Shown in pieces: positions 1 to 64,000 of a stretch of 64,000 bases of DNA. The translations under genes were made by a program, and so were the position numbers. The notes below the pieces were generated by a model. It was not told where the DNA came from. It worked only from the letters and a program-made list of their open reading frames with translations, and made no database searches. The stretch's first letter is position 1, and every line of letters starts with the position of its first letter. The stretch comes from Pseudomonadota bacterium (GTDB taxonomy: Bacteria; Myxococcota_A; UBA9042; CAIXZC01). The DNA lies in the NCBI GenBank assembly GCA_043815665.1, contig JBDRIT010000025.1, positions 145,490 to 209,489 of the forward strand, given 5' to 3'.

Positions 1-960
1 AAGGGGATCCTCAACACCGAGACCGGGCCGAACAACGTCTTCGCCCGTGAGTTCGAGGGCCGGGTCAAGGTCATCGCGTGCCTCGACGCGCTGCCGAACC
101 TCCTCTACAACGACGCGCTGGAGCTGAGCCTGAGCGGCCGTCTCTGGGACCGGGTGCGCCACGCGGTCTCTGCGGGCCCCTCGGACGCGGTGGTCCTCGT
201 CTGGGGTCCGGAGCGTGACCTCTACACCGCGGCGAGCGAGCTCCAGATCCGCGCGCGGGAGGCCACCATCGGCGTCCCCAACGAGACCCGCCGCGCCCTG
301 GCGGACGGCTCCACGGTCTTCGAGCGGATCCTGCCGGGCCCGGATCGCATGTACCCGGACACAGACCACCCCCCCGTGGCCATCGCCGATGCCCGGGTGG
401 AGAACATCCGGGCCGGCCTCCAGCCCCTCCCCTGGGAGCGGCTCGCTGCCTACGCCGCGCAGGGGCTCCCCGAGCACCTGGGGTGCCTGATGCTCCGGAG
501 CCCCCGTCGTCAGGTGTTCGAGGAGGTCCTCGCCCTGAGCGGCTGCCCGTCCGTGGTCGTCGCAGTGGTTCTCGGCCAGCTCCTCAAGGGCCTGAAGCGG
601 GCCCGGATCCCCGTGGACGCGATCCCCGACGCGCACCTCGAGGTGCTCTTCCGCCTCTTCTCCGCAGGCCGCTTCACCCGGGAGGCCTTCCCAGAGATCC
701 TCACGAGGATGGCCGCCGCACCCGACGCGGCCCCCGGGGCCGTCATCGACGCCCTGCTCCCGCAGCCACCGCCCCCGGAGACGGTGCCCGCGCTGGTACG
801 CGATGCCCTGGCCGATGGCACCTGGCGACGCGATGGCGCCCCGGCCCGGGAGTTCCTGCTGGCCATGGCCGCTGCGATGGACAGGCTCCGGGGGCTGGTC
901 CCGGGCCGCACGGTCGCCGCGCTGGTGCGCGCCACGATCTCGGAAGGGGGTGCCGCATGA
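1..960 (+). CDS. gatE: Glu-tRNA(Gln) amidotransferase subunit E-like protein (GatB/GatE family), 5'-partial; the reading frame is open from window position 1
   Basis: Frame-1 translation is open from nt 1 (KGILNTETGPNNVF...). It contains the RILPGPDRMYPDTD motif typical of the GatB/GatE catalytic core, followed by a helical, YqeY-like tail. Its stop overlaps the start of the following asparaginase-domain gene (ATGA). Confidence 0.6.
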   Translation, partial: KGILNTETGPNNVFAREFEGRVKVIACLDALPNLLYNDALELSLSGRLWDRVRHAVSAGPSDAVVLVWGPERDLYTAASELQIRAREATIGVPNETRRALADGSTVFERILPGPDRMYPDTDHPPVAIADARVENIRAGLQPLPWERLAAYAAQGLPEHLGCLMLRSPRRQVFEEVLALSGCPSVVVAVVLGQLLKGLKRARIPVDAIPDAHLEVLFRLFSAGRFTREAFPEILTRMAAAPDAAPGAVIDALLPQPPPPETVPALVRDALADGTWRRDGAPAREFLLAMAAAMDRLRGLVPGRTVAALVRATISEGGAA

Positions 961-2351
961 CGACGGAACCGAAGGACCGCTTCAAGGGATACCGGGGACC
1001 GGCCAAGGCCACCCTCGAGGAGCACGGCGTGTCCGTGTGGAGCGACGTTGAGGTCCACTCGACCCGCGGGACCTTCCGGGGGATCATCCTGCCCCGCTCG
1101 GAGTCCGCAGATCAGATCCACCTCGTGATGAAGCTCAAGAGCGGCTACAATGTCGGGATCCGCGTGGACACCATCGAGTCGATCGAGGAGCACGGCTACC
1201 GCGAGGCCCACTACAAGATCCCCGAGAAGGCCTTTCCTTACGAGGAATCGAAGCCGAACATCATCCTCTTCGGGACCGGCGGCACCATCGCCAGTCGCCT
1301 GGACTACCGCACCGGCGCAGTGATCCCGGCCTTCTCCCCCGGGGAGCTGTACGGCTCCGTCCCGGAGCTCGCTGACATCTGCAACCTGGAGACGATCAAG
1401 CTCTACGGCGTCTTCTCCGAGAACATGGGGCCGGAGCAGTACATCGGCCTCGCGAAGGCCATCGGGAAGGCCATCGAGGACGGCAAGGACGGCGTGGTCA
1501 TCGGGCACGGCACGGACACCATGCACCACACCGCGGCGATCCTGTCCTTCATGGTCCAGGACTCGCCCATCCCCATCGTCCTCGTCGGGTCCCAGCGGTC
1601 AAGCGACCGTCCCTCGTCGGACGCCGCGCTCAACCTCATCAACGCGACGAAGACCGCCGCAGAGAGCGACATCGCCGAGGTGATGATCTGCATGTTCGGC
1701 CCGACGAGTGATGAGTACTGCCTCCTTCACCGAGGGACCCGGGTGAGGAAGATGCACTCGAGCTACCGCTCCACGTTCCGCACCATCGGCGACATCCCCA
1801 TCGGCATGGTGGACCCGGAGGACATCGTCACGTTTCGGGACGACTACAAGCGCCGCCGCACGGACCGCAACGTCATCCTCAACCCGGTCTATGACGACCG
1901 GGTGTCCATCGTGTACTACTACCCCGGCATGAAGCCGGACATCGTGGACTCGCTGATCAACAACGGCTATCGCGGCATCGTGATCGCAGGCACGGGGCTC
2001 GGGCACATGAACAAGCCCCTCTACAAGGCCCTGCGACGCGCCACGGACGAGGGCGTCCAGGTGTACATGACGGTCCAGACCCTCTGGGGCTACGTCCAGA
2101 TGTACGTCTACGAGACCGGGCGGGAGATGATGGATCTCGGCGTCATCCCTGCGGCGAACATGCTCCCCGAGGTCGCCCTCATGAAGCTCTCCTGGGCCCT
2201 GGCCCAATCCGAAGACCGGGAGGAGATCCGGCGCATCATGCTCACCCCCATCGCGGGGGAGATCACCGAGCGTGAGCCCCACGACGGGTACCTGATCCTC
2301 CAGGGAGGGCTCCCCGAGGTGGACGAGTTCTTCGCCCACCACCGAAAGTAG
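957..2351 (+). CDS. gatD: Glu-tRNA(Gln) amidotransferase subunit D (N-terminal domain plus type I L-asparaginase domain)
   Basis: The ATG at 957 overlaps the gatE stop (ATGA). A ~85-aa N-terminal domain precedes an asparaginase fold with the TGGTIA (ILFGTGGTIASRLD) and HGTDTM motifs. The 483..956 portion of the track ORF is an upstream extension in the gatE region. Confidence 0.75.
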   Translation: MTTEPKDRFKGYRGPAKATLEEHGVSVWSDVEVHSTRGTFRGIILPRSESADQIHLVMKLKSGYNVGIRVDTIESIEEHGYREAHYKIPEKAFPYEESKPNIILFGTGGTIASRLDYRTGAVIPAFSPGELYGSVPELADICNLETIKLYGVFSENMGPEQYIGLAKAIGKAIEDGKDGVVIGHGTDTMHHTAAILSFMVQDSPIPIVLVGSQRSSDRPSSDAALNLINATKTAAESDIAEVMICMFGPTSDEYCLLHRGTRVRKMHSSYRSTFRTIGDIPIGMVDPEDIVTFRDDYKRRRTDRNVILNPVYDDRVSIVYYYPGMKPDIVDSLINNGYRGIVIAGTGLGHMNKPLYKALRRATDEGVQVYMTVQTLWGYVQMYVYETGREMMDLGVIPAANMLPEVALMKLSWALAQSEDREEIRRIMLTPIAGEITEREPHDGYLILQGGLPEVDEFFAHHRK

Positions 2352-2362
2352 GTTTCTCCCCC

Positions 2363-2399
2363 CGCACGAGGGGCTTTCCAGCCCCGATTCCCTCGTGCG
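2363..2399 (+). terminator. Stem-loop downstream of gatD (10-bp perfect stem cgcacgaggg / ccctcgtgcg, 17-nt loop); there is no U-tract
   Basis: Inverted repeat read directly from the sequence 12 nt after the gatD stop codon. Confidence 0.25.
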
Positions 2400-2512
2400 C
2401 GCGCCCGGAAGACCCCTTGCGAAGCCATTGTTGTTCCGCTACCCTCTGGCATCCTGGAATGCGTGTACAGCTTTGGTTTGATGTCCTGATCGATGCGAAA
2501 GGTGGTCTGACA

Positions 2513-4702
2513 ATGAAGACGCTCACAACGACCCTCCTGGCCCTCCTGGTGACCCTGGCGCTGGCCATCCCCGCCGCGGCGCAGCCGGCCCCCTCGGACG
2601 ACGCCAAGACCCCGGCCGTTGACGCCGCTGCCCCCGCGGACGACACCGTCGCCGACGACGCCGGGGAGCCCGAAGAGGCGCCGGTGCCCAAGAAGCCCAC
2701 CCGGCGCCCCTACTCCACCGACGAGTACCTCCTGGAGGACATCTCGGACATCAAGATCCAGGAACAGAAGCAGATGACCCCGCTGCGGGAGTCCTACATC
2801 GAGAAGACCGTCGCGCTCCTGGAGAGCACCCCCAACCATCCCATGGCCGCGGATCTCCACTTCCGGGTCGGGGAGTACATGACCCAGAACATCGAGTTCC
2901 AGTTCAAGCTCCAGGTGCTGCAGTACAAGAAGGACCTGGCCCTCTTCAAGGCGGGCACCATCTCCACGAAGCCCGAGCTCCCCAGCCAGGACTATTCGAA
3001 GACCCTGCCGTACTACAAGAAGATCCTGCGGGAGTTCGGGGACTACCCCAAGGCCGAGGAGGTGTACTACTACCTCGGCCGCAACGGCCTCGAGACCGGC
3101 AAGTCCCTCGGCAAGGACAAGCTCCTGGACGAGTCCGTGGGCTACCTGGACAAGTTCACGAAGCTCTTCCCGGAGAGCAAGTACCGGGCCAAGGCCCTCT
3201 TCATGCTGGGCGAGTTCCACTTCAACCAGAACAAGCTCGCCGAGGCGCTGAACGACTACAAGGATCTGGTGGAGAACCACAAGGACGCGCCGATGTACGA
3301 CTACGCCCACTACAAGCTGGGCTGGGTCTACTACAACTACCAGCAGTACGACCAGGTCCTCCCCATCTACCAGGTGGTCCTCCAGGGCCAGAAGGACAAG
3401 GGGCTCCAGGACGGAGAGCTCTACAAGCAGGTCCTCAACGACTACGTGATCACGGTCTCCGAGGCGGGCAATGGCTGGACCGAGGCCAGGGATTTCCTGG
3501 TCGAGCAGGTCGGTGAGGAGCGGGCCTACAAGGAACTCCACCGCATCGCGGAGGTCATGGGTCAGAAGGACTTCTCCGACGACGCGATCTCCCTGTACCA
3601 GCACTTCATCTCCCTGGATCCCAACGCCAAGATCGTCATGGACTACTGGGACAACATCCTCGGCATCGCCCGCTTCAGCCTCAGCTACGAGGAGGCCGAG
3701 GATCTGATCCGCCAGATGAACCAGTTCTTCCGCCCCGACGGTCCCTTCACGAGCAAGAACGCGGACAAGGAGTCCACGGACCGCGTCCACGACCTCATCG
3801 TCAAGTGGGACCTCTTCGCTGCGGCCTACTTCCTCGAGGAGGCCATGTTCCGCGGCAAGGACGAGGAGTTCTATCTCCGCTCCATCACCGGTTTCCGTGA
3901 GATCCTCCGGGCCGGCGCCGGGATGCGGGTCGAGCAGGCCTGGGCAGGGATCGTGCTGGCCTACGCCGGCCTCCTCAAGGACCGCAGCGGCGGCGAGATC
4001 ATCTGGACGGCGGAGAACGTCATGGGCCTGGCGGTGCAGGGCAACTACGCCCTCCCCAAGGCGCGCAAGGCCCGCGCCTACAACGAATCCGCCGAGGGAC
4101 TCGTGAATGCGTACAAGGAGTGGCTCGCCGTACCGAACCGGAAGGGGCAGAAGCCTGACCTCCTGGCCATGAGGAAGATGGACATGCAGTCCATGATCTT
4201 CCACTTCGCGACCCTGATCCAGTACCAGTATGGCCAGTTCGCCGACATGCTCGCCACGGTGGACGCGCACCTGGCCTACGCCCCGACGAGCGAGTTCCTG
4301 GGGCACGAGGTCTGGATGATCGCCGACGCCTCCACCCGGGCGACGGACTGGGCCGGCCTCGAGGTTCGCATGAAGGGCCTGCTCAACGCCGGGAACCTGA
4401 AGATCTCCCCGAAGGCCGAGCTCCTCAAGCACTACTGCACCGGCGCCATCGAACGGGGCCGGGTCCTGGCGGACGCGGGCAAGACCGCGGACGCGATGGC
4501 CAAGCTCGCCGAGGCAGGGAAGGCCTGCGTCGAGGACGAGGACAAGGCCGGCGAGGCCTACCACCGCCTCGGTGAGGTCGCCGAGGCCGCGGGCCAGTTC
4601 GACAAGGCCCGGGAGGCCTACGGCAAGGTCCTCAGCGACTTCGGAAAATCCCGGTTCCGCAGCATGGCGTCCCGGGGCGCCGGCCGGGTCCGGAACAAGT
4701 AG
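2513..4702 (+). CDS. Secreted TPR-repeat protein
   Basis: The ATG at 2513 is preceded by aaaggtgg. Signal peptide MKTLTTTLLALLVTLALAIPAAAQ. The sequence shows TPR-like helical repeats rich in Y/W/K (YYYLGR, HYKLGWVYYNYQQYDQ). The upstream 32 codons of the track ORF are discarded. Confidence 0.7.
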   Translation: MKTLTTTLLALLVTLALAIPAAAQPAPSDDAKTPAVDAAAPADDTVADDAGEPEEAPVPKKPTRRPYSTDEYLLEDISDIKIQEQKQMTPLRESYIEKTVALLESTPNHPMAADLHFRVGEYMTQNIEFQFKLQVLQYKKDLALFKAGTISTKPELPSQDYSKTLPYYKKILREFGDYPKAEEVYYYLGRNGLETGKSLGKDKLLDESVGYLDKFTKLFPESKYRAKALFMLGEFHFNQNKLAEALNDYKDLVENHKDAPMYDYAHYKLGWVYYNYQQYDQVLPIYQVVLQGQKDKGLQDGELYKQVLNDYVITVSEAGNGWTEARDFLVEQVGEERAYKELHRIAEVMGQKDFSDDAISLYQHFISLDPNAKIVMDYWDNILGIARFSLSYEEAEDLIRQMNQFFRPDGPFTSKNADKESTDRVHDLIVKWDLFAAAYFLEEAMFRGKDEEFYLRSITGFREILRAGAGMRVEQAWAGIVLAYAGLLKDRSGGEIIWTAENVMGLAVQGNYALPKARKARAYNESAEGLVNAYKEWLAVPNRKGQKPDLLAMRKMDMQSMIFHFATLIQYQYGQFADMLATVDAHLAYAPTSEFLGHEVWMIADASTRATDWAGLEVRMKGLLNAGNLKISPKAELLKHYCTGAIERGRVLADAGKTADAMAKLAEAGKACVEDEDKAGEAYHRLGEVAEAAGQFDKAREAYGKVLSDFGKSRFRSMASRGAGRVRNK

Positions 4703-4715
4703 GCGGTGGCGACCG

Positions 4716-5855
4716 ATGATGCACAGAACACTCCTCGTGGCCACAGCCCTCGCCGCGATGCTCCTCTCCCCGGGCTGCGACTCCGGTCCAGGTGGCGGGA
4801 GCGAGGACGACGACACGGCGGCCCGGGGGGACACCACGGCGACCGACGGAGCCGGCGGCGGTGAAGACACGGGTGCCGGCGCGGACGTGGGCGGGCTGCC
4901 CGATCCTCCCGGCGCGCCCGTGACCCTGGACAACGGCACCTTCGCGTGGTCCATGGGAAACCGGAAGCTGACCTTCGCGGTCCACGACGGCACCGTGCTC
5001 CTCCTGGAGACCTGGTTCGACTGCGTCGGCGACACGGCCTGCAAGATCCAGAACGACGTGGCCAAGATGACCTGCAACGCGGCCTTCGAGAAGGGGTACA
5101 CAGCGACCGTCTCGGACAACATGTTCGTCATCGCCGGGATCAAGAAGACCGACACCCTCACCGCGGTGCTCTGGGACAACACCACGGTGAAGTTCGAGGT
5201 CTCCGTGGATCCCGGGTTCTGCTGCTCCTCGAAGTTCTATGGTGAGGCCAAGTGGGCCGCGTCGGAGGACTGCGCGGGGTTCGAGGTCAAGGACTGCGAC
5301 CCCTACACCGACGCGGAGTGCCCCGTCGGACAGAACTGCATCTTCGGCGTGAACGAGACCCCCATCTGCGTCCCTGCCGGGGAGAAGCAGGTCGGCGACG
5401 AATGCTCCAACCAGAACCAGTGCGCCGACGGCGTCTGCATGTCCATCCAGAGCGTCGAGGGGCAGCGCTGCTTCACGTACTGCCAGACCGACGGCGACTG
5501 CGGCGGCGGGATCCAGTGCCTGGGCCTCGAGGGCAAGGACTGGCAGATCTGCGGCCTCGACGCGGACGAGTACGAGACCTGCAACCTCCTCTCCCAGAAC
5601 TGCGAGAGCCCGGCCCACGGGTGCTACTGGGCCGCCAGCCCCATCAACCAGCCCATCTGCCTCCCCGCCGGCGCCGGCGAGAAGAAGGAGGACTGCGGCA
5701 CCTCCTCGGATTGCCTCAAGGGCCTCGACTGCCTCAACAACGGCAAGTGCTACCAGATCTGCAACACCGCCGGGGGCGAGCCATCCTGTGAGAGCCCGTT
5801 CACCAGCTGCGTCGCCAGCTACCCGAACCAGGGCGCCGGTTGGTGTGACGAGTAG
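4716..5855 (+). CDS. Cys-rich lipoprotein (hypothetical)
   Basis: MMHRTLLVATALAAMLLSPGC lipobox, 14 nt after the TPR gene stop. The C-terminal half holds ~30 Cys in knot-like spacing. Confidence 0.65.
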   Translation: MMHRTLLVATALAAMLLSPGCDSGPGGGSEDDDTAARGDTTATDGAGGGEDTGAGADVGGLPDPPGAPVTLDNGTFAWSMGNRKLTFAVHDGTVLLLETWFDCVGDTACKIQNDVAKMTCNAAFEKGYTATVSDNMFVIAGIKKTDTLTAVLWDNTTVKFEVSVDPGFCCSSKFYGEAKWAASEDCAGFEVKDCDPYTDAECPVGQNCIFGVNETPICVPAGEKQVGDECSNQNQCADGVCMSIQSVEGQRCFTYCQTDGDCGGGIQCLGLEGKDWQICGLDADEYETCNLLSQNCESPAHGCYWAASPINQPICLPAGAGEKKEDCGTSSDCLKGLDCLNNGKCYQICNTAGGEPSCESPFTSCVASYPNQGAGWCDE

Positions 5856-5940
5856 TTCCTTCGACACAGGGCTTCGTTCCGGTTGACGCCCCGAGCCGCC
5901 CCGACTATTATTGCAGCGCCCGACAGCAACGGAGGAGCCC

Positions 5941-6120
5941 ATGGAGATTCGCAAGAGCCAGTCGTTCACCCTCGGAGAGGTCGCCATCGCGCTGGAGGTG
6001 CTGAAGACTGCGATGCGGAACAAGGATCTGAAGATCTTCGTGCAGCGGGAAGACTACGTCACCCTGTATCGGAAGTTCGTCCGGATGATGGAAAAGATGA
6101 ACCCTGACAACAAGAAGTGA
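5941..6120 (+). CDS. Small hypothetical protein (59 aa)
   Basis: The ATG is preceded by acggagg. MEIRKSQSFTLGEVAIALEVLK... No recognisable domain. Confidence 0.4.
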   Translation: MEIRKSQSFTLGEVAIALEVLKTAMRNKDLKIFVQREDYVTLYRKFVRMMEKMNPDNKK

Positions 6121-6129
6121 TGACGTCCT

Positions 6130-7119
6130 TCAGCGCTTGGCGCGGCCTGCCGACTCTGGGGGTCCGTCGTCCAGCGTGGTCTGGTTCCTGCCCTCCTGTT
6201 TGCTGACATAGAGTCGTCGGTCGGCCCTCTCGAGGACGGTCTCCTGAGTGTCCCCCGCTACCACCATGCAGCCCCCCAGTGACACCGTGAGGTGGAGCCT
6301 GGCACCCCGCCACCGGATCACCGCCCGCTCCACCTCCGACCGGAGCTTCTCGGCCACCATGCCCAGGTCATGGCGGTCGAGATCCGAGAGCACGAACAGG
6401 AACTCCTCGCCGCCCCAGCGTGCGACGGCGTCCACGGCGCGCAGCGCCGATGAGAAGATCCGACCCACGGTGCGCAGGACCTCGTCTCCCGCCGGGTGGC
6501 CGTGGACGTCATTGACGTGCTTGAAGTGGTCCAGGTCTGCCATGAGGATCCCCGAGCGTCCGCTGGTCTCGGTCAGGTCCTGGAGACGCAGCGCGAGGAT
6601 CGCCTCGCCATAGCGGCGGTTGCCCAGGCCGGTGACGGGATCGATGAGGGCCAGGCGCCTCAGCTCGGACAGATGCTTCTTCCGTACCATGCCGAGGCGG
6701 TTGTCGGAGATGATCTCCAGCACCCCCTGGTACTCGTCGGATCCAAGGATGGTGCAGGTGCGTGCGATGACGGGAACGCGGCGTCCCTGGCGGTGCTGGA
6801 CGTAGACCAGGGCCTCTCGGATCCCGCAGCTCCGCCCCACGGCGGCCTGCACCAGGCACTCCCGCCTGGGGCAGAGGGGCTGGCCGCGGTAGTCGTGGTG
6901 GCGGATCACCTCGCAGCACTCGACCCCGATGACCTCGGATGCCCGGAACCCCGTGATCCGCTCAGCGCCGCGGTTCCAAAAGGCGATGCACCCGTCGGGA
7001 CCCACGAGGAACACCCCGTCGAAGAGCCCGTCCAGGAGGTTCAGCTGCATCACCACCCGCTGCGGCACGGGAGGGGCCACAGATCTCCCGTTGGACATCG
7101 CTGTCTTTTCCTCTGCCAT
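6130..7119 (-). CDS. PAS-domain diguanylate cyclase (GGDEF; GGEEF active-site motif)
   Basis: PAS-like N-terminus (FWNRGAERITGFRASEVIG) and GGDEF domain (RWGGEEFLFVL, DHFKHVNDVHGHPAGDEVL). Start chosen at MAEEKTAM; an alternative start 7 codons downstream is possible. Confidence 0.75.
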   Translation of the reverse strand: MAEEKTAMSNGRSVAPPVPQRVVMQLNLLDGLFDGVFLVGPDGCIAFWNRGAERITGFRASEVIGVECCEVIRHHDYRGQPLCPRRECLVQAAVGRSCGIREALVYVQHRQGRRVPVIARTCTILGSDEYQGVLEIISDNRLGMVRKKHLSELRRLALIDPVTGLGNRRYGEAILALRLQDLTETSGRSGILMADLDHFKHVNDVHGHPAGDEVLRTVGRIFSSALRAVDAVARWGGEEFLFVLSDLDRHDLGMVAEKLRSEVERAVIRWRGARLHLTVSLGGCMVVAGDTQETVLERADRRLYVSKQEGRNQTTLDDGPPESAGRAKR

Positions 7120-7189
7120 CTGTCGTTCTCTGTTCGGTTTCCCACCCCATGGTAGCCCAAGCCGATGGTCACGAAAAGCGGAATGTGGT

Positions 7190-8797
7190 ATGCAGCGGGA
7201 CATGACGGGAACCTACCAGAGTCTCTGGGCGAGCTTCACGGCGGAGGCGGAGATCGGGGACCGCTGGCTCGGGGTCCTCGATGCCTTCGACGATGGCGAC
7301 GAGACCCCGGCCCCCGGGGACGGCACCTTCCCTGGTCTCGAGGGCGCGCAGGCGGCGACCCTCGACGCGCTCCCCGACGAGATCGCCCGTCGCCTCGCCG
7401 ACGAGGTCGATCCGGGCCAGGCAGCCATGTTCGCGCGCCGGTTCCAGGCGGTGGTCGCGCTCCTCGACCGGCTGTCTGCGACCCGCCCCGAGGCGCGGCT
7501 CCTGCGCTCCGGGCTCGTCACCCGCGCAGACGGGATCCTCCACGCCCCCCCTCCCCTGGCGCTGCGCATCCGCTCCCTGGTGGACTTCTACTACTCCAAC
7601 GCGGCGGTGCTCCATCACCAGGAACGCCTCGCTTCCGCGGGCCAGACCCCGCGACCGCTGGCGGCGCTGATGGAGGCGGCGCCCTGGCAGAAGGTCTCCC
7701 CCGGCCTGTTCCATCGCCGCATCGCCGGGGATGGACCCCAGGGACCGGTCCACGTCAACGCGCTGCGCTTCGATCCCCGACGATTCACCTTCCGGACCAT
7801 GGATCTCCTCGAACAGGGGCGGTCGAAAGAGCCCTTCGGCGAGGTCGCCCGCGACGCAGGCGCGATCGCAGCGATCTCGGGCGGGTTCTTCCTCTACTCC
7901 GAGCACGACATCGAGCCGCCGTGTCAGCGCTACGACCCCGTGGGGATGCTGGTCTCCGCTGGCGCCGTGCGCTGGCCCCCGGTGTTCCGCCGCGGCGCCT
8001 TCCTCCAGGATGCCCGGGGTCACTGCCACATCCGGGAGGTGAGCCTGGCGGGGACCGTGATCCGCGGCGCCGCGGACCTCCTCGTGGCGGCCGTGAACCC
8101 GCGGATCCGGCGCGTGGAGGCACCCACCGCGTTCACCCGGGTGTGGAGCACGACGGTCCTGCACCCGGGGCCGTCCCTGACCTTCTACCGGGGGACGGTG
8201 ACCTCTCGAGGAGACGGCGGGGCCCACCCGATCCCCCTCAACGGCTTCGTGCTCTGCCTCCCGGACCGTCCTGAATGGCGCGGCCTCGCCGATGCGTTCC
8301 CCGTGGGCTCCGAGGTCACCTACCTCCTCCCGGACCACGGCGGCGCCGCGCCGATCCGGGACGCGGTTGCCGCGGGTCCCGTGCTGGTGCGCGGCGGACA
8401 CCGGGTCCTCGATCTCGAGGGGGAGGACTTCGTCCCGGGGGTCCCGCCGGCCACCTTCAGCGGCGACGAGACCTCCGACCGCAACCTCCTGCCCCGCCTG
8501 GCCGCCGGCCTCACAGCGAACCACGACGTGGTCTTCGCCGCTGTAGACGGCCGGAACTTCGGGGCGGCCCTCGGCATGACCCTCCGAGACACCGCCAGAC
8601 TCATGGTCGCCCTCGGCTGCGTCGACGCGGTCAACCTCGACGGCGGATCGTCGAAGCGCATGGTGCTCCAGGGACAGGTGCTGGACCTGGCGACCACGGA
8701 GGTCGTCGGTCAGGACGCACCACAGGATGAACAGCCGACGCGGCCGGTGCACACGGGGCTCTTCGTCTTCGACGAGTCGATGGACAATGGGTCATAA
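7190..8797 (+). CDS. Phosphodiester glycosidase family protein (DUF2233/NAGPA-like C-terminal domain)
   Basis: C-terminal GPVLVRGG...DVVFAAVDGRNFGAALGMTLRDTARLMVALGCVDAVNLDGGSS. The start was moved to the ATG at 7190 to clear the convergent GGDEF gene. Confidence 0.55.
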   Translation: MQRDMTGTYQSLWASFTAEAEIGDRWLGVLDAFDDGDETPAPGDGTFPGLEGAQAATLDALPDEIARRLADEVDPGQAAMFARRFQAVVALLDRLSATRPEARLLRSGLVTRADGILHAPPPLALRIRSLVDFYYSNAAVLHHQERLASAGQTPRPLAALMEAAPWQKVSPGLFHRRIAGDGPQGPVHVNALRFDPRRFTFRTMDLLEQGRSKEPFGEVARDAGAIAAISGGFFLYSEHDIEPPCQRYDPVGMLVSAGAVRWPPVFRRGAFLQDARGHCHIREVSLAGTVIRGAADLLVAAVNPRIRRVEAPTAFTRVWSTTVLHPGPSLTFYRGTVTSRGDGGAHPIPLNGFVLCLPDRPEWRGLADAFPVGSEVTYLLPDHGGAAPIRDAVAAGPVLVRGGHRVLDLEGEDFVPGVPPATFSGDETSDRNLLPRLAAGLTANHDVVFAAVDGRNFGAALGMTLRDTARLMVALGCVDAVNLDGGSSKRMVLQGQVLDLATTEVVGQDAPQDEQPTRPVHTGLFVFDESMDNGS

Positions 8798-9148
8798 GTG
8801 ATCTCCGTCGTGATGCCGGCCTATCAACACGGGGAGCGCCTTCCCCGCGCGGTTGAAGACATCCAGAAGCAGACCTTCGTGGACCTGGAGCTGATCGTCG
8901 TCGATGACGGATCGACGGATGGGACCGGGGAGATCCTGGCGGGGGTCGCGGCAGCAGACCGGCGCGTGCGGGTGGTGGCGCTGGAACATGTGGGGCTGCT
9001 GGAGGCGCTGCGGGCGGGGGTCAATGCCGCGCACGGGGACCTCCCCATTCTCGTGGGCATCGGCGTCCGCGCCGCGAAGCCCCTCGTCCGCAGGCACATG
9101 GAGTCCCTCTCGCGGGTCGAGGGCGCGGACTGGATCTTCATCGCCTAG
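8798..9148 (+). CDS. Family 2 glycosyltransferase, N-terminal fragment (116 aa; probable truncated remnant)
   Basis: GTG immediately after the upstream TAA. ISVVMPAYQ...LELIVVDDGSTDGTGEIL is a GT2 N-terminus, but the ORF terminates before the DxD/catalytic region. Confidence 0.4.
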   Translation: MISVVMPAYQHGERLPRAVEDIQKQTFVDLELIVVDDGSTDGTGEILAGVAAADRRVRVVALEHVGLLEALRAGVNAAHGDLPILVGIGVRAAKPLVRRHMESLSRVEGADWIFIA

Positions 9149-9186
9149 CCAAGTACCATTCGGCCGTCACAGACACGGAGGTTCCC

Positions 9187-11919
9187 ATGAGCCGCTTCCC
9201 CCTCCTGACCCTCCTGTTCCTCTCCCTGGCCGCGCCCGCGCAGGGCGCCTGGACCGTGCAGCACTCGATCTGGGGAGACGGCAACACCCTGACTGGCATT
9301 GCTGCCGGGAGCGGGCTCGTCGCCGCGGCGGCGGGGGCGATCAGCGACGGCATGGGCAGCAGCAAGGCGGCGGTCTTCTCCACCACCGACGGCGGCCAGA
9401 CCTGGACCGAGACCGGCCTGGGCGGCCAGCTCGAGTTCATCTTCCACCTGGACCTCGCCAACGAGAAGATCGGCTTCGGCGGCGGCCTCGGGTTCTTCAA
9501 GACCACCGACGGCGGGAAGAGCTGGTCCAGCGTCACCCTCCCGGGCGCGGGCTTCATGACCGCGGTCAGCGCGGTCCAGGTCCTGGACCCGGCCAAGGTC
9601 TTCGTGGGCATGGAGAGCAAGCTGGTCCGGACCCTCAACACCATCAACTGGGAGGCCACGGACACGGGCATCGACTTCGGCATCCTGGACCTGCACTTCA
9701 TCGACAAGGACACCGGCTGGATCGTGGGCGGCGAGGTCGACGAGCAGGAGGGTGACCCACCGGTAAGGACCGTCCTGCCCAATGGCACGATCCTGCGCAC
9801 CAACGACGGGGGCGTGAGCTTCGCGCCCCTGGTGGGCGGCGCCGAAGAGGTCTACTCCGGGGTCACCTTCGTCTCCATGAACATCGGGATCCTGGTGGGC
9901 TACGACAAGGACTTCCGGTACTTCGTCCGGCGCACTACCGATGGCGGCGACTCCTGGACCAACGTGGAGCTGCCCCCCCACCCCTCCGGAAGCGACATCA
10001 TCGCCCTCTCCCCGCCGGAGATGATCAACATGGGCCAGGGCTGGATCGTGGGCGGCGCCGGGGTGCCCGAGGGCGGCATGGGCAACAAGCCCGTCTTCCT
10101 CCACACCTGGGACGGCGGCCTCTCCTGGGAGCACGACACGTCCTACGACGGCGGCGGCGGCACCCTGTTCGCCGTCTCCTTCCATGACGAGCACCGCGGC
10201 TGGGCCTGCGGCGACGGGGGCCTGATCATCGGCTGGAACGACGGCACGCCCTACATCCCACCGGAGCCGGAGCCTGACGCGGGGGTGATCCCCGGCCAGG
10301 ACGCCGCGGGGCCGGACCCCGACGTCTGGACCTGGGGCAAGGTCCTGGGCTCCTTCGACGACGAGGGCAACGTGGGCGCGGGCGGCGGAGAGGGCCCCGG
10401 GGATCCGGTCGACGACGTGCCCGCTGGAGTGGACGGCGGCGGCGGTGGCGCCAACTGCGACACCGTGACCGAGGCCACCGGCGGCTGCAGCGCGACCACC
10501 GCCCCGGCGGCATCCGGTGGGGTCCTGATCCTCCTGGCCCTCGCCGCGCTCGGCCTCCTCGTGCCCCGGCGCGGCGCCCTCCTGGCCCTGCTGGTGCTCC
10601 TCACCGCCTGCGGCGAGCAGACCCTGGAGCGGACCGTCTGCGCAGACACCACGGGGCCCCGGTGGGAGGAGATCGCGACCCTCCCGGACCTCGGTGACCC
10701 GACGGTGAAACCCGCGGGCTGGGGCTGCACCCTCTCCACCTCCGAGGCCCTCCCGGAGCTCGTCGCCACGACCGCCCGCACCGCGGGCTTGGGCGGCGCG
10801 ATCGCCTTCGTCCGCGCCGGGGAAGCCGGCGGCAGCGACCTCTGGCTCACGTCAGCGGAGGGCGAGGAGGTCCGCCTCACCTGGTTCGACGATCCCTCGG
10901 TGGAGGTCCGCGACCCGGCCTGGTCACCGGACCGCAGCCACCTGGTCTTTGCCTCGGACTTCCGCGCAGGGATGACCGAGACCCGCTGGAACCTCTTCGT
11001 CACCCGGGTGGACGGCAAGGGCTGCTGGCAGGTGACCCCGGCGGCGGAGGCGGTCTGCGTCCTCGACGGGGCGGACCTGGACGCCACCCTCACGGGCAAC
11101 TTCCAGATCAGCGTCGCAGGCATCGGCGCGGCCCTGGAGGGCGCGACGGTGGGGTTCCCCGGCGCGCCGGCCCTCGGCGTCACGGGCCCCGGCGGCGCGT
11201 TCAGCGTCGACGTCCCCTCGGGCGAGGGCCAGCTGGTGTTCGAGGGCTGGAAGGGCGAGACCTTCTACCGCACCGTGCTCACCTACCAGGTCGACCCGGG
11301 GAGCGCCAACAACCTCGGGCCCGTCGCTGCCACGGAGCAGCCCCTCGCGGTGCGCCTGGCGCGCCCGGTGTGGACAGCGGACTCGGGCCGGCTCATCGTC
11401 CTCCGCAGTGAGGAGGTCGCGGACTCCCTCTGGACGGTCCCCCTGGACGGGAGCCCCTGGGAGACCTGGTACGCCCCTGCGGCCTTCGCCCCCCGCTGGG
11501 TCTCTCCCTTCCCCGACGGCAGCTACCTCGCCCTGGTCCAGTCCGACGACACCCACGAGATCCACCTGGTGGACTTCGCCGAGCCCGACGACCCGGTCTA
11601 CACCGCGTTCACCGCGGACCTCGACGCAGCCCTCGGCGGCGCGGTCTCCCCCCTGAACTTCATCGCAGTGGTCATGGACGGCCGCCCCTGGATCTTCGGC
11701 GCCGATCCCGCCGGCGACCTCACCAGCCGCCCCGTCGGCCCCGACAACCTCGCGGTCGTCCCGGATCAGATCGACTGGTCCCCGGACAACACCCGCCTCG
11801 TGGTCACCATCAACTCCGCCGCCGGCCCCAACCTCGTGATCATCGACGCCAACGCGGGGACCCTCCGGACCCTGACCACCGACGGCCGATCATCGATGCC
11901 CGCGTGGTTCGGCAGGTAG
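9187..11919 (+). CDS. Fusion ORF. A BNR/Ycf48-like beta-propeller secreted protein with an internal MYXO-CTERM-like motif (ends ~10560) is joined in-frame to a lipoprotein with TolB/PD40-like and carboxypeptidase-regulatory-like regions (from GTG 10561)
   Basis: acggaggttcccATG start. Signal peptide MSRFPLLTLLFLSLAAPAQGA. Repeated T[TN]DGG[QKVD][ST][WF] BNR-like motifs. Internal CSATTAPAASGGVLILLALAALGLLVPRRG is immediately followed by ALLALLVLLTACGEQ (lipobox), with no stop codon between them. Confidence 0.6.
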   Translation: MSRFPLLTLLFLSLAAPAQGAWTVQHSIWGDGNTLTGIAAGSGLVAAAAGAISDGMGSSKAAVFSTTDGGQTWTETGLGGQLEFIFHLDLANEKIGFGGGLGFFKTTDGGKSWSSVTLPGAGFMTAVSAVQVLDPAKVFVGMESKLVRTLNTINWEATDTGIDFGILDLHFIDKDTGWIVGGEVDEQEGDPPVRTVLPNGTILRTNDGGVSFAPLVGGAEEVYSGVTFVSMNIGILVGYDKDFRYFVRRTTDGGDSWTNVELPPHPSGSDIIALSPPEMINMGQGWIVGGAGVPEGGMGNKPVFLHTWDGGLSWEHDTSYDGGGGTLFAVSFHDEHRGWACGDGGLIIGWNDGTPYIPPEPEPDAGVIPGQDAAGPDPDVWTWGKVLGSFDDEGNVGAGGGEGPGDPVDDVPAGVDGGGGGANCDTVTEATGGCSATTAPAASGGVLILLALAALGLLVPRRGALLALLVLLTACGEQTLERTVCADTTGPRWEEIATLPDLGDPTVKPAGWGCTLSTSEALPELVATTARTAGLGGAIAFVRAGEAGGSDLWLTSAEGEEVRLTWFDDPSVEVRDPAWSPDRSHLVFASDFRAGMTETRWNLFVTRVDGKGCWQVTPAAEAVCVLDGADLDATLTGNFQISVAGIGAALEGATVGFPGAPALGVTGPGGAFSVDVPSGEGQLVFEGWKGETFYRTVLTYQVDPGSANNLGPVAATEQPLAVRLARPVWTADSGRLIVLRSEEVADSLWTVPLDGSPWETWYAPAAFAPRWVSPFPDGSYLALVQSDDTHEIHLVDFAEPDDPVYTAFTADLDAALGGAVSPLNFIAVVMDGRPWIFGADPAGDLTSRPVGPDNLAVVPDQIDWSPDNTRLVVTINSAAGPNLVIIDANAGTLRTLTTDGRSSMPAWFGR

Positions 11920-11927
11920 GGACCGGA

Positions 11928-13865
11928 TCACTGGCAGTCGATCTCGAACAGGGCGCAGATGTTGTCGTGGAGCGCGGTGACCAGCTCCAGGTCATCGACA
12001 ATGGCCTCGTCGGGCGTGCTCAACGCAAGCTGGATCCCGCTGCAGAAGATCTGCGCTTCGTAGAGCTCGTCGAACGCGGCGCCGTGATCCGGGGCGTCGC
12101 CGTGGACGATCTCGCAGGCCTTCTGGATCGCGAGGCCGATGCGGAGGATGCAGAAGTTCCGCTGCATGATGGGCCCGCTGAAATAGTTCAACGGACCCTC
12201 GCCGTCCTCGGCGAAGTAGCTCAGAGAACCCATCGTGACTACCTTGGTGGCGGACTCGGTGCTGCCGTCGCTGATCACGTCGTAGCTGTAATGGATCGTG
12301 GCGAAGTCGATGGCCTGCCAGCTCGCGAAGACGTCGGGGAAGAGGCTCTTGATCTTGACCATGAGGAGCCCGTTCTTCTTGGACGCGAAGAGGGTCGCCG
12401 CGGCCTTCTCCGCATCCGTGGGGTCGGGGCCCGGGTCCCCGGGGTTCACGGGCTTGTCGGGATCGGTGATCGAATATGCGGGATCCGGTGCGAGGATCTT
12501 CACCTCGCCGGTCACCGCGTCCACGCTCCAGTCGTAGCCGTAGATCTCCTCGACCGCGAAGCCCTGGGGCAGGGAGAAGGAGATCTTCAGGTTCTCCGCG
12601 ACGGGGGTCATGAGGTACTCGATCTCGTGGATGAACACGTCCATGAGCTTGGCCGCGTCCTGGATGAAGTAGAAGTTCCCGCCGCCCTGGTTGGCCAGCT
12701 CGTACATCAGCTCCTGGTTGAAGTCCAGGCCCACCCCGATGGTGGTGATGCCGATGCCCTTCTGGTTGTACTCTGCGGACTTCGCCACGATGACGTCGGT
12801 GTCGTCCACCCCCGCGGTCACCACGCCGTCGGAGAGGAGCATGACCCGGTAGAGCGCGTCGGCGTCCGCATAGGCCTCCTTGTGGTTCTCCGCGAGCTCG
12901 TAGCCCATGACCATCCCGGCGAAGAGGTTGGTGGAGCCCTGGGTGGCGATGGACGAGATGAAGTCGGCGATCATCGGCTTGGACTCCGCGACCGTCGCCT
13001 GGAAGCCCATGAGGATCTCGGCGTCGTTGGAGTACGTGACGATCGCGAGGCGGTCGTTGTCGTCCATCTTGTCCAGGAGCAGCAACAGGCCGCTGCGCAC
13101 CATCGCGATCTTCCCGTCGGCGTTCATGCTGTCCGACTCGTCCACCACGACCACCAGGTTGAAGGACTTCTCCTCGATCTCCTGGGGGGAGATCCCGGAG
13201 TTCAGGCCGATCTGCATCGCGATGAGGGGCTCCTCCACCTGGGGATCATAGAAGAGCCCCAGGAACCCGTGGAGGGTCGCGAACATGTCGTAGTCCGGCG
13301 CAGGCAGGGGGGTGTCGTGCTCGTTGAGGAAGCCCTCGATGGGGAAGAGGTCCGGCGTCGGCACCTCGCCGTTCTTTACGAGGAGCCGGAAATACCCCAC
13401 ATCCTGGGCGCCCCCGGGCTTGAGACCGATGCCCGAGCCCCCGCCGGAGCAGACCCCGCCGCAACCGTCCTCTTCGCCGATCAGCTTCTCCCCACAGTCG
13501 GGGACGCAGTCGCCGGGATCCACGCACTGGCCCCCCTGGCAACTCTGGCTAGCCGAGCACCAGCCGCAGGACCCGCCGCAGCCGTCGGGGCCGCATTGAA
13601 TTCCCCCACAGGAGGGCTCGCAGCTCCCATGGGAGTCTCCCGGGATTCCGACGTCTTCGCCGGGTGCCGTGCTGTCGCTGCTCATGGAGTCCATTGCGCC
13701 GCCGGAATCGTCCGCCGCTGTGACTCCGCTCCCACCGCCACCGCCCCAGAGATCTCCGCTGCCGCTGGTGCAGCCCGCCCCGGACAGGCCCACGAGGCCC
13801 AGCACGACGAGAATTGCCCACAGCGCCCCTGCGCGTTCGACGACGGTGTGCGTGCTCCGGTTCAT
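11928..13865 (-). CDS. von Willebrand factor A (VWA) domain lipoprotein with Cys-rich N-terminal region
   Basis: Lipobox LVGLSGAGC. MIDAS motif DESDSM in VVVDESDSMNADGKI...TYSNDAEIL...GSTNLFAGM...LLSDG. Confidence 0.75.
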   Translation of the reverse strand: MNRSTHTVVERAGALWAILVVLGLVGLSGAGCTSGSGDLWGGGGGSGVTAADDSGGAMDSMSSDSTAPGEDVGIPGDSHGSCEPSCGGIQCGPDGCGGSCGWCSASQSCQGGQCVDPGDCVPDCGEKLIGEEDGCGGVCSGGGSGIGLKPGGAQDVGYFRLLVKNGEVPTPDLFPIEGFLNEHDTPLPAPDYDMFATLHGFLGLFYDPQVEEPLIAMQIGLNSGISPQEIEEKSFNLVVVVDESDSMNADGKIAMVRSGLLLLLDKMDDNDRLAIVTYSNDAEILMGFQATVAESKPMIADFISSIATQGSTNLFAGMVMGYELAENHKEAYADADALYRVMLLSDGVVTAGVDDTDVIVAKSAEYNQKGIGITTIGVGLDFNQELMYELANQGGGNFYFIQDAAKLMDVFIHEIEYLMTPVAENLKISFSLPQGFAVEEIYGYDWSVDAVTGEVKILAPDPAYSITDPDKPVNPGDPGPDPTDAEKAAATLFASKKNGLLMVKIKSLFPDVFASWQAIDFATIHYSYDVISDGSTESATKVVTMGSLSYFAEDGEGPLNYFSGPIMQRNFCILRIGLAIQKACEIVHGDAPDHGAAFDELYEAQIFCSGIQLALSTPDEAIVDDLELVTALHDNICALFEIDCQ

Positions 13866-14203
13866 GATGTCCTCCTCGTTGGTTTTCGCCTTGTCACTGA
13901 CCTCCTGTTACAAGATCCGGGCCAACCCGCCTCGGAATCATCGAGGCCCCGGTTTGTGTGACCTGGCGGCCGGTGGACTCCCCCTGCGGGCGAACCATGT
14001 GTAAATGGTGCCGGGAATTATCTTCCCTTTCGTAAACATCACTCACAGTATTCACCAGCGTCGCCGGACCTCCCCAATGTGCCCGAATCGCCACAACAGC
14101 GGTCCATGGCACTTTTTCACTTCTCCCCCCACCCCCTGGCATCGGGATTGCACTGGAAGTCCAGGCGATCAGACCGAGAAACGACACGACGAGGAGGCGA
14201 GCC

Positions 14204-15748
14204 ATGGGAACCGGATGGACATCACCGCTGCGGCTGCTGGTTGTCTGCGTGTGGGTGGCCGCGCTCGCGGGGTTGGGCGGGTGCGAGTGGGGCGAGGACC
14301 CGGCGCCCGGTGACCCGCCGCCGGACGGCCTGATCGGCGACAGCGACAGCGACACCGACATCAACGGGATCGGCGACGACGACGGAAACGGGGTTGAGAT
14401 CCCCGACTTCGGCGATCCTGCTGCGCCGTTGTTCACCGACGCGGCTCTGAGCCCCGACGGGAGGTTTCTCCTCGTCCAGGTCGGAGCGGAGCCCTGCCTC
14501 ACCGTGGCGGATCTCCAGGAGGGGACGGCAGACAAGCCCGCGGGCCTCTGCGGGATCCGCTGGATCGGCTTCGCGCCGGACGGCATCGTCGCGTACCTGC
14601 TCCTCGCGTCGGGGACCACCCTGGCGACCCTGCAGCTCTCGGACCTGTCCGTGAGCGCCGAGGTGCAGACCACTGGAGAGTACACGGTGCTGGACGTCTC
14701 CCCCGACGGCGCGACGGTGGCGCTCTCCAACGTCCCCACCACCCTCTGGACCGAGACCCAGTACGAGTGGAACACCGACGACCCGGGGATGCGGCGGCTG
14801 GCCACCCTGCGGCCGGGGACGGGGACGGTGGCGGAGCTGAGCACGCCCTTCGCGCTCCGGGACGTGGCCTTCTCCCCGGTGGACGGCGTCATCCTCGGGG
14901 TCAGCTCCCGCTGGAAGAACGATGGCTGGCCCGAGGCCCAGGTCTACTGGATCGACCCGGTCACCGGGGTCATCGAGGACCAGATCGCCTTCCTGAACTG
15001 TGCAGACGAGCTGGCCCTCCAGCCCGGGGGCATCCTGGCGCTCCTCTCCCCGAACCAGTGCATGGTCCACCCCGTGGTCCTGCCCCCGCCCCCGGAGGTG
15101 GAGGAGTGGCCCTCGACCCCGGAGGAGGAGTGGGAGGACTGGGAGGACTGGGACGACGGTGACCCGGTGTCCGTGATCGACCTGGAGACGAGGACCTTCG
15201 AGGGCAACCTCCCGGGCTTCGGCCCCCTGGCCTTCAGCCCCGACGGCGAGACCGCGGTGGCCTTCTCCCGCCGGGAGACCCTCATGACCCAATGGAACGT
15301 CTTCCAGCAGAGCTTCGTGGGCCTGGTCTTCATCCGCATGGCCGACCTCTACTGGAGCGTCCTCGAGTACGGCGACGACGAGCCCGATTATTTCTTCGAG
15401 CCGTCGGGAGCCCACCTCTACCTGCACGACCGGGAGCCCGGCCAGGACCGCATCGTCCGCCTGGACCTCGCCACAGAGGCCATGGCCGTCCTCGAGGGCC
15501 CCCCGACCCACCTCGACGGCCACACCCTCGCCCCGGACGGCGCCATGATCTACGTCATCGCCGGGGGCCAGCTCCGCCGGGTCCCCGTCGGTGGCGCCGC
15601 AATCGAGGCGATGCCCCTCCCCTTCACCCCCTCCCAGGTCTTCGCGAGGCCCCAGGGTGACGCGCTGGTAGTGACCGAGGCGGAGAACGCTTCGGTGTAT
15701 CTTGTGGATCCCGTGGAGGGGGAGGTGCTGTCGAGTATCGAACTCTAG
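14204..15748 (+). CDS. Hypothetical lipoprotein (probable beta-propeller)
   Basis: gaggaggcgagccATG. Lipobox LAALAGLGGC. An acidic WEDWEDWDDGD insert. No catalytic motifs recognised. Confidence 0.6.
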   Translation: MGTGWTSPLRLLVVCVWVAALAGLGGCEWGEDPAPGDPPPDGLIGDSDSDTDINGIGDDDGNGVEIPDFGDPAAPLFTDAALSPDGRFLLVQVGAEPCLTVADLQEGTADKPAGLCGIRWIGFAPDGIVAYLLLASGTTLATLQLSDLSVSAEVQTTGEYTVLDVSPDGATVALSNVPTTLWTETQYEWNTDDPGMRRLATLRPGTGTVAELSTPFALRDVAFSPVDGVILGVSSRWKNDGWPEAQVYWIDPVTGVIEDQIAFLNCADELALQPGGILALLSPNQCMVHPVVLPPPPEVEEWPSTPEEEWEDWEDWDDGDPVSVIDLETRTFEGNLPGFGPLAFSPDGETAVAFSRRETLMTQWNVFQQSFVGLVFIRMADLYWSVLEYGDDEPDYFFEPSGAHLYLHDREPGQDRIVRLDLATEAMAVLEGPPTHLDGHTLAPDGAMIYVIAGGQLRRVPVGGAAIEAMPLPFTPSQVFARPQGDALVVTEAENASVYLVDPVEGEVLSSIEL

Positions 15749-15863
15749 CGAAGCTTCGCCTCAAACCGACGAGAGGAGATTCACGAACAGTCGTCGATTT
15801 GCGGCTGCACAGCGACAGCCACGGACGATCCCAGCCGGGGACCAAGCCCGAAGGGCGCAGGAG

Positions 15864-15958
15864 GCGACCCGGATTCACCTCCTCCGTCCCCGAGCGCTGG
15901 CCTCCGTCCCTGAGCGCTGGCCAGCAGCGCGGGAATCCGGGTCGCAGGCTCCCCGGCT
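15864..15958. repeat. REP-like element, degenerate copy. A 13-bp stem (gcgacccggattc / gaatccgggtcgc) encloses a 2x21-nt tandem repeat. 15929-15958 is the exact reverse complement of 59457-59486 and a direct match to 59505-59534
   Basis: Direct sequence comparison between two convergent intergenic regions. Confidence 0.5.
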
Positions 15959-16171
15959 AGGATCGGCGTGGTGTTGGGCAAAGGGCTGGCACTGGGCGAA
16001 GGGCGACGCCGCGCCGGGCGGTGCTGTGGTGGTCGCTGGTGAGGTCGGGTGACAAGCGAAGCGGTCTCGGGACGGGAGTCGCACTTTCGTGCGGCGACCA
16101 GACCGGGATGGCACCCGGCCCGCCAGCGGCCGCCACAGCCCGCCCGGGGCCAGGAGCCCTGAGCTCCGTGC

Positions 16172-17065
16172 TTAGAAGTAGATCGTCGCGCCGGCCATGA
16201 ACTGGGCGCCGATGTTCCACTGGTCATTCGTGTCCAGGGTCGACAGCCCGTTGCAGTACCCGGCCTTGCCGCCGATGGTCTGGATGCACTCCCGCTCGAT
16301 GGACGACTGGGAGCCGAGGTTCTTGAAGAGCCCCAGGAGCCGTGCGTCTGCGGTGAGGCCGAACCAGTCAGTGATCTTGATCTCGAGCCCCGCGCCGAGC
16401 TGGCCGGCGAACTGGACCGTGTCGTACCGGAAGCCGCCGGCGTACTCCAGCTTGGTGAAGTGGGCGCCGAGGCCGGCCAGGACGTGCGGCCTGAAGCGGC
16501 TGCCTGGGAAGAACTGGTAGTACGCGCTGAGCATGAGCGGGAAGGTGGTCTGGACCACCTCGGTGCCGTCACCCCCACGCAGCCAGTCCAGGCCCAGCTC
16601 CAGGCCCCAGTGCTCCGAGACCTTGCCGCGGAACTGGATCCCCAGGCCCCCCATGGTGGGGTTCTCCACCGTGGCGAGGTTGAGCATCTCCCCCTGCACC
16701 GTCGCGGCGACGACGCGGAGGGCCACGCCCAGGCGCTGGGTCTCGTCGGTGTCCCGGACGACGGTCCGGCGCTCACGGCGATGGACGACCACGGTCTCGT
16801 GCGCAGGCACCACCACGGGCTGGTGGACGACCACCGTGTGGCGCACCACCGGGCGGTACCGACGGACCGGGACGTAGCGCCGCACCGGGGCATACCCGTG
16901 GTGTCCGACGACCTTCTTCTTCATGACCTTCTTGTGCTGCTTGACCAGGATCTTTGCCGCCTGACCGTCCCCGTCCTGGCCTCCCGCAGGAGCCGCGCGG
17001 AGACCGACGGGGGCCACCAGCAGGAGGGCCGCCAGGGTGCAGATCATCGTGCGCTTCGTCTTCAT
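16172..17065 (-). CDS. Outer-membrane beta-barrel protein with basic Val/Arg/His-rich N-terminal region
   Basis: aagaggaggtcggagATG. Signal peptide MKTKRTMICTLAALLLVAPVGLRAAPA. C-terminal ...GATIYF (terminal Phe). The track ORF's upstream 55 codons are discarded. Confidence 0.7.
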   Translation of the reverse strand: MKTKRTMICTLAALLLVAPVGLRAAPAGGQDGDGQAAKILVKQHKKVMKKKVVGHHGYAPVRRYVPVRRYRPVVRHTVVVHQPVVVPAHETVVVHRRERRTVVRDTDETQRLGVALRVVAATVQGEMLNLATVENPTMGGLGIQFRGKVSEHWGLELGLDWLRGGDGTEVVQTTFPLMLSAYYQFFPGSRFRPHVLAGLGAHFTKLEYAGGFRYDTVQFAGQLGAGLEIKITDWFGLTADARLLGLFKNLGSQSSIERECIQTIGGKAGYCNGLSTLDTNDQWNIGAQFMAGATIYF

Positions 17066-17135
17066 CTCCGACCTCCTCTTTCGCTTGTCAAGATGGCGTG
17101 GTCTTGCCATCATGGCGGGTCCAGACGAGGGGGTA

Positions 17136-17966
17136 ATGATGCTATTCATTGACCGGGCGTTCGGGTGGCTCAAGGAACACCTGGACACCATCGACGAGGA
17201 GTACATCGAGAAGAAGAAGGAGCCGAGCACCGCGCGCCTGCTCGGGGTCGTCTACTTCTCCGCGATGATGCTCCTGCTCCTCAACTACATCGTCATCAAC
17301 TACCAGAACCAGCTCGACCTCGCGAACTGGATCGTCGGCCTGGTGGGGACCGTGGCGGGCCCCGAGGCGGAGGCCACCTGGTCCTTCCACCTCCCCCTGA
17401 TCATGAAGGGAACCTGGAGCCTCGGCTGCATCTTCTTCTACCTGGTCCTGCCCGGGCTCTACACGAAGTTCGTGCTGAAGCGCAAGCTCTCGGACTATGG
17501 CATCTCTCCCAGGGGCTTCCTCCGGCACCTGCCCATCTACGTCGTCCTGTTCCTGCCCGTGCTGGCGTGCGTGTACGTGGTGTCCTTCCGGCCGGAGTTC
17601 CTGCAGACCTACCCCTTCTACCACTTCCCCGCGTCCATCGAGCACCTGCTCCTCTGGGAGCTGATGTACGGGGTCCAGTTCTTCAGCCTGGAGTTCTTCT
17701 TCCGGGGCTTCTTCATGGCGGAGTGGCGGGAACGCATCGGCTGGCGCGCCGTGCTGATCATGGTGATCCCCTACTGCATGATCCACTTCCCCAAGCCCGG
17801 GCTCGAGGCCGCCGGCGCGATCATCGCCGGGTCGGTCCTGGGTGTCCTCGCGCTGCGGACCCGGTCGATCTGGGGCGGCGTCGCCATCCACGTCACCGTG
17901 GCGTGGACCATGGACCTCATGTCCCTGTGGCAGAGAGGCTGGTTCAAGGTGCTCGGAGGGGAGTAG
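17136..17966 (+). CDS. CPBP family intramembrane glutamic endopeptidase (CAAX protease/Abi-like)
   Basis: Multiple TM helices. EExxxR-like LEFFFRGF and a conserved His (HVTVAW). Start at ATGATG, preceded by gaggggg. Confidence 0.75.
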   Translation: MMLFIDRAFGWLKEHLDTIDEEYIEKKKEPSTARLLGVVYFSAMMLLLLNYIVINYQNQLDLANWIVGLVGTVAGPEAEATWSFHLPLIMKGTWSLGCIFFYLVLPGLYTKFVLKRKLSDYGISPRGFLRHLPIYVVLFLPVLACVYVVSFRPEFLQTYPFYHFPASIEHLLLWELMYGVQFFSLEFFFRGFFMAEWRERIGWRAVLIMVIPYCMIHFPKPGLEAAGAIIAGSVLGVLALRTRSIWGGVAIHVTVAWTMDLMSLWQRGWFKVLGGE

Positions 17967-17972
17967 CGGGGT

Positions 17973-18536
17973 TCAGCCGGCGAAGCTGTAGTCCTCGACC
18001 TTCGGGCCCCGGCGCAGAACGAAGTAGCTCACGAAGACCCGCCACTTCGGACCCACCGCGGCGTAGGCCTTCCCGAGATAGAGATCCTTGTCGTCGGGGT
18101 AGACCCGGACCAGGTAGTCCCGCAGGGGGCCCGGGTTCCAGACGGGGTTGCGCGGCGTGTCGTAGTTGATCAGCACCGCGTTGGGGTAGAGGTCGTCCAC
18201 CTCGTCGTCCCGCACCGGGTAGACCCGGAAGAACGAGTGGCGATGCACGGCGCCGCCCTTCACCACCTGCTCCCAATGCTCCGTCACGCCGCCGGGAGCG
18301 ATGGTGACGTTGTACCCGCCGATCTCGCCGGCCCCCGCCTTGGGGTCCTGGAAGAAGCCCTTCTGGAACCGGCGGATGCCGAGGAGCGGGGTCAGGTCGA
18401 GGGTGTTGAAGCCGTCGAACTCGAAGCCGACGAGGTCGTCGAACTCCGGCAGGCTGCCCTGGAGAAAGATCTTCTCCAGCGCATCGTTGCCCAGTGTGCA
18501 GATCTCAGCGTAGCCATAGCGCGGGTTGTTCTTCAT
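17973..18536 (-). CDS. Hypothetical protein (187 aa), co-transcribed downstream of the epimerase
   Basis: ORF with coding-like codon usage 22 nt after the epimerase stop. No domain recognised. Confidence 0.5.
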   Translation of the reverse strand: MKNNPRYGYAEICTLGNDALEKIFLQGSLPEFDDLVGFEFDGFNTLDLTPLLGIRRFQKGFFQDPKAGAGEIGGYNVTIAPGGVTEHWEQVVKGGAVHRHSFFRVYPVRDDEVDDLYPNAVLINYDTPRNPVWNPGPLRDYLVRVYPDDKDLYLGKAYAAVGPKWRVFVSYFVLRRGPKVEDYSFAG

Positions 18537-18558
18537 GATGATCTCCTCTCCTCGGGTC

Positions 18559-19644
18559 CTAGACCCGCCCCCCAGTCTGGTACCAGCGCAGGGTGCCCTC
18601 GAAGGCCATGCGCGCGTCGGGATACTTGAACCGGTAGCCCGTCTTGTGCAGCTTCTCGTTGGCGTAGGACCAGTCCTCCTTCAGGTACGCGATCATCGCG
18701 GGCTCCACCGGCGGCTTGACGTGCAGCACGTCCCGGGTCAGGTGGAACACCCCCCACAGCACCGGCAGGAGGCCGGTGATCAGCTGCTTGTAGGGCACCG
18801 GCGGCAGCTTGAAGAAGGGCTTGCCGAGGATCCGGGCCAGGGCCTGCATGAACTCGACGTTGGTCATGATCGTGTCGTCGTTGAGGTTGAAGACCTCGTT
18901 GGCGGCGTGCTTCTGGCTGGCCAGGTAGATCGCGGCGCCGGCGACGTCTTCGACATGGATGAAGGGGATCCGGCCCGTGAAGTTCGACGGGATCACCACC
19001 ACGGGCATGTCGATGGGAGCGGAGAACATCTGCCGGGCGCCGTAGCCGCCCCGGGGCCCATAGACCGTGGTGGGGCGCAGGATCGTGTAGTCCAGGAGGC
19101 CCTGCTTCCCGTAGTCCATGACCAGGAACTCCTGCTCCCACTTCGAGCGGATGTAGTCGTTCTCGGGCTGGGGGGCCAGCTCCTCGTCGAAGGTGGGCAC
19201 CTTCCGCGCCGAGGGTGAGCCGTAGACACCGCCCGCACCCCACTGCACGAAGCGCCTGAGTTTCGGGCTGGTCTTCAGCACGTGCTCGATCAGGTTCCGG
19301 GTCCCCTCGACGTTCACCTTGCGGAGCGCCTCCAGGGTCGCCGAGTAGCTGAAGATCGCAGCCAGGTGGAACACGTAGTCCACGTTGCCGGGCAGGAGAT
19401 CCACCGAGCGCGGGTCCGTGAGATCGAACTCGATCGTCTGGTCCGCCCAGCCCCGCACCAGGGTCGGGTAGCGGCCTGCGACGACGTCGTCCTTCTCCCA
19501 CCCCGACGGGTGATCCGCCGCGATGACGTGATGGCCGGCCGCGTGGAGCTGCTCCACCACGTGGCTGCCGATGAATCCACATGCCCCTGTCACCAGGGAA
19601 CGCGGGGGCTTCTGGTCCGTCGTCTTTGTCCGGGGCGTAGCCAT
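18559..19644 (-). CDS. NAD-dependent epimerase/dehydratase (extended SDR)
   Basis: GxxGxxG Rossmann motif LVTGACGFIGSHVV. Start ATG at 19644 preceded by ccaggagggtgtc. The track ORF's upstream 25 codons are discarded. Confidence 0.8.
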   Translation of the reverse strand: MATPRTKTTDQKPPRSLVTGACGFIGSHVVEQLHAAGHHVIAADHPSGWEKDDVVAGRYPTLVRGWADQTIEFDLTDPRSVDLLPGNVDYVFHLAAIFSYSATLEALRKVNVEGTRNLIEHVLKTSPKLRRFVQWGAGGVYGSPSARKVPTFDEELAPQPENDYIRSKWEQEFLVMDYGKQGLLDYTILRPTTVYGPRGGYGARQMFSAPIDMPVVVIPSNFTGRIPFIHVEDVAGAAIYLASQKHAANEVFNLNDDTIMTNVEFMQALARILGKPFFKLPPVPYKQLITGLLPVLWGVFHLTRDVLHVKPPVEPAMIAYLKEDWSYANEKLHKTGYRFKYPDARMAFEGTLRWYQTGGRV

Positions 19645-19675
19645 GACACCCTCCTGGTCTGTTGGTTCTGGGGCC

Positions 19676-19704
19676 AGAATAATTGGTTGAACCAATTTTG
19701 TCAA
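19676..19704 (-). promoter_or_regulatory. Sigma70-like promoter (TTGACA - 17 nt - TATTCT) for the epimerase operon, with an embedded perfect 8-1-8 palindrome AATTGGTTcAACCAATT (plus strand 19681-19697)
   Basis: Minus-strand read: TTGACAaaattggttcaaccaatTATTCT, ~31 nt upstream of the ATG. The palindrome fills the spacer and touches the -10 element. Confidence 0.45.
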
Positions 19705-19752
19705 CCGCTTTCGACGCAATGCGTTGTGATACTCGCGTCAGAGCCGGTCGCG

Positions 19753-20640
19753 TCAGGCGATCCGACGGCGTCGCAGGGCGAGGGGGAGGACCAGGAGGAA
19801 GAGCAGGAGCCCTGACCCCAGATCCGAGCGGGACCCCATGTCGCAACAGCAGCTCTCCTTGGGGCCGCCACCCTCGACCTCGAAGGGCTCGGGATTGGGC
19901 TCGATGACGAGATCGGGCCCGATCTCGGAGTCGGCTTCGGGCTCGGGCTCGGGGGGCGCGTCGCTGCAAGAGAAGAGGGTCCGGTCGTAGACCGCGCAGA
20001 CGCCGTCGAGGTCATCCTGCTGAGGTTCCAGGGGGTTGTCATCAGCCAGGTAGATGTCCCCATCGGAGTACAGGATCGAGTCCGGGTCCTCGGAGTGAGC
20101 GAGGCCATAGACGTGGCCCAGCTCGTGGGCGACGGCGAAGCGGTAGTCCACGACGTCGTCGGGATCAACGCCCTCGGTGTCGAGGCCGAAGTCGAAGCCG
20201 TCCTCGTTGATGTCGATGTCCACGTCCCCCAGATATCCCGTGGAGGGAAGGTAGTTCAGCACCGTCAACATCGCAGCGCCGTTGTAGTCCGGGTGCGCCA
20301 ACGCCCAACCGGAGGGGGACACCACGATGCAGTTCTGCTCTTCCCCGGGAAATGCGGGCTTGTGGACCTCGCAGCCGCCGTCCACCCCGTCGAGGATCAG
20401 CCGGATATCCGTGCAGGGATTCGCATTCCAGAGATCCATCGCGTCTTCGAAGAGGGTGAACTCCTGCATCCCCGGGATCGATTCGATGCCGGCAGGGTTG
20501 TACTGGAAGGCGATGGAGCAGGGCCCACCGCTCTTCCAGCGTACGGTCTCGCCGCTGGACTCGGAGGTGTAGTAGACCCAGGCCTCGGCCGGGGACGGGA
20601 CCAGGAGGAGCGCCACCAGGATCGCGGCGGGGGCCTTCAC
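19753..20640 (-). CDS. Secreted metzincin-type zinc metalloprotease with C-terminal MYXO-CTERM sorting tail
   Basis: HELGHVYGLAHS (HExxHxxGxxH). The C-terminus ESCCCDMGSRSDLGSGLLLFLLVLPLALRRRRIA is a MYXO-CTERM tail. The GTG start at 20640 overlaps the upstream gene's TGA (GTGA). Confidence 0.75.
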   Translation of the reverse strand: MKAPAAILVALLLVPSPAEAWVYYTSESSGETVRWKSGGPCSIAFQYNPAGIESIPGMQEFTLFEDAMDLWNANPCTDIRLILDGVDGGCEVHKPAFPGEEQNCIVVSPSGWALAHPDYNGAAMLTVLNYLPSTGYLGDVDIDINEDGFDFGLDTEGVDPDDVVDYRFAVAHELGHVYGLAHSEDPDSILYSDGDIYLADDNPLEPQQDDLDGVCAVYDRTLFSCSDAPPEPEPEADSEIGPDLVIEPNPEPFEVEGGGPKESCCCDMGSRSDLGSGLLLFLLVLPLALRRRRIA

Positions 20641-21458
20641 ACCATCCTCCGCCGTCTCGTGAGCATGGCGATCCCTGCGAGGAGCAGGAGCACCCCGGAG
20701 CCCGACGCCGATTGGCTTGCGGCGGTGCAGCTCGGGTTGGACGCGGGACCCGGGGGTACGTCGGGGTCGTCCACCCACAGGTCCAGCTTCTGGACCTCCT
20801 CGCAGGTGGTTGCGCCTCCGGTGAGAGGATAGAGGGTGCAGAGCCCGTCCACGTCGTCCTTGTCCAGGGTGCGCTTCACGGTCTCTCCGAACACCGAGTA
20901 CTCGTACATGGTGGCCTTGACCTTGTTGCTGTGGTCCAGGCCCACGATGTGTCCCGCCTCATGGGTGATGGTGTTCTGGATGTCGATGTCCCCAGGGTCC
21001 ATGTCCGGTCCCCCGGCCGTGAACTCGTAGTCCTCCGCGTTGAGCTCGATGTCCGCGTCGAAGATCACCCCGGTCACGGGGTTGTAGGTCACACTGGTGA
21101 AGGCCACGGGGCGCTGGTCGTAGGGCCAGTCCTCCTCGTGGAAGATCACGATGTTGGCGTTGCCCCCGTAGCTGGTGTACCCGATCCATTGCATGTTCGT
21201 GAGGCCGCCCCAGACCATGGTGAACCCAGAGCACTCCTCCGCGTTCCAGGTCTCCAGGGACAAGCGAATCGCCTCGATGTCCGAGCCGTCGTCCACGTCC
21301 GCCGAGCCGTCCAGGTACGCGTAGACCACGTGGCAGAGGTCAGGCCAATGGAGGCCCGCCCCCTTGGACGAGTTGGACTGGACCCAGGCCGGGACGGGAG
21401 TGGACCATGCGAGGACGGCGAAGAACACCAGGCCTGTGGCTCCGGCGCGCGCCGTCAC
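20637..21458 (-). CDS. Secreted metzincin-type zinc metalloprotease paralogue with MYXO-CTERM tail
   Basis: HEAGHIVGLDHS plus a Met-turn (ATMY). The C-terminus NPSCTAASQSASGSGVLLLLAGIAMLTRRRRMV is a MYXO-CTERM tail. The GTG at 21458 overlaps the upstream TGA. The 174-codon Arg/Gly/Pro-rich N-terminal extension of the track ORF is rejected. Confidence 0.7.
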   Translation of the reverse strand: MTARAGATGLVFFAVLAWSTPVPAWVQSNSSKGAGLHWPDLCHVVYAYLDGSADVDDGSDIEAIRLSLETWNAEECSGFTMVWGGLTNMQWIGYTSYGGNANIVIFHEEDWPYDQRPVAFTSVTYNPVTGVIFDADIELNAEDYEFTAGGPDMDPGDIDIQNTITHEAGHIVGLDHSNKVKATMYEYSVFGETVKRTLDKDDVDGLCTLYPLTGGATTCEEVQKLDLWVDDPDVPPGPASNPSCTAASQSASGSGVLLLLAGIAMLTRRRRMV

Positions 21459-21973
21459 CGGGTCGCCCCACCCTTCAGGCGGTCCCGGAGCGCGTCCTCG
21501 CTGATCCGATCCGGCGCGCCGTCCGCGGGCTGACCGACGAAGTGGATGGCCCCGAGGTCGCGGACCAGGACCCTGCCCTCGGGCCCGTCCTGGACCCGGA
21601 AGACCCCCTGGGCCATGCCGGTGACCACGTAGCCCGAGGATCCCTCCCGCAGGCAGAGCACCAGCTCCTCGCCGGAGCTCAGGCGCGCCGCGCCGGTCAC
21701 GATCTGGCCCAGGTCCGCGGTCTCTCCGCCGAGAGTGACGACCACGAGCTCGGTCGCTGCGGGCCCCTTCAGGGCTTCCCGCACCGCGAACCGATGCCGG
21801 GTGGAGATCCGGCCCCGCGACTCGTCGAGGACCGCCTCGGAGCCGATCACCTCGCCCAGGACCACGCGGTCGGAGCGCTCGATGATCTCGTCCAGGGTCA
21901 TGGGGGCGAAGACCGCTGCGTGGGCGGGAGACATCACGGTGAGGAGCAGGAGGAGGAACAGGAGCGGACGCAT
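21455..21973 (-). CDS. Small secreted hypothetical protein, first gene of the metzincin operon
   Basis: Signal peptide MRPLLFLLLLLTVMSPAHAA. Translationally coupled to the downstream protease genes. Confidence 0.6.
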   Translation of the reverse strand: MRPLLFLLLLLTVMSPAHAAVFAPMTLDEIIERSDRVVLGEVIGSEAVLDESRGRISTRHRFAVREALKGPAATELVVVTLGGETADLGQIVTGAARLSSGEELVLCLREGSSGYVVTGMAQGVFRVQDGPEGRVLVRDLGAIHFVGQPADGAPDRISEDALRDRLKGGATR

Positions 21974-22176
21974 GGGACACCTCCAGTCACGGGGCCGGCC
22001 CCGAGCATCTTCGACATTCTAGCGTGAAATCGGCCCGGTGTCAGCGGGCCGGCGCGTTCCCTCACCCGCAGCGGAAGGAATCTCTCCTTGCCCGCGTGGG
22101 GAACAAGGTTTAGTTTACTCCGTTGGCTCTATATTGATCAGTTTTGATCGAGTTTGATGAAGTGCCGGAGGAAGAG

Positions 22177-23661
22177 ATGGTCAAGGTCATTCGGGAAGGC
22201 AGTGACGAAGCAAAAGCCCCGAGCCCCGGGGAGTTCGAGGCCATGCTGAAGGAGTCGGAGGACGCAGGATTCGTCCTGCCCGGTGAAATCGTGACCGGCA
22301 CGGTCGTCCGTGTCGGTCGCGAATGGGTGTTCGTGGACCTGGGCGGAAAGAGCGAAGGCGTCATCGCAGTGCAGGAGTTCGCCGGCGAGGAGGAAGGCGA
22401 GATCACGGTGAAGGTCGGCGACGAGGTGGAGGCGACGGTGCTCACCACCCGCGGCGGGGTGCGCCTCTCGGTGAAGCTCCAGAGGTCGGACCAGAACATG
22501 GACGTCCTGCGGGACGCCTTCGAGAGCGAGATCCCCGTGGAGGGTCGGGTCATCGAGACCAACCGCGGCGGCTTCCGGGTGGACATCGGCGAGCAGCGGG
22601 CCTTCTGCCCGGTCTCCCAGATCGACCTCAACTACGTCGAGAACCCGGAGCAGTTCGTAGGGCAGCTCTACCACTTCCGGATCATCGAGTTCAACATCGA
22701 GCAGGGCAACATCGTCGTGTCCCGGCGGATCATCCTGGAGCAGGAGCGCAAGGTCCTGGCCGCGCAGGTCCGTGAGGGCCTCAAGCCCGGACAGATCCTC
22801 ACCGGCGTGGTCAAGAAGCTCATGCCCTTCGGCGCGTTCGTAGACATCGGCGGCCTGGACGGCCTGGTCCACATCTCGGAGATCGCGTGGGAGCGCATCG
22901 AGAATCCCGCCGACTACCTGACCGAAGGGCAGCGCATCCAGGTCAAGGTCCTGAAGTTCGAGGAGGATCGGGACCGGCTGGCGCTGAGCATCAAGGAGGC
23001 GACCCGGGATCCCTGGTCCACGGTGGAGGAGAACTGGCCGGTGGGCTCCTTCATTGACGGGCTGGTGACGCGCCTCGAGCGCTTCGGCGCGTTCGTGCGG
23101 GTGACCCCCGGCGTCGAGGGCCTCGTCCACATCTCGGACATGACCTGGGCCGGCCGGGTCCGGCATCCCTCGGACCTGCTCTCCGAAGGCCAGACCATCA
23201 GAGTGCAGGTCCTCAGCGTGGACATGGCCCAGCGTCGACTCTCCCTGGGGATGAAGCAGGTGGACGGCGATCCATGGTCCGAGGTCGCCGAGCGCTTCCC
23301 CATGGGCAGCATGGTGCAAGGCACCGTGGAGCGCATCGGCGGCGGCGGCGTCTTCATCACCCTCGACATCGGGATCACCGCGTTCCTGCCCGGATCCCTC
23401 GCAGGCTTGAGCCAGGGCGAGCCCCTGGGCGGCACCTTCCGACCCGGCAAGCAGGTGACCCTCAAGGTCAAGGAGATCGACGTCGAGCGGCGCCGGATCA
23501 CCCTCGCCGCCGGGGACGCGGCGGGGGGGGAGGAGCTGCGGGACACCCGCCAGTACCTGGAGCAGCAGGTCAGGGCCGAGCGACAGGACGACGGCCTGGG
23601 CACCTTCGGCAGGCTCCTCGAGCAGGCCCTCAAGAAGGAACCCACTCCCGACAAGGACTGA
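22177..23661 (+). CDS. rpsA: 30S ribosomal protein S1-like protein (multiple S1 RNA-binding domains)
   Basis: ccggaggaagagATG start. Five to six S1 repeats, each with a GxV...G..G(L/F)VHISE pattern. Confidence 0.8.
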   Translation: MVKVIREGSDEAKAPSPGEFEAMLKESEDAGFVLPGEIVTGTVVRVGREWVFVDLGGKSEGVIAVQEFAGEEEGEITVKVGDEVEATVLTTRGGVRLSVKLQRSDQNMDVLRDAFESEIPVEGRVIETNRGGFRVDIGEQRAFCPVSQIDLNYVENPEQFVGQLYHFRIIEFNIEQGNIVVSRRIILEQERKVLAAQVREGLKPGQILTGVVKKLMPFGAFVDIGGLDGLVHISEIAWERIENPADYLTEGQRIQVKVLKFEEDRDRLALSIKEATRDPWSTVEENWPVGSFIDGLVTRLERFGAFVRVTPGVEGLVHISDMTWAGRVRHPSDLLSEGQTIRVQVLSVDMAQRRLSLGMKQVDGDPWSEVAERFPMGSMVQGTVERIGGGGVFITLDIGITAFLPGSLAGLSQGEPLGGTFRPGKQVTLKVKEIDVERRRITLAAGDAAGGEELRDTRQYLEQQVRAERQDDGLGTFGRLLEQALKKEPTPDKD

Positions 23662-23662
23662 T

Positions 23663-25213
23663 CTACAGCGGGATGTTGCCGTGCTTCTTCCTGGGGCGCG
23701 GCTCGTCCTTGTCCTGGATGGCCTCGAGGGCCCGGATCAGGGTCGGGCGGGTGTCCGACGGCTTGATCACGTCATCCACATAGCCCCGCTCCGCGGCGTA
23801 GTACGGGGTGGCGAAGTGGGTCTTGTAGTCCGCGACCAACGCCGCGTGCATCGCCTGCTTGTCCGGCGCTGAGCTCATCTCCTTGCGGAACACGATGTTC
23901 ACCGCGCCCTCCGGGCCCATCACGGCGATCTCCGAGGTGGGCCATGCGAAGTTGTAGTCCGCGCGGATGTGCTTGGATGCCATGACGTCGTACGCGCCGC
24001 CGTAGGCCTTTCGGGTGATGCAGGTGATCTTTGGCACGGTCGCCTCGCAGTACGCGTAGAGGAGCTTCGCGCCGTTGCGGATGATGCCCCCGTACTCCTG
24101 GTTCACCCCCGGGAGGAACCCCGGCACGTCCACAAAGGTGACCAGGGGGATGTTGAACGCGTCGCAGAAACGCACGAAGCGTGCGCCCTTGGTGGACGCA
24201 TCGATGTCCAGGCAGCCAGCCAGGTAGGCAGGCTGGTTCCCGACGATGCCCACCGCGTGTCCACCCAGCCGGGCGAAGCCGATGATCAGATTCATGCCCC
24301 AATGGGGCTGGACCTCCAGGAACTCCCCGTCGTCCACCACGTGGGCGACAACGCTCTTCATGTCGTAGGGAGCCTTGGTGTCGTCGGGGATCAGCGCGTC
24401 GAGCGCCTCGTCCCGCCGCTCGACAGGGTCATCCGTCGCCTTGAAGGGCGGCTGGTGCCTGTTGCTGTCTGGCATGTAGGAGTGGAGCCTCCGGACCGCG
24501 TCCAGGACCTCGATCTCGCTGGGGCGCACCATATGGCAGACGCCGGACTTGGAGGCGTGGGCCATTGCACCGCCCAGCTCCTCCATGGTCACCTTCTCCC
24601 GGGTGACGGTCTCGATGACCTGGGGACCGGTGATGAACATGTGGGAGCCCTTGTCCACCATGAGGATGAAGTCGGTCATGGCCGGGGAGTAGACTGCGCC
24701 CCCGGCGCAGGGACCGAGGATGACGCTGATCTGAGGGATCACCCCCGAGGCCAGGACGTTGCGGAAGAAGATCTCCGCGTAGCCCCCCAGGCTCACGACC
24801 CCCTCTTGGATCCGGGCGCCGCCGGAGTCGTTGAGGCCGATCACCGGCGCGCCCGCCTTCATCGCGAGGTCCATCACCTTGCAGATCTTCCAGGCGAACG
24901 CGTCCCCGAGGGCCCCACCGAAGACGGTGAAGTCCTGTGCGAAGACGTACACGAGACGCCCGTCGAGGCGGCCATGCCCGGTGACCACGCCGTCCCCGTA
25001 GGGTCGGCTCTGCTCCATGCTGAAGTCGGTGCACTGGTGCCGGACGAACATATCCAGCTCGGTGAAGGTCCCAGGGTCCAAGAGCTCCACCAGCCGCTCC
25101 CGGGCGGTCATCTTGCCCTTGGCGTGGTGCTTCTCGATGCGCTCCTTGCCGCCCGCCTCCAACGCCCTCTGACGCAGCAGGATCAGCTCGTCTATGCGCT
25201 CCTTGGTGCTCAT
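23663..25213 (-). CDS. Acyl-CoA carboxylase carboxyltransferase subunit (propionyl-CoA carboxylase beta / methylmalonyl-CoA carboxyltransferase family)
   Basis: gagggaggaggagacccATG. Carboxyltransferase N- and C-domains (GGARIQEG, GAYDVMASKH..). The upstream 89 codons of the track ORF are discarded. Confidence 0.85.
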   Translation of the reverse strand: MSTKERIDELILLRQRALEAGGKERIEKHHAKGKMTARERLVELLDPGTFTELDMFVRHQCTDFSMEQSRPYGDGVVTGHGRLDGRLVYVFAQDFTVFGGALGDAFAWKICKVMDLAMKAGAPVIGLNDSGGARIQEGVVSLGGYAEIFFRNVLASGVIPQISVILGPCAGGAVYSPAMTDFILMVDKGSHMFITGPQVIETVTREKVTMEELGGAMAHASKSGVCHMVRPSEIEVLDAVRRLHSYMPDSNRHQPPFKATDDPVERRDEALDALIPDDTKAPYDMKSVVAHVVDDGEFLEVQPHWGMNLIIGFARLGGHAVGIVGNQPAYLAGCLDIDASTKGARFVRFCDAFNIPLVTFVDVPGFLPGVNQEYGGIIRNGAKLLYAYCEATVPKITCITRKAYGGAYDVMASKHIRADYNFAWPTSEIAVMGPEGAVNIVFRKEMSSAPDKQAMHAALVADYKTHFATPYYAAERGYVDDVIKPSDTRPTLIRALEAIQDKDEPRPRKKHGNIPL

Positions 25214-25331
25214 GGGTCTCCTCCTCCCTCTCACGATCACAGATCCCGGGGATCCTAGACGAGGCGTCGGAGAGGTGCAACCACCTGGTTCCTCTGGTAC
25301 ACTCCGGCGGTTGAACCTGGAGGCAGGATCC

Positions 25332-26324
25332 ATGGCGTCGCTGCCACTCCTCGAGCATGAGCTGATCGTCGTCACCGGCAAGGGTGGCGTGGGGAAAACC
25401 GTCGTGGCAGCGGCCCTCGCGTCCATGGCCGCTGCGAAAGGCCGGGAGACCCTGCTCATCGAGATGGTCAACCACCCCAAGGCAGCGACCCTCTTCGGCG
25501 TCGACCCCCAGGGCTACGAGCCGGTGGAGGTCCAGGAGCACCTGCACCTGAGCCGTCTCACCCCCGCGGAGTGCCTTGAGGAGATCGCGGTGATGCGCCT
25601 CAAGCTCCGGGCCCTGTACAAGCTGGTCTTCCAGAACAAGGCGGTGTCGGCGGTCATGGGCTTCATGCCCGGCATGAACGAGCTCCTGGTCCTGGGCAAG
25701 GTGGTCTACATGGTCAACAAGGGCCTCCACCGCGCCGGGCGGCACGCGTTCGACCTCGTGATCGTGGACGGCCCTCCCACCGGTGAAGGCCTCGCAATGC
25801 TGCAGTTCCCCCGGACGATCCGCCAGGCGGTGAAGGCCGGTCCCCTGGTCCGGGACGTGGGGATCATGGAGGACCTGCTCACGGACCCCGGCCGCACCGC
25901 GATGGCGGTGATCACGGCGCCGGAGGAGCTGCCCGTCAATGAGGCCCTGGAGCTCACCGCGGGCCTCGACGAGCTGGACATGCTCCAGGGCGGGACCCTC
26001 TTCGTGAACCGGGTGACGCCGTCGTTCTTCGATCCCCGGACCCGAGACGCGCTGCAGCGGTTCCGTCGTGCGGTTCGCACCACGGGCCGCAAGCAGGATC
26101 CCGGGGTCCTGGCCCAGCTCAGCGTCCACCGACACCTCATCGAACGTCGGGACCGGGAGCAGGCCGAGATCCAGCGCTTGCGCAGAGGTGCGCCCGTGCC
26201 CATCGTGGAGCTTCCGGAGATCCCTTCCACGAAGTTCGGGCCCGTGGAGTTGGCTCACCTTGTCAGACACCTCACCCGAGGACTCGAGATGACCCGGGCG
26301 ACCCGGGTTGAAGGGAGCGCATGA
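25332..26324 (+). CDS. ArsA/GET3-family P-loop ATPase
   Basis: Walker A VVTGKGGVGKT at the N-terminus, DGPPTGE switch region, ~330 aa. Confidence 0.75.
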   Translation: MASLPLLEHELIVVTGKGGVGKTVVAAALASMAAAKGRETLLIEMVNHPKAATLFGVDPQGYEPVEVQEHLHLSRLTPAECLEEIAVMRLKLRALYKLVFQNKAVSAVMGFMPGMNELLVLGKVVYMVNKGLHRAGRHAFDLVIVDGPPTGEGLAMLQFPRTIRQAVKAGPLVRDVGIMEDLLTDPGRTAMAVITAPEELPVNEALELTAGLDELDMLQGGTLFVNRVTPSFFDPRTRDALQRFRRAVRTTGRKQDPGVLAQLSVHRHLIERRDREQAEIQRLRRGAPVPIVELPEIPSTKFGPVELAHLVRHLTRGLEMTRATRVEGSA

Positions 26325-27637
26325 GGAACCCCGATTCGTGGACTTTGCTGGACGAGCATCCCTTCGGGCGTGCCGGGATGGTGCAGCATCTGCAGCTCGC
26401 CAACGGGCTGCAGCTCCTCCTCCTGCAGGACGACTCCGCGCCCGTCGTGGCCTACCACACCTGGTTCGGGGTCGGCAGCCGCCACGAGCAGGTGGGGAGC
26501 ACTGGGATCGCGCATCTCTTCGAGCACTTGATGTTCAAGGGGACCCGGGACGTGCCAGGGACCGAGTTCGACCGGCGCCTCGAGGAGGCCGGGGTGTCCA
26601 CCAACGCCTCCACTTGGTTGGACTGGACCTGCTTCACCCATGATCTGCCGCGGGATCAGCTCGACCTCGTGGCCCGCCTCGAGGCTGACCGCATGGCCAA
26701 CCTCGTGCTGACGCCCGAGCAGGTCGAGTCCGAGCGCGAGGTGGTCCGCAACGAGCGGCTCCTCCGGGTGGACAACGATCCGGAGGGGCTCCTGTACGAG
26801 CGCCTCTACGCGACCCTCTTCCCGGGTCACCCCTACGGCCACCCCACCATCGGCTGGATGCCCGACATCGAGGGGATCACCCTGAAGCAATGCATCGAGT
26901 TCTATCGCCGCTACTACGCGCCGGACAACGCGACGGTGGTGATCGTCGGCGACCTCGATCCGACGGAGGCCCTGAAGTGCCTCGCGGCCCGCTACGGAAC
27001 CCTCGAGCCCCAGGGGCGACCACCGGGCGCGGGGAGGCTACCGGCGGCCCTGAAAGGCGAGCTCCGTCAGGATCTCCCCCTGGAGATCACCAACGACAAG
27101 GTCATCGCCGCCTGGCACATGCCCCGGGCGGCCTCCGCAGACATCCCCGCTGCCCGCGCCCTGGTGGATCTGCTCTTCGGCAACGACAGCGCCCGGGTTC
27201 ACAGGGTCCTCGTGGAGGAGCGGGAGCTGGCCACCTCCGTGGACGCCTGGATCGGCGCGTTCAAGCTCTCCGGGGTCCTGGAGGTGCAGATGGATCTCCA
27301 CCCGGGCAGCGAACCTGAGGAGGCCCTCCGGATCCTGGACGACGAGCTCAACCGCATCGCCACGGAGCCTCCATCGGACCGGGAGATGCAGGGGGTGCGG
27401 AATCGGCTCATCCAGTCCCGCACCCGCTCGGACATCCCGGTGGGCTCCCGGGCCCACCGTCTGGGACATTTCCACACCACCGTGGGCGACTACCGCGCCC
27501 TCTTCGAGCTGCGAAGCGCGCAGGACCGAATCACCGCCGAGGATGTCCGCAGGGTGGCCGAGGTGCACCTGGCGTCCGGGAACCGGCGGCTCCTGTTCGC
27601 GACGCCGGACGGCGGGTCGAAGGAGGTGACCCCATGA
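26321..27637 (+). CDS. M16 (pitrilysin/insulinase) family zinc peptidase, active subunit
   Basis: Inverted zinc motif HxxEH in GIAHLFEHLMFKG. ATGA overlap with arsA-like gene. Confidence 0.8.
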   Translation: MRNPDSWTLLDEHPFGRAGMVQHLQLANGLQLLLLQDDSAPVVAYHTWFGVGSRHEQVGSTGIAHLFEHLMFKGTRDVPGTEFDRRLEEAGVSTNASTWLDWTCFTHDLPRDQLDLVARLEADRMANLVLTPEQVESEREVVRNERLLRVDNDPEGLLYERLYATLFPGHPYGHPTIGWMPDIEGITLKQCIEFYRRYYAPDNATVVIVGDLDPTEALKCLAARYGTLEPQGRPPGAGRLPAALKGELRQDLPLEITNDKVIAAWHMPRAASADIPAARALVDLLFGNDSARVHRVLVEERELATSVDAWIGAFKLSGVLEVQMDLHPGSEPEEALRILDDELNRIATEPPSDREMQGVRNRLIQSRTRSDIPVGSRAHRLGHFHTTVGDYRALFELRSAQDRITAEDVRRVAEVHLASGNRRLLFATPDGGSKEVTP

Positions 27638-28920
27638 AGATCGTGCACGTGGAGAACCACCGCCACGATCACCTGGTGGTCAAGCTGACCTTCCGACGCG
27701 GCGGGACCACGGACCCGCCGGCGCTCTCCGGTCGCGCCTGGGTCGCCGGGAAGATGCTCCTGCGAGGGACCCGACATCTCTCCGAGGAGTACTTCCAGGA
27801 GGAGCTGGACTTCCTCGGCAGCAACCTCGACGTCGGCATCGGTGCGGAGTCATTCCACCTGATCGGCGACTGCCGACGGGAGACATGGGGACCCTTCATG
27901 GACCTCATGTCGGAGGCCCTCCTGCACCCGTCTTTACTGAAACCTGAGCTTAAGAAATTCAAGCGCAACCACTTAGAATCTATCCGCAACAGTCGCGACT
28001 CTGACAGCAGTATCCTGATGCAGATGGTCCCACGCCTCCTCTTCGAGAGGCATCCCTACGGGCGGCCGGTCCGGGGCGAAGAGGCGGAGCTCCCGGCCCT
28101 CACCGTCGGGGACCTGAAGACGTTCCACCGGGGCCATCTCGCTCGTGACGTCCTCATCGTTGGGGTCGCCGGGGATGCCACCGCCGAGGAGGTCGAGGCC
28201 CGCTTTGCGCCCCTCGCCGCGCAGCTCCCCGCCGCCGCCCCACCCCACGCCCTCGCCCCGCCCGACGACCCTGGACATGGTCTGGAGGTCCTCCTCGTGG
28301 AGCGCCCCGGGCGCACCCAGGCGCAGGTCGGCATTGCGCGCCGGGCCGCACCCGGGAGCGCCGCGGACCTGGTCCCCCTCGTGGTCTTCAACACCGCGTT
28401 CGGCGACACCTTCACCGCACCCCTGGTCCGGGAGATTCGCGAGATCCGAGGATGGAGCTATGGCGTCGAGTCGAGCCTCCTTCCCGGTCGGCTCACCGGG
28501 GTTCACTTCATGCACTATGCTCCCTCCAACGAGTACGCGACCGACGCGATCGCCCTGGGCCTCCAGCTCCTCAGCCGCACCCTCGAGGACGGCCCGACCG
28601 CGGAGGACGTGGAGTTTGCGAAGAGCTGGCTGATCAACCACTTCCCGTTCAACTTCGACACGGCGTCGAAGCGCCTCGACCTGCAGATCCAGATGGCCCT
28701 CACGGGACGCGACTCCACCTACCTCGACCGCTTCGTGGAGCGGGTGCGGGCGGTGTGCCCCGAGGACGCCCGTCTCGCCGCGCAGCACCACCTGGAGAAC
28801 CGGCGGGTCGTGGTCGTGGTCGTCGGCGACCCCTCCCTGGCCGACTCCCTGTCCCGTCTCGACGGGCTCACGCGCATGCGCCGGGTACGATATGACCACT
28901 CGGGGCCTCTGCCTGATTGA
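27634..28920 (+). CDS. M16 family peptidase-like protein, non-catalytic partner (no HxxEH)
   Basis: ATGA overlap with the upstream M16 gene. M16 fold-like sequence lacking the zinc motif. Confidence 0.7.
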   Translation: MKIVHVENHRHDHLVVKLTFRRGGTTDPPALSGRAWVAGKMLLRGTRHLSEEYFQEELDFLGSNLDVGIGAESFHLIGDCRRETWGPFMDLMSEALLHPSLLKPELKKFKRNHLESIRNSRDSDSSILMQMVPRLLFERHPYGRPVRGEEAELPALTVGDLKTFHRGHLARDVLIVGVAGDATAEEVEARFAPLAAQLPAAAPPHALAPPDDPGHGLEVLLVERPGRTQAQVGIARRAAPGSAADLVPLVVFNTAFGDTFTAPLVREIREIRGWSYGVESSLLPGRLTGVHFMHYAPSNEYATDAIALGLQLLSRTLEDGPTAEDVEFAKSWLINHFPFNFDTASKRLDLQIQMALTGRDSTYLDRFVERVRAVCPEDARLAAQHHLENRRVVVVVVGDPSLADSLSRLDGLTRMRRVRYDHSGPLPD

Positions 28921-28979
28921 TCCCGCGCAGTCCGCGCGATACAATGCGGGTGCCTTGCACACCTTGGGGAGGTGTCTCC

Positions 28980-31900
28980 ATGAATCGCGCCCTCCAGAAC
29001 GCGTCGCTCAGTTGTATCATCTCGCTGCTCCTCATCGCAGGATGTGGGCCCAACGACGCCGGTTCCACCGTCGAGGTGGTGAACCCGGAGGACACCGGCG
29101 GAGGCGGACCCGACGGGACCGGCGGTGACAGCGTGGTGGATCCCGGTGACGGCGTCGAGCCCGGAGACGGGATCACGCCGCCCAAGGACGGGCTGGAGCC
29201 CGGTGACGGCGTCGAGCCTGGAGACGGCATCGGGCCCGGGGACGGCGTCGAGCCCGGGGACGGCGTCGAACCCGGAGACGGCGGCGACCCCCCCGAGGAC
29301 ACCGGAGACCCCACGGTCAAGGTCAGCACCTACGCGAACAGCGGCAGCACCCTCGCCGGCGGCTCCCTGGACTTCTTCTGCAAGATCGAGGGCCTGGGCG
29401 AGGGCGTCGCCCACGAGTTCTCCCTGGACCTGGACGGGCCGGCCAACGCGAACATCGACGCGCTGGGGATCACCTTCACCAAGGCGGGCGTCTACGCGGT
29501 CGCCTGCCGTGCGGACTGGGACGGCGGCTGGGCCAAGGATGTCACCCCCCTGTACATCGAGGTCTTCCCCGCCGAGGTCGCCTCAGCGGACACCTTCCTC
29601 TCCGCGAACACCGTCGAGGCCGGGACCACGGTCTGGGTCACCTGCACCTTCGCTGACTCCTGGGGCAATCCGATGGTGGCCAGCCCGAAGGTCATCGTGG
29701 ACCCGCAGATCGGGCTGCAGCTCACGGGGATGAAGATCCTGGCCAAGAAATCCGGCAACTACCAGGTGGCCTGTATGGAGCCGGTGAGCGGCACCGTGGA
29801 TCAGACCCCGGCCAGCCTCACGGTCACCGCGGGGCTGCCGAAGAAGATCATCACCACCCTGACCGAGAACACCATCCAGGCGGGGCAGTACACCACCGTG
29901 GCCTGCTCGGCCGAGGACGCCCTGGGCAACGCCATCCCCGCAGGCGAGTTCAAGATCGCAGTCTTCATCAGTCCGGGGCTGACAATCCAGGGCTTCAACA
30001 TCACCGGCCAGAAGGTCGGCATCTACCAGGTGATCTGTGTCCCCCAGGAGGAGTCCTGGGACTTCTTCGTCCTCACCCCCCAGCACCTCACGATCAACCA
30101 CGGCGCCGCCACGGGCGTTGATCTCGTGCCCATCCCGGACAAGCCTGTCTACAAGATGTTCGAGATGATCTCGTTCAACGTCACCGCGGTGGACGACTAC
30201 GGCAACCCCGTGGACGGGGTCCCCCTCACGGACATCGCCGTCGTTCCGTGGGATCCGGGCATCGAAGAGGTCGCGGACATGACCTGGATGCTCGGTATGG
30301 AGGGGATCTGGGAGTTCACGGTCTGTCTCCAGGACAACCAGATCGTCTGCGACACCGAGGCGATCCCCGTAGACGGCTACGGCCCGGTGATCAACATCAA
30401 GTACCCGGCGCGCGGCGCCACCCTCATGGGCAAACCTTCGGTGGTGGTGACGGGCTCGGTCCTCGATCCGGTGAGCGGCATCGAGGAGTTCCGGATCAAC
30501 GGGGACGTGGTCTACACCGACGAGCAGGGCAACTTCAGCTTCCCGATCCTCTCGAAGCAGGGGATGAACCTCATCGTCGCCGTCGCGGAGGACCCCAACG
30601 GCTTCAAGACCCTCCTGGTCCAGTCGTACTACTACTCGCCGATCTGGTACCCCATGGACATCAACAACCCGGACGCCTCCCGGGTCCAGGACTCGGTGAT
30701 GTTCTTCATCTGGGACCAGTTCTTCGAGGACTATGACCACAGCCCGCCCCCCAACGACCTCTCGAGCCTCATCGAGCTCACGGTGCAGGATCTCGACCTG
30801 GGCTCGTTCATCCCCAACCCCGTGGCCGAGAGCGGACCCTACAAGGTCTACCTGGGCAACGTCACGTACAACCAGCCCGAGGTCTCCGTGACCATCGGCG
30901 ACGACTCCGTGGCCGCGCAGGTCTACATCTGGGGAACCCACATCCCCATCGAGGCCGTCGGCTCGTGCAAGATCCTCTTCATCGACCTCTGCCCGGACAT
31001 CTCCGGCGAGGTCGAGATCGACACCCTCGGGTTCCTCTTCGGCATGAACCTGTCCATCGTGAACAACGAGATCGCCGCACAGGTCACCGAGAGCCAGGTG
31101 GTGATCCAGGGGATCAACGTCAACATCGACGGCATCATCGGATGGCTGGTGGGCTGGATCGTGGACTGGGCCGTGACCAAGTACTCGGACATGCTCGCCG
31201 ACACGGTGCAGGCGATGGTGGACGAGCAGATCCAGAGCCTGGTCCTCGGCTTCCTCGGTCAGCTCGACCTCTCTCAGCAGCTCGACATCCCGAACCCGCT
31301 GAACCCGACGGCGCCGCCCATCTCCATCTACCTGGACACGGTGATCCAGGACCTGACCCTCGCCATGACCGGGGTCTACGTCCAGCTCGCCGGCACGGTC
31401 CTCGCGGGCAAGAACATCAACAAGAACCCCCTGGGGTCCATCGGCCGCGCCTCCTGCCTCAACTGGGTGGCGGAGACCTTCCAGTGGGACACGGAGCAGT
31501 TCGCCCAGATCGGGATCCACGACGACCTGATCAACCAGATCCTGTTCTCCGTCTGGTGGGGGGGCCTCCTGGACATGGTGATCCCCCTGGAGAGCTTCAT
31601 GGACCCGGACACCCTCCAGCTGGAGGGCATCGGAACCCTCGAGGATCTGGGCATCACGAACATCGTGGCCACCACGGAGTTCTTCCTGCCGCCGATCATC
31701 ACGTCCTGCAACGACACCGAATCCCTCCGACTCGAGGTGGGTGATATCTACGTCGAGCTGAACATGAACATGCTCAACGAGCCGGTGACCATCGGCGTCT
31801 TCGCCAGCCTCTCCGCCGAGGCCGCGATCAACATCGCCCAGACCCCGGGCGGTGGCCAGGAGTTCAGCCTCGGCATCGGCGAGATCGATCCCCTGGTGGT

Positions 31901-32156
31901 GCAGGTCACGTACATCTCGGACAACCTCGCGGGGGCCGAGGGCTTCATGACGATGATCGTCCAGGGGATCCTGCTGCCCACGCTCCTCGACGGCCTCATG
32001 GCGGGCACCCTGGCCTCCTTCGAGCTCCCTCAGTTCGACATCTCAGGCATGTCCCCGCTCCTGCCGCCGGGCTGGGTGATGAAGTTCGTCATCGAGGAGT
32101 TCTACCGGGTCGACGGCTACACCACCATCGAAGCCAACATCACCCCTGCACAGTAA
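28980..32156 (+). CDS. Large surface lipoprotein (1059 aa) with (PGDGVE)n linker and Ig-like/beta-rich domains
   Basis: gggaggtgtctccATG. Lipobox LLLIAGCGP. Repeat GDGVEPGDGI.. x8. No catalytic motifs. Confidence 0.7.
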   Translation: MNRALQNASLSCIISLLLIAGCGPNDAGSTVEVVNPEDTGGGGPDGTGGDSVVDPGDGVEPGDGITPPKDGLEPGDGVEPGDGIGPGDGVEPGDGVEPGDGGDPPEDTGDPTVKVSTYANSGSTLAGGSLDFFCKIEGLGEGVAHEFSLDLDGPANANIDALGITFTKAGVYAVACRADWDGGWAKDVTPLYIEVFPAEVASADTFLSANTVEAGTTVWVTCTFADSWGNPMVASPKVIVDPQIGLQLTGMKILAKKSGNYQVACMEPVSGTVDQTPASLTVTAGLPKKIITTLTENTIQAGQYTTVACSAEDALGNAIPAGEFKIAVFISPGLTIQGFNITGQKVGIYQVICVPQEESWDFFVLTPQHLTINHGAATGVDLVPIPDKPVYKMFEMISFNVTAVDDYGNPVDGVPLTDIAVVPWDPGIEEVADMTWMLGMEGIWEFTVCLQDNQIVCDTEAIPVDGYGPVINIKYPARGATLMGKPSVVVTGSVLDPVSGIEEFRINGDVVYTDEQGNFSFPILSKQGMNLIVAVAEDPNGFKTLLVQSYYYSPIWYPMDINNPDASRVQDSVMFFIWDQFFEDYDHSPPPNDLSSLIELTVQDLDLGSFIPNPVAESGPYKVYLGNVTYNQPEVSVTIGDDSVAAQVYIWGTHIPIEAVGSCKILFIDLCPDISGEVEIDTLGFLFGMNLSIVNNEIAAQVTESQVVIQGINVNIDGIIGWLVGWIVDWAVTKYSDMLADTVQAMVDEQIQSLVLGFLGQLDLSQQLDIPNPLNPTAPPISIYLDTVIQDLTLAMTGVYVQLAGTVLAGKNINKNPLGSIGRASCLNWVAETFQWDTEQFAQIGIHDDLINQILFSVWWGGLLDMVIPLESFMDPDTLQLEGIGTLEDLGITNIVATTEFFLPPIITSCNDTESLRLEVGDIYVELNMNMLNEPVTIGVFASLSAEAAINIAQTPGGGQEFSLGIGEIDPLVVQVTYISDNLAGAEGFMTMIVQGILLPTLLDGLMAGTLASFELPQFDISGMSPLLPPGWVMKFVIEEFYRVDGYTTIEANITPAQ
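29141..29290 (+). repeat. Tandem 18-nt coding repeat (gagcccggNgacggcgtc)n encoding the (EPGDGV)n linker
   Basis: Eight near-identical DNA units read directly from the sequence. Confidence 0.6.
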
Positions 32157-32819
32157 TTGCCGAAGAAGCGCAAGGTCTCCGACGCCACCTTCTTCGTCAC
32201 CCGCCGGGTCGGCCGGGTCGTGGGGGATCACCGGGTCTTCCGCGGCGGCGGACGGGTCGGCGTCGGGGTCTCCGGCGGCGTCGTCTCATCGACCCTGTTG
32301 TACGTCCTCCATGCCCGTCAACGCTGGATCCCCGTACGGACGGAGCTGGTTCCGCTGTACGTCGGCGCGGGGCCCGTCCCTGACGCCCTGGCCGCGGTCT
32401 GCTCGAAGATCGGCCTGCCCTGCCAGGTGGTGTCCCCCGTGGAAGGGATGAATGTCCCGGATCGGCTGCTCCAGGCCGCCGGGGACCTGGGCCTCCAAGC
32501 GATCGCGCTGGGTGATGTCATCGAGGACCGGGCCGCCGCGGTCCTGGGGGGCCTGGTGTTCGACGGCGTGCTCGCGCCGCTGCCGACGGTGGACGAGACG
32601 CAAGGCCGCCTCCCCTTCATCCGTCCCTTCGCCATGATCGCCGAGGACGCGATCCTGAGGGCCGCCGCTGACAACGGGATCTCCGGACCTCCGCCCCCCC
32701 TGGGCGGTCGCCGGGAGTGGCTGGAGCGGCTCCTCGTCGCCACGGCCGGCGATCGCCACGACCTCCTCACCAACCTGGTGACCGCGCCGGACCGCATCCG
32801 AAAGGACTACCTCGTCTGA
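32157..32819 (+). CDS. PP-loop ATPase-like protein (TtcA/TilS-like N-terminus) with a degenerate SGGxDS motif (SGGVVS)
   Basis: KKRK...RRVGRVVGDHRVFRGGGRVGVGVSGGVVSSTLLYVL resembles a TtcA N-terminus. The putative TTG start lies directly after the upstream TAA. Confidence 0.45.
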   Translation: MPKKRKVSDATFFVTRRVGRVVGDHRVFRGGGRVGVGVSGGVVSSTLLYVLHARQRWIPVRTELVPLYVGAGPVPDALAAVCSKIGLPCQVVSPVEGMNVPDRLLQAAGDLGLQAIALGDVIEDRAAAVLGGLVFDGVLAPLPTVDETQGRLPFIRPFAMIAEDAILRAAADNGISGPPPPLGGRREWLERLLVATAGDRHDLLTNLVTAPDRIRKDYLV

Positions 32820-32892
32820 TCCACCTCTCCTGCGCCCCAGATGGGAACTGTTTGCCTATGTCAAGAGGCGGGGTCAGACCCCCAAATGTCCC

Positions 32893-34098
32893 CTACACGA
32901 ACAACCCGGCGCAGTACCCCGACGACCAGGCCCACTGCAGGTTGTAACCGCCCAACTGGCCGGTGACGTCGACGGCCTCGCCGATGGCGTAGAGGCCGGG
33001 GACGTCCCGGGCCTCCATGGTCCTGGAGGAGAGGCCCGCGGTGTCGATGCCCCCCAGGGTCACCTCAGCCTTGCGGTAGCCCTCCGTGCCCGACGGGATG
33101 AGCCGCCAGCGGATGAAGTGCCCGGCGATCTCCTCCAGGGCCGTGTTGCCGAAGCTCCCCATCCGGTCTTCGAATCCCCAGAGCTGACAGAGCGCGTGGG
33201 ACACCCGCTTCGTCAGTGAGGGTGCCAGCACCGTCGCGAGCGCGGCCTTCGGGCGGCGGTCACGTGCATCGGTCAACAGCGCCGGGAGATCGTGTTCCGG
33301 GAAGAGGTTGACGATGATCGGCTGGCCGGGTTTCCAGTAGCTGGAGGCCTGCAGAACCACGGGGCCGCTCAGCCCCCGGTGGGTGAAGAGCAGGTTCTCC
33401 CGAAAGGTGCGGCCCTGGGTGGTGACCTCGGCCCGGAGGGCGATACCGGAGAGCTGCTCCACGACGCGCAGGTCTTTGGGGTGGAGGGTGAGGGGCACGA
33501 GCCCCGGGCCGGGCTCGATGACGTCGAGGCCGAACTGCCGTGCCAGGTCATGGCCGAAGGCGGTAGAGCCCATGTCCGGCAGCGACAGCCCCCCGGTGGC
33601 GATGACCAGGGAATTCGCCTCCAACCTGCCGCCGCTGGTCCCGAGGAGGAAGCCGCCGTTGCCTCCCGTGCGTCGCCTGACCCCCTCGACCCGGGTGTTC
33701 AGTTTCATCGTCACCCCGGCCCACGTGCACTCGGCGAGGAGCATGTCCAGGATCTCGCGGCTGGAGCCGGCGCAGAAGAGCTGCCCCAGCTCCCGCTCCT
33801 CGGTCTCGATCCCGTGGCGCTCCACCATCTCGAGGAAGTGGCCCTGGTGAAAGCGCTTCAGCGCCGAGATGGTGAAGCTGGGGTTCTGCGAGAGGTAGTT
33901 CTCATGGGTGACGGTGCGGTTGGTGAAGTTGCAGCGTCCGCCGCCTGCGGCCAGGATCTTCCGGCCCGGCCTGGGGTCGTGGTCCACCACCACCACCCTG
34001 CGCCCACGGGACCCTGCGGTGGCAGCGCACATCAGCCCCGCCGCGCCCGCTCCGATGATGACGACTTCGATGACCAACTCAGCCCCTTGCAACGCCAC
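32893..34098 (-). CDS. BaiN/HI0933-family NAD(P)/FAD-dependent oxidoreductase
   Basis: VVIIGAGAAGLMCA dinucleotide-binding motif. Family-typical GGGRCNFTN and C-terminal GYNLQWAWSSGYCAG. Confidence 0.8.
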   Translation of the reverse strand: MALQGAELVIEVVIIGAGAAGLMCAATAGSRGRRVVVVDHDPRPGRKILAAGGGRCNFTNRTVTHENYLSQNPSFTISALKRFHQGHFLEMVERHGIETEERELGQLFCAGSSREILDMLLAECTWAGVTMKLNTRVEGVRRRTGGNGGFLLGTSGGRLEANSLVIATGGLSLPDMGSTAFGHDLARQFGLDVIEPGPGLVPLTLHPKDLRVVEQLSGIALRAEVTTQGRTFRENLLFTHRGLSGPVVLQASSYWKPGQPIIVNLFPEHDLPALLTDARDRRPKAALATVLAPSLTKRVSHALCQLWGFEDRMGSFGNTALEEIAGHFIRWRLIPSGTEGYRKAEVTLGGIDTAGLSSRTMEARDVPGLYAIGEAVDVTGQLGGYNLQWAWSSGYCAGLFV

Positions 34099-34251
34099 GC
34101 CGCCGGGCGCGCTCCATTATGTCGCAGGGCAGGAGTTGGTGAAACCCGAAAAGAGATGTCCCCGGCGACGTCGCAGACCTAGCCGCAATTTCTCGCCAGA
34201 CATCGTAGCGACGCAACCGAAAAACGCACTTGATACGCGGGCGAGACCCTG

Positions 34252-34279
34252 CTGTGTCGGACCGATCGGACCGACACAG
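34252..34279. promoter_or_regulatory. 28-nt near-perfect palindrome CTGTGTCGGaCCGATCGGaCCGACACAG in divergent intergenic region
   Basis: Read directly from the sequence. Lies between the flavoprotein gene start (34098, minus) and the lipoprotein gene start (34482, plus). Confidence 0.35.
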
Positions 34280-34481
34280 CCGGAGTCGATGCAGGAGTAT
34301 CGTCGAGGACTGTGACGGGAGAAACGGCCCGAGACAGCAGGAGGATCGGCGGATGCAGCAGATGGGTGGTGAGAAATTGTGGCTAGAATCCCCGGCCGGG
34401 AGGTTCGGTCCATGGGATTCCTGGTTCTCGTCGGCGCGGGAATGCAATACGGTCCTCGACAACCTATGACGAGGTGTCGAC

Positions 34482-34772
34482 ATGAAGTCCGTGGGTTCGT
34501 GCGTGGCGTTGGTGGTGCTGCTCGTCAGCGTTTCTGCGTGCGACCGCGGCGGGAGCGGGGGGGGACCCGGGAAGGACGTGGCGGGCGGTGACATCCCCGC
34601 GACGGACATCGTCCCGTCCGGGGACTGGACCCCTGCGGGGGATCCGGGGCACATGGTGTTTCGGTCCGGGGAGGACGGGCACCTGTACCGCATCGCGGCG
34701 GTCCCCGGTGCGGTCCCCGAGGACCTCTCCACACCGATCCAGTGGCATGCACTTCCAGTTTCCATTTCATGA
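34482..34772 (+). CDS. Small hypothetical lipoprotein (96 aa)
   Basis: MKSVGSCVALVVLLVSVSAC lipobox. Confidence 0.45.
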   Translation: MKSVGSCVALVVLLVSVSACDRGGSGGGPGKDVAGGDIPATDIVPSGDWTPAGDPGHMVFRSGEDGHLYRIAAVPGAVPEDLSTPIQWHALPVSIS

Positions 34773-35365
34773 GACATGACTTCCATCGTGTGAAGGTGAA
34801 GGTGCGAGAACGTACTACCGAATGGACTTGAACAGGATCAGAATGGGATTCGCCTCCGCCGTCCCTAAGGCGTTCGCTGTCCCCTTGGGATGCGACGCCG
34901 GATGACTTCCACCGTGTGCTGAATCTGCCTCCCGGCAAGCGCCCATGCGCCGAATCGAATCCTCCGTCCCCATGGCCGCGTCCCCATGGCCGCGTCACCG
35001 CTACGAGTGGCGCGACGCTGCCTGATCGACGGAACTCGAACTCCACGCCCGGTCCACTCGCTCCATTGAGCGCAGGGCGAGGTACGCGATATCCGGGCTT
35101 TGATTCCGAAAACAGCGTCTGTCCGCGCCCTTCGAATTCATCTCAAGTTGTCACAGAGCAGGTCGATCCGCCTCAATGGCCACCTCGTTCACCTCACCAG
35201 GAGGCTCGGATGGGGATAAAGAGTAGGGACACCCGGTTCTCTGTGCGATCCCGGTCGTTGAGGGGTTCTCCCAGGGAGAAGACTCCGCAGATGCCGCACA
35301 TGACGCTTCGCTCCTTCCTTAGCGCAGAGATCGCTGCACTCCGTCACTTGCATTGATGGGTTTGC

Positions 35366-38300
35366 TCAGAGCTGGAAACTGAAGAGGCTGAGTGTCCATG
35401 GCCACCCAAGGCCAGTGACAACGTAGACCGTGCCGTTGGTTTCTATCGCTAGCTGTGAGCCTCCCAGCCCGTCATCGACCAGGGGCACAGAGATCTCGTT
35501 CCAGGTCGTTCCATCGAAGGAGTGAAGGGTCAAGCCGGAATTGTTGAACATCGAGTGGAGCTTGGATTCGAAGGGCACCGTCGCTGTGCCGCTGTAGCTG
35601 CTGACAGTCGAGCAGATCTGCCACCCCGTCGCTGCGGTATGGCAGTAGGCGGGTGAGTGCTGTAAGGTCGCGACGATCGTCTCTCCTTGAATCGAAACGT
35701 GGTTGTTTGACGAGGTCTGAGCATTTGTAGGGAGGTCGCCGGGGTCTCCCACGACCGACCATGTGTCGTCGGAGAACCGCATAATGATGTTGTGTACCGA
35801 ATCGGCCCACTCAGGATCCGACGCGCCAATTCCAACCTCGCTCGGCTGCTGCGTGAAGAAGACATAGGGCGTCCCGCCGGTCACTGCGAGGTCAAAGAAG
35901 CCCTGCCCGCCATAGGACCACACACCGAGGCCCTCGGGGCCCGAGTAGCCGACCGGCTCCCAGGTGTTCGTGTCGGTGTCGAGCTTCTTGACGCTCAGCC
36001 GCCAGTTGTAACCCGAGCTTCCGTCCTCATTGTGTATGTAGGCGACGTAGAGGTCACCGTTGTCGTCGAAGTCGATCACGCTGCCGCCTGTCGTGCCGGG
36101 TGCGTGATTCGGTAACGCCTCCCAGGTGCTGTCTGAGTACACCCGGATAGCGCCAGAGAAACCGGAGACGTACAGCTTGTTGTCATTGACCTTGGCAGAG
36201 ATTACGTAGCTGAGCGGCATCTCCAAGCCGTCGCTGGCTGACACCCAGGCTTCCCCGTCCCAGCGGCGCACAGAGACCTCTCCCAAGGCTTCCTGTCCCG
36301 CCCACGCCGCCACGGTGACCAGGTACGGCTCGTCATCAAGGAGAGCCAGCTTGAATTTGTACGTGTTCGCCAGGAAATCTGTCGCCAGCTCCGTCCATTC
36401 GGGGATGATGACGTTGACGCAACCGCTCTCAGGATCGCAGGAGTCGGCGGTGCCTGGGTTGCCGTCGTCGCAGCCGCCCTCGGCGACAGGAACCGTTGCC
36501 GAGGGTGTGTGGTTACAGATGGCGCTTTCACCCGATGTGCAACTGTCCAGGGTGCAGGGGTCGTCGTCGTCACAACCGTCGGGCTCCAGGATCTCCACGG
36601 AAGGCGTGCCCGCGCAGGCGCCCTGGTCGTCGCAGACGTCGAGCAAGGTGCAGACATCCAGATCGTCACATGAGGTCTCCCCGGGCATGTCGCAGGCCTC
36701 GCTCTCCTCCAACATTGGGCATTCGACGCCACCGCAGGCAGGCTCCAGAGTGATCGCACGGCTATGAAGCCGGGTCCCCTGGCAGGTCCCGTCGTCGGTC
36801 TCGCATGACGCCCAGTCACCCCAGTCGGAGACCATGCAGTCGATGGGCACGTTGGTGTGGACGCAGCCGGTGGCTTCTTCGCAGGTGTCCGCGGAGCAAG
36901 GATCCTCATCCGTGCAGTCCACCGCGTCACCGGGCACGCACTGGCCCTCTGCGCAGATGTCGATGCCGGTGCAGGCGTTCTCATCGTCGCAGAGCTCTTG
37001 ATTGGGCGTAAAGACGCAGCCCTCCGCGGGGTCGCAGGAGTCATCGGTGCATGGGTTCTCGTCGTCGCAGACCTCGACGCCGGTGGTCATGCACTGCGAG
37101 TCTGCGCAGTGGTCACCGAGGGTGCAGGCGTCGTCGTCGGTGCACTCTGCCGCGTTCGCTGTGAAGACGCACTCGCCCTCCACGCAGACGTCGTCGGTGC
37201 AGACGTTCTCGTCATCGCAGACCTTGGCCATGCCCGACTGGCACGCACCCTCGACGCAGACGTCGCCCAGGGTGCAGGCGTCGGCGTCGGTGCACTCCAG
37301 GACGTTGTTGGCATTGACACACCCCGTCGCTGGATCGCAGGAGTCATCGGTGCAGACGTTCCCGTCGTCGCAGTCCGGGATCCCCGTGGTCACGCAGCTC
37401 CCCTCCTCGCAGTGGTCCCCCGTGGTGCAGGCGTCCGCGTCGGTGCAGGACTCCAGGTTGTTCGCGAAGACGCAGCCCGACGCGGGGTCGCAGGACTCGG
37501 TGGTGCAGACGTTGCCGTCGTCACAGTTCACGAGGGGCGCCAGCGTGAAGCAGCTCCCGCCGCTGCACATCTCGTCCACGGTGCACGCGTCCCCGTCGTC
37601 GCAGGGCAGGGTGTTGAAGTCGTGGACGCAGCCCACCGCGGGGGCGCAGGAGTCGTCGGTGCAGAGGTTCCCGTCGTCGCAGGGCAGCGCGCCCGTGGCC
37701 GCACAGACTTCGTCCTCGCAGTGATCCCCGACGGTGCAGAGGTTCACGTCGGTGCAAGGGTTGTCGTTGGGGGCGTAGACGCAGCCGGACATGGGATCGC
37801 AGGTGTCCGTGGTGCAGACGTTCTCGTCATGGCAGTTGGTCGGCAGGCCATCTTCGCACACCCCGGCGACGCAGATCGTGGCCATGGTGCAGAGATCCCC
37901 GTCATCACAGGCTGCCCCATCGTTGGCCGGCACGAAGGAGCACTCCCCCGTCCCTGGATCGCAGAAGCTCTCCAGGCACTCGGCCCCCAGCCCCTGGGGC
38001 TTCACGCACAGGGTCCAGGTGTAGGGGGTCACCGCGCACTTGGGCGGCAGGGCGATGAGGTCGCATTGGAGGGCTCCAGCGCAGAGGTCCAGGGCCGCGA
38101 TCTCGTCACAGTCCCCATCGACCGTGCAGCCGCACGGGACCTCGAAGCCGACGCAGACCCCGTCGGTGCAGTTGTCGCTGACCGTGCACGGGTCCATGTC
38201 GTTGCAGGGCACGTGGTTGTCCGGGTGGATGCAGCCGTCCACGGGATCGCAGACGTCGTCGGTGCAGAGGTCGCCGTCGTCGCAGTCGATCGCGTCCCCG

Positions 38301-38923
38301 GTGCACACGCCGGCGATGCAGGTGTCGTTCTCCGTGCAGATCGACGCGTCGTCGCATTCGGTCTCCCACACCAGCGCGTGGTCACAGTCACCGTCGGCCC
38401 CGCAAGAGTCGATGGTGCACACGTTGTCGTCGTCGCAGTCCACTGCCGATCCAGCGCAGATCCCGGCCCCGTCGCAGAGGTCGTCCTCGGTGCAGGGATC
38501 CCCGTCGTCGCAGGCCCCGCCATCGAGGAGTTCGCTGACACAGCCCTCGGTGCCCGCGCAGCTGTCCACGGTGCAGGGGTCCCCGTCGTCGCACTCGCCC
38601 GAGACCATGTCCAGGTTGTCCACCTCGCCGTCACAGTCGTTGTCGAGGCCGTCGCAGATCTCGTCCTCGGGGACGCAGGGCGGGGCCTCTGGTGGCAGAT
38701 CCTCCGGCGCCACGTCGAGATCGTCCGTCAGGACGTCCGACGCGTCCGGCATCATCGCGTCGGGTTCCACCTGGTCACCGGACACCAGCTCCGACACGTC
38801 CGGCTCGACCGCCGTGTCGGTGTCCTGGGTGGGTCCCGTGCATCCGAAGACCAGGACACAGGCCAGGAGGACGGCCGGGCGGACGAAAATCAACCCTGGT
38901 TTCATCATTCTCTCGTTCATCAT
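35366..38923 (-). CDS. Lipoprotein with ~35 tandem Myxo-type Cys-rich repeats (C-x-D-D/E-N-x-C-T-x-D-x-C) and a C-terminal beta-propeller-like domain
   Basis: Lipobox LVFGCTG. Repeats such as CDDGDPCTVDSCAGTEGC. C-terminal ~420 aa are Cys-poor. The ATG overlaps the upstream TGA (ATGA). Confidence 0.75.
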   Translation of the reverse strand: MMNERMMKPGLIFVRPAVLLACVLVFGCTGPTQDTDTAVEPDVSELVSGDQVEPDAMMPDASDVLTDDLDVAPEDLPPEAPPCVPEDEICDGLDNDCDGEVDNLDMVSGECDDGDPCTVDSCAGTEGCVSELLDGGACDDGDPCTEDDLCDGAGICAGSAVDCDDDNVCTIDSCGADGDCDHALVWETECDDASICTENDTCIAGVCTGDAIDCDDGDLCTDDVCDPVDGCIHPDNHVPCNDMDPCTVSDNCTDGVCVGFEVPCGCTVDGDCDEIAALDLCAGALQCDLIALPPKCAVTPYTWTLCVKPQGLGAECLESFCDPGTGECSFVPANDGAACDDGDLCTMATICVAGVCEDGLPTNCHDENVCTTDTCDPMSGCVYAPNDNPCTDVNLCTVGDHCEDEVCAATGALPCDDGNLCTDDSCAPAVGCVHDFNTLPCDDGDACTVDEMCSGGSCFTLAPLVNCDDGNVCTTESCDPASGCVFANNLESCTDADACTTGDHCEEGSCVTTGIPDCDDGNVCTDDSCDPATGCVNANNVLECTDADACTLGDVCVEGACQSGMAKVCDDENVCTDDVCVEGECVFTANAAECTDDDACTLGDHCADSQCMTTGVEVCDDENPCTDDSCDPAEGCVFTPNQELCDDENACTGIDICAEGQCVPGDAVDCTDEDPCSADTCEEATGCVHTNVPIDCMVSDWGDWASCETDDGTCQGTRLHSRAITLEPACGGVECPMLEESEACDMPGETSCDDLDVCTLLDVCDDQGACAGTPSVEILEPDGCDDDDPCTLDSCTSGESAICNHTPSATVPVAEGGCDDGNPGTADSCDPESGCVNVIIPEWTELATDFLANTYKFKLALLDDEPYLVTVAAWAGQEALGEVSVRRWDGEAWVSASDGLEMPLSYVISAKVNDNKLYVSGFSGAIRVYSDSTWEALPNHAPGTTGGSVIDFDDNGDLYVAYIHNEDGSSGYNWRLSVKKLDTDTNTWEPVGYSGPEGLGVWSYGGQGFFDLAVTGGTPYVFFTQQPSEVGIGASDPEWADSVHNIIMRFSDDTWSVVGDPGDLPTNAQTSSNNHVSIQGETIVATLQHSPAYCHTAATGWQICSTVSSYSGTATVPFESKLHSMFNNSGLTLHSFDGTTWNEISVPLVDDGLGGSQLAIETNGTVYVVTGLGWPWTLSLFSFQL

Positions 38924-41484
38924 AAGGACCTCGCACAGCGGAAGCCGATGTCACCGGTCTCGTCGTCGTCCTCGGGCACCCCCGCCCGGGTCGACACCGA
39001 GCAGGCCGCCGCAGCGTCGAGATAGCTGCCGCCGCGGACCACTCTCACGCCGTCACAACCCGTCTCCCAGGGTGGGTACCCCAGGGACGGCGCCCCGATG
39101 TAGCTCGGGTGGTAGCAATCAGACACCCACTCGGAGACGTTGCCGCTCATGTCGAAGAGGCCGGCGGCGTTCGCCAGCTTGCCACCGACCTCGTGCTTCG
39201 TCCCGTCGGAGTTGCCTGCGGTCCAGGCCACGTCGCCCAGACAGGCGCTGGCGCTCCCGCAGACGAACGCCGTGGCGCTGCTCCCGCGCAGGGCGAGCTC
39301 CCACTCGGCCTCCGTGGGCAGGCGCGCCCCGATCCGCTGGCAGAACTCCGCCGCCTGGGTCCAGGCCACGCACTCCACGGGGAACGCAGCGCCGGACGGG
39401 TCGCAGGAGGGCGTCAGACCCATGGAGAACTCGAAGTCCTCCTCCGTGACCTCCATCGCGAGGATCTCGAAGGGCTGCACCGCCACCGGGTGACTGGGGT
39501 ACTCGTCGGGATCGGGACAGATGCCTGTGGGGCAGCCCATCCAGAACTGGCCCCCGGGGATCGAGATCCACTCCAGGTCCGGCACGTTCTGCCCGCAGAC
39601 GCCCACGTAGCAGCCGAAGCCGGGATCGCAGTCCCCGCAGGTACCGCCGCACCAGTCGTCGCCGCACTCCTTGCCGCCGCAGATCGGCGTGCAGCAGGCG
39701 CCCTGGAAGCACTTCCCCGTGGCGCAGGGCTCGCCGTCGGTGACGGGCTCGTTGACGCAGCCCGAGGACGGGTCGCAGGAGTCCACGGTGCAGGTGGTGC
39801 CGTCGTCGCAGGCCGCGGACGCGTCCACGTAGTAGCACCCCTCCGTGGGGTCGCAGAGGTTCGTGGTGCACGCGTCGCCGTCGTCGCAGGGCAGGGGATC
39901 CACGCCGCTGCCGCAGCCACCAAGCGCGCAGGTGTCGCCCACGGTGCAGACGTCGCCGTCGTCGCAGGGCACGGTGTTCGGCGCGTGGACACAGCCCGTC
40001 GCCGGCGCGCAGGAGTCGTCGGTGCAGAGGTTCAGGTCGTCACAGTCCGGCGGCGGGCCGCCGACGCAGACGCCGGTGTCACAGACATCGTCCAGGGTGC
40101 AGGCGTTGCCGTCCACGCACTCCGCGCCGCTGGCCGGTGTGTAGAGGCAGCCGGGCCCCGGGTCGCAGAGGTCCGTCGAGCAGGGGTCACCGTCGTCACA
40201 GTCCACGGCCTCCGGGCCGACGCAGATCCCCTCCGAGCAGATGTCCGCGGTGGTGCAGGCGTCCCCGTCGCTGCACGGCGCCGTGTTGAAGACGTGCTGG
40301 CAACCGACGCCGGGCTGGCAGGAGTCCGTGGTGCAGAGGTTGTCGTCCTTGCAGTTCGTCGTGCCGCCGTTGACGCAGATCCCCGCCATGCAGGTCCCCG
40401 TCTTCGTGCAGATCTCCCCGTCCTCGCAGACGCCGCCCTCGTTGATGGCGACCACGCCGCAGTTCCCCGTGGAGCCGTCGCAGTGCGCAGCGACGCAGTC
40501 GGCGTTCGGCCCCTCCGGCGGCTCCGGACAGGACGGCACGGTGAGGGGATTCACCGCGCAGGTAAAGGGGAAGGTCGCGTAGTCACAGAAGAGGATCCCG
40601 TTGCAGAGGTCGCCGTCCTCCAGGACCAGGCAGTCGACGTCGTTCTCGCAGTCGCAGGGGAGCACGAAGCCGACGCATTCCCCCAGCGCGCACTCGTCGT
40701 CCACGGTGCAGGGGCTCCCGTCGTCGCAGGGCTCGAAGTTCGCGGTGAAGGTGCAGCCCGTCGCCGGCTCGCAGGAGTCGTCGGTGCAGAGGTTGCCGTC
40801 GTCGCAGGTCAGGGGCGTCCCTACGCACAGACCTTCGACGCAGAGCTTTGCGACGGTGCAGAGGTCCCCGTCCCAGCAGGGCACCGCGTCCAGGTCCTCG
40901 AAGGCACAGCCGCTCACCTTGTCGCAGCTGTCCTGGGTGCAGGGGTTCCCGTCGTCACAGTCGGTGAAGGTCCCCTGGCAGACGCCGTCCCCGCAGGTGT
41001 CCCCTGCGGTGCAGGCGTTGTCGTCGTCGCAGGCCACGTCGGTGAGGGACGCGAACTGGCATCCCTTCCCGGGCTCACAGGTCCCTACGATGCAGGGGTT
41101 TGGGTTGGCGCAGAGGGACTGATCCGGGTCCTCGGGCGGGTTGTCCACCACGCCGTCGCAGTCGTTGTCCTGGCCGTCGCAGATCTCCGGCTCGGGGACG
41201 CAGACGATCTCCTCGACCACCTCGACGACGTCGGGCTCGACCACCTCCATGACCAGATCGGGTTCCTCGGTGTCCTGGCCCGGGAGGACCTCCAGCACCA
41301 CCGCGTTGGGGTCCTGGATGCAGACCCCATCGGCACCGCAGACCTCTCCCGCGGGGCACTGCGAGTCGTTCAGGCAGGCGGTCCCGTCCCCGGTCAGCAC
41401 CAGGGTCCCCCCGTCGCAGGCGCCCAGGAGGATCACCAGGGCGAGGACCAGGCCCCGCACCGCACCAGTGGCTGTCCTATTCAT
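38920..41484 (-). CDS. Lipoprotein with Myxo-type Cys-rich repeats and a C-terminal formylglycine-generating-enzyme (FGE-sulfatase/SUMF1) family domain
   Basis: ggagaaggagatcggcaATG. Lipobox LVILLGAC. C-terminus WISIPGGQFWMG...RLPTEAEWE...GNVSEWVSD...RVVRGGSY...GFRCARS. The track ORF's upstream 31 codons are discarded. Confidence 0.75.
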   Translation of the reverse strand: MNRTATGAVRGLVLALVILLGACDGGTLVLTGDGTACLNDSQCPAGEVCGADGVCIQDPNAVVLEVLPGQDTEEPDLVMEVVEPDVVEVVEEIVCVPEPEICDGQDNDCDGVVDNPPEDPDQSLCANPNPCIVGTCEPGKGCQFASLTDVACDDDNACTAGDTCGDGVCQGTFTDCDDGNPCTQDSCDKVSGCAFEDLDAVPCWDGDLCTVAKLCVEGLCVGTPLTCDDGNLCTDDSCEPATGCTFTANFEPCDDGSPCTVDDECALGECVGFVLPCDCENDVDCLVLEDGDLCNGILFCDYATFPFTCAVNPLTVPSCPEPPEGPNADCVAAHCDGSTGNCGVVAINEGGVCEDGEICTKTGTCMAGICVNGGTTNCKDDNLCTTDSCQPGVGCQHVFNTAPCSDGDACTTADICSEGICVGPEAVDCDDGDPCSTDLCDPGPGCLYTPASGAECVDGNACTLDDVCDTGVCVGGPPPDCDDLNLCTDDSCAPATGCVHAPNTVPCDDGDVCTVGDTCALGGCGSGVDPLPCDDGDACTTNLCDPTEGCYYVDASAACDDGTTCTVDSCDPSSGCVNEPVTDGEPCATGKCFQGACCTPICGGKECGDDWCGGTCGDCDPGFGCYVGVCGQNVPDLEWISIPGGQFWMGCPTGICPDPDEYPSHPVAVQPFEILAMEVTEEDFEFSMGLTPSCDPSGAAFPVECVAWTQAAEFCQRIGARLPTEAEWELALRGSSATAFVCGSASACLGDVAWTAGNSDGTKHEVGGKLANAAGLFDMSGNVSEWVSDCYHPSYIGAPSLGYPPWETGCDGVRVVRGGSYLDAAAACSVSTRAGVPEDDDETGDIGFRCARSL

Positions 41485-42865
41485 TGCCGATCTCCTTCTC
41501 CGACACCTTGAACTCGACCCGGCGGTTGGCCTTGCGGCCCTCGGGGGTCGTGTTGTCCCCGATGGGGCGCTGGGCACCGAAGCCCTTCGCGTCGAGGCGT
41601 GCCGCGGGGACGCCCTTGCTGACCAGGTAGGTCACCACGGACTTCGCCCGGTCCGACGACAGCGCGAGGTTGCGGTCCGCGTCTCCCACGTTGTCCGTGT
41701 GCCCCTCGACCCGGATCTGATGCACCGCGGGGTGCGCCAGGATCCAGCGGGCGACCTCGTCCAGCTCCTTCATCGATGCGGGCAGGAGCACGTCTCGATT
41801 GGTCTCGAACTGCACCCGCTGCGCGATCTCCAGGAGCTCCTTCGGGGTCTCCACCGGCGGCGGAGGAGGAGGCGGAGGAGGCGGAGGAGGTGGAGGCGGC
41901 GGAGGCGGAGGCGGAGGCGGCGGAGGCGGAGGTGGCGGAGGTGGCGCCGGGGGCTCAAAGGTGCAGCGCTCGAAGCGGAACCCGGAGGTGACACGGAAGG
42001 CCGCCTCACCCATGCCGCCCACGAGGCCGCCGCCCCCCGCGACGTAGACCCGGGCCCAGTCGCCGACGCAGGCGTCGAGGCCCACCTGGCCCTCCATCGC
42101 GGTGCCATCCGTCGAGAGCCCTCCGACCCAGGAGGAGAACACCGTCATCTCGCCGAGGAGCCCGAGCTTGTCCTCCAGGAACCCCTGACGGAGCCCCAGG
42201 CCCATGGCCAGCCCGCTGCCGGCGTCGAAGCCGACGATGGTCTGCGTCTCCAGGAGCCGGACCCCCGCGTTCAGAGCGATCAACGTCGCGGTGGGGAACC
42301 GGTAGTCCAGAACCACCCGGGCCGCCCCCGAGAACCCGCCGGACCCGGAGTAGGTCCCCGCCGTCGCGGTGGGGAAGCCGATGTCCGCGTCCACGCCGAG
42401 GCCGAAGCCCGTCCTCACCCGCGGGAACGCCAGGAATCGGAGGCCGAGGCGCAGATCACCCAGGCCCCAGGCGTCCGCGGTGGGCGCGCCGGTGATCCCA
42501 GAGCTCCCCGCGGCGAAGAGCGTCACCGGGAGGTTCACCCCCACGGAGAGGCGGCGCCATCGGCTGAACGCGGCGAAGAGATCCCCGGTCAGGAGCTGCT
42601 CCACGGGGTGGAAGGTGGCGTCCCTCCCGGTCCTCTGATCATCGATGACCAGGGGATCCCGGGCGTAGGTGACGAAGAAGCCCCCGGAGAACCCGCCACC
42701 CAGCCAGGCGGCGGTCCGGATCATCATCAGATCCCCCGCGTGGGGGGAGGCCTCGAAGTGCTGCACGTTGAGCTTCGGCTCCCCACCCCGGGCGGGACCG
42801 CCGATGACGGCCGCCAGCAGGAGGACGCCGGCCGCTGCTCCGATTCGAATCCTGTTCATGGACAT
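41477..42865 (-). CDS. OmpA-family protein: N-terminal OM beta-barrel-like domain, ~30-residue polyproline linker, C-terminal OmpA peptidoglycan-binding domain
   Basis: Signal peptide MSMNRIRIGAAAGVLLLAAV. C-terminus RVEGHTDNVGDADRNLALSSDRAKSV...GFGAQRPIGDNTTPEGRKANRRVEF. Its stop lies inside an 8-nt overlap with the next gene's start. Confidence 0.8.
   Translation of the reverse strand: MSMNRIRIGAAAGVLLLAAVIGGPARGGEPKLNVQHFEASPHAGDLMMIRTAAWLGGGFSGGFFVTYARDPLVIDDQRTGRDATFHPVEQLLTGDLFAAFSRWRRLSVGVNLPVTLFAAGSSGITGAPTADAWGLGDLRLGLRFLAFPRVRTGFGLGVDADIGFPTATAGTYSGSGGFSGAARVVLDYRFPTATLIALNAGVRLLETQTIVGFDAGSGLAMGLGLRQGFLEDKLGLLGEMTVFSSWVGGLSTDGTAMEGQVGLDACVGDWARVYVAGGGGLVGGMGEAAFRVTSGFRFERCTFEPPAPPPPPPPPPPPPPPPPPPPPPPPPPPPPPPVETPKELLEIAQRVQFETNRDVLLPASMKELDEVARWILAHPAVHQIRVEGHTDNVGDADRNLALSSDRAKSVVTYLVSKGVPAARLDAKGFGAQRPIGDNTTPEGRKANRRVEFKVSEKEIGNE
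41853..41953 (-). repeat. Simple-sequence coding repeat (GGAGGC/GGAGGT)n on the plus strand, encoding ~30 consecutive prolines
   Basis: Read directly from the DNA. The protein run is PPAPPPP...P. Confidence 0.7.
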
Positions 42866-42925
42866 GCTCCTGGGTCCCTTCCCATGGTCAAGGTCGCGCG
42901 GCGATCACCGGGTCGGGTCAACATC

Positions 42926-45900
42926 TCAATTCGCTGGACCACAGTAGCCCCCATAGCCGTCCGGGTCCCCGGGCCAGCAGTACCAGGTCCCGGAGTGCCC
43001 GCAGTCCTGGCAGGTCCCGGCCTTCGCACCGCAGTACCCGTTCGACTGCTCGTGCCGGTAGTGGCAGCCCGTCATCCAGCCCTGGTAGGTCAGGTTCTGG
43101 AAGTTCGGGGCACAGCAGCCGGGGCAGCCCTTGCCCCCGGGGTACACGTACCCGCAGTCCTGCGGGCAGTTGCACATGGTCTCTTTGAACTGGCTCTCGC
43201 AGTTCTGGTTTCCGCATGCCAGGTAACACTTGCCGTCGTAGCCGCAGTATTGCTTGTTCTGGTCGGGGCAGACGCCGCAGTACACGCCGCAGACCGGATC
43301 GTTGCCGCAGACCCTCCCCGCGCAGGGCTGGCCGCAGTCCTGGGGGCAGGTGCATTTGGTCTCCCCAGCCTGACACTGCCCATTCCCACAGATCGGGTAG
43401 CAGTTGTTGCCGGAGCAGGTGTATCCGTTGGAGCAGGTGCCGCAGAACTCGCCGCAGACCGGCTCGGTCCCGCAGGTCTTGTTCGCGCAGGGTTGTCCGC
43501 AGTCCTCGGGGCAGTTGCACTTGGTCTCCCCGGGCTGGCACTGCCCGTTGCCGCAGACCGTCACACAGGTCCCCCCGTCGCAGGTCAGGTACTGGGGACA
43601 CGCGGGGCACTCGACACCGCAGACCGGATCGACGCCGCACTCCACATCGACGCAAGGGTCGCCGCAGTCCAGCGGGCAGGTACAGAGGGTCTCGCTCGGG
43701 TCGCAGAGGCCGTTGCCGCAGAGCAACAGGCAGGCGCCCGCGTCGCAGTACTCATCGACCGCACAGGTGCCGCAGCCGAAGCCGCAGACCGGATCCGCGT
43801 CGCACTCGATGCCCGCGCAGGGGTCGCCGCAGTCCTCGGCGCAGGAGCACAGGGTCTCGCCCTTGTCCACCTCGCAGCCGAACTCGCCGCAGGTCGGCGG
43901 GCAGTAGCCGCAGGTGTCGCAGGAGTCGGGGCAGCAGGTCCCGGCCAGGATGCACGCCTCGCTGCAGTCGCAGACCCCGCCGGAGCCGTCGCACTCGCAG
44001 GGGGAGCATGCATACGGGTCGTCGGGGCAGTCCAGGGGGCAATCGCACGAGGTCTCGTCGCCGTTGCACACCCCGTCCCCGCACGTGGGGGGGCAGACGC
44101 CGCAGAGGAGGCACGCGTTCACACAGCAGTTCCCGGCGTCCACGCAGTCCGGTCCGCAGCCGCAGGTCCCCCCGGACCCGCCGCACTCGCACAGGGAGCA
44201 GGTCGACGGATCGTCGGGGCAGTCCGCGGGGCAGGAGCAGGAGTTCTCCTTGCCGTTGCACTGGCCATCGCCGCACTCCGGGACGCAGACCCCGCAGGCG
44301 TCGCAGGAGTCCGCGCAGCAGTTCCCGGTGGCCACGCAGCTCGGGGCGCAGGAGCAGGAGCCCCCGGAGCCGCCGCAGTTGCAGGGGGAGCAGCTGAGGG
44401 GGTCGTCTGGGCACTCCACGGGGCAGGAGCAGGAGTCCTCGCCGTACCCCGGCTCACAGAGGCCGTTTCCGCAGCAGTCACCGCAGTCCTGGGGGCAGGC
44501 CTGGCAGGTCTCGTCCCCGTTGCACTGGCCGTCCCCGCAGGCCGGGGCGCAGTTGCCGCAGAGCTGGCAGTCGTTCGCACAGCAGGTCCCCGTCGCGATG
44601 CAGGCCGCGTCGCAGGCGCAGTTGCCGCCGGTCCCGCCGCACTCGCAGGCTGAGCAGGTCTCCGGATCGTCGGGGCAGTCCGCAAGGCAGGAGCAGCTGT
44701 CCTCCTGGTGCTGGACCTCGCAGAGGCCGTTGCCGCAGCACGGACCGCAGTCGATGGGGCAGCCGCTGCAGGTCTCGCCGTACTCGCAGCTGCCGTTGCC
44801 GCAGACCGCGGGGCAGGCCCCGCAGAGGCCACAGGCGTTGGCGCAGCAGGTCCCCAGCTGGACACAGTCCGGGCTGCAATCGCAGCTCCCCCCGGTGTCG
44901 CCGCACTGGCAGGCCGAGCAGGAGTTGGGGTTGTCGGGGCAGTCCGCGGGGCAGGAGCAGGAGTTCTCCTGGTACTTCGCCTCGCAGGCGCCGTTGCCAC
45001 AGCACGATCCGCAGTCACCGGGGCAGGAGGTGCAGGTCTCGCCCTCCTCGCAGGCCCCGTCGCCGCACTCCGGCGGGCAGGCGCCGCAGGTGTCACAAGC
45101 GTCGGCACAGCAGCTGTTCGTCACGTGGCAGAGGTCGTCACACCAGCAGCTCCCGCCGTTGCCGCCGCACTGGCAGGCAGAGCAGGAATCGAGATCATCT
45201 GGGCAGTCCGTGGGGCAGGAACAGGAGTCCTCTCCGAGGGCCGCCTGGCAGATGCCGTTCCCGCAGCAGCTCCCGCAGTCCGCCGGGCAGGTCCCGCAGC
45301 CTTCGGTGGCTGCGCAGGCTCCGCCCCCGCAGACCGCGGGGCAGGAGCCGCAGGCCGTGCACGCATTGGCGCAGCAGTCCCCGGTGAGCACGCAGGAGGG
45401 GCCGCACTTGCAGGCGTCGCCGCTACCCCCGCACTGACAGGGAGAGCATGTGTCGAGATCATCCGGGCAGTCCGCGGGACAGGAGCAGGAGGTCTCGTTC
45501 TGCTGGGGCTGGCACACCCCGTTGCCGCAACACGGGCCGCAGTCCGCCGGGCAGCTCTTGCAGCTCTCGGCGCCGGTGCACTGCCCGTCCCCGCAGACCA
45601 CGCAGAGGCCGCAGGACGAGCAGATGTTGGCGCAGCAGTTGCCGGTCAGGCCGCAGTCCGGGGCGCAGCTGCAGCTCCCGCCGCTGGTGCCGCACTGACA
45701 GGAGGAGCAGGTGTTCGGGTTGTCAATGCAGTCGGCCTCGCAGGAGCAGGAGGACTCGTTGAAGTTGGCCTCGCACTGCTGGTTTCCGCAGCAGAGCCCA
45801 CAGTCCTGAGGACAGGTCCCGCACTTCTCGCCGTTGTCGCACTGGCCGTTGCCGCAGCACTGGCCGCAGTCCGGCACGCAGGTGAGGCAGGTCTCCCCCT

Positions 45901-46450
45901 GAGCGGCCTTGCACTGGCCGTCCCCGCAGCAGTCGCCGCAGTCCTGCTTGCACGTGCTGCAGCTCTCCCCCTTCCCGGGCTCGCACTTGCCGTCGCCGCA
46001 GCAGATCCCGCAGTCCTGGGGGCAGGTGCCACAGTTCTCGTTGGCCGCGCAGACGCCGTTGGGGCAACAGGGGCCGCAGTCCTGGGGACAGGTGATGCAG
46101 TCCTCGGTCAGGTCGCAGGTGTAGTTGCCGCAAGCCAGGCCGCAGTCCTCGGGGCAGTTGACCTGGTTCTCCATGCCGTTGCATTCCCCGTTGACGCAGC
46201 AATGGCCGCAGTCCTCGGTGCAGTTGCAGGGCGACTCGCCGCTGGCTTCGTCACACTTGCCGTTGCCGCAGAGGGTCGAGCAGTCCTGGGGGCAGCTCTC
46301 GAGCTCGCCCGGGGTGCAGACCCCGTCGCCGCAGTGGACGCCGCAGTCCGCGGGGCAGGTGAGCGCGTTCTCTCCCTTGGCCGAATCGCAGAACAAATCA
46401 CCGCAGTAGGGAAGGCACTTGCGATCCTGGCAGAAGTGGGTGGACTCGCA
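42926..46450 (-). repeat. Intragenic array of Cys-rich coding repeats (three nested periodicities)
   Basis: Periodic CP[AQ]DCG.CCGNG.C in the translation, with corresponding partial DNA periodicity. Confidence 0.7.
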
Positions 46451-47863
46451 GGTGCCGCAGCTCTTGAAGCAGATGGGATCGTAGCTGCACTCGCAGCCGG
46501 TGAAGTTCGGGACGCAGGTGGTGTCCAGGGTCGGGTCCTTCTCGTCCCCTGCGATGAACTTGGGGAAGGGGTTGTCATCGCCCAGGATCCACCCGAGGAG
46601 CTCCGGCGACGCGTAGTCGAAGAGCGTCATCCCCATGATCTCCCCGGCGACCCCCACGTAGGCCTCGACGCCCCACTCCAGGACCCACCAGGGCAGGGCC
46701 TTGTTCAGCAGGTCCTTGATGCCGGCCCGGAGCTGGATGTACACGTCGGCCTGCACGTAGGGGCCGGCCACGCCGAAGATCTTGGCCGCCAGCTTGAGCC
46801 CGGAGTAGACCTTGACCAGGGCCTCGATCCCGAACTCGGGCTCGGTGTAGTCGAAGGATCCGTCGAAGTTGGAGTAGGGGTTGAACCCGTCCCCGCTGTC
46901 CCCGTAGTCCCGGTAGTCGATGCCGACCTCGACGCTGATGCTCGACGTCACCGTGGTCTCGAGGGTGAAGAAGACGCCGACCTCCCAGGCGAGGAACAGC
47001 TCGAGGCTGATGTTCAGCGGGACCGGCCCGATCATGAGCGTTCCGAGGTTCAACGTGGCGAGGGTCTGGCTCCCCTCCATCTTCAAGACGGGCGCCTTGA
47101 TGAGGAAGTCGAGCTCACTCTCCGCCTCGACGAGGGTGCCGACCCGCAGGTGGTAGAGCTGCAGGAGGATGCCGATGTCGATGTCGAACTGGAGGGTCAT
47201 CCCGAAGTCGATGGTCCCGCCGACGGTGATCTGGTCCGTCGTCGTGGCCGAGTTGGCGTCCGCGTCGAAGATCACGATGGGCGGGAAGGTGATTGAGAAC
47301 AGGTCGCCGCCGAGCTCGCTGTACCCGGCGTACAGGGACAACACCGGGGAGCGCTTGACCTCCAGGCCGTCGATCTTGGTCTCGTAGTTGTCCATGTCCT
47401 CGTAGCGGGCGTTGCGCACCAGCTCGATGTGGAGCTCGTCGAAGGCCTCCTCGAGGGTCGCCGGCTCGGTCTCCACGCTGACGGTGCCGTCGGGGTTCAC
47501 GGTCTTGGACTTGACCTTGAACAGCCCGCCCTGGGGCGTCTTGGACGAGGGCCCGAACATCAGGACGTTCCCCTCCACCGCGTCGGCCACCAGGGGGGAG
47601 TCCGCGGCGAGGACCATGGCCCCCGCCGTCCCGGACACGGGGATCGAGAGGACCGTGGCCTCGACCTCATCGGGCAGCATCGTGCGGGTGGTCGCCGGCA
47701 GCTCGTACTCGACCTTCATCACCTCGTCGAGGCCCTTGGGCTTCTTCTTGAGCTGGACCGCTCCGTGCTCCTCGTCGGAGCACGCTGCGACGCCGAGGAG
47801 CAGGGCCAGACCAAGGATCCCGGAAAGCAGATGAATCGTGCGTCGCATGGTGTTCTCCATCAT
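42926..47863 (-). CDS. Giant Cys-rich repeat lipoprotein (1645 aa): ~470-aa N-terminal domain followed by a hierarchical array of C-P-x-D-C-G-x-C-C-G-N-G-x-C modules
   Basis: Lipobox ALLLGVAAC. One nucleotide separates it from the upstream OMP gene's stop. Six ~22-aa units, then five to six ~88-aa super-repeats, then four ~55-aa units. ~25% Cys. Confidence 0.8.
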   Translation of the reverse strand: MMENTMRRTIHLLSGILGLALLLGVAACSDEEHGAVQLKKKPKGLDEVMKVEYELPATTRTMLPDEVEATVLSIPVSGTAGAMVLAADSPLVADAVEGNVLMFGPSSKTPQGGLFKVKSKTVNPDGTVSVETEPATLEEAFDELHIELVRNARYEDMDNYETKIDGLEVKRSPVLSLYAGYSELGGDLFSITFPPIVIFDADANSATTTDQITVGGTIDFGMTLQFDIDIGILLQLYHLRVGTLVEAESELDFLIKAPVLKMEGSQTLATLNLGTLMIGPVPLNISLELFLAWEVGVFFTLETTVTSSISVEVGIDYRDYGDSGDGFNPYSNFDGSFDYTEPEFGIEALVKVYSGLKLAAKIFGVAGPYVQADVYIQLRAGIKDLLNKALPWWVLEWGVEAYVGVAGEIMGMTLFDYASPELLGWILGDDNPFPKFIAGDEKDPTLDTTCVPNFTGCECSYDPICFKSCGTCESTHFCQDRKCLPYCGDLFCDSAKGENALTCPADCGVHCGDGVCTPGELESCPQDCSTLCGNGKCDEASGESPCNCTEDCGHCCVNGECNGMENQVNCPEDCGLACGNYTCDLTEDCITCPQDCGPCCPNGVCAANENCGTCPQDCGICCGDGKCEPGKGESCSTCKQDCGDCCGDGQCKAAQGETCLTCVPDCGQCCGNGQCDNGEKCGTCPQDCGLCCGNQQCEANFNESSCSCEADCIDNPNTCSSCQCGTSGGSCSCAPDCGLTGNCCANICSSCGLCVVCGDGQCTGAESCKSCPADCGPCCGNGVCQPQQNETSCSCPADCPDDLDTCSPCQCGGSGDACKCGPSCVLTGDCCANACTACGSCPAVCGGGACAATEGCGTCPADCGSCCGNGICQAALGEDSCSCPTDCPDDLDSCSACQCGGNGGSCWCDDLCHVTNSCCADACDTCGACPPECGDGACEEGETCTSCPGDCGSCCGNGACEAKYQENSCSCPADCPDNPNSCSACQCGDTGGSCDCSPDCVQLGTCCANACGLCGACPAVCGNGSCEYGETCSGCPIDCGPCCGNGLCEVQHQEDSCSCLADCPDDPETCSACECGGTGGNCACDAACIATGTCCANDCQLCGNCAPACGDGQCNGDETCQACPQDCGDCCGNGLCEPGYGEDSCSCPVECPDDPLSCSPCNCGGSGGSCSCAPSCVATGNCCADSCDACGVCVPECGDGQCNGKENSCSCPADCPDDPSTCSLCECGGSGGTCGCGPDCVDAGNCCVNACLLCGVCPPTCGDGVCNGDETSCDCPLDCPDDPYACSPCECDGSGGVCDCSEACILAGTCCPDSCDTCGYCPPTCGEFGCEVDKGETLCSCAEDCGDPCAGIECDADPVCGFGCGTCAVDEYCDAGACLLLCGNGLCDPSETLCTCPLDCGDPCVDVECGVDPVCGVECPACPQYLTCDGGTCVTVCGNGQCQPGETKCNCPEDCGQPCANKTCGTEPVCGEFCGTCSNGYTCSGNNCYPICGNGQCQAGETKCTCPQDCGQPCAGRVCGNDPVCGVYCGVCPDQNKQYCGYDGKCYLACGNQNCESQFKETMCNCPQDCGYVYPGGKGCPGCCAPNFQNLTYQGWMTGCHYRHEQSNGYCGAKAGTCQDCGHSGTWYCWPGDPDGYGGYCGPAN

Positions 47864-47864
47864 G

Positions 47865-48788
47865 TCAGTTCTCCACCCGCTGCCGGGGCTCCCAGGCTAC
47901 GTGCAGCATCGCTTCCCAGGCCGCGGAGCCCGCCAGATCACCGAACCCGGCGCCGCCGGCGACGCCGATCATCAAGTCTGAACCCGCACGCACCTGCAGG
48001 CCGCCGCGGATCGCGGTGGCGAGGGACCGCTCGCCGGTGAACGCAGAGTCCACCAGGGTGCGGGTCTGGCTGCTCAGAAGGAGCTCCAGGCGATCCCGCA
48101 GGATGGGGATCCGAAGGCCGATCCCCAGGAGCAGCTCGTCGCTCACGGGCGGGGTGAACTCCCGCGCTGCCTTGCGGGCCAGGTAGCCCACGTTGAGGGC
48201 CACGATGAAGCCCTTGATCTGGTAGTCCAGGATCAGCCGCGTGACCGACGTCGGCGCGTCCGCGCCGAAGAGCTTGTCCCCCACGGAGGTCGGCAGGGTC
48301 AGGTCCTGGGCCACCCCGAGGCCGAAGCCCTTGTTGTGGTTGTCCCAGAACTTCGCCTTGAAGGAGAGCCTGAGATCGCCCAGGCCTGCCCCGGCGACCT
48401 GCGTCCACGCTGGATTGACCAGCGCGGGATCCCCGCCCGCTGAGTGGAGCAGCACCGGCAGATCGATGCCGACGCTGGCCAGGCCGAAGAGAGGCAGCGC
48501 GACCTGGAGGTCACCGACGAGCTGGTCGCCCACCAGGGCCACCTCACCCTCGCCCTCGAAGCCCACCGCGACCAGGGGGTCCTTGCGGTAGGTAAACCAC
48601 ACACCCCCGGAGACCCCAAGGTGGGGCCCGACCCGGGTCGTCACCGTGTCGAGGATGTCCCCGGCGTGAGGAGAGGGCTGGAAGTCATCGACGTTGATCT
48701 TCGGGTTGCCTGCATGGGCGAGCGGGCCCGCACAGACACAGAAGATCGTGACAAGAGCCAAGAGGGTACAGTTCGCAGGTCGCACCAT
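47865..48788 (-). CDS. Outer-membrane beta-barrel protein, paralogous to the N-terminal domain of the OmpA-family gene; first gene of the operon
   Basis: Signal peptide MVRPANCTLLALVTIFCVCAGPLAHAG. NPKINVDDFQPSPHAGDIL parallels PKLNVQHFEASPHAGDLM of the OmpA gene. ATG at 48788 preceded by aaggcggtgg. Confidence 0.65.
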   Translation of the reverse strand: MVRPANCTLLALVTIFCVCAGPLAHAGNPKINVDDFQPSPHAGDILDTVTTRVGPHLGVSGGVWFTYRKDPLVAVGFEGEGEVALVGDQLVGDLQVALPLFGLASVGIDLPVLLHSAGGDPALVNPAWTQVAGAGLGDLRLSFKAKFWDNHNKGFGLGVAQDLTLPTSVGDKLFGADAPTSVTRLILDYQIKGFIVALNVGYLARKAAREFTPPVSDELLLGIGLRIPILRDRLELLLSSQTRTLVDSAFTGERSLATAIRGGLQVRAGSDLMIGVAGGAGFGDLAGSAAWEAMLHVAWEPRQRVEN

Positions 48789-48874
48789 GGGGTCCACCGC
48801 CTTCGTGTCAGACTCAGCGCAGAACGCGAGGCGAATTTATCCTGCCTGCTCAATGAAAAGACAATAGACGCCGT

Positions 48875-48911
48875 AGAATGTCCGAAACGGCTGGCAGAAC
48901 GTCCGAAACGC
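48875..48911. promoter_or_regulatory. Direct repeat AGAAYGTCCGAAACG x2 with 21-bp phasing, ~90-120 nt upstream of the operon start and downstream of the AraC-HTH regulator gene
   Basis: agaatgtccgaaacgg (48875-48890) and agaacgtccgaaacgc (48896-48911), read directly from the sequence. Confidence 0.35.
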
Positions 48912-48942
48912 CACAGCGCTGCGCCCACCGTGGCCGATCAAG

Positions 48943-51900
48943 TCACGTGACCCGGTCCCCCGATGGCGGGTGGCCGTACCAGGCAGAGTAGACCTGTGAG
49001 AAGTAGCTGGCGCTCATCCCCACCCTTGCGGCCACCTCTGCCGACGTGTCGAATTCCCCGGATCTCAGCATGGAGCGCGCCTCCTCCAGGCGCAGCTGGC
49101 GGACGAGCTGGACCGGCCCGAAGCCTGTGGCCTCCCGACACCGCCGCTGGAGCTGCCGGGGACTCAGGGCCATCTCCCGCGCCAGGGCCGGCACGGAGAA
49201 CTCAGGATCGGCCAGGTGGACCAGCACGATGGAGCGGAACTTCTCCCAGAAGACCCGGCCCGCCGGCGTCACCTTTATCCCCTCCGGTGACTCTGCCCCG
49301 GCCGCAGTCACAGCGGACGTGCCTGCAGCAACGTCGACCCCCGAACGAACGATCTGGTTGCGTACCCGCGAGAGGAGATCCTTGATCCCGAAGGGCTTCG
49401 CCAGGTAGTCATCGGCGACGGCCAGCCCCTCGGCGCTCGCACCGGGGCCGGACCGCGCCGAGATCAGCACGACCCGCACCTCCGCCAGCTGGGGATTCGA
49501 CCGGATCGCCGCCGCAAGCTCCAGGCCGTCCATCCGAGGCATCATGATATCCGACACCACCACCCGGGGCCGCTCCCTGCGAACGAACTCGAGGGCCTCC
49601 CGACCGTCCCTGGCCTGGGCCACCCGACCGAGGCCGGTGAGGTGTGAGGCGAGGTAGGACCGCATGTCCTCGTTGTCCTCCACCACCAGCACGAGGGGCT
49701 CGTCTTCGCCCCGGTCTTCCCCGTCACCCTGGATTTCAGCCGACGGGACAGCCCCACCCGAGGCCTCCGCCTCGAGCTGATCCAGGGTGAGGTGCTGCAC
49801 CCCCATGGGCAGGCGGACCAGGAAGCGGCACCCCGTCCCCTCGGCGTCATCGAATCCGATCTGCCCGCCGTGGAGCTCGACCAGCTCCCGGCAGAGGGAG
49901 AGCCCGATGCCCATTCCCTGGGGTCTCCATCCCTGTCTGGGCACCTGGCAGAAGCGCTCGAAGATCCGCTCCCTCGCGGCGACGGGGATTCCGGGCCCGG
50001 TGTTGAGGACGGTCAGCGTCACGTACGCTGTGCCCCACCCGTCCTCCTCCTGGCCGGGAGCCGGTCCATGGGTCGAGACCAGGACGCGTCCTCCCCGGGG
50101 GGTGTGCTGCAGGGCATTGGTCACGAGATTGGACAGCACCGTTTCCATGAGATCCGCGTCGAAGTACAGCGACAACTCCCCCGGTCCCGTGTCCGCAGCG
50201 AAGTCCAGGCCCCGGTCAGCCGCGTCGACCTCGAAGCGCTCGACGGTTCGCCGCACGAAGGCGGCGAAGTCCTGCCTGCGGGTTCTGAGCCTCATCGCGC
50301 TGCCGTCCAGGAGGGCGACCTTCACGAGCTGTCCGATCAGCTCGTGAAGGCGTGTCGCGTTTCTCCGGATCACGTCCAGGGTTCGAAGCTCCTCGCCGCC
50401 CGTGCCCCCCAGACAGGCCGCCAGATCCTCCAGGGGCCCCAACACCAGGGCGATGGGGGTCTTGAGCTCGTGGGACACGTTCGCGAGGAACCGGGTCTTC
50501 ATCCGGTCGGTCTCTTCCAGCCGCCGGGCCTGGTCTTCCAGGGTCCCTTCCCGTGCCTTCAGCAGGGCGGTTGCCTCCCTGACCTGGACCTCGAGCTCCC
50601 GCTTCCGACGGCGCAGCCGCCGCGTCCGCTGCCACGCCAGGGCGCCGACCAACACCAGGCCGGCGAAGACCAGCAACGCAATGAACATCCAGGTCTCGTT
50701 GAACGCGGGCCTGCGGTGGACGTCCAGCCGCACCGGCTCCCCCCAATCCAGGAGCCCGGCCTGGACCTCGAAGGTGTATCCACCCGGGGGCAGGTTCGTC
50801 CAGGAGGCGACGCGCCCGGCCCCGGGTGCGCTCCAGGCATCGTCGAAGCCCGCCAGCCGGTAGCGGAACCTCACGTCCTCGGGCCAGACCAGCTCCGGGC
50901 AGTGCCAGCGCACGGAGAAGCCCCTCTCCTCGGGCTCGAGGACGATCCGCTCCGGGATGTCGGACGGATCGACGGTCCGATCACCGTACGTGATGGTCTC
51001 GATGGCCGCCCGGGGAGGGGGCGGCGTCGGGAAGCTCTCCGGGCGCACGCCGGAGAGCCCCACCTGCGTCGGATACCAGAGGAGGCCGTCGGGGGATCCC
51101 GCCAGGGCGGGCTGCATGTATCCGTTGGCTTCGCCGGACGCCATGCCGTCACTCTGGTCCAGGGTCAGCGCGAGGACGTGGTCCCGGTCTGAGGAGAAGT
51201 ACGCCTCCAGCACCGCCCGCTCGAGGATCGAGATGCCCCGGTTGCTGCTCAACCAGATCCGTCCGAGCCGATCTTCGGCTACGGAGTGGATGGTGTCGTC
51301 GGGCAGGCCGGCCGCCCGGCTCACGCACACCCTGGGCCCCGCGGTCATCCCATCCTGCCCCAGACCCACCCTGCAGAGGCCGGAGTCGTCGGTGCCCAGC
51401 CAGGCAACACCGCCGCGGTCGACGGTGACGAAGCGGATGCCGACGCTCCCGAGGCCCGGGTCCGGGCTGAAGGACTCCCGCTCCCCCGACCGATACCGCA
51501 CGAGCCCGCGATCCCGGGTCGCGATCAGCACCGACCCGTCAGGGGCCTCGGCGAACATCCGCACGGTGTCGGAGCCCAGGTCACCGCCCCCCGCCACCCG
51601 CCTCGACGTCCAGGAGCCCCCCTGCTCCTCGATGTTCCAGAGACCGCCCGTGATGTTCGAGTACCAGATCTTCCCGGTCGCGTCCTGGTAGCCAGGCCCC
51701 CGCTGCCAGTTCATGTCACCGAGGGGCGGCAGGGGCACGCACCGGTCCCCGTCCACCTGGCAGATCCCGCCGTTCGAAGGAATCCACACGCGCCCGTCCC
51801 GCAGCAGGATGGGTGGATACGCCGTGATCTTCGCTCCCGCGTCGGGCACGCTGGTTCCGGTCACCGCGATGCGCGTGGCCCCTCCGGCCCCGATCCGCAC

Positions 51901-53085
51901 CACCCCGGCGTCTCCTTCAGAGACCCAGAAGTCGCCCGACCCGTCGATGGAGACGGCGCGGACGTTGCCATCCCCGAGGCCGTCAGAATGACCGAGGGAC
52001 AACACCGGTGACGGGCGGAGGCGCAGCAGTCCCTGTCCCTCCGCGGCCACCCACAGATGCCCCATGTCGTCGACGAAGAGCCGGTTGACCCGGTCGATCC
52101 CCCCGGCCAGGCGCACCCCGTCTCTCCAGATCGCCTGGTCCGAGTGCTCCCACAGATGCCCATCAGCAAAGAGCGCGGGGAGCCGCCGGCTGTTGATGGG
52201 GCCCGGCGGTGCAGTGGGCGCCACTGGAGGGACCAGCCGCCCGCCGGACACCCCCCACCAGCGGGTGGACGACCGGGCCAGGACCTCGCCCGAGGGGCCC
52301 TCCAGCACCTGCAGGAAGGGGTCGTCCTCCGCACCCCTCGGCCCGGGCAGCCGCACGACCTCGTCACCGTCCACCCGCAGCAGGCCGTGCGCGCTGGTGA
52401 TGTACACGGCGCCGTCGTCCATCACGAAGGGCCTTCCATGGGGTTCCCGGGCGTACAGCCCCAGGAGGGAAAGCCCCTGCGGCGCTCCCGTCACGGGCAG
52501 ATGATGGAGGATGTCGCTGTTTCCGTTGACCCACAGGTCCCCCGACCGCGTCCCGTCGAGGACCCGCAGCGGGCCGGGGCTGAGCCCCCGCCCGAGCACC
52601 TCCGGCGCGCCGTCGCCGAGCAGGTACACCTCGTCGTACAGGGCGAGCACCCTCCCGCGGCCCTTCCACAGCCAGAGGGTCCGCCCCTCCTGGGGCCGGG
52701 GAAGGCTCCAGGAGGAGAAGCCGTCCGCGGTCATGCGGATGAGCTTGCCGGTCTCGCCCGCGATCCACAGGGCGCCGTCGTCGCCGACCTCGAGGTTGTA
52801 CAAGCGGTTGGTCAGCAGCTCCGGGGTGTCCGCCCGGCGGTGGATCCGGACCTCGAGGCCGTCGAACCGCACCAGGCCGTCGAAGGTGGCCAGCCAGACG
52901 TTGCCGTCAGGCGTCTGGGCCACATCCTCCACGTGGGACAGGGGCAGGCCGTCGTCCAGGGTCCACCGATCGACCAGCCACCCCGATGCTGGAGATCGTG
53001 AGGTCGTCCTTGCTGCCGTCGGGAGCGCTGGGAAGAGCAAGGACAGGGCCATGGCGAAGAGCGCGATTCCCCACCGATGGCCCAT
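48943..53085 (-). CDS. Hybrid two-component system sensor/regulator: periplasmic Reg_prop beta-propeller + Y_Y_Y + TM + HisKA/HATPase + receiver + AraC-type HTH
   Basis: gcaaggagcaggATG. Signal peptide MGHRWGIALFAMALSLLFPALPTAA. SHELKTP H-box, GMGIGLSL G-box, REC (VVSDIMMPRMDG...LAKPF), C-terminal AraC HTH. Confidence 0.85.
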   Translation of the reverse strand: MGHRWGIALFAMALSLLFPALPTAARTTSRSPASGWLVDRWTLDDGLPLSHVEDVAQTPDGNVWLATFDGLVRFDGLEVRIHRRADTPELLTNRLYNLEVGDDGALWIAGETGKLIRMTADGFSSWSLPRPQEGRTLWLWKGRGRVLALYDEVYLLGDGAPEVLGRGLSPGPLRVLDGTRSGDLWVNGNSDILHHLPVTGAPQGLSLLGLYAREPHGRPFVMDDGAVYITSAHGLLRVDGDEVVRLPGPRGAEDDPFLQVLEGPSGEVLARSSTRWWGVSGGRLVPPVAPTAPPGPINSRRLPALFADGHLWEHSDQAIWRDGVRLAGGIDRVNRLFVDDMGHLWVAAEGQGLLRLRPSPVLSLGHSDGLGDGNVRAVSIDGSGDFWVSEGDAGVVRIGAGGATRIAVTGTSVPDAGAKITAYPPILLRDGRVWIPSNGGICQVDGDRCVPLPPLGDMNWQRGPGYQDATGKIWYSNITGGLWNIEEQGGSWTSRRVAGGGDLGSDTVRMFAEAPDGSVLIATRDRGLVRYRSGERESFSPDPGLGSVGIRFVTVDRGGVAWLGTDDSGLCRVGLGQDGMTAGPRVCVSRAAGLPDDTIHSVAEDRLGRIWLSSNRGISILERAVLEAYFSSDRDHVLALTLDQSDGMASGEANGYMQPALAGSPDGLLWYPTQVGLSGVRPESFPTPPPPRAAIETITYGDRTVDPSDIPERIVLEPEERGFSVRWHCPELVWPEDVRFRYRLAGFDDAWSAPGAGRVASWTNLPPGGYTFEVQAGLLDWGEPVRLDVHRRPAFNETWMFIALLVFAGLVLVGALAWQRTRRLRRRKRELEVQVREATALLKAREGTLEDQARRLEETDRMKTRFLANVSHELKTPIALVLGPLEDLAACLGGTGGEELRTLDVIRRNATRLHELIGQLVKVALLDGSAMRLRTRRQDFAAFVRRTVERFEVDAADRGLDFAADTGPGELSLYFDADLMETVLSNLVTNALQHTPRGGRVLVSTHGPAPGQEEDGWGTAYVTLTVLNTGPGIPVAARERIFERFCQVPRQGWRPQGMGIGLSLCRELVELHGGQIGFDDAEGTGCRFLVRLPMGVQHLTLDQLEAEASGGAVPSAEIQGDGEDRGEDEPLVLVVEDNEDMRSYLASHLTGLGRVAQARDGREALEFVRRERPRVVVSDIMMPRMDGLELAAAIRSNPQLAEVRVVLISARSGPGASAEGLAVADDYLAKPFGIKDLLSRVRNQIVRSGVDVAAGTSAVTAAGAESPEGIKVTPAGRVFWEKFRSIVLVHLADPEFSVPALAREMALSPRQLQRRCREATGFGPVQLVRQLRLEEARSMLRSGEFDTSAEVAARVGMSASYFSQVYSAWYGHPPSGDRVT

Positions 53086-53374
53086 CCTGCTCCTTGCGTG
53101 CATGTGTGTGGGCCAAAGTGCCCCATCCGATGTGGGGGTGGCCCTGCACTCCGCGGTTCCTCCGAATCATCCCATGCCCTCCGACAAATTCAAGCCCTAT
53201 CAACTCTTCCACTGGCACTCCCTCTTGCATGGCGCGCCGGAGGAGCGTATAGAATGCGCACGTCCATCCCGGACTGCGGCGAAGGAAAGACGCCACGACA
53301 CCCAGGCAACAACAGGCGACGGCAGCGCTCCGCATCGAAGCCTTCGAGCTCTCCTCCCTCGTGGATACCACCCC

Positions 53375-53830
53375 GTGAGCGTGGAGATCCAGCCCCTCCA
53401 TGATCTCGACTCGATCCGCCAGCTGATCCGCATCCACGACGCGGCCTGGAAGGGCTCCACGGGGATCCTGGACCTCCTGAGGAACTCCACCACCTGTCTG
53501 CTCGCTCGGGGTCCCCGGGGCCGCATCGTGGCGTACCTCTTCCTCGAGGAGGACCGGTCCCGGGGCTTCTTCGAGATCCAGGACGTGGTGGTGCACCGCC
53601 GCCACCGCCGCAAGGGCTACGGGCGCCTCATCGTGGAGGCGGCCATGGCCCGCTGCTGCGCGCTCAAGCTCCTGGCCAGCGCCAACAAGCCCGGCCTGCT
53701 GCATTTCTACAGCGGCCTCGGGTTCGAGGTAGAGCACCGCATCGAGAACTACTACGACGTGGGGGACGACGCGGTCCGCATGAGCTGGCGAGGTGCGTCG
53801 CCCTCCGGCGGAGGCGCGGCCAATCAGTAG
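53375..53830 (+). CDS. GNAT family N-acetyltransferase
   Basis: Acetyl-CoA-binding region VVVHRRHRRKGYGRLIV. GTG start. ~151 aa. Confidence 0.7.
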   Translation: MSVEIQPLHDLDSIRQLIRIHDAAWKGSTGILDLLRNSTTCLLARGPRGRIVAYLFLEEDRSRGFFEIQDVVVHRRHRRKGYGRLIVEAAMARCCALKLLASANKPGLLHFYSGLGFEVEHRIENYYDVGDDAVRMSWRGASPSGGGAANQ

Positions 53831-55467
53831 AGCGACGGGATGCGGCTGATCGACATGGCCTGATAGGAGTTCATCATCTCCCCGGGTGGCGCCTTCAGGG
53901 TCGCCCGGAGTACCTCCTCCGAGGGCGCCGTGGAGGTGACCTCCACGATGCGAACCGACAGGGTGTCGCCCGGATTCCCCGGATCCAGAGCCAGCGCGCC
54001 TTCGCAGATGAGGACGTTCCCGTTGTCCAGCTTGCGGACCTCTCCCATCATGCTCGTGACCGCAGGAGGTTCCACCAGGTGCTCCCAGGTCTGGGTGGCG
54101 ACCCAGGTGGCGGTGTCGACCTCGTACTCCACCGCGCGGGAGTACATGGAGTTGTCCCCGGGGGCGTTGTCAAACAGCAGGATCCGGTTCCCCGGGAGCG
54201 GCACGGCGCTGTGATGGAACATGGACCAGCGTCCACCGTGGGCCAGCATGAAGTCGCCCTCGACACCGAGGCGCCAGAGGAGCGCCCCGGTGTTGCGGTC
54301 GACCTTCACCACCCAGCTCTGGTTGGCCACGGACATGACGTAGTCGCCGGTGTCCGGATCCGTGGCGATCGAGTTGCTGTGGGACCAGTCCTTGGTCCCC
54401 CCCGGGGCTCCCGGGAAGTCCATGTCCCAGAAGCCGTCGTTGTAGTTCCCCAGCAGGCGGCGGGGATCCAGAAGATCGAGGAGCCTGATCTCCCGGATGA
54501 GGTCGCCGGAGGGATCGATCTCATAGAACACGTCACCGACGATGTTGTAGGTGAGGGTGCCGCCGCCCAGGCCGGGGAAGCCGCCGATGGTCCGCATCTC
54601 GACGCCGATGGCGAGGTAGTTTCCGTCGCCGGTGACGCCGGGCCAGTGGTGGAAGGCGGGGGTCCCGAAGTCCCCGGGCTCGAGGGAGCCCTGGGTGACG
54701 AGCCCGAGGAGATCCGAGATGATGATCGGCCCCCCGTGCTCGGTGTCCACGAGGTAGGTTCCCGAGTGCGTCGGCACATAGGAGGTGCCACCGCCCTGGT
54801 GATGGTAGAACGCGACCTCACCGGCCCCGTCCAGGGCCACGGTGTACTGGTACCTGTAGACCGGCCCGTCTTCGTACATCCCGGAGAACAACGTGTACCC
54901 GGGCTGCATCCTGTCGGCGTCGATGACCTCCACCTCGAGATCCCCGAGGAAGGCCGGCAGGGGGGGCGTCGTGACGTCGACGTGCCCGATCGCGGCCACA
55001 TCGGCGGCGCTGATCGCCTGTATGTGGATTCGATAGGCGGACTCCGCCCTGAGGTCCATGACCACCAGCTTGTGCACCGCCTTCAGCGCGTCTCCGTAGG
55101 GCACCGGCACGGACTTGCCCGTGGCCAGGTTCTCCAGGCCGACGACGAGCCGCGTCGGGAGGTCCGTGCGGACCTCGAGCCACAGGACCAACCCGATCCG
55201 ATCGCTGTCCTCCACGGTGATCTTCTGGATGATCGGCGCCTGGTCGCCGGGCAGGTGATCATGGGCGATGGTGTCGGTATGGACGGTGTCGGGGTCGACG
55301 GTGTCAGGGTCCAAGGAATCCGGTTCGAAGACGTCCGGAACGGCGACCTCCTCGGCGACGGCGTCCGGGCTGACGACATCGGGGACGTCGGATGATCGGG
55401 TGGAACCGCAGCCCATGGTCCAGGCAGCGAGCGCGAGGGCGATCCAGAGCACCGAGGTTCTGAACAT
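53824..55467 (-). CDS. Aryl-sulfotransferase (ASST)-like beta-propeller lipoprotein, paralogue 1
   Basis: Signal peptide/lipobox MFRTSVLWIALALAAWTMGC. DWSHSNSIATDPDTGDYVMSVANQSWVVKVDRNTGALLWRLG matches the ASST core pattern as I recall it. Confidence 0.6.
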   Translation of the reverse strand: MFRTSVLWIALALAAWTMGCGSTRSSDVPDVVSPDAVAEEVAVPDVFEPDSLDPDTVDPDTVHTDTIAHDHLPGDQAPIIQKITVEDSDRIGLVLWLEVRTDLPTRLVVGLENLATGKSVPVPYGDALKAVHKLVVMDLRAESAYRIHIQAISAADVAAIGHVDVTTPPLPAFLGDLEVEVIDADRMQPGYTLFSGMYEDGPVYRYQYTVALDGAGEVAFYHHQGGGTSYVPTHSGTYLVDTEHGGPIIISDLLGLVTQGSLEPGDFGTPAFHHWPGVTGDGNYLAIGVEMRTIGGFPGLGGGTLTYNIVGDVFYEIDPSGDLIREIRLLDLLDPRRLLGNYNDGFWDMDFPGAPGGTKDWSHSNSIATDPDTGDYVMSVANQSWVVKVDRNTGALLWRLGVEGDFMLAHGGRWSMFHHSAVPLPGNRILLFDNAPGDNSMYSRAVEYEVDTATWVATQTWEHLVEPPAVTSMMGEVRKLDNGNVLICEGALALDPGNPGDTLSVRIVEVTSTAPSEEVLRATLKAPPGEMMNSYQAMSISRIPSLY

Positions 55468-55630
55468 CAGAAGCTCCCCACCCCGTCAATCGAGCACGCT
55501 CCGGGAGCGGGCTGGCGATGAAACATCTTCGGCCCGTTCATCTCCCACAACGCGAGGGTATGGAGCGCCAAGCAGTTGTCAAGGGCCCCAATGGTGCAGA
55601 TTCCCGGGATGTCGAACCACGGCAGGTTCT

Positions 55631-57664
55631 CTACAGGCACTTCGCGGTCTGGGGGTCGCAGGTCTGGTCCTCGGGGCAGGTCCCGCAGTCGCAGGACTGG
55701 CCGAGGTAGAAGGCCCCGACGACGCCGCACTCGCGGTCCTCGCAGAAGGGGGCGCAGAGGGCGGCTTCGTCCATGCAGGCCCCGGCCTCGTCGCAGAGGA
55801 ACCCCTGGGGACAGGCGCCGCAATCGCAGGACAGGTCCAGCAGTCCGCAGACCCGATCCTGGGACGCGCAGGTCTCGTCGCAGTCCACGCACTGCCCCTC
55901 CAGACAGATCAAGCCCGGGAAGCAGATGCCGCAGATGCAACCACTGATCCAGCCGCACTCCGCGCCCGCGCAGACCTCCTCGCAGGAGGGCGGCGGCGGG
56001 GGCTCCCGGGGGTGCACCACCCAGCCAGGAGGATAGAGCCCCGTGAGCCGCTCCGCAGCGAAGGACGTGATCTTCTTCACCTTCGGGTCCAGAGGCCCCC
56101 CGATGTCCAGGCCGAAGACGCGCTCCCCGACGGGCTCCCTGCGGACGATCTCCAGCCGGATCCACAGCCGGTTGTCGGACCCGAAGGGCGACGCCTCGGG
56201 GTGCTCGACCAGGGAGCCGTGGAGGATCAGGACCATGTCGTCGGGCAGGACGTCCACGTCCGCGGGCCCCATGCAGTAAAACGGGACACCCCCGCCGTCC
56301 CAGGACCAGATCTCCTCGGCCTCCCAGGGGCCGCCGCCCTGGGGGGCGCTCATTGCGTACTCGACCACCCTGCTGCGCCGCTCGGCCTTGAAGACGCCGT
56401 CGTCGTAGAGCAGGACCCGCCCCTCGGCGCTCCACTCCGCGCCGTGGGGGACCGAGAACCACCCGCCCCCGTCGGCCAGCGCGACGTCCCCCCCCTCGCC
56501 CAGGGACCAGACCGGCTTGCCGGTCCCCCGGTCCAGCTTGACGATCATGTCCTGGTTCGCCAGGGAGACCACGTAGCTGTCGTCGTCGGGGTCGTACTGG
56601 ACCGCGTTGCCATGGGACCAGTCCTTGGCGCCCCCGGCTGCGTCGGGATAGAGGAGGAACCAGAAGGGGGTCAGGAACCCGGGGTTGTAGTGGTAGGGGT
56701 CGAGGACGTCCAGGAGGCTCCAGGCGCGGACCGGCAGGCCCTCCCGGGGCAGCTCTACCACGACGTCGCCCACCACGGAGTAGCCCGTGGTGGAGCCGTC
56801 CCCCCGCGTATAACCGTCGACCCACCGCAGCTCCGGGGCCAGGGAGAGGAGGCTGCCATCGGGGCCCGGCGCCACAGCGTGGTGCAGGCCGTCGAGGCCG
56901 AGGTCCGCCGGGCGCCACTCGTGGAGCACGTTGCCGAGCATGTCGATCTCGCGGATCCCGTCGGACTCCCCGAAGGCGACCACGAGGGTGCCCGCCGCGG
57001 TCCGCCGGGCCTCCACGAGGGTCTCCGTGGCCCGGTGGTACCACACCACCTCCCCCTCATCGTCCACGACCACCAGGATCCCCTGGTCCAGCACCCCGGA
57101 GCCCCAGAGGATCAGGTTGAGGAGCGTCATCCCCTGGGCCATGTCCTCCGGCGGGGACTCGAGGAGCGTGAACCGGGGGAAGTCATCGGGGAGGGGACCG
57201 GTGTCCCAGGTGAGGGATTCGTCCACCGTGGCGTTGGCCGCCCCGTCGACAACTTCCAACGTAAAGTGGTAGCTCCGGTCGGCCCGCAGCCTGAGAACCG
57301 GCACCAGATGCGTCGTGGCGGGTGCGAGGTCCGCGGTGAGATCCCAGCTCCGCCCGGTGCCGACCTCGTCCACGACGAGGGTCCAGGTCACCGGCTCGTC
57401 GGTGCCGAAGGTCAGGGCCACGGCCAGGGGGTTCCCGCCCACTGGGACCAAGGCGAGATCCAAGATGACCGGAGGATCGAGGTCCAGGGGCGCGGCGTCG
57501 GTCTCCGTGCTCGTCTCCGTATCTGCAGACACCTCCGAAGACGCGTCCGCAGGCACCTCGGCGTCCGCCGCGGAGCACGCGCCGGCGCAAGGCTCCGCAC
57601 CGCAACCCGGAAGGGCGATGATGATCATCAACAGCAGATTGCCCGACAGCCGGGACAAGAACAT
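55631..57664 (-). CDS. ASST-like beta-propeller lipoprotein, paralogue 2, with a ~120-aa Cys-rich C-terminal extension
   Basis: Lipobox IIALPGCG. DWSHGNAVQYDPDDDSYVVSLANQDMIVKLDRGTGKPVWSLG. C-terminus PPPPPSCEEVCAGAECGW...CDCGTCPEDQTCDPQTAKCL. Confidence 0.6.
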   Translation of the reverse strand: MFLSRLSGNLLLMIIIALPGCGAEPCAGACSAADAEVPADASSEVSADTETSTETDAAPLDLDPPVILDLALVPVGGNPLAVALTFGTDEPVTWTLVVDEVGTGRSWDLTADLAPATTHLVPVLRLRADRSYHFTLEVVDGAANATVDESLTWDTGPLPDDFPRFTLLESPPEDMAQGMTLLNLILWGSGVLDQGILVVVDDEGEVVWYHRATETLVEARRTAAGTLVVAFGESDGIREIDMLGNVLHEWRPADLGLDGLHHAVAPGPDGSLLSLAPELRWVDGYTRGDGSTTGYSVVGDVVVELPREGLPVRAWSLLDVLDPYHYNPGFLTPFWFLLYPDAAGGAKDWSHGNAVQYDPDDDSYVVSLANQDMIVKLDRGTGKPVWSLGEGGDVALADGGGWFSVPHGAEWSAEGRVLLYDDGVFKAERRSRVVEYAMSAPQGGGPWEAEEIWSWDGGGVPFYCMGPADVDVLPDDMVLILHGSLVEHPEASPFGSDNRLWIRLEIVRREPVGERVFGLDIGGPLDPKVKKITSFAAERLTGLYPPGWVVHPREPPPPPSCEEVCAGAECGWISGCICGICFPGLICLEGQCVDCDETCASQDRVCGLLDLSCDCGACPQGFLCDEAGACMDEAALCAPFCEDRECGVVGAFYLGQSCDCGTCPEDQTCDPQTAKCL

Positions 57665-57824
57665 ACGTCCACCTCGACGTCCACTCGTCGCGCAGGATAC
57701 AGAGTGACTGCGCCCCCCGCAACGGGCTGTTTCAATTCGTTTTGATTTGACCCACCGCTCCTGTTGTCAAGCACCTCCCGAAACCCTACTGTATAGCTCG
57801 CAAGCTGGGGGGGGAGGAGTTCCA

Positions 57825-59414
57825 ATGACCAGAATGTCCGTGCTCTGGATTGCATTTTTCTTCGTGGCCTCGGCCCACGGCTGCGGCCCGGACCGCCCCG
57901 CCGACTCCACTGATGTGGACGCTTCGATCCGGGCAGACCTCGGCCCGGAGGTCGGCGCGGCCGACAGTGATGGCCCGGAGTTGACAGGGTCGGACACGGT
58001 CACGGACACGGCCCCTGGCTCCGCACCGGTCTTCGAGGTCCTCACCGTGGCCCAGAGCGCCAAGATCGGCCTGGTCGCCTGGCTCAACATCGCCACGGAC
58101 GTCCCCACGCAGCTCACCGTGACCCTCGAGGATCTGGCCACAGGCCTCACCACCCCGATTCCCACCACCGGCGCCCTGGCAAAGAAACACGCGCCGGTGG
58201 TCATGGACCTGCGCGCGGAGAGGGCGTACCGGATCCACATCGACGCGTTCGACACGGACGGGATGACCGTGTCCGGCGCCCTGGACTTCGAGACGGCCCC
58301 CCTCCCCGCCTTCTTCGCCGGGCTCGACGTGAGCATCTCCGACGGGGAGAGGATGCAGCCCGGCTACACCCTGGTCTCCGCAAAGGACGACAGCGGCCTG
58401 GTCACCTTCGCGCTGAACGCGGCGCGGGAGGTCGTGTTCTACAACACCGTCTCCACCTCCTTCGTCGTCCCGACCCCCGCCGGCAACTACCTCGCCGCCA
58501 TGGAACACGGCGGCCCCATCTACACGTCGACGCTCCTGGGGAAGTCCGGGGCCACGATCGACCCCATGGCATACGGGACCCTGCTCTTCCACCACCTGCC
58601 GGGGATCAGCCCGGAAGGAAACTACCTCACCCTCGGCGTCGAACTGCGGAGCATCGAGGGCTATCCCGTCGAGGGCGGCGGCACCGCGACGTACCAGGTC
58701 GTCGGGGACATCTTCTACGAGCTGACCCCGGCGGGCGAGCTCGTCAACAAGGTGCAGCTCTTCGATGTCCTGGATCCGTACCGGGTCGGCTGGTGCTTCG
58801 ATTGCCCCTTCTGGGCCATGGACTTCCCCGGCCTCCCGGGCGGGCCCAAGGACTGGTCCCACTCCAACTCCCTCACCATCGATCCCGACGACGGGAACTA
58901 CGTCGCATCGGTGCTGAACCAGAACTGGGTGGTGAAGCTCCGCCGGGACACGGGCGCGCTCATCTGGCGCCTCGGCCCGGAGGGCGACTTCCAGCTCGCC
59001 CCCGGCGGGCGATGGTCTGGGAGGCACCACGGGGTGTCGCCGCAGCAGGGGGATCGGATCCTGCTCTACGACAACGATCCGGCCAGCCCACCCTTGTTCT
59101 CCCGCGCCGTGGAGTACTCCCTCGACACCGCCGACTGGGTCGCCACCCAGACCTGGGAGTACCAGGTGGACCCACCGGGAATGACGGACCCCCTCGGCGA
59201 AGTCCATCGCCTGGACAACGGGAACGTCCTGATCTGCGAGGCGGCCCTCTGGGAAGTCCTGGAGGACCAGGGCAGCCCCACCTGGGGCCGCGTCGTGGAG
59301 GTCACCTATCCGGCGCCGTCGGAGGAGGTGTTCCGCATGACCCTCAAGCGGCCGGACGGCGAGACGAACTTCTACGAGATCTTCTCGGCCCGCCGGATCC
59401 CGAGCCTGTACTAG
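57825..59414 (+). CDS. ASST-like beta-propeller lipoprotein, paralogue 3
   Basis: gggaggagttccaATG. MTRMSVLWIAFFFVASAHGC. DWSHSNSLTIDPDDGNYVASVLNQNWVVKLRRDTGALIWRLG. Ends ...RRIPSLY, as paralogue 1 does (ISRIPSLY). Confidence 0.6.
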   Translation: MTRMSVLWIAFFFVASAHGCGPDRPADSTDVDASIRADLGPEVGAADSDGPELTGSDTVTDTAPGSAPVFEVLTVAQSAKIGLVAWLNIATDVPTQLTVTLEDLATGLTTPIPTTGALAKKHAPVVMDLRAERAYRIHIDAFDTDGMTVSGALDFETAPLPAFFAGLDVSISDGERMQPGYTLVSAKDDSGLVTFALNAAREVVFYNTVSTSFVVPTPAGNYLAAMEHGGPIYTSTLLGKSGATIDPMAYGTLLFHHLPGISPEGNYLTLGVELRSIEGYPVEGGGTATYQVVGDIFYELTPAGELVNKVQLFDVLDPYRVGWCFDCPFWAMDFPGLPGGPKDWSHSNSLTIDPDDGNYVASVLNQNWVVKLRRDTGALIWRLGPEGDFQLAPGGRWSGRHHGVSPQQGDRILLYDNDPASPPLFSRAVEYSLDTADWVATQTWEYQVDPPGMTDPLGEVHRLDNGNVLICEAALWEVLEDQGSPTWGRVVEVTYPAPSEEVFRMTLKRPDGETNFYEIFSARRIPSLY

Positions 59415-59456
59415 GATTCAACCCTACCGCAACCAGGGTCGCACGAACCGACTCAT

Positions 59457-59534
59457 AGCCGGGGAGCCTGCGACCCGGATTCCCGCGGGCGATCCAAGCT
59501 GAGAGGAAGAATCCGGGTCGCAGGCTCCCCGGCT
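59457..59534. repeat. REP-like palindromic element: perfect 26-bp stem (agccggggagcctgcgacccggattc / gaatccgggtcgcaggctccccggct) with a 26-nt loop, between convergent genes
   Basis: Read directly from the sequence. Both arms match the element at 15929-15958. Confidence 0.55.
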
Positions 59535-59689
59535 GTGACCGTCCGATGCTTGACACATCGCCGAACGACGGACCATCGGACGCCGTCGCCGCACCTTTCC
59601 GTGGGACCGGGTTCAGACGGCGGGAGAAGAACGCCCCACGGCCTCGCAGCGATGCGCTCAACCGGCGACGGAAGCTCTTGGAGGGCCGC

Positions 59690-62047
59690 TTATAGCGCGT
59701 CGAAGTCCGAGCAGAAGAGGTAGCCCCCCCCGTCCCGCCAACAGAAGCAGGTCAACCAGGTGTTGTAGAGCTCCTTGAGGAGATCGGGATCCGTGGAGAG
59801 GGCCACGTTCCCCGCGAACCGGAGGAGCTCACCCCCGGAGAAGGTCTGGTTGTCGTCGTGACAGATCCAGAACGCGTTGACCGGCTCCGACGGATCGGCC
59901 GCGGCCAGGGGACACACGCGGTAGTTGTTGTGGGAATCGTCGGAGCCCGGTTCGCCTGTCTGCTTGACCTCGACGTCCGCGATGGTGAACTTCACCACGC
60001 CGAGCTCCGAGTTCGCGGGCAGCAGGTGCTCCCCCGAGTCCTTGAGGTCCTTGAGCATGGTCTTCGGGAAGGTGACCCACACGGAGATGTACCGGAAGTG
60101 ACTGGAGGAGTAATACTCGAAGTTCCCCTCCTTGTGCACCTTGACATACTCCTGCCCGTAGAAGGAGCTGGCGGCCACGCTCAACGTGCCGTCGTCGAGG
60201 AAGAAGTCCTGGCCCCCCACGACGATGTGGAACTCCGCGTCAGAGACGCTGAGCCCTTCGATCCCCCCGATCTCGCCGATGACCTCCATCACCGCGTGGT
60301 CGTCCGCGAAGGGGGCGAGGAAGTCATCCGGCTGCCCGCAGTTGATCACCTCGGGCTCGTCCTCCCACAGCTCCTCGGTCTGCATGGTCTCGGCCAGGAA
60401 CTCCTCGTCCCCGGCGAAGTCCACCGGCAGGATGACGTCCACGCAGGACGTGTCCGGCGCGGCGCTCGGGTCCTTGAGCCAGGCCATCGCGATCTCGAAG
60501 CCGCAGTCGGTCTCGAAGGTCTCGTCCATGGGTGACTCGAACATGGCGCTGTCCCGCACCCCCGGCAGGACCACGAAGTGCTGGTGCGGCCCGGTGAGGC
60601 GCTCCTCCGCGTCCGCGACGCTGGCCAGGGGCGTCCTGTAGTTGAGGTCTCCGTGGAGGATCAGGATCGGCACCTCCGGCGGCGCCCACTTGCCATAGGC
60701 CTCGTCCAGCGGGTACCGGGGCCAGTACGCGAGCTGGACCGTGTTGAAGTAGCTCAGATACCGGGTGGAGATCAGGTCGGCCTCGTAGGCGAGGATCTCC
60801 TCGAGGGTCATCGCCCCCCCGGCGGGCTCGTAGACCATCTCCGAGAGCATCAGGAATCGGCCGATGATCGTTGACATCTCCTGGCGCCAATAGACCTCTT
60901 CGGCGGTGTAGAACGCGATGGCGTTGTAGATCGCGACCGCGTCCTCGTCGGTGCAGCGGTCGAGGCGGTAGAAGATCGCCGGGATCAAGGACCGCCCGTG
61001 CCAGTCGTACAGGCCGAGGTTGATGATGAACTGCTGGAGGGCCGAGGGGGTGACGTTCAAGCTCTGCAGCTTGTCGCAGATCAGCCCGTCCTTGTAGTCC
61101 TGGAAGACGTCGGCGGCGAAGCCCGCAGGATCCTCCCCCAACTTGGCCGAGCAGAGGTCGTCCTCCGCGCAGCGCTCGAAGATCGCCTTGGTGACCTCGT
61201 TCTCCTCCAGATCCTGGATGTCCACCTGGTAGCCCGCCGGCGGGACCAGGGAGTCCAGGACCACCGCGTCGGGCTGACGGGGGAAGAGGACCGCGTAGCG
61301 ATGGGCCCAGTAGGTGCCGTAGGACTGGCCGTAGACCAGCCGCGCCTTCCCGGGCTCGCTGACCAGGGACACCAGGAGGGCCACGTCCGCTGCGGCCGCC
61401 GAGACGGTGAAGCCGTCGAGGGGACCCCACTCCGCCTCGAGATACGCGGCACAGTCCTCCCACTCGCTGCCCTGGATCTTCCTCCCGCCGGGGCTGTCGG
61501 GGCTCCCCTGCTCGGGACAGGTCATCGCGTGGCTGAGGCCGGTGCCCCTGTGATCGAGGGCATACACGTCCATCTTGGGGTCCGCCTGAAAGACCCGCTC
61601 CATCTCCTGACTCAGGGTGTCGGTTCCGGGAAACCCCGGCCCGCCCTCGAGCATGAAGAGCTGCCGCTCCGAGCCCTCTTGCACCAGACGCTTCACGTGG
61701 ACCGTGAACACGTCGCTCTTCGGGTCCTCCCAGAAGAACGGGACCGTGATGTCCGCGCACTCCGCAACGCCGCTCTTGTTGCCGTCGTGGAGCGGGCAGG
61801 GCGCCCACGTCACCTCCTGCTCCAGGAACTCCTGGGGAAGGATGATGGGATCCGGCGGACCGTCCTCCGCGACATCGCCGACGACATCGACCACGGTGGT
61901 GTCTGCGTCCGGACCAGGGCCGGCGATGTCCTCGCCCCGAGGCAGGTCACCATTCTGTGACAGGATGGCGGGTCTCTCGCCGGGGGAGCAACTGCCGAGA
62001 GCCACCACAACGGCAAGGACCTGCAAACGCAGGGCGAAGGATGTCAT
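59690..62047 (-). CDS. Secreted alpha/beta-hydrolase lipoprotein of the S33 (tripeptidyl/prolyl aminopeptidase-like) family with a large C-terminal extension
   Basis: ctctgaggtgagccATG. Lipobox VVALGSCS. GGPGFPG...DHRGTGLS...GQSYGT nucleophile elbow. Confidence 0.7.
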   Translation of the reverse strand: MTSFALRLQVLAVVVALGSCSPGERPAILSQNGDLPRGEDIAGPGPDADTTVVDVVGDVAEDGPPDPIILPQEFLEQEVTWAPCPLHDGNKSGVAECADITVPFFWEDPKSDVFTVHVKRLVQEGSERQLFMLEGGPGFPGTDTLSQEMERVFQADPKMDVYALDHRGTGLSHAMTCPEQGSPDSPGGRKIQGSEWEDCAAYLEAEWGPLDGFTVSAAAADVALLVSLVSEPGKARLVYGQSYGTYWAHRYAVLFPRQPDAVVLDSLVPPAGYQVDIQDLEENEVTKAIFERCAEDDLCSAKLGEDPAGFAADVFQDYKDGLICDKLQSLNVTPSALQQFIINLGLYDWHGRSLIPAIFYRLDRCTDEDAVAIYNAIAFYTAEEVYWRQEMSTIIGRFLMLSEMVYEPAGGAMTLEEILAYEADLISTRYLSYFNTVQLAYWPRYPLDEAYGKWAPPEVPILILHGDLNYRTPLASVADAEERLTGPHQHFVVLPGVRDSAMFESPMDETFETDCGFEIAMAWLKDPSAAPDTSCVDVILPVDFAGDEEFLAETMQTEELWEDEPEVINCGQPDDFLAPFADDHAVMEVIGEIGGIEGLSVSDAEFHIVVGGQDFFLDDGTLSVAASSFYGQEYVKVHKEGNFEYYSSSHFRYISVWVTFPKTMLKDLKDSGEHLLPANSELGVVKFTIADVEVKQTGEPGSDDSHNNYRVCPLAAADPSEPVNAFWICHDDNQTFSGGELLRFAGNVALSTDPDLLKELYNTWLTCFCWRDGGGYLFCSDFDAL

Positions 62048-62175
62048 GGCTCACCTCAGAGCAGAATATATCTCCGATGGCCTGAGCATATCCAGTCGTC
62101 GCCGAGGACACAAGCACAATCACGCGCCGGCCGGATCGCACCGGTACGTCCTCTCCGGAGTGGTACGCAGAGTGG

Positions 62176-62706
62176 TTACTTCTCGATATCCTTCTGGAGG
62201 GCCTCGGCCCGGGCCTGGAGCTTCTCCTGGCGGGCCTTGAACTGCTCGTCGATCTCAGCCCTCCGGCGGGCGGTCTCCTGCTCGATCTTCTCGAACTTGG
62301 CGGCCTGATCCGTCTCGAGGTCGTTGGCGTTCTTCTCGTTGTTCTGGCGGGCCTTGGTGACGCGCTTCTCCCATTGCTGACGCTCCTCTTCGACCTCCCG
62401 CTCGATCTCGGCCTTGAGGGCCTCCTCGAGCCAGGCCTTCGCCTCGGGCTGCGTCTTGAGCAGGTACTCCAGGTCCTTGCGCACGAACCCGTTCTTCTCA
62501 CAGACCGCGTCCACCAGGCCCGTCTTCGCTGCGTCCGTCGCGTCGGACCGCTTGACGAGATCTGCGGCGATCTCTGTGAAGATCGCGCGGGCCTTCTCCT
62601 CCGGGATCTCCTTCCTGCATCCGGTGACGGCCACTGCGAGGAGCAGCGTCACGAGCAGAAAGACCCGGGCGGCGAGGCGACCTGACCCCTGTCGAATCCT
62701 CTCCAC
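62176..62706 (-). CDS. Coiled-coil lipoprotein (176 aa)
   Basis: aagggagaggacaccGTG. RIRQGSGRLAARVFLLVTLLLAVAVTGC lipobox. The C-terminal half is Glu/Lys/Gln-rich with a heptad-like pattern. Confidence 0.55.
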   Translation of the reverse strand: MERIRQGSGRLAARVFLLVTLLLAVAVTGCRKEIPEEKARAIFTEIAADLVKRSDATDAAKTGLVDAVCEKNGFVRKDLEYLLKTQPEAKAWLEEALKAEIEREVEEERQQWEKRVTKARQNNEKNANDLETDQAAKFEKIEQETARRRAEIDEQFKARQEKLQARAEALQKDIEK

Positions 62707-62864
62707 GGTGTCCTCTCCCTTCCGATGCAGATTCGGCGCTGGCGAACATCTCGAAGTCCAGCGAATTCGGAGTCTATTCCATCTTTCGGCCCCTTGTCCA
62801 CAGGAATTGACCCCGCACCTCGGGAGTGGTATCGAGAAGGGCGGGATCAACCTCGGAGGACCCG

Positions 62865-63818
62865 ATGCTGCGACGTCTCACGCCCATGGCGACCGTGCTG
62901 ACGATGCTCCTGTCCCTGGCTGCGCACGCGGCAGCGGGGCCCCCGAAGGAGAAACCCGATCCGGACCGGCGCGTCCTGGATGTGACCAAGGACGGGGAGA
63001 AGATCGGCGAGCTCAGCTACAAGTGGGTCCGCACTCCGTCGGGGAACGAATTCGCCTCGTCCAAGGCCGAGCTCAAGAACGGCGGCTCGAAGTACGTCAT
63101 CCGCACGCACCTGAAGCGCCGCCCGGACGGCGTCGTGGACAAGTACAAGAAGTGGATCGGTCTCGAGGGCGCGAAGCCCGACGTGATCGCCTTCTGGAAG
63201 GGGGACAAGGTCCGCACGGTCTCCCGTCTCCCCGACCGGAAGTTCACACGCACCTTCGACCCGCCGGAGTCCTTCTCCATCGTCGACGAGCTGGGCTTCC
63301 ACCTGTACCGCGACTTCGTCCGCGCCTGGCGGACGAAGGGCGACGGTCCTCGGGATGTCCTGGGGATCACGGACGGCAAGTTCGCGCAGGTCGCGGTCAC
63401 CGGCGCAGGCACCGCGCAGATCACCCGCAAGGACAAGGCCCGGACCGTGGACGTGGTCGCGGTCGAGCTGGACGGCCAGCGGACCCTGATCTATGCGGAC
63501 GAGGAGGACGAGCTCTGGGGCATCATCGCGCCGGGGCTGACCCTCACCCGGGGCGGCTGGACCCTCGGCGCGGTCCAGGCGCCCGTCGCGGCCCCGTCGG
63601 ATCCCGAAGGAGTCGGGGCTGCACCCGAAGGGCATCAGTCTCGTACGAGCGGAGCTCCGTCCGCTCAACTCGACGACAGAGCCCCTCCCACAGTGGAGGA
63701 GACCCCCGAACCCGCCCGGCGCCCAAGCCCCTCCCCATCGATTAGCCCGCGTTCTCCACCAGCTCGACCTGGATCTCCGGCGGATGCTCGAGGGTTTTAT
63801 GCACGGTGCAGGCCTTGA
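62865..63818 (+). CDS. Secreted hypothetical protein with Pro/Ser-rich C-terminal tail
   Basis: cggaggacccgATG. Signal peptide MLRRLTPMATVLTMLLSLAAHAAAG. The 3' end overlaps the convergent osmC-like gene by 77 nt. Confidence 0.5.
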   Translation: MLRRLTPMATVLTMLLSLAAHAAAGPPKEKPDPDRRVLDVTKDGEKIGELSYKWVRTPSGNEFASSKAELKNGGSKYVIRTHLKRRPDGVVDKYKKWIGLEGAKPDVIAFWKGDKVRTVSRLPDRKFTRTFDPPESFSIVDELGFHLYRDFVRAWRTKGDGPRDVLGITDGKFAQVAVTGAGTAQITRKDKARTVDVVAVELDGQRTLIYADEEDELWGIIAPGLTLTRGGWTLGAVQAPVAAPSDPEGVGAAPEGHQSRTSGAPSAQLDDRAPPTVEETPEPARRPSPSPSISPRSPPARPGSPADARGFYARCRP

Positions 63819-64000
63819 CGATCCGCGACAGGGACGCGCGCTGACGGTCCGTGAGACCGCCGGGGAGGCGGACCTTGACGTCGAACCCTCCGATGCGCTT
63901 GGGGTTCACCGCGCCGGTCCACTCGATGTCCACCCGGAAGCCGTCGGTGGCCAGCTCGTTCCGCCGCAGGTAGTCCACGGCGTAGAAGGCGACACAGCCG
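63742..64000 (-). CDS. OsmC/Ohr family protein, 5'-partial (continues beyond the window end)
   Basis: The frame is open to nt 64000 (…GCVAFYAVDYLRRNELATDGFRVDIEWTG...KACTVHKTLEHPPEIQVELVENAG). Confidence 0.6.
   Translation of the reverse strand, partial: GCVAFYAVDYLRRNELATDGFRVDIEWTGAVNPKRIGGFDVKVRLPGGLTDRQRASLSRIVKACTVHKTLEHPPEIQVELVENAG

Follow-up and report, generated by a model that had tools for sequence, protein, structure and literature searches.

What does a domain of the formylglycine-generating enzyme (FGE) family do at the tip of a Cys-rich lipoprotein? Such a domain may oxidise Cys or act as a non-catalytic binding module. We addressed this question for one such gene (hereafter the target) in a window of 64 kb, the whole stretch of DNA analysed, by examining its catalytic positions, its predicted structure and the genes around it.

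The target gene and its parts

The protein itself is already in NCBI (MFH1529680.1, 854 aa, 100% identical), under a generic name and with the PGAP label "nonheme iron enzyme"; what is new is its gene context. The gene and its neighbours, in the order of transcription, are as follows.

47865..48797, (-) strand: stand-alone TraB-like outer-membrane barrel, 310 aa, the first cassette gene (TraB model positions 13-298, E 2e-25)
42926..47863, (-) strand: giant Cys-rich lipoprotein, 1645 aa with 277 Cys, cassette member (orthologues 48-71% identical)
41477..42865, (-) strand: TraB-like protein with signal peptide, outer-membrane barrel, poly-Pro linker and OmpA peptidoglycan-binding domain (PF00691, NF033763)
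38920..41484, (-) strand, stop codon included: target gene, lipoprotein with Cys-repeat stalk and FGE-fold head, 854 aa (ORF, Pfam PF00526 and PF03781)
35366..38923, (-) strand: downstream paralogue lipoprotein with the same Cys-repeat stalk, 1185 aa (Pfam, ATGA junction)

Within the target we distinguished six parts.

41416..41484, (-) strand: signal peptide and lipobox LLGA-C23, aa 1-23 (read from the sequence)
41311..41415, (-) strand: membrane-proximal 4-Cys knot, aa 24-58 (49-60% identity among orthologues)
41200..41310, (-) strand: acidic linker, aa 59-95, poorly conserved (14-43% identity among orthologues)
39730..41199, (-) strand: Cys-repeat stalk, aa 96-585 (PF00526, DNA repeat families D3-D9, motif count against shuffles)
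39574..39729, (-) strand: Cys-rich linker module, aa 586-637, 11 Cys, CGGKECGDDWCGGTCGDC (60-69% orthologue identity)
38923..39573, (-) strand: FGE-type domain of C-type-lectin fold, aa 638-854, without the catalytic residues at the positions of D823, S784, A824 and A827 (PF03781, PDB alignments, AlphaFold2, Foldseek)

The target starts at the ATG at 41484 (product MNRTATG), with a GGAGA Shine-Dalgarno sequence 7 nt 5' of it, and shares its first 8 nt with the upstream OmpA gene (junction ATGAATAG). A longer GTG start at 41577 was rejected, being unused in orthologues and in the 854-aa NCBI record. At its other end an ATGA stop/start overlap at 38920-38923 joins the target to the next Cys-repeat gene, confirming the translational coupling that a sequence-only reading had proposed. 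That reading overlooked the tighter and conserved coupling to the upstream barrel-OmpA gene, and also that the target belongs to a conserved cassette of four to five genes.

The same reading had described a lipoprotein with a Cys-repeat scaffold and an FGE-family domain, and this architecture stood: the lipobox is kept in all orthologues and its Cys is followed by [DET]GG (L080, L081, L084, L086), the Dicty_CTDC family PF00526 matches with E 3.8e-25 (87.8 bits against a cut-off of 27), and PF03781 spans aa 638-852 with E 2.9e-42 (145.5 bits against a cut-off of 23.3). Its statement that the N-terminal ~560 aa consist of repeats was correct in part. The repeats are real and cover about aa 120-585, but aa 1-95, the linker module and a ~95-aa insert (aa 277-375), which is also found in the downstream paralogue, are not repeats. 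The stalk opens with CDGQDNDCDG, followed by ~15 alternating 26-aa Dicty_CTDC-type units that appear in the DNA as 78-nt units spaced by 153-156 nt; the motif Cx5C[TS]x3C occurs 8 times in the target, whereas 1000 shuffles yielded 0.2 on average. The protein contains 100 Cys, 89 of them upstream of the head, which follows a ~490-aa stalk. Since the 4-Cys knot is better conserved than the neighbouring acidic linker, it may be a docking base. The separate CGGKECGDDWCGG linker module, which has low pLDDT in the AlphaFold2 model, also sits before the FGE domain in an unrelated locus (L001). Among orthologues the head shows the highest conservation (57-68% identity, against 49-64% for the stalk).

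A conserved cassette with two TraB-like barrels

The order barrel, giant lipoprotein, barrel-OmpA protein, FGE lipoprotein recurs, at 47-71% identity, on six contigs from four other metagenomic lineages (L080, L081-083, L084/085 and L086/087). The junction between the OmpA and FGE genes in these loci is an overlap of 4-8 nt, or a 2-nt gap in L086/087, and no terminator-like site was found on the coding strand inside the cassette. The top match of the whole barrel-OmpA protein is the NCBIfam TraB model NF033763, at 139 bits against a curated cut-off of 700, indicating a distant relative; its N-terminal 310 aa alone also have TraB as top match (E 1.3e-17). Its orthologues are 50-61% identical and always lie immediately upstream of the FGE gene. 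The stand-alone barrel, which also has a weak PF13557 match, is paralogous to the barrel-OmpA protein's N-terminal half; it shares 46-55% identity with its own orthologues versus 32-35% with the barrel-OmpA orthologues. The giant lipoprotein has no Pfam or NCBIfam match; it begins with a ~450-aa unannotated, beta-rich domain whose AlphaFold2 model has no PDB fold match and whose family comprises 1426 clusters. The downstream paralogue, which shares 41-46% identity with the orthologues of the target over their stalk, carries a TSP1-like domain and a ~390-aa unannotated C-terminal head, and an orthologue (57% identity) occupies the equivalent position in L080.

The scaffold itself is widespread: at least 4910 database clusters match it at E <= 1e-20, typically with 1100-1500 aa. 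Like the target, Dicty_CTDC proteins of uncultured Myxococcota combine 26-aa repeats with exchangeable C-terminal heads, but most of them lack both the FGE head and the TraB-like cassette. Close relatives bear Lectin_C, Fibrinogen_C, LamG or Gly-rich domains in place of the FGE head, which is limited to a small orthogroup (P0123, P0126, P0127 and P0134, the last combining FGE with Lectin_C) and the more distant P0190. The cassette accompanies only the orthogroup P0123/P0126/P0127/P0134, and none of the 79 other Cys-repeat loci contained its genes.

Could these genes encode a machine spanning the envelope, with the target as a periplasmic structural lipoprotein that oligomerises under the outer membrane beside the two barrels and the OmpA anchor? 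PorK, GldK and GldJ of type IX secretion (T9SS) and gliding are likewise lipoproteins with a non-catalytic FGE-sulfatase fold and a structural role at the outer membrane, and they are among the NCBIfam and PDB matches of the target. FGE-fold lipoproteins can serve as periplasmic scaffolds (PorK/GldK), and T9SS employs an OmpA-type protein, PorE, just as the cassette includes barrels and an OmpA domain; moreover, a protein with a lipobox need not be exposed at the surface. However, the target scores far below the equivalog cut-offs (GldK 61.8 against 350, GldJ 40 against 458), neither the window nor the orthologous loci contained further T9SS components, and PorK, GldK and GldJ have no Cys-repeat stalk. 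A ~490-aa stalk with 89 Cys, together with paralogues headed by lectin, TSP1 or fibrinogen domains, suits extracellular display better than a ring subunit, and we consider a periplasmic scaffold rather unlikely.

An FGE fold without its catalytic residues

The FGE signature motifs named by the sequence-only reading (RLPTEAEWE, GNVxEW, RGGS and GFRC) are all present in the C-terminal domain, as in FGE itself, and the best HMM match falls inside PF03781. Structure prediction agreed with this assignment: the AlphaFold2 model has pLDDT >90 over the FGE domain, and Foldseek matched it at E ~1e-18 to FGE (6muj, 2q17; 23-28% identity to human SUMF1 1Y1E and S. coelicolor 2Q17/6MUJ) and to PvdO (5hha). 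The variable protein TvpA of Treponema denticola gave the lowest rmsd (2y3c, 2.4 A, TM 0.70) and is also the best PDB sequence match (E 3.8e-21). The loops of the target are shorter than those of FGE (~215 aa against 255 model positions). A disulfide, C715/C850, equivalent to human C218-C365, is present.

In contrast to the fold, the active site is not preserved. In PDB alignments the first catalytic, copper-binding Cys of FGE (human C336, S. coelicolor C272) is replaced by Asp823, Trp299 by Ser784, and His337 and Tyr340 by Ala (A824 and A827); among the positions checked, the target keeps only Ser333 and Cys828, aligned to C341. In the orthologues the C336 column reads D/G/D/D and the W299 column R. 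The catalytic pair RGGS-x-C-x4-C was present in none of the 60 aligned or 120 scanned closest homologues; in homologues the Cys aligned to C341 covaries with a second Cys and is hence probably structural. The loss of catalytic and copper-binding residues that would leave a binding-only domain is thus essentially complete, with Ser333 and the C341-aligned Cys remaining. FGE activity is altered by mutating C336, C341, S333, H337 or Y340 (PMC4505483). The domain is not a formylglycine-generating enzyme, and the SUMF1-like enzymatic option of the sequence-only reading is not supported, although with C828 and Ser333 conserved the domain might still perform some chemistry.

A further candidate is another, non-formylglycine enzyme of the SUMF1/EgtB/PvdO superfamily, for example a PvdO-like periplasmic oxidase or tailoring enzyme acting on a small molecule or on Cys-rich partners; PvdO itself lacks the FGE cysteines. 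PvdO is the best-scoring named NCBIfam family (E 8.8e-20) and among the top structural matches, and the PGAP label fits such an enzyme. Yet PvdO reaches a score of 70.9 where its cut-off is 500, EgtB and SenA fall far short of theirs, and the target lacks the DinB-type iron-binding N-domain that EgtB has. The cassette contains no pyoverdine, ergothioneine or other biosynthetic genes, candidate pocket residues differ among orthologues, and the domain stands on a long structural stalk and is swapped for lectin-type heads in relatives. Such an enzyme is therefore improbable.

A genuine aerobic SUMF1-like FGE, tethered to the envelope and making formylglycine in sulfatases or Cys-rich partners, is hardly tenable. 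PF03781 membership, superposition on copper-bound FGE structures, the retained Ser333 and C341-aligned Cys and the conserved disulfide would favour it, but the replaced residues and the missing Cys pair argue strongly against it. The target is also fused to a lipoprotein stalk and lacks a sulfatase partner: as the sequence-only reading had noted, the window has no sulfatase, PF00884 matching none of its major ORFs and the motif C/S-x-P-x-R-x4-[TS]-G occurring only in short spurious ORFs. The genes called in the orthologous loci included neither a sulfatase nor a CxPxR target.

Least probable of all is a variable protein hypermutated in its C-terminal loops by a diversity-generating retroelement (DGR), as TvpA is, since despite the TvpA matches the reading is refuted within the 64-kb window by the lack of any template-repeat copy of FGE-domain DNA and of a reverse transcriptase among annotated ORFs, and since orthologues differ least in the head.

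TvpA remains instructive in another respect. This lipoprotein binds ligands through a non-catalytic C-type-lectin fold of the FGE type and shares the C341-aligned Cys with the target, though it has no Cys-repeat stalk. Across the clade of closest homologues of the target, the segment from RGGS to the next invariant Arg is hypervariable; in TvpA this part of the fold holds the variable, ligand-binding residues.

A probable stalked binding head and its possible partner

On balance we lean towards a non-catalytic, lectin-fold binding head on a disulfide stalk, working with the TraB-like barrel-OmpA anchor. The architecture and overlapping genes recall TraA/TraB, the receptor pair for outer-membrane exchange in Myxococcus xanthus (PMC3325183, PMC12045341). 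TraA resembles the target in its lectin-like head, Cys-rich stalk and lipid anchor, and TraB, like the upstream neighbour, is a barrel-OmpA protein whose gene overlaps that of its partner; both cassette barrels show homology to that of TraB (E 1e-17 and 2e-25). TraB has TSP3 repeats between barrel and OmpA (PMC12045341), as does the barrel-OmpA orthologue of L086. The two systems also differ. The TraA head is PA14-like, its repeats are TIGR04201 and its anchor is a C-terminal MYXO-CTERM, whereas the target has an FGE fold, Dicty_CTDC repeats and an N-terminal lipobox, so that polarity and gene order are reversed; no cassette protein matched the PA14-like domain, TIGR04201 or MYXO-CTERM. The variable domain of TraA is polymorphic, unlike the target head, and the TraA/TraB pair lacks the second barrel, the giant lipoprotein and the third stalked paralogue.

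We propose that after export the target carries a lipid on Cys23 and that its N-terminus anchors it in the outer membrane, which would place the conserved 4-Cys knot at the membrane, while the disulfide-stiffened ~490-aa stalk would keep the head distant from the anchor. The PF03781 head would then be a putative ligand-binding module, probably exposed at the surface, whose ligand may be a glycan or protein presented by another cell, by prey or by the matrix. Because their genes overlap, the target and the barrel-OmpA protein would be produced in a fixed ratio, and they most likely cooperate, the barrel serving as an outer-membrane platform and the OmpA domain linking the complex to peptidoglycan, in an arrangement that would be the mirror image of TraA/TraB. 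With the stand-alone barrel and the giant lipoprotein as a second pair, and a third stalked paralogue bearing another head, the locus may constitute a multi-receptor cassette for surface adhesion or recognition.

A Cys-repeat lipoprotein with an FGE-fold head

The target is encoded on the minus strand (38920-41484) by an ORF of 854 aa with the N-terminus MNRTATG, whose ATG at 41484 has a GGAGA Shine-Dalgarno sequence 7 nt upstream. This start falls within the final codons of the OmpA-family gene upstream, giving an 8-nt overlap (ATGAATAG), and the stop shares ATGA with the ATG of the downstream gene, in keeping with the proposal of the sequence-only reading that the gene is translationally coupled to the next Cys-repeat gene. 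The architecture described in that reading, a lipoprotein with Cys repeats and an FGE-sulfatase domain, was right in all essentials: the ORF, the lipobox, PF00526 and PF03781.

Organization of the target protein
aa 1-23: signal peptide and lipobox LLGA-C23
aa 24-58: 4-Cys knot
aa 59-95: acidic linker
aa 96-585: Cys-repeat stalk, including an insert of ~95 aa
aa 586-637: 11-Cys linker module (CGGKECGDDWCGG)
aa 638-854: FGE-fold domain

The signal peptide ends in VILLGA-C23, which fits the lipobox pattern [LVI][ASTVGI][GAS]C and whose Cys is kept in all orthologues; the C-terminus (...GFRCARSL) has no sorting tag, and the anchor is the N-terminal lipobox. The protein contains 100 Cys residues, matches PF00526 (Dicty_CTDC, E 3.8e-25) and carries the motif Cx5C[TS]x3C eight times, compared with 0.2 expected from shuffled sequences. 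At the DNA level, 78-nt units spaced by 153-156 nt are common to the target and the downstream gene. The domain assignment also held: PF03781 (FGE-sulfatase) matches aa 638-852 with E 2.9e-42 over model positions 4-255 of 255, and the score of 145.5 bits is above the gathering cut-off of 23.3.

An identical protein is already public as MFH1529680.1, on a contig of 235,696 bp, under the title [quoted passage not shown]. This family name is generic and somewhat misleading for the target. Full-length orthologues share its architecture, as follows.

Homologues of the target and their identity to it
P0123: 63%, 851 aa, same architecture
P0126: 53%, 833 aa, same architecture
P0127: 51%, 837 aa, same architecture
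P0134: 48%, 1070 aa, additional Lectin_C domain
P0190: 32%, 1062 aa, more distant

The Cys-repeat scaffold itself is very widespread, with at least 4910 clusters at E <= 1e-20, and its relatives in the genome collection are mainly uncultured Myxococcales MAGs. Scaffold relatives carry alternative C-terminal heads (Lectin_C, Fibrinogen_C, Laminin_G_3, LTD and Gly-rich domains), and thus the FGE domain holds the place of an exchangeable binding head. FGE domains also occur on other extracellular scaffolds in Myxococcales MAG proteins, for example with Cys repeats and an unannotated middle domain in L001 (18-1694, reusing the CGGKECGDDWCGG linker module), on short Cys repeats in L020 (109-1287) and on TSP3 repeats in L058 (4955-7969). 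By eye, an ORF of a further Myxococcales MAG locus (L046, 20-1552) shows a short FGE/C-type-lectin-like segment together with a CNGLDDDCDG motif. The nearest stand-alone FGE-domain proteins are just 47% identical, and their neighbourhoods are unrelated. Taken by itself the domain is ordinary; PF03781 modules that lack catalytic function are found very frequently.

The head and formylglycine generation

The C-terminal domain of the target is an FGE-type C-type-lectin fold and a PF03781 member, and it is not a formylglycine-generating enzyme. Structure prediction, a check proposed in the sequence-only reading, gave a confident FGE-type fold: the pLDDT of the AlphaFold2 model is >90 over the domain (residues 60-276 of the modelled segment). 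Foldseek matched the model with probability 1.0 to two FGE structures (6muj and 1y1e), to PvdO (5hha) and to TvpA, the variable protein of a Treponema denticola diversity-generating retroelement (DGR; 2y3c), with E of ~1e-17 to 1e-18 against FGE, PvdO and TvpA. The lowest rmsd (2.4 Å) was to TvpA, which is also the best PDB match by sequence (E 3.8e-21). Within the C-type-lectin fold, the FGE subclass is established as a general scaffold for ligand binding (PMC5006420).

Alignments of the target domain to solved structures of human and S. coelicolor FGE gave the following correspondence.

FGE residues and their counterparts in the target
Cys336 (human) / Cys272 (S. coelicolor): Asp823
Cys341 (human) / Cys277 (S. 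coelicolor): Cys828
Ser333: Ser820 (kept)
His337: Ala824
Tyr340: Ala827
Trp299: Ser784 (in GNVSEW)

In FGE, Trp299 is a pocket residue that determines activity. Mutating Cys336, Cys341, Ser333, His337 or Tyr340 alters FGE activity (PMC4505483). The view that the domain is a true FGE is not supported: the catalytic and Cu(I)-binding Cys pair is broken, with only C828 present, and of the four pocket residues Ser333, His337, Tyr340 and Trp299 the target keeps only the first. The alignment to human FGE, likewise proposed in the sequence-only reading, thereby leaves the enzymatic option which that reading had allowed unsupported, since Cys336, His337, Tyr340 and Trp299 are all replaced. Across the four full-length orthologues, D/G/D/D stands in the C336 column and Arg in the W299 column. 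None of the 60 closest homologues has a Cys in the C336 column of their alignment, in which the segment from RGGS to the next invariant Arg is hypervariable, and a regular-expression scan found the motif RGGS-x-C-x4-C in none of the 120 homologues listed. In homologues that have it, the Cys of the C341 column covaries (14 of 18) with one that lies three residues before C212, and thus looks structural. We considered a free thiol at C828 and set it aside, as this covariation suggests that the column is normally disulfide-bonded.

The 64-kb window encodes no sulfatase, as had been noted from the sequence, and neither there nor in the genes called at the orthologous loci did we find a sulfatase or a C-x-P-x-R substrate. 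No sulfatases lie around the stand-alone homologues P0001 and P0006 or the distant fusion P0190, whose neighbourhoods are unrelated.

Other named families fare no better, the NCBIfam equivalog models PvdO, GldK, EgtB, SenA and GldJ all scoring far under their cut-offs on the target. A PvdO-like enzyme, which would share the fold and not generate formylglycine, is opposed by a score of 70.9 bits against a cut-off of 500 (NF051459) and by the absence of pvd genes from the window. Similarly, a PorK/GldK-like periplasmic scaffold is opposed by scores of 61.8 against 350 bits (TIGR03525) and, for GldJ, 40.1 against 458 bits (TIGR03524), and no T9SS genes lie near the target in the window. For EgtB/OvoA/SenA the match is confined to the C-terminal part of the models, with 46 bits against cut-offs of 360-420; these proteins would be expected to have a DinB-like iron-binding N-domain, where the target has Cys repeats. 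The top PDB match to TvpA raised the hypothesis of a DGR variable protein of the TvpA/Mtd type, which we rejected because the window contains no template repeat (TR), that is, no second copy of the FGE-domain DNA, and no reverse transcriptase among its annotated ORFs.

A conserved cassette

The target is the fourth of five tightly packed genes, all on the minus strand, with no terminator-like site found inside the cassette on the coding strand.

Genes of the cassette
47865-48797, minus strand: stand-alone barrel, 310 aa
42926-47863, minus strand: giant lipoprotein, 1645 aa, 277 Cys
41477-42865, minus strand: barrel, poly-Pro linker and OmpA domain (barrel-OmpA), 462 aa
38920-41484, minus strand: target
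35366-38923, minus strand: paralogous stalk, TSP1-like domain and unannotated head, 1185 aa

The first four genes stand in the same order in three further lineages (contigs L081-083, L084/085 and L086/087), and a fourth contig lineage, L080, which begins within the giant gene, holds genes two to five. Identity to the window proteins is 46-55% for the barrel, 48-71% for the giant, 50-61% for barrel-OmpA and 48-63% for the target; the fifth gene is kept in L080 (57%). The junction between the barrel-OmpA and FGE genes is a 4- to 8-nt overlap in L080-L085 and a 2-nt gap in L086/087. When the barrel, the giant N-domain, the OmpA N-domain and the downstream C-domain were used as tblastn queries, cassette genes were found beside other Cys-repeat proteins in none of 79 genome loci, and therefore the cassette is specific to the FGE-headed orthogroup. 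We found no description of this conserved TraB-like cassette in the literature searched.

In L086 the giant protein (413-5731) has an FGE-sulfatase domain of its own at the C-terminus, which shares 31% identity with that of the target, and in the target orthologue (7450-10662) a further Lectin_C domain follows the FGE domain. The cassette members evidently exchange lectin-fold heads. In the downstream paralogue (35366-38923, minus strand), the region of aa ~690-1185 includes a Spondin-like TSP1 domain scoring 40.8 bits, just below the cut-off of 41, and the C-terminal ~390 aa have no Pfam or NCBIfam match and a sequence pattern that looks beta-propeller-like.

The giant lipoprotein is deposited as MFH1529682.1 ("hypothetical"). 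Its N-terminal ~450 aa (aa 1-470, 46454-47863) belong to a large unannotated family of 1426 representative clusters at E <= 1e-3; the word-indexed homology search returned no relatives, and an exhaustive HMMER search was required. The AlphaFold2 model of this region (pLDDT 82) shows a small beta domain and about ten strands of 13-20 residues, and Foldseek gave no significant PDB match to it, only chance-level ones.

Flanking genes vary among the loci, which places a histidine kinase and three arylsulfotransferase genes outside the unit; neither is kept beside the cassette in L080-L087, and we rejected them as cassette members. The kinase, directly upstream (48943-53103, minus strand), is a hybrid sensor of 1386 aa that combines Reg_prop/Y_Y_Y, HisKA, HATPase, receiver and AraC HTH domains. 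The arylsulfotransferase genes (ASST, PF05935) are three paralogues in a row (53824-55467, minus; 55631-57664, minus; 57747-59414, plus). As they are not conserved beside the cassette, their sulfur-related chemistry is probably unrelated to the FGE-fold protein. Elsewhere in the window there are a matrixin-like gene (Peptidase_M10; 19756-20778, minus strand) and a pair of M16 peptidase genes (26321-28920, plus strand); the remainder looks like ordinary chromosome, with ribosomal protein S1, a carboxyl transferase, a GatB domain, and GGDEF and VWA proteins.

Comparison with TraA/TraB and a possible role

To our knowledge, TraA/TraB has so far been described solely in Myxococcus, as its receptor for outer-membrane exchange and kin recognition. 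The top NCBIfam match of the barrel-OmpA protein is the TraB model NF033763 (E 1.1e-40), and its 139 bits against a cut-off of 700 do not make it TraB proper. Taken by themselves, the N-terminal 310 aa of the protein match model positions 13-220 (E 1.3e-17), and the stand-alone barrel, a paralogue 32-35% identical to the barrel-OmpA orthologues, matches positions 13-298 (E 2e-25). Each barrel gene is directly followed by a gene for a Cys-rich lipoprotein, after a gap of 1 nt for the stand-alone barrel and with an 8-nt overlap for barrel-OmpA, so that the cassette contains two barrel/Cys-rich lipoprotein pairs.

TraB has a signal peptide and an outer-membrane barrel followed by TSP3 repeats and an OmpA domain, and TraA a lectin-like head, a Cys-rich stalk and a lipidated sorting tag; their genes overlap, and in AlphaFold predictions TraA sits with its base on the barrel of TraB (PMC3325183, PMC12045341). 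The barrel-OmpA protein has the same order of signal peptide, barrel, linker and OmpA domain as TraB (PMC12045341). Its linker is a run of ~35 prolines (41846-41962, minus strand), a GGN-rich repeat at the DNA level; the L086 orthologue has TSP3 repeats in this place, as in TraB. Like traA, the target gene is in an overlapping operon with a TraB-type barrel-OmpA gene, although the gene order is reversed. The target protein is a mirror image of TraA, with its anchor N-terminal and its head C-terminal, and it differs from TraA in its repeat type, showing no TraA homology and no NCBIfam or Pfam match to the PA14-like variable domain, the TIGR04201 repeats or MYXO-CTERM. Among the orthologues, the head is conserved at 57-68%, the stalk at 49-64% and the acidic linker at 14-43%. 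The head is thus the most conserved region and not polymorphic like the TraA variable domain.

We infer the function of the target, both as a binding head and as the partner of a barrel, along the following lines. Judging from the conserved lipobox, the protein would be exported and lipidated, and by analogy with TraA its disulfide-rich repeats may form a rigid stalk. Its fold, its catalytic loss, head swapping and conservation suggest that the head would bind a conserved ligand. The co-translated TraB-like barrel might be the docking site of the membrane-proximal knot, and through its OmpA domain the barrel protein would tie the assembly to peptidoglycan, both steps being suggested by the gene overlap, the conservation of the cassette and the TraAB precedent. 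A speculative extension, to which we give a low probability, is that the cassette is a new TraAB-like system of uncultured Myxococcota, with two TraB-like barrels, two or three stalked Cys-rich lipoproteins and an FGE-type lectin head for the PA14-like head of TraA, serving cell-cell or cell-prey recognition or possibly outer-membrane fusion, in which the lone Cys at the C341 position might capture a partner via a mixed disulfide.

The importance of the target could lie in its gene context and not in the domain alone. A conserved operon combining TraB-like barrels with stalked lipoproteins suggests that the TraA/TraB design, with other heads, is used more widely in uncultured Myxococcota. If confirmed, the cassette would be a second, evolutionarily independent example for the study of stalk-and-anchor receptors, and one more instance in which an FGE-type lectin fold has become a binding head with no diversity-generating retroelement involved.

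Follow-up and report, generated by a model that had tools for sequence, protein, structure and literature searches.

An AraC-type hybrid two-component regulator and a predicted 21-bp direct-repeat operator adjoin a TraB-like/cysteine-rich operon in a Myxococcota-like bacterium

We find that the gene for a hybrid two-component system (HTCS) protein, encoded in the window (the whole 64-kb stretch of DNA analysed here), is followed by two direct repeats at a 21-bp spacing and then by a five-gene operon. The reading that we favour, and hold to be probable on computational grounds, is that a ligand-triggered phosphorelay within the HTCS would bring its AraC-type domain onto the repeats and so activate the operon, a plausible switch rather than a new kind of system. 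Work on HTCSs has so far dealt almost exclusively with glycan sensors of Bacteroidota, and the locus asks whether the same one-protein signalling logic governs cell-surface proteins, not sugar catabolism, in a Myxococcota-like bacterium.

The HTCS coding sequence occupies 48943..53085 of the minus strand (stop codon at 48943-48945) and encodes 1380 aa from ATG 53085, as defined by the ORF list, the translation, Pfam and an identical NCBI protein. The longest ORF (48943-53103, minus strand) begins at an upper ATG, 53103, and would give 1386 aa; the 1380-aa version, starting from the second ATG, is the entry ‘MAG: ATP-binding protein [Pseudomonadota bacterium]’ (P0001; MFH1529684.1). The gene end at 53374 given in the original prediction overshoots by ~280 nt: in-frame stop codons lie at ~53167-53200, and 53104-53374 is an intergenic region common to the HTCS gene and a divergent GNAT-like gene (~53375-53830, plus strand). 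At the other end, the gene map bears out that the HTCS gene is co-directional with, and directly upstream of, the tightly packed five-gene operon. The 145-nt gap reported between them is confirmed if operon gene 1 starts at GTG 48797. ATG 48788 appears to be the more likely start, because GAAGGCGG stands before it, and from this codon the gap is 154 nt.

The predicted domain order is confirmed by Pfam, with Reg_prop, Y_Y_Y, HisKA, HATPase_c, Response_reg and HTH_18/HTH_AraC all above gathering scores, and the Bacteroides-type HTCS layout is upheld both by these matches and by those to solved HTCS structures. All features that follow are on the minus strand. Hydropathy reveals TM-like segments at residues 7-25 and 800-818 only, which is the membrane topology expected of an HTCS. 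The former (53011..53067; Kyte-Doolittle peak 1.95) is a signal peptide or first transmembrane segment, and the latter, MFIALLVFAGLVLVGALAW (50632..50688; peak 2.58), is the transmembrane segment proper. Between them lies the periplasmic sensor (residues ~26-799; 50689..53010), formed by a Reg_prop propeller (Pfam E-value 1.2e-12) and a Y_Y_Y domain (~50758-50883; 3.9e-12) and collinear with the solved HTCS sensor domains 4a2l (E 8.6e-23) and 3v9f (E 4e-20; residues 367-793 of the HTCS aligned with 357-776).

The histidine kinase core (49804..50502), delimited by Pfam, motifs and an alignment of 25 sequences, comprises HisKA (50323-50502), with the phospho-acceptor His872 in SHELKTP, and HATPase_c (49804-50160), with N, G1 and G2 boxes; His872 and the residues of the three boxes are invariant across the alignment. 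The receiver domain (49360..49692; Response_reg, 5.4e-21), supported by Pfam and by alignment with 12aw_A and with the clade, carries Asp1179 in VVVSDIMMP and Lys1230 in KPF, and Asp1137, Asp1179 and Lys1230 are conserved. It is followed by an AraC/XylS-type DNA-binding domain with two helix-turn-helix motifs (HTH_18, 9.4e-17; 48961..49185), and receiver and HTH match the PDB entry 12aw_A, a ‘hybrid two-component system protein’, with E 2.5e-29. All catalytic residues of the HTCS protein are intact by Pfam, the 25-sequence alignment and motif inspection.

The gap between the HTCS gene and the operon contains AGAAYGTCCGAAACG twice (48875-48910), and the two-turn, 21-bp spacing originally described for these repeats is exact. 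On forward-strand numbering, the copies read AGAATGTCCGAAACG (48875-48889) and AGAACGTCCGAAACG (48896-48910), with a start-to-start spacing of 21. On the transcribed, minus strand they constitute the distal half-site of the predicted operator, CGTTTCGGACGTTCT (48896..48910), identified by repeat search and shuffles, and, 21 bp from it, the proximal half-site, CGTTTCGGACATTCT (48875..48889), which ends 86 nt before ATG 48788. The predicted operator follows the pattern CGTTTCGGACRTTCT-N6-CGTTTCGGACRTTCT over 36 bp and has the form predicted for operators of the HTCS class, namely two direct-repeat sites 21 bp apart beside an operon.

When the 145-nt region was dinucleotide-shuffled 3000 times, two shuffles yielded a direct repeat matching at 14/15 positions, with all spacings from 10 to 60 allowed (P ~7e-4). 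Further copies of the motif at two or fewer mismatches are absent elsewhere in the window, a count that covers 64 kb, the contig being 235 kb or longer. The window holds 13 equally good repeats, most of them at spacings that are multiples of 3, and this pair is the one among them that falls in an AT-rich, promoter-like gap beside an AraC-type regulator. The 6-nt spacers that follow the two cores, GCTGGC vs CCACAG, agree at one of six bases. Conservation therefore does not extend beyond the repeat cores into the spacers; this difference between the spacers also rules out a fresh tandem duplication.

It had been anticipated that AraC-family HTH domains bind direct repeats, and the 21-bp form observed here agrees with both published predictions (PMC3878776) and our survey of other HTCS loci. 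Ravcheev et al. (2013) predicted all 16 of the Bacteroides HTCS motifs that they analysed to be direct repeats, at a mean site distance of 21 bp (PMC3878776), and HTCS REC-HTH fragments are reported to bind two promoters of this kind in EMSA (PMC11253607). Our survey covered 59 independent HTCS loci and scored repeats that matched at 12 or more of 14 positions in the 300 nt following the stop codon. A spacing of 21 was found in 7 loci and every other spacing in at most one, while in shuffles this spacing was reached by 0.05 loci on average (maximum 2) and a control on HTCS coding sequences produced no peak at 21.

Individual loci show the same geometry. At two loci with the same SBP56-like downstream gene (L127 and L160), CCACGTTGCGC is kept twice at 21 bp and the spacer is changed. 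Similarly, the sister HTCSs P0003 and P0005, whose HTH domains are 79% identical, each have two copies of TTGNCGCNCGGGGAC at 21 bp; at one of the two loci the copies follow the gene, and at the other they occupy the upstream divergent region. Within the subclade of the window HTCS, GGAC(A/G) pairs peak at 21 bp (the window, L003 twice, and L166), and three or more loci at this spacing occurred in 1 of 2000 shuffles; related high-GC HTCSs combine similar GGAC(A/G)-core half-sites with similar recognition helices. The subclade relatives L001, L167 and L168 lack a clear repeat at 21 bp close to the gene; L001 has a convergent neighbour and, in place of the 21-bp pair, 11-bp tandem repeats. In L002, the CGGAC-core sites are spaced by 17 and 42.

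The proximal site lies ~75-115 nt before the next start codon in the window, L003, L127 and L160 (distances read off the sequences) and in the Bacteroidota control L009; in a second Bacteroidota control, L061, it is closer, at an estimated ~75-90 nt. The gene downstream in these two controls is GH31 or GH11. The survey supports a practical rule, by which a similar pair of ~14 bp, exactly 21 bp apart and ~75-115 nt upstream of an HTCS-adjacent gene, denotes an HTCS target, and this rule could assign regulons to orphan HTCSs in metagenomes.

The gap has a single AT-rich patch (48834..48866, minus strand), and the repeats sit immediately upstream of it. Read by eye, this patch contains a -10-like TAAATT (48839-48834) with TTGTCT 19 nt upstream and forms a putative activator-dependent promoter, with either a 19-nt spacer or a poor -35 element. 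A consensus scan detected neither a consensus sigma-70 promoter nor a terminator in either intergenic region, the HTCS-operon gap included. As no terminator separates the HTCS gene from the operon, read-through from the former could contribute. Canonical terminators may escape a consensus scan in a genome of such GC content, and a missing terminator is therefore weak evidence. The intergenic transcript shows no Rfam family match and no unusual fold (z 0.40), results on which we reject a riboswitch, attenuator or sRNA. We likewise rejected autoregulation by way of the repeat motif, since no matching repeat is present upstream of the HTCS gene.

We propose that a periplasmic ligand would bind the propeller/Y_Y_Y sensor, that the kinase core would then autophosphorylate His872, and that the phosphoryl group would move, within the protein or its dimer, to receiver Asp1179. 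The dimer’s two AraC-type domains may then occupy the half-sites CGTTTCGGAC(R)TTCT (48910-48896 and 48889-48875), which, being 21 bp apart, would lie on the same helix face just upstream of the promoter-like patch. The occupied sites would promote, rather than repress, transcription of the co-directional five-gene operon (48788-35366), whose products are TraB-like outer-membrane proteins and very cysteine-rich lipoproteins.

The operon lies entirely on the minus strand. Gene 1 (47865..48788) encodes a 307-aa secreted beta-barrel-like protein with similarity to Pfam Phenol_MetA_deg and to the N-terminal part of TraB (89 bits against NCBIfam NF033763, for which the cutoff is 700). It is paralogous to the N-terminus of gene 3 (41477..42865), which joins a TraB-like barrel to an OmpA peptidoglycan-binding domain and scores 139 bits against the same cutoff. 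Gene 2 (42926..47863) encodes a 1645-aa lipoprotein that is 16.8% cysteine and matches no family in Pfam or NCBIfam. Genes 1 and 3 thereby flank a large Cys-rich surface lipoprotein, loosely reminiscent of the Cys-rich TraA. By Pfam, gene 4 (38920..41484) is a Cys-rich lipoprotein with Dicty_CTDC repeats and an FGE-sulfatase domain, and gene 5 (35366..38923) a Cys-rich protein with Dicty_CTDC repeats and a TSP1-like domain; the likely ATG of gene 4 overlaps the stop codon of gene 3, and the start of gene 5 overlaps that of gene 4 (ATGA). The genome had been described as MYXO-CTERM-bearing, and such tails do occur elsewhere in the window but on none of the operon proteins.

The adjacent susC/susD and glycan-degrading enzymes that define a Bacteroidota PUL are absent from the HTCS locus: no SusC/SusD or glycoside hydrolase was detected in the five downstream genes (Pfam, NCBIfam) or the two upstream neighbours (NCBIfam). 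The pairing of HTCS and operon is not conserved. Orthologous operons in four other contigs have neither an upstream HTCS nor the repeat, and the operon therefore does not generally need the HTCS. Among the matches listed, there is no orthologous HTCS-operon pair for footprinting.

This lack of conserved adjacency bears on whether the repeats might be the operator of a regulator encoded elsewhere (another AraC/XylS protein or an HTCS paralogue), with the adjacent HTCS controlling distant genes. Some HTCSs do lack adjacent targets (Ravcheev 2013; PMC3878776), and the visible 64 kb represent part of a contig of at least 235 kb. We nevertheless consider this unlikely: the repeat accompanies the HTCS and is missing from the four orthologous operons that have no HTCS, sites beside the closest HTCS relatives are similar to it in GGAC(A/G) core and 21-bp phasing, and a site immediately after the HTCS gene is a recurrent arrangement. 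Similarly improbable, in our judgement, is a single transcription unit that would run from the HTCS promoter through all five genes, with the repeats acting inside it or in autoregulation, for example as a roadblock or repressor site. The AT-rich promoter-like patch comes after the repeats, the HTCS locus L165 presents the repeat-then-gene geometry with its site in a divergent region, and the HTCS gene has no matching repeat upstream. These observations stand against a short gap between co-directional genes, with no terminator-like structure and no stable RNA fold, where the terminator result in particular carries little weight.

Still less likely, we think, is that the repeat is fortuitous or neutral, for instance an old 21-bp slippage duplication, and that the operon is constitutive or otherwise controlled. 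In its favour, the repeat is a single two-copy element with no orthologue showing conservation, and multiple testing over ~50 intergenic regions raises 7e-4 to ~0.03. However, the P of ~7e-4 allows for any spacing, whereas the spacing observed is the one expected beforehand for the HTCS family; the cores are identical at 14/15 positions vs 1/6 for the spacers, and the pair lies just upstream of the gap’s only AT-rich patch. Control of the operon by the adjacent HTCS through the repeats is the account that we retain.

The original prediction had raised horizontal transfer and called the gene unusual in Myxococcota. Phylogeny, in the form of a rough neighbour-joining tree without support values, places the protein in a high-GC clade (31-38% identity) apart from Bacteroidota sequences (22-30%). 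The clade comprises at least 25 high-GC HTCSs from metagenomes and MAGs, obtained in collection scans that recovered neither cultured Myxococcota nor the window’s own genome. The label ‘unusual’ is accordingly to be qualified, in that the gene is not a lone import. Recent transfer from Bacteroidota is unlikely, since the protein belongs to a clade distinct from the Bacteroidota HTCSs, and we reject it on this placement together with a GC content of the gene that equals that of its surroundings. Among the matches listed, clade members come from Myxococcota-like contigs, a Gemmatimonadaceae MAG and MAGs labelled Pseudomonadota, their neighbouring genes are mostly not glycan-utilisation genes, and the best HTCS relative, with 37% identity, comes from an unrelated locus. 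The HTCS family has been described as unique to Bacteroidota in one comparative study (PMC3878776), and our literature search for AraC-type HTCSs outside Bacteroidota found nothing relevant.

The clade also differs in its receiver. The alpha3-beta4 loop reads AEVR in this HTCS vs CHIP in 12aw_A, and in the alignment the S/C-H pair occurs in 0 of 25 members of the high-GC clade. The paper describing the S/CHIP motif reports that a D-K pair in the DBD completes the inhibitory interface of most Bacteroides HTCSs, a minority lacking the motif. Because of this minority, S/CHIP is a subgroup feature and no requirement for membership. Absence of the S/CHIP-DK REC-DBD interface from the protein studied here (the D-K pair was judged by eye) suggests other means of holding the tethered DNA-binding domain off.

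More tentatively, and short of an even chance, these sequences may represent an undescribed non-Bacteroidota clade of AraC-type HTCSs in high-GC bacteria that has kept the 21-bp operator, lost the S/CHIP-DK interface and been redeployed from glycan catabolism. Examples of such redeployment in the clade would be the TraB-like/Cys-rich operon described here and, at other loci, an SBP56-like gene or a sulfonolipid-like biosynthetic operon. In that case, the propeller sensor would respond to something other than dietary or host oligosaccharides.

Comparison with known systems places the locus closest to the HTCSs of B. thetaiotaomicron, such as BT4663 (heparin) and BT4124 (rhamnogalacturonan). The protein shares with them a COG3292-type propeller/Y_Y_Y sensor, a TM segment, HisKA-HATPase, REC and an AraC HTH, as well as sequence homology to the sensors 4a2l (BT4663) and 3v9f and to REC-HTH 12aw, and its predicted operator likewise consists of two direct half-sites ~21 bp apart beside the regulated genes. 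Unlike the Bacteroides HTCSs, to which it is 22-30% identical, it belongs to a separate high-GC clade, resides in a Myxococcota-like MAG and lacks the S/CHIP-DK motif. Its scanned neighbours include no SusC/SusD or glycan-degrading genes, and the operon that it is predicted to control encodes outer-membrane proteins and Cys-rich lipoproteins.

E. coli AraC at araI (I1-I2), and other AraC/XylS activators, place the DNA-binding domains of a dimer upstream of the promoter, on direct half-sites of ~17 bp with a start-to-start distance of 21 bp. The paired direct half-sites at 21 bp predicted here are alike; AraC, however, is a soluble one-component protein with an N-terminal arabinose-binding domain, whereas the DNA-binding domain in this HTCS is receiver-controlled and tethered to a membrane kinase. 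With TraA/TraB of Myxococcus xanthus, the operon has in common the matches of genes 1 and 3 to the NCBIfam TraB model (N-terminal barrel, and barrel plus OmpA). It differs in its five-gene organisation, in scores of 89 and 139 bits that are far below 700, and in having no TraA family match or MYXO-CTERM; the marks of TraAB outer-membrane exchange, a TraB equivalog score and a TraA with PA14-like domain, Cys-rich repeats and MYXO-CTERM, are thus absent. Finally, HtsH1-3 of Lysobacter enzymogenes combine Reg_prop/Y_Y_Y, HisKA, HATPase and REC in one protein and regulate the synthesis of the antibiotic HSAF (PMC8463545). They are likewise non-Bacteroidota Reg_prop/Y_Y_Y hybrid kinases with a non-glycan function, but are described without an AraC HTH, whereas the HTCS presented here carries one.

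The window hybrid two-component system (HTCS) is encoded on the minus strand by a long ORF at 48943–53103; translation from the second ATG (53085) gives a 1380-aa protein, deposited as 'MAG: ATP-binding protein [Pseudomonadota bacterium]' on a 235,696-bp contig. The gene end originally placed at 53374 is excluded by in-frame stops at about 53167–53200. The domain order of the original prediction was recovered by Pfam (Reg_prop, Y_Y_Y, HisKA, HATPase_c, Response_reg, HTH_18/HTH_AraC, all above threshold), and hydropathy analysis places hydrophobic segments at residues 7–25 and 800–818, with a periplasmic domain of about 775 aa between them. The kinase phospho-acceptor His872 (SHELKTP), the N, G1 and G2 boxes, and receiver residues Asp1137, Asp1179 and Lys1230 are present and invariant in a 25-sequence alignment. 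Among solved structures, the sensor matches the periplasmic domain of the Bacteroides HTCS 4a2l/BT4663 (E 8.6e-23) and, with collinear coordinates, 3v9f (E 4e-20), and the REC and HTH domains match 12aw_A, a 'hybrid two-component system protein' (E 2.5e-29). By its domains, intact catalytic residues and structural matches, the protein is thus a complete AraC-type HTCS and apparently functional. The upstream neighbour of the gene is GNAT-like and divergent (about 53375–53830, plus strand); the 270-nt divergent region between the two (53104–53374) contains neither a consensus promoter nor a copy of the operator motif.

Downstream, the HTCS gene is separated from five co-directional genes by 145 nt, as predicted (154 nt with ATG 48788). 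The predicted direct repeat with 21-bp spacing is likewise found in this gap, as AGAATGTCCGAAACG at 48875–48889 and AGAACGTCCGAAACG at 48896–48910, half-sites that read CGTTTCGGAC(R)TTCT on the transcribed strand. The 6-nt spacers following the two cores share one of six bases, so that the similarity is limited to the cores, a pattern that fits selection better than recent duplication. The intergenic RNA matches no Rfam family and shows no unusual fold. An 8-mer spanning the start of the distal half-site, GCAGAACG, recurs 75 nt away at 48819–48826, near the proposed transcription start, and this copy could be coincidental or could form a third, weak site.

The spacing of the half-sites has precedent. 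Operators predicted for 16 HTCSs of B. thetaiotaomicron were all two-site direct repeats with an average distance of 21 bp (Ravcheev et al. 2013, PMC3878776), and HTCS REC-HTH fragments bind two promoters of this type in EMSA (PMC11253607). We collected HTCS loci from the matches listed in genome and metagenome scans, requiring an N-terminal sensor, kinase, receiver and AraC HTH in one ORF, which gave at least 65 ORFs, 59 of them independent and with sufficient downstream DNA. These were surveyed for 14-mer direct repeats (at least 12/14 matching, at most 300 nt after the stop codon) at spacings from 10 to 45. Strong repeats at exactly 21 bp occur in seven of the 59 loci, namely the window, L003, L127, L159, L160 and the Bacteroidota controls L009 and L061, and every other spacing was found in at most one locus. 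In shuffled sequences, 0.05 loci on average have a 21-bp repeat and no spacing is found in more than two, and HTCS coding DNA, used as a control, shows no peak at 21 bp. The genes downstream of the repeats in the two Bacteroidota controls encode a GH31 and a GH11, which are typical HTCS targets. The L009 geometry is that of the window, with the proximal site ending about 85 nt before the start codon; for L061 we estimate about 75–90 nt.

Relatives, too, carry paired half-sites. Loci L127 (7841–7875) and L160 (6047–6080), which we treat as related since they share the same downstream SBP56-like gene, both contain CCACGTTGCGC twice at 21 bp ahead of that gene, with a differing spacer. The SBP56-like gene itself is selenium-binding/methanethiol-oxidase-like. 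The sister HTCSs P0003 (L003) and P0005 (L165) show 62% identity over the whole protein, rising to 79% in the HTH, and TTGNCGCNCGGGGAC occurs twice at 21 bp in both loci. In L003 (11748–11841; also in L004), four half-sites with the core CGGGACAT/GGGGACAT are arranged within a 52-bp duplication as two pairs spaced at 21 bp, situated between the HTCS and a biosynthetic operon of PP-binding, AMP-ligase, class I/II aminotransferase, sulfotransferase and MFS genes, which looks like sulfonolipid-type biosynthesis under HTCS control. In L165 the pair lies on the upstream side of the HTCS, within the divergent region, and is oriented towards the neighbouring operon. Across the eight loci of the window subclade, the spacing of GGAC(A/G) pairs has its peak at 21 bp, with one pair in the window, two in L003 and one in L166; three or more subclade loci with this spacing arose in 1 of 2000 shuffles. 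Recognition helices are also alike across the subclade, e.g. S(P/R)RQL…R and S..YFS..Y.AW(Y/F)G. From this peak and these helices, the window half-sites look like members of the subclade's operator family. We note that in another locus, L001, an 11-mer (TCAGTCGGCGT) is repeated perfectly in tandem, three times in all, at 10280–10312, just after the HTCS homologue and at the start of a convergent neighbour gene.

The putative target operon (g1–g5, 35366–48788, minus strand) encodes a 307-aa secreted barrel-like protein (g1), a 1645-aa lipoprotein with 16.8% cysteine and no family match (g2), a barrel plus OmpA protein (g3), and two proteins with Dicty_CTDC repeats, joined to an FGE-sulfatase domain in g4 and a TSP1-like domain in g5; gaps are tiny, or start and stop codons overlap. 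The g1 protein is paralogous to the g3 N-terminus (36% identity, E 2e-24), and both match the NCBIfam TraB (outer-membrane exchange) model with scores far below its cutoff; the Cys-rich module may merit separate attention in its own right. Homologues of g1 reach 47–73% identity. Four metagenomic contigs (g1 47–63% identical) share the gene order. L169 has all five genes; L170, L171 and L172 show three or four genes from g1 onwards before the contig or locus ends. The recurring order is barrel protein, ~1650-aa lipoprotein with ~17% Cys, TraB-like barrel plus OmpA, Dicty_CTDC plus FGE-sulfatase, and Dicty_CTDC. None of the four has an HTCS as its upstream neighbour; the genes in that place are a GH31, a divergent Dicty_CTDC protein, a VIT/VWA protein or a Beta_propel protein, and all four upstream regions lack both the window repeat and any 21-bp repeat. 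Since the order is kept without the HTCS, the operon is an older, conserved module, before which the HTCS and a matching-looking operator have been placed in the window genome.

The host is reasonably, if not conclusively, regarded as Myxococcota-like, based on MYXO-CTERM-like tails and a housekeeping carboxyltransferase. The tails (…GSGLLLFLLVLPLALRRRR and …GSGVLLLLAGIAMLTRRRR) belong to two adjacent metalloprotease-like ORFs (19753–20778 and 20637–21980, both minus strand) that match the myxosortase-dependent MXAN_2677/2678 family below cutoff; named relatives of the carboxyltransferase are Deltaproteobacteria, Pseudomonadota and Myxococcota MAGs at 67–71% identity. Apart from its deposited self-copy, the HTCS has best database relatives at 31–38% identity. 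About 25 with full architecture come from high-GC contigs (63–77% GC), two of these 25 carrying a Pseudomonadota MAG label; the genome scan adds a further relative, L005, from a Gemmatimonadaceae MAG. Neighbours of the clade HTCSs include Pkinase, FG-GAP, RHS/SpvB, TSP_3 and MopE/DUF4215 Cys-rich proteins, which are types common in Myxococcota. Recent horizontal transfer from Bacteroidetes is unlikely, because Bacteroidota and Ignavibacteria HTCSs are 22–30% identical among the matches listed and are placed opposite the clade in a rough neighbour-joining tree built from the cytoplasmic part, and because the GC content of the gene is in line with that of its surroundings. Metagenomes contain relatives of the host whose carboxyltransferase is 86–90% identical, yet the database search found no HTCS orthologue above about 37%, which suggests an accessory gene; incomplete assemblies could also explain this lack.

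The 21-bp operator geometry seen across the family, the similar half-site cores of the closest relatives, and the joint occurrence of repeat and regulator make control of the operon by the HTCS through the repeats, as originally hypothesized, the best-supported reading, and on these comparisons we consider it probable. The repeat could be a chance feature, which is less likely; when the intergenic region was dinucleotide-shuffled 3000 times, a 14/15 repeat with a spacing between 10 and 60 arose twice, and the 64-kb window holds no further copy of the motif at up to two mismatches. Use of the half-sites by another regulator is also the less likely explanation, and the joint absence of HTCS and repeat from the four other operons supports a link between the two and shows that their pairing with the operon is lineage-specific. 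Read-through transcription might dominate operon expression, and a consensus promoter scan of the gap gave no match; the only AT-rich stretch of the gap (…TTGTCTTTTCATTGAGCAGGCAGGATAAATT…) directly follows the repeats and carries a -10-like TAAATT, from which we infer a putative promoter with half-site centres that would lie near -55 and -76. Read-through, too, we regard as less likely than HTCS control.

In contrast to the Bacteroides paradigm, the neighbouring genes scanned at the window locus include neither SusC/SusD nor glycan-degrading enzymes. Visible targets in the clade are varied: an acyl-carrier, AMP-ligase, aminotransferase and sulfotransferase operon (L003), the SBP56-like gene (L127, L160), a Cys-rich TSP_C/MopE protein (L002) and GH8 (L167). 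In most Bacteroides HTCSs, an S/CHIP motif in the REC alpha3-beta4 loop and a D-K pair in the DNA-binding domain form a conserved inhibitory interface (PMC11253607), whereas the window HTCS has AEVR at this loop. The S/C-H pair is absent from all 25 clade members (alignment A1, P0001–P0025), most of which keep only the Pro, replaced by Arg in the window protein; the D-K pair was judged by eye only. Since S/CHIP is missing across the clade, the DNA-binding domain may be kept inactive in a different manner. In sum, an HTCS with a direct-repeat operator is a known arrangement; what is unusual here is the host lineage and the non-glycan target.

What the first reader, a model, noticed from the sequence alone, without database searches (positions are those of the whole stretch)
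53824..59414. Cluster of three divergent ASST-like (aryl-sulfotransferase-like) beta-propeller lipoprotein paralogues, one with a Cys-rich tail
Three neighbouring genes (two on the minus strand, one divergent on the plus strand) share the core DWSH[SG]N[SA]...D[PD]D.G.YV.S..NQ...VK[VL][DR]R.TG...W.LG, with a 160-bp divergent promoter region between paralogues 2 and 3.
- Paralogues 1 and 3 end with the same ...RIPSLY C-terminus.
- Paralogue 2 instead carries a 120-aa Cys-rich extension (CxCGxC motifs).
- A GNAT acetyltransferase sits next to the cluster and an S33 hydrolase lies ~300 nt downstream of paralogue 3.
ASST-family enzymes transfer sulfuryl groups between phenolic compounds. A triplicated, lipid-anchored set suggests diversified substrate handling at the cell surface (inference). 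The FGE-domain protein 12 kb away gives the region a loose sulfur-ester theme. That link is speculative.
Basis: partly seen in the sequence, partly recalled or inferred. Interest (0 to 1): 0.6.

Follow-up and report, generated by a model that had tools for sequence, protein, structure and literature searches.

The report
Three divergent ASST-like lipoprotein genes
Three neighbouring genes encode membrane-anchored relatives of bacterial aryl-sulfate sulfotransferase; they belong to a small Myxococcota-type branch that keeps the catalytic histidines, has lost one sulfate-binding arginine, and is always partnered with a cysteine-rich module, so the family call is sound but the exact chemistry is untested.

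Summary
Three ORFs (P1 53824-55467 minus; P2 55631-57664 minus; P3 57825-59414 plus) all match Pfam PF05935 far above its cut-off. AlphaFold models of P1 and P2 are confident, and the P1 model best matches E. coli ASST and Streptomyces Cpz4. NCBI already names P1 and P3 "aryl-sulfate sulfotransferase".

All three keep the equivalents of E. coli His252, His356, Asn358 and the sulfo-histidine His436. All three lack the sulfuryl-coordinating Arg374 (Ala, Ala, Leu). In a neighbour-joining tree they sit in one 22-member branch where 21 members lack this Arg; outside it 124 of 136 relatives keep it.

The "triplication" is better read as a conserved unlike pair (P2-type plus P1/P3-type, adjacent in 6 loci) with one extra P1/P3-type copy. 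The P2 tail is three 8-cysteine modules. This module is fused to, or encoded beside, P2-branch genes in 13 loci.

In two related Myxococcales genomes a P2-branch gene lies beside CysD, CysNC, a PAPS-type sulfotransferase and a KAS-III-like gene. That resembles the Cpz8-to-Cpz4 two-step sulfation.

The GNAT and S33-like neighbours are not conserved in relatives, and the FGE link has no support.

Verdict: a new variant of a known kind, of moderate interest.

The parts
53824..55467 (-). P1: ASST-like lipoprotein, 547 aa, P1/P3-type. Signal peptide with Cys20, an acidic disordered linker (about residues 21-75), an Ig-like beta-sandwich (about 80-166) and a beta-propeller. Ends in RIPSLY.
   Evidence: PF05935 at E 5.9e-35 and PF14269 at E 1.5e-13. 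AF2 model pLDDT 82.9. Foldseek top hit is E. coli ASST, E 4e-16. Identical to NCBI protein P0001, named 'aryl-sulfate sulfotransferase'.
55631..57664 (-). P2: ASST-like protein, 677 aa, P2-type. Signal peptide with Cys21, a linker, an Ig-like N-domain, a propeller and a C-terminal Cys-rich tail.
   Evidence: PF05935 at E 1.1e-33; weak PF17425 N-domain hit at E 1.5e-4. AF2 model pLDDT 85.7. Orthologues at 63-71% identity in L040 and L053.
55634..55996 (-). Cys-rich tail of P2: three tandem 8-Cys modules (C-x3-C-x4-CG-x(4-10)-C-x-CG-x-C-x5-C-x4-6-C), 24 Cys in all.
   Evidence: All 24 Cys are invariant in six homologous tails. The module is fused to the ASST gene in the window, L040, L042, L050, L053 and L054. 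It is a separate adjacent ORF or gene in L007, L009, L043, L046, L048, L052 and L059. No Pfam hit.
57825..59414 (+). P3: ASST-like lipoprotein, 529 aa, P1/P3-type, transcribed divergently from P2. The ORF also opens at an upstream TTG at 57747. Ends in RIPSLY.
   Evidence: PF05935 at E 1.2e-28. GGAGG lies 5 nt before the ATG at 57825. Identical to NCBI protein P0002.
57665..57824 (.). 160-bp divergent intergenic region between the P2 and P3 starts.
   Evidence: The consensus scan found no sigma-70-like site here.
55468..55630 (.). 163-bp spacer between the P2 stop and the P1 start. It contains a TTGACA hexamer. Whether P1 has its own promoter is open.
   Evidence: sequence. Not reported by the promoter scan.
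54325..54327 (-). P1 Ala381 (GCC): the position of E. coli ASST Arg374. The corresponding codons are P2 Ala369 (56558-56560) and P3 Leu364 (58914-58916).
   Evidence: Profile alignment to 3ELQ and 9KF6. 166-sequence alignment with no gaps between the DWSH and VK motifs. Codon map.
54211..54213 (-). P1 His419: equivalent of the E. coli sulfo-histidine His436. Corresponding residues are P2 His407 (56444-56446) and P3 His402 (59028-59030). The other retained active-site equivalents are P1 H274/H363/N365, P2 H262/H351/N353 and P3 H257/H346/N348.
   Evidence: The His is present in 166 of 166 aligned relatives.

Best explanation
**What they are.** The three genes encode extracytoplasmic, probably lipid-anchored enzymes of the PAPS-independent aryl-sulfate sulfotransferase (ASST) fold. 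Each has an Ig-like beta-sandwich plus a six-bladed propeller, held on a long acidic tether.

**Likely mechanism.** They most likely work by the ASST ping-pong mechanism. A small sulfated donor sulfurylates the conserved histidine (P1 His419, P2 His407, P3 His402). Two further His and an Asn assist. The group is then passed to a hydroxyl acceptor outside the cytoplasm.

**Which branch.** They belong to a distinct Myxococcota-type branch in which the sulfuryl-coordinating Arg374 is replaced by a small or hydrophobic residue. Donor or acceptor binding, and possibly the group transferred, therefore probably differ from E. coli AssT and Cpz4.

**Functional unit.** The unit appears to be an unlike pair. 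A P2-type enzyme always comes with a 3 x 8-Cys disulfide module (fused here). A P1/P3-type enzyme accompanies it, and this genome has a second P1/P3-type copy.

**Shown:** family, fold, retained and lost residues, the recurrent pairing, and the module fusion/fission.

**Inferred:** sulfuryl transfer itself, lipidation, the location, and any physical association of the pair.
For: **Family and fold**
- PF05935 well above its cut-off for all three.
- The profile hits Cpz4 9KF6 at E 8e-70 and E. coli AssT 3ELQ at E 9e-27.
- AF2 models are confident (pLDDT 82.9 and 85.7).
- The P1 model's top ten Foldseek hits are all ASST or Cpz4 entries, with a large gap to the next hit.

**Active site**
- Equivalents of His252, His356, Asn358 and His436 are near-invariant in 166 relatives and present in all three.
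- In the model's strand register, residue 381 pairs beside His363 and Asn365. This matches Arg374 lying in the E. coli active site (secondary structure; PMC13426309).

**Arg-less branch**
- In the NJ tree, 21 of 22 members lack Arg, against 124 of 136 outside that keep it.

**Recurrent pairing**
- P2-type lies next to P1/P3-type in the window, L040, L042, L043, L050 and L053, in differing gene orientations.
- The Cys-rich module is fused or adjacent in 13 loci.

**Sulfur context**
- L009 and L046 place an Arg-less P2-branch gene directly after CysD and CysN/C. A PAPS-type sulfotransferase and a KAS-III-like gene sit beside them.
- This parallels the Cpz8-to-Cpz4 sulfate relay (PMC4257720).
- L050 has a PF00884 sulfatase 5 kb away. 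L045 has a TauE-family gene next to three tandem copies.
Against: - Loss of Arg374 is untested biochemically and could abolish or change activity. A review states the sulfuryl-binding residues are highly conserved in all known ASTs.
- The aligned position of Thr501 is Met, Pro or Leu.
- The window itself holds no PAPS, sulfotransferase, sulfatase or Dsb genes.
- The PAPS-cluster association is seen only in two related species (about 77% nt identity). It involves a more distant P2-branch member (about 36% identity to P2).
- Lipoboxes are atypical at positions -3 and -2 (TMGC, LPGC, AHGC), and no predictor was available.
- No natural substrate is known even for E. coli AssT.
Confidence: 0.55

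Rival explanations
1. They are ordinary aryl-sulfate sulfotransferases like E. coli AssT. On this view they are periplasmic enzymes shuffling sulfate between small environmental phenols for detoxification or scavenging. The triplication would simply broaden phenol specificity.
For: Strong PF05935 hits. Best structural match is E. coli ASST. The His triad and Asn are retained. NCBI names them so. Multi-copy ASST clusters are common in relatives: L003 and L008 have three copies, and L013, L015, L019 and L022 have two.
Against: All three and their whole branch lack Arg374. The essential AssT disulfide and the DsbL/DsbI partners are absent; mature P1 has a single Cys. The obligatory Cys-rich partner module and the conserved unlike pairing have no counterpart in characterised ASTs.
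Confidence: 0.2
2. They are the outer, PAPS-independent end of a two-step sulfate relay. A cytoplasmic PAPS-dependent sulfotransferase would load a small carrier made by a KAS-III-like enzyme. The carrier would be exported, and the lipid-anchored ASST-like pair would sulfate a cell-surface or secreted molecule, as in the Cpz6/Cpz8/Cpz4 system.
For: L009 and L046/L047 carry Sulfotransfer_1/3, a KAS-III-like gene, CysD and CysN/C. A Cys-rich lipoprotein and an Arg-less ASST gene follow directly. Protein identities between the two loci are 55-90%. The Cpz relay is described in PMC4257720. The tethered extracytoplasmic location fits a site where PAPS is unavailable.
Against: None of these partner genes is in the 64-kb window. 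The association is seen in one lineage only, so shared ancestry could explain the synteny. The KAS-III-like gene hits FabH-type models, not type III PKS models. This reading is a special case of the best explanation rather than a true alternative.
Confidence: 0.15
3. They have changed chemistry or lost catalysis. The Arg-less branch would use the His triad for a different group transfer or hydrolysis (for example acting as a sulfatase or phosphotransferase). Alternatively it acts as a non-catalytic binding propeller at the cell surface, with the Cys-rich module as an adhesion or scaffold domain.
For: Arg374 is replaced by Ala, Leu, Ser or His throughout the branch. Further branch-specific changes surround the catalytic His and the Thr501 region. 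Extracytoplasmic tethering and a disulfide-rich module are typical of surface binding proteins.
Against: His274, His363, Asn365, His419 and Asp433 remain invariant across a branch that is only about 30% identical overall. That argues for retained catalysis of the same general type. The sulfur-metabolism neighbours in L009, L046, L050 and L045 point to sulfate.
Confidence: 0.1

Closest known systems
E. coli CFT073 aryl-sulfate sulfotransferase AssT (PDB 3ELQ, 3ETS, 3ETT, 4P04-07)
   Same: Two-domain architecture of an N-terminal beta-sandwich plus a six-bladed propeller (Foldseek E 4e-16, TM 0.58). Extracytoplasmic location. Equivalents of His252, His356, Asn358 and the sulfo-histidine His436.
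   Different: About 16% identity. Arg374 is replaced by Ala, Ala and Leu. The Thr501 position is not conserved. There is no essential disulfide and no DsbL/DsbI operon. The proteins appear to be lipoproteins on an acidic tether rather than soluble periplasmic proteins. They also have a Cys-rich partner module and an unlike paralogue pair.
Streptomyces Cpz4 (PDB 9KF4, 9KF6), the ASST-type enzyme of caprazamycin two-step sulfation
   Same: Closest solved sequence relative to the family profile (E 8e-70; Foldseek E 2e-13). Cpz4 takes sulfate from a carrier loaded by a PAPS-dependent enzyme (PMC4257720). Two relatives of P2 sit in an analogous gene cluster.
   Different: Cpz4 keeps the Arg (SgRN). 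The profile matches only its propeller region, from about position 138. It is not a lipoprotein and has no Cys-rich module. No biosynthetic cluster surrounds the window genes.
Arg-containing ASST-like lipoproteins of Myxococcota and other phyla (for example P0008, P0009, L002-L023)
   Same: Same length, signal peptide with Cys, the FHH / DWSH.N / H / DN motifs, and an RxPxLY-type C-terminal motif. 30-37% identity. They are often in multi-copy clusters.
   Different: They retain the S-x-R-H-Q motif. No Cys-rich module was seen next to them in the loci examined.

Membership tests
ASST superfamily (Pfam PF05935 / PF14269) | Match to the family HMM above the curated cut-off | tested here: met
   PF05935 scores 121.4, 117.2 and 100.6 bits against a cut-off of 24.2. 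PF14269 is above its cut-off for P1 and P3.
ASST superfamily (Pfam PF05935 / PF14269) | Fold: N-terminal beta-sandwich plus six-bladed beta-propeller, as in 3ELQ | tested here: met
   AF2 models have pLDDT 82.9 and 85.7. For the P1 model, Foldseek ranks 1-8 are E. coli ASST (E about 1e-15) and ranks 9-10 are Cpz4. The next hit is at E 9e-7.
Aryl-sulfate sulfotransferase, the enzyme class typified by E. coli AssT | Catalytic sulfo-histidine (His436) | tested here: met
   P1 His419, P2 His407 and P3 His402. The His is present in 166 of 166 aligned relatives.
Aryl-sulfate sulfotransferase, the enzyme class typified by E. coli AssT | Auxiliary His252, His356 and Asn358 | tested here: met
   P1 H274/H363/N365, P2 H262/H351/N353 and P3 H257/H346/N348.
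Aryl-sulfate sulfotransferase, the enzyme class typified by E. coli AssT | Sulfuryl-coordinating Arg374 | tested here: not met
   Ala381, Ala369 and Leu364 at that position. The flanking alignment between DWSH and VK has no gaps. 130 of 166 relatives, E. coli AssT and Cpz4 all have Arg. Its role is listed in PMC13426309.
Aryl-sulfate sulfotransferase, the enzyme class typified by E. coli AssT | Thr501 in the active site | tested here: inconclusive
   The aligned position is Met, Pro or Leu in P1, P2 and P3. The alignment in this loop is less certain than elsewhere.
Aryl-sulfate sulfotransferase, the enzyme class typified by E. coli AssT | PAPS-independent sulfuryl transfer from aryl sulfates (pNPS, MUS) to phenols | not testable with these tools
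   Needs an enzyme assay.
Aryl-sulfate sulfotransferase, the enzyme class typified by E. coli AssT | Essential disulfide and a dedicated DsbL/DsbI or DsbA partner gene (Enterobacterial ASTs only) | tested here: not met
   Mature P1 has one Cys. There is no Dsb gene in the window. This is not a family-wide requirement.
Bacterial lipoproteins (SPase II substrates) | N-terminal positive and hydrophobic region followed by a lipobox ending in Cys | tested here: inconclusive
   A G-C follows the hydrophobic region at Cys20, Cys21 and Cys20, and this is conserved in relatives. Positions -3 and -2 are atypical (TM, LP, AH), and no predictor was available.
Two-step (Cpz-type) sulfation system | ASST-type enzyme clustered with a PAPS-dependent sulfotransferase, a carrier-forming ketosynthase and PAPS synthesis genes | tested here: not met
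   Absent from the 64-kb window. Present beside P2-branch relatives in L009 and L046/L047.

The most novel reading that the evidence does not exclude
The Arg374-less ASST-like pair and its 8-Cys partner module could be the extracytoplasmic end of a sulfate relay found in Myxococcota. In this reading, PAPS-derived sulfate is carried out of the cell on a small KAS-III-made carrier. The tethered enzymes then transfer it to surface or secreted molecules through a remodelled active site. That would be a general way for bacteria to sulfate things outside the cytoplasm.
Probability: 0.2. Interest if true: 0.65.

Novelty: new variant of a known kind. Interest (0 to 1): 0.4.

Why it matters
ASST-family enzymes are valued as cofactor-free sulfation catalysts. 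Their natural roles are nevertheless almost unknown, and only two family members have solved structures.

The branch described here has three unusual features:
- It is naturally missing one sulfuryl-binding residue.
- It is always coupled to a disulfide-rich module.
- It occurs as an unlike pair.

In two relatives it is wired to PAPS synthesis. Together these give a concrete, testable lead to a physiological function (extracytoplasmic sulfation) and to enzymes with different donor or acceptor scope.

If the enzymes prove to be plain phenol sulfotransferases, the finding is routine annotation.

Tried and rejected
- **NCBIfam:** no hit for any of the three.
- **Word-index protein search with the Cys-rich tail:** found nothing.
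- **BLASTP of the tail against the two Dicty_CTDC proteins in the window:** only one weak unit match (E 0.003). The tail is therefore not a Dicty_CTDC repeat.
- **Window genome in the gene-position index:** not on record, so flanks beyond 64 kb could not be read.
- **Literature:** the Malojcic 2008 paper is not held. No paper links ASST with Myxococcota, and none mentions 9KF4 or 9KF6.
- **Promoter and terminator scan:** nothing in the two intergenic spacers.
- **Neighbour conservation:** GNAT, the alpha/beta hydrolase, the hybrid kinase sensor, the MetA-like channel and the 1645-aa protein give no hits beside relatives. They were rejected as functional partners.
- **A compensating basic residue:** Arg428 is enriched in the branch but, by strand register, lies at the far end of the hairpin from His419. 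Lys359 is enriched (89% against 40%), but E. coli also has Arg at that position. Nothing convincing was found.
- **The FGE "sulfur theme":** rejected, because there is no sulfatase in the window.

Full report
**1. What is there**

The region holds three real genes. Third-position GC is 0.90-0.93.

| Gene | Coordinates | Strand | Length |
|---|---|---|---|
| P1 | 53824-55467 | minus | 547 aa |
| P2 | 55631-57664 | minus | 677 aa |
| P3 | 57825-59414 | plus | 529 aa |

- The P3 ORF opens at a TTG at 57747. The ATG at 57825 is preceded by GGAGG and reproduces the public protein exactly.
- P2 and P3 diverge from a 160-bp spacer. P1 follows P2 after 163 bp.
- Pairwise identities are 52.7% (P1-P3), 29.6% (P1-P2, E 1e-43) and 31.9% (P2-P3, E 1e-60).
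- The window is part of a 235,696-bp NCBI MAG contig labelled "Pseudomonadota bacterium". P1 and P3 are already named "aryl-sulfate sulfotransferase" there.
- Relatives found in species-representative genomes are mostly Myxococcota: Myxococcales, Polyangiaceae, Nannocystaceae and Bradymonadales/Persicimonas.

**2. Family and fold**

- All three match Pfam PF05935 at 100-121 bits (cut-off 24.2). P1 and P3 also match PF14269. P2 weakly matches the ASST N-terminal Ig-like domain. NCBIfam has no model for them.
- A profile of the family hits the two solved relatives: Streptomyces Cpz4 (9KF4/9KF6, E 8e-70) and E. coli AssT (3ELQ, E 9e-27).
- The AlphaFold models are confident (P1 pLDDT 82.9, P2 85.7). 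Each shows a disordered acidic linker after the signal peptide, a beta-sandwich and a propeller.
- Foldseek with the P1 model returns E. coli ASST entries at ranks 1-8 and Cpz4 at ranks 9-10. A nine-order gap in E-value separates these from unrelated propellers.
- The family is very large: 15,254 cluster representatives at E <= 1e-3 and 2,040 at E <= 1e-30.

**3. Active site**

A 2026 review lists the E. coli active site as His436 (transiently sulfurylated) with His252, His356, Asn358, Arg374 and Thr501. It states that these residues are highly conserved in all known ASTs (PMC13426309).

| E. coli residue | P1 | P2 | P3 |
|---|---|---|---|
| His252 | H274 | H262 | H257 |
| His356 | H363 | H351 | H346 |
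| Asn358 | N365 | N353 | N348 |
| Arg374 | Ala381 | Ala369 | Leu364 |
| His436 | H419 | H407 | H402 |

- The four retained positions are essentially invariant in a 166-sequence alignment.
- The Arg374 column lies in an ungapped stretch between the DWSH.N and VVK motifs. E. coli reads S-S-R-H-Q and Cpz4 reads S-G-R-N. P1, P2 and P3 read S-V-A-N-Q, S-L-A-N-Q and S-V-L-N-Q.
- In the model's strand register, residue 381 pairs next to His363 and Asn365, as expected for an active-site position.
- Among the 150 best relatives plus the window proteins, 130 have Arg and 36 do not.
- In a neighbour-joining tree P1, P2 and P3 fall in one 22-leaf branch. There, 21 members lack Arg (Ala, Leu, Ser or His). 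Outside the branch, 124 of 136 keep it.
- The branch also differs around the catalytic His and in the loop that carries Thr501 in E. coli.
- No convincing compensating basic residue was found.
One listed sulfuryl-binding residue is nevertheless missing in all three and in their whole branch.

**4. Not a simple triplication**

The Arg-less branch splits into a P2-type lineage and a P1/P3-type lineage. A P2-type gene lies next to a P1/P3-type gene in six separate contexts, with different orientations:

| Locus | Arrangement |
|---|---|
| Window | divergent P2/P3, plus P1 downstream of P2 |
| L040 | tandem; its 672-aa gene is 63% identical to P2 including the tail |
| L042 | convergent |
| L043/L044 (a Myxococcota JABWCM01 bin) | divergent |
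| L050/L051 | tandem |
| L053 | convergent |

- P3 is closer to P0003, P0007 and L001 than to P1, so the P1/P3 split is also old.
- Retained adjacency despite rearrangement suggests the two types work together. Whether they form a heteromer, as E. coli AssT forms a homodimer, is inference.

**5. The Cys-rich tail**

- Residues 557-677 of P2 are three tandem modules of eight cysteines each.
- All 24 cysteines are invariant across six homologous tails, and the third module (CGVVGAFYLGQSCDCGTC) is nearly identical in all of them.
- AlphaFold places the tail with pLDDT 77-92.
- It has no Pfam match and is not a Dicty_CTDC repeat.
- The module is fused to the ASST domain in the window, L040, L042, L050, L053 and L054.
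- It is a separate downstream ORF in L043.
- It is a separate upstream lipoprotein gene, often overlapping the ASST start, in L007, L009, L046/47, L048/49, L052 and L059.
- This fusion/fission pattern across 13 loci is good evidence that the module is a physical partner of P2-branch enzymes. Its role (binding, scaffolding or anchoring) is unknown.

**6. Context**

- Inside the window nothing supports a sulfur pathway. There is no sulfatase, PAPS-synthesis, PAPS-type sulfotransferase or Dsb gene.
- The FGE domain 12 kb away is fused to Dicty_CTDC repeats. The GNAT domain occupies only the last quarter of an over-long ORF. The "S33" hydrolase scores below every Pfam cut-off.
- None of these neighbours recurs beside relatives.
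- Elsewhere there are sulfur links. In L009 (an uncultured Myxococcales bin) and L046/L047 (metagenome contigs), the Cys-rich lipoprotein and an Arg-less P2-branch gene directly follow CysD and CysN/C. A Sulfotransfer_1/3 gene and a KAS-III-like gene lie immediately upstream.
- This mirrors the caprazamycin scheme. There, PAPS-dependent Cpz8 sulfates a small pyrone, and the ASST-type Cpz4 uses that as its donor (PMC4257720).
- The two loci are only about 77% identical in DNA, so they count as one lineage. The arrangement was not seen in any other locus.
- L050 has a PF00884 sulfatase 5 kb from its pair.
- L045 has a TauE-family transporter gene, three tandem Arg-less copies and a B12 radical-SAM gene.

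**7. Interpretation**

- Most likely, these are tethered extracytoplasmic group-transfer enzymes that use the ASST histidine ping-pong chemistry on a sulfated donor. Their binding site is altered, and they act as a P2-type/P1-P3-type pair with a disulfide-rich accessory module (confidence about 0.55).
- Rivals: ordinary phenol sulfotransferases (0.2); the terminal step of a PAPS-fed sulfate relay, which is a sharper version of the main reading (0.15); changed chemistry or loss of catalysis (0.1).
- Membership of the ASST fold superfamily is secure. Membership of the enzyme class "aryl-sulfate sulfotransferase" is not established, because one listed active-site feature was tested and not met.

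**8. Novelty and score**

- The gene family and its annotation are already public, and multi-copy ASST clusters are common in relatives. The headline of the finding is therefore ordinary.
- Three things appear to be undescribed; no paper was found linking ASST to Myxococcota:
  - the coherent Arg374-less branch;
  - its obligatory Cys-rich partner;
  - the conserved unlike pair.
- I rate it a new variant of a known kind, interest 0.4.

Noticed in passing
window 48943-53103 (-): A 1386-aa hybrid two-component regulator with Reg_prop propeller repeats, Y_Y_Y, HisKA, HATPase, receiver and an AraC HTH. This is the architecture of Bacteroides glycan-sensing HTCS regulators, seen here in a Myxococcota-like MAG. 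Its sensor part is not found beside ASST relatives.
   Followed up: partly
window 35366-41577 (-) and 42926-47863 (-): Two large secreted proteins built from Dicty_CTDC Cys-rich repeats. One ends in an FGE-sulfatase domain and the other carries a TSP1 domain. Next to them is a 1645-aa ORF with no Pfam hit, flanked by OmpA-family and Phenol_MetA_deg-like outer-membrane genes. The window contains no sulfatase for the FGE domain to act on.
   Followed up: partly
window 52511-53830 (+): The 'GNAT' ORF is over-long. The acetyltransferase domain is only aa 316-424. The first ~590 nt overlap the kinase gene on the other strand, and its stop overlaps the stop of P1 (53824-53830). The true gene is probably about 150-220 aa.
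   Followed up: partly
window 59690-62047 (-): A 785-aa probable lipoprotein. All alpha/beta-hydrolase and S33 Pfam hits are below their cut-offs, yet GGPG and GQSYG motifs are present. It has a long C-terminal extension of unknown nature.
   Followed up: no
L009 1703-9689; L046 3705-11707: A conserved block: glutaredoxin, PAPS-type sulfotransferase, KAS-III-like ketosynthase, CysD, CysN/C, Cys-rich lipoprotein, Arg-less ASST-like gene, then a 755-885-aa protein with no Pfam hit. It looks like a self-contained sulfation cluster.
   Followed up: partly
L045 4761-14026; L040 894-6002: L045 carries a TauE-family transporter gene, three tandem Arg-less ASST-like genes and a B12-binding radical-SAM gene. 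L040 carries a radical-SAM gene directly after its ASST pair. A possible recurring radical-SAM neighbour was not examined.
   Followed up: no
window 483-2351 (+): An asparaginase-family protein with a GatD N-terminal domain. This is the architecture of archaeal Glu-tRNA(Gln) amidotransferase subunit D, which is unusual in a bacterium.
   Followed up: no
L052 7063-9891 (P0017): A 942-aa ASST-like protein that matched the family profile in three stretches, with a long Gly/Asp-rich insertion inside the DWSH...SLANQ segment. It may be a fused or internally expanded form.
   Followed up: no
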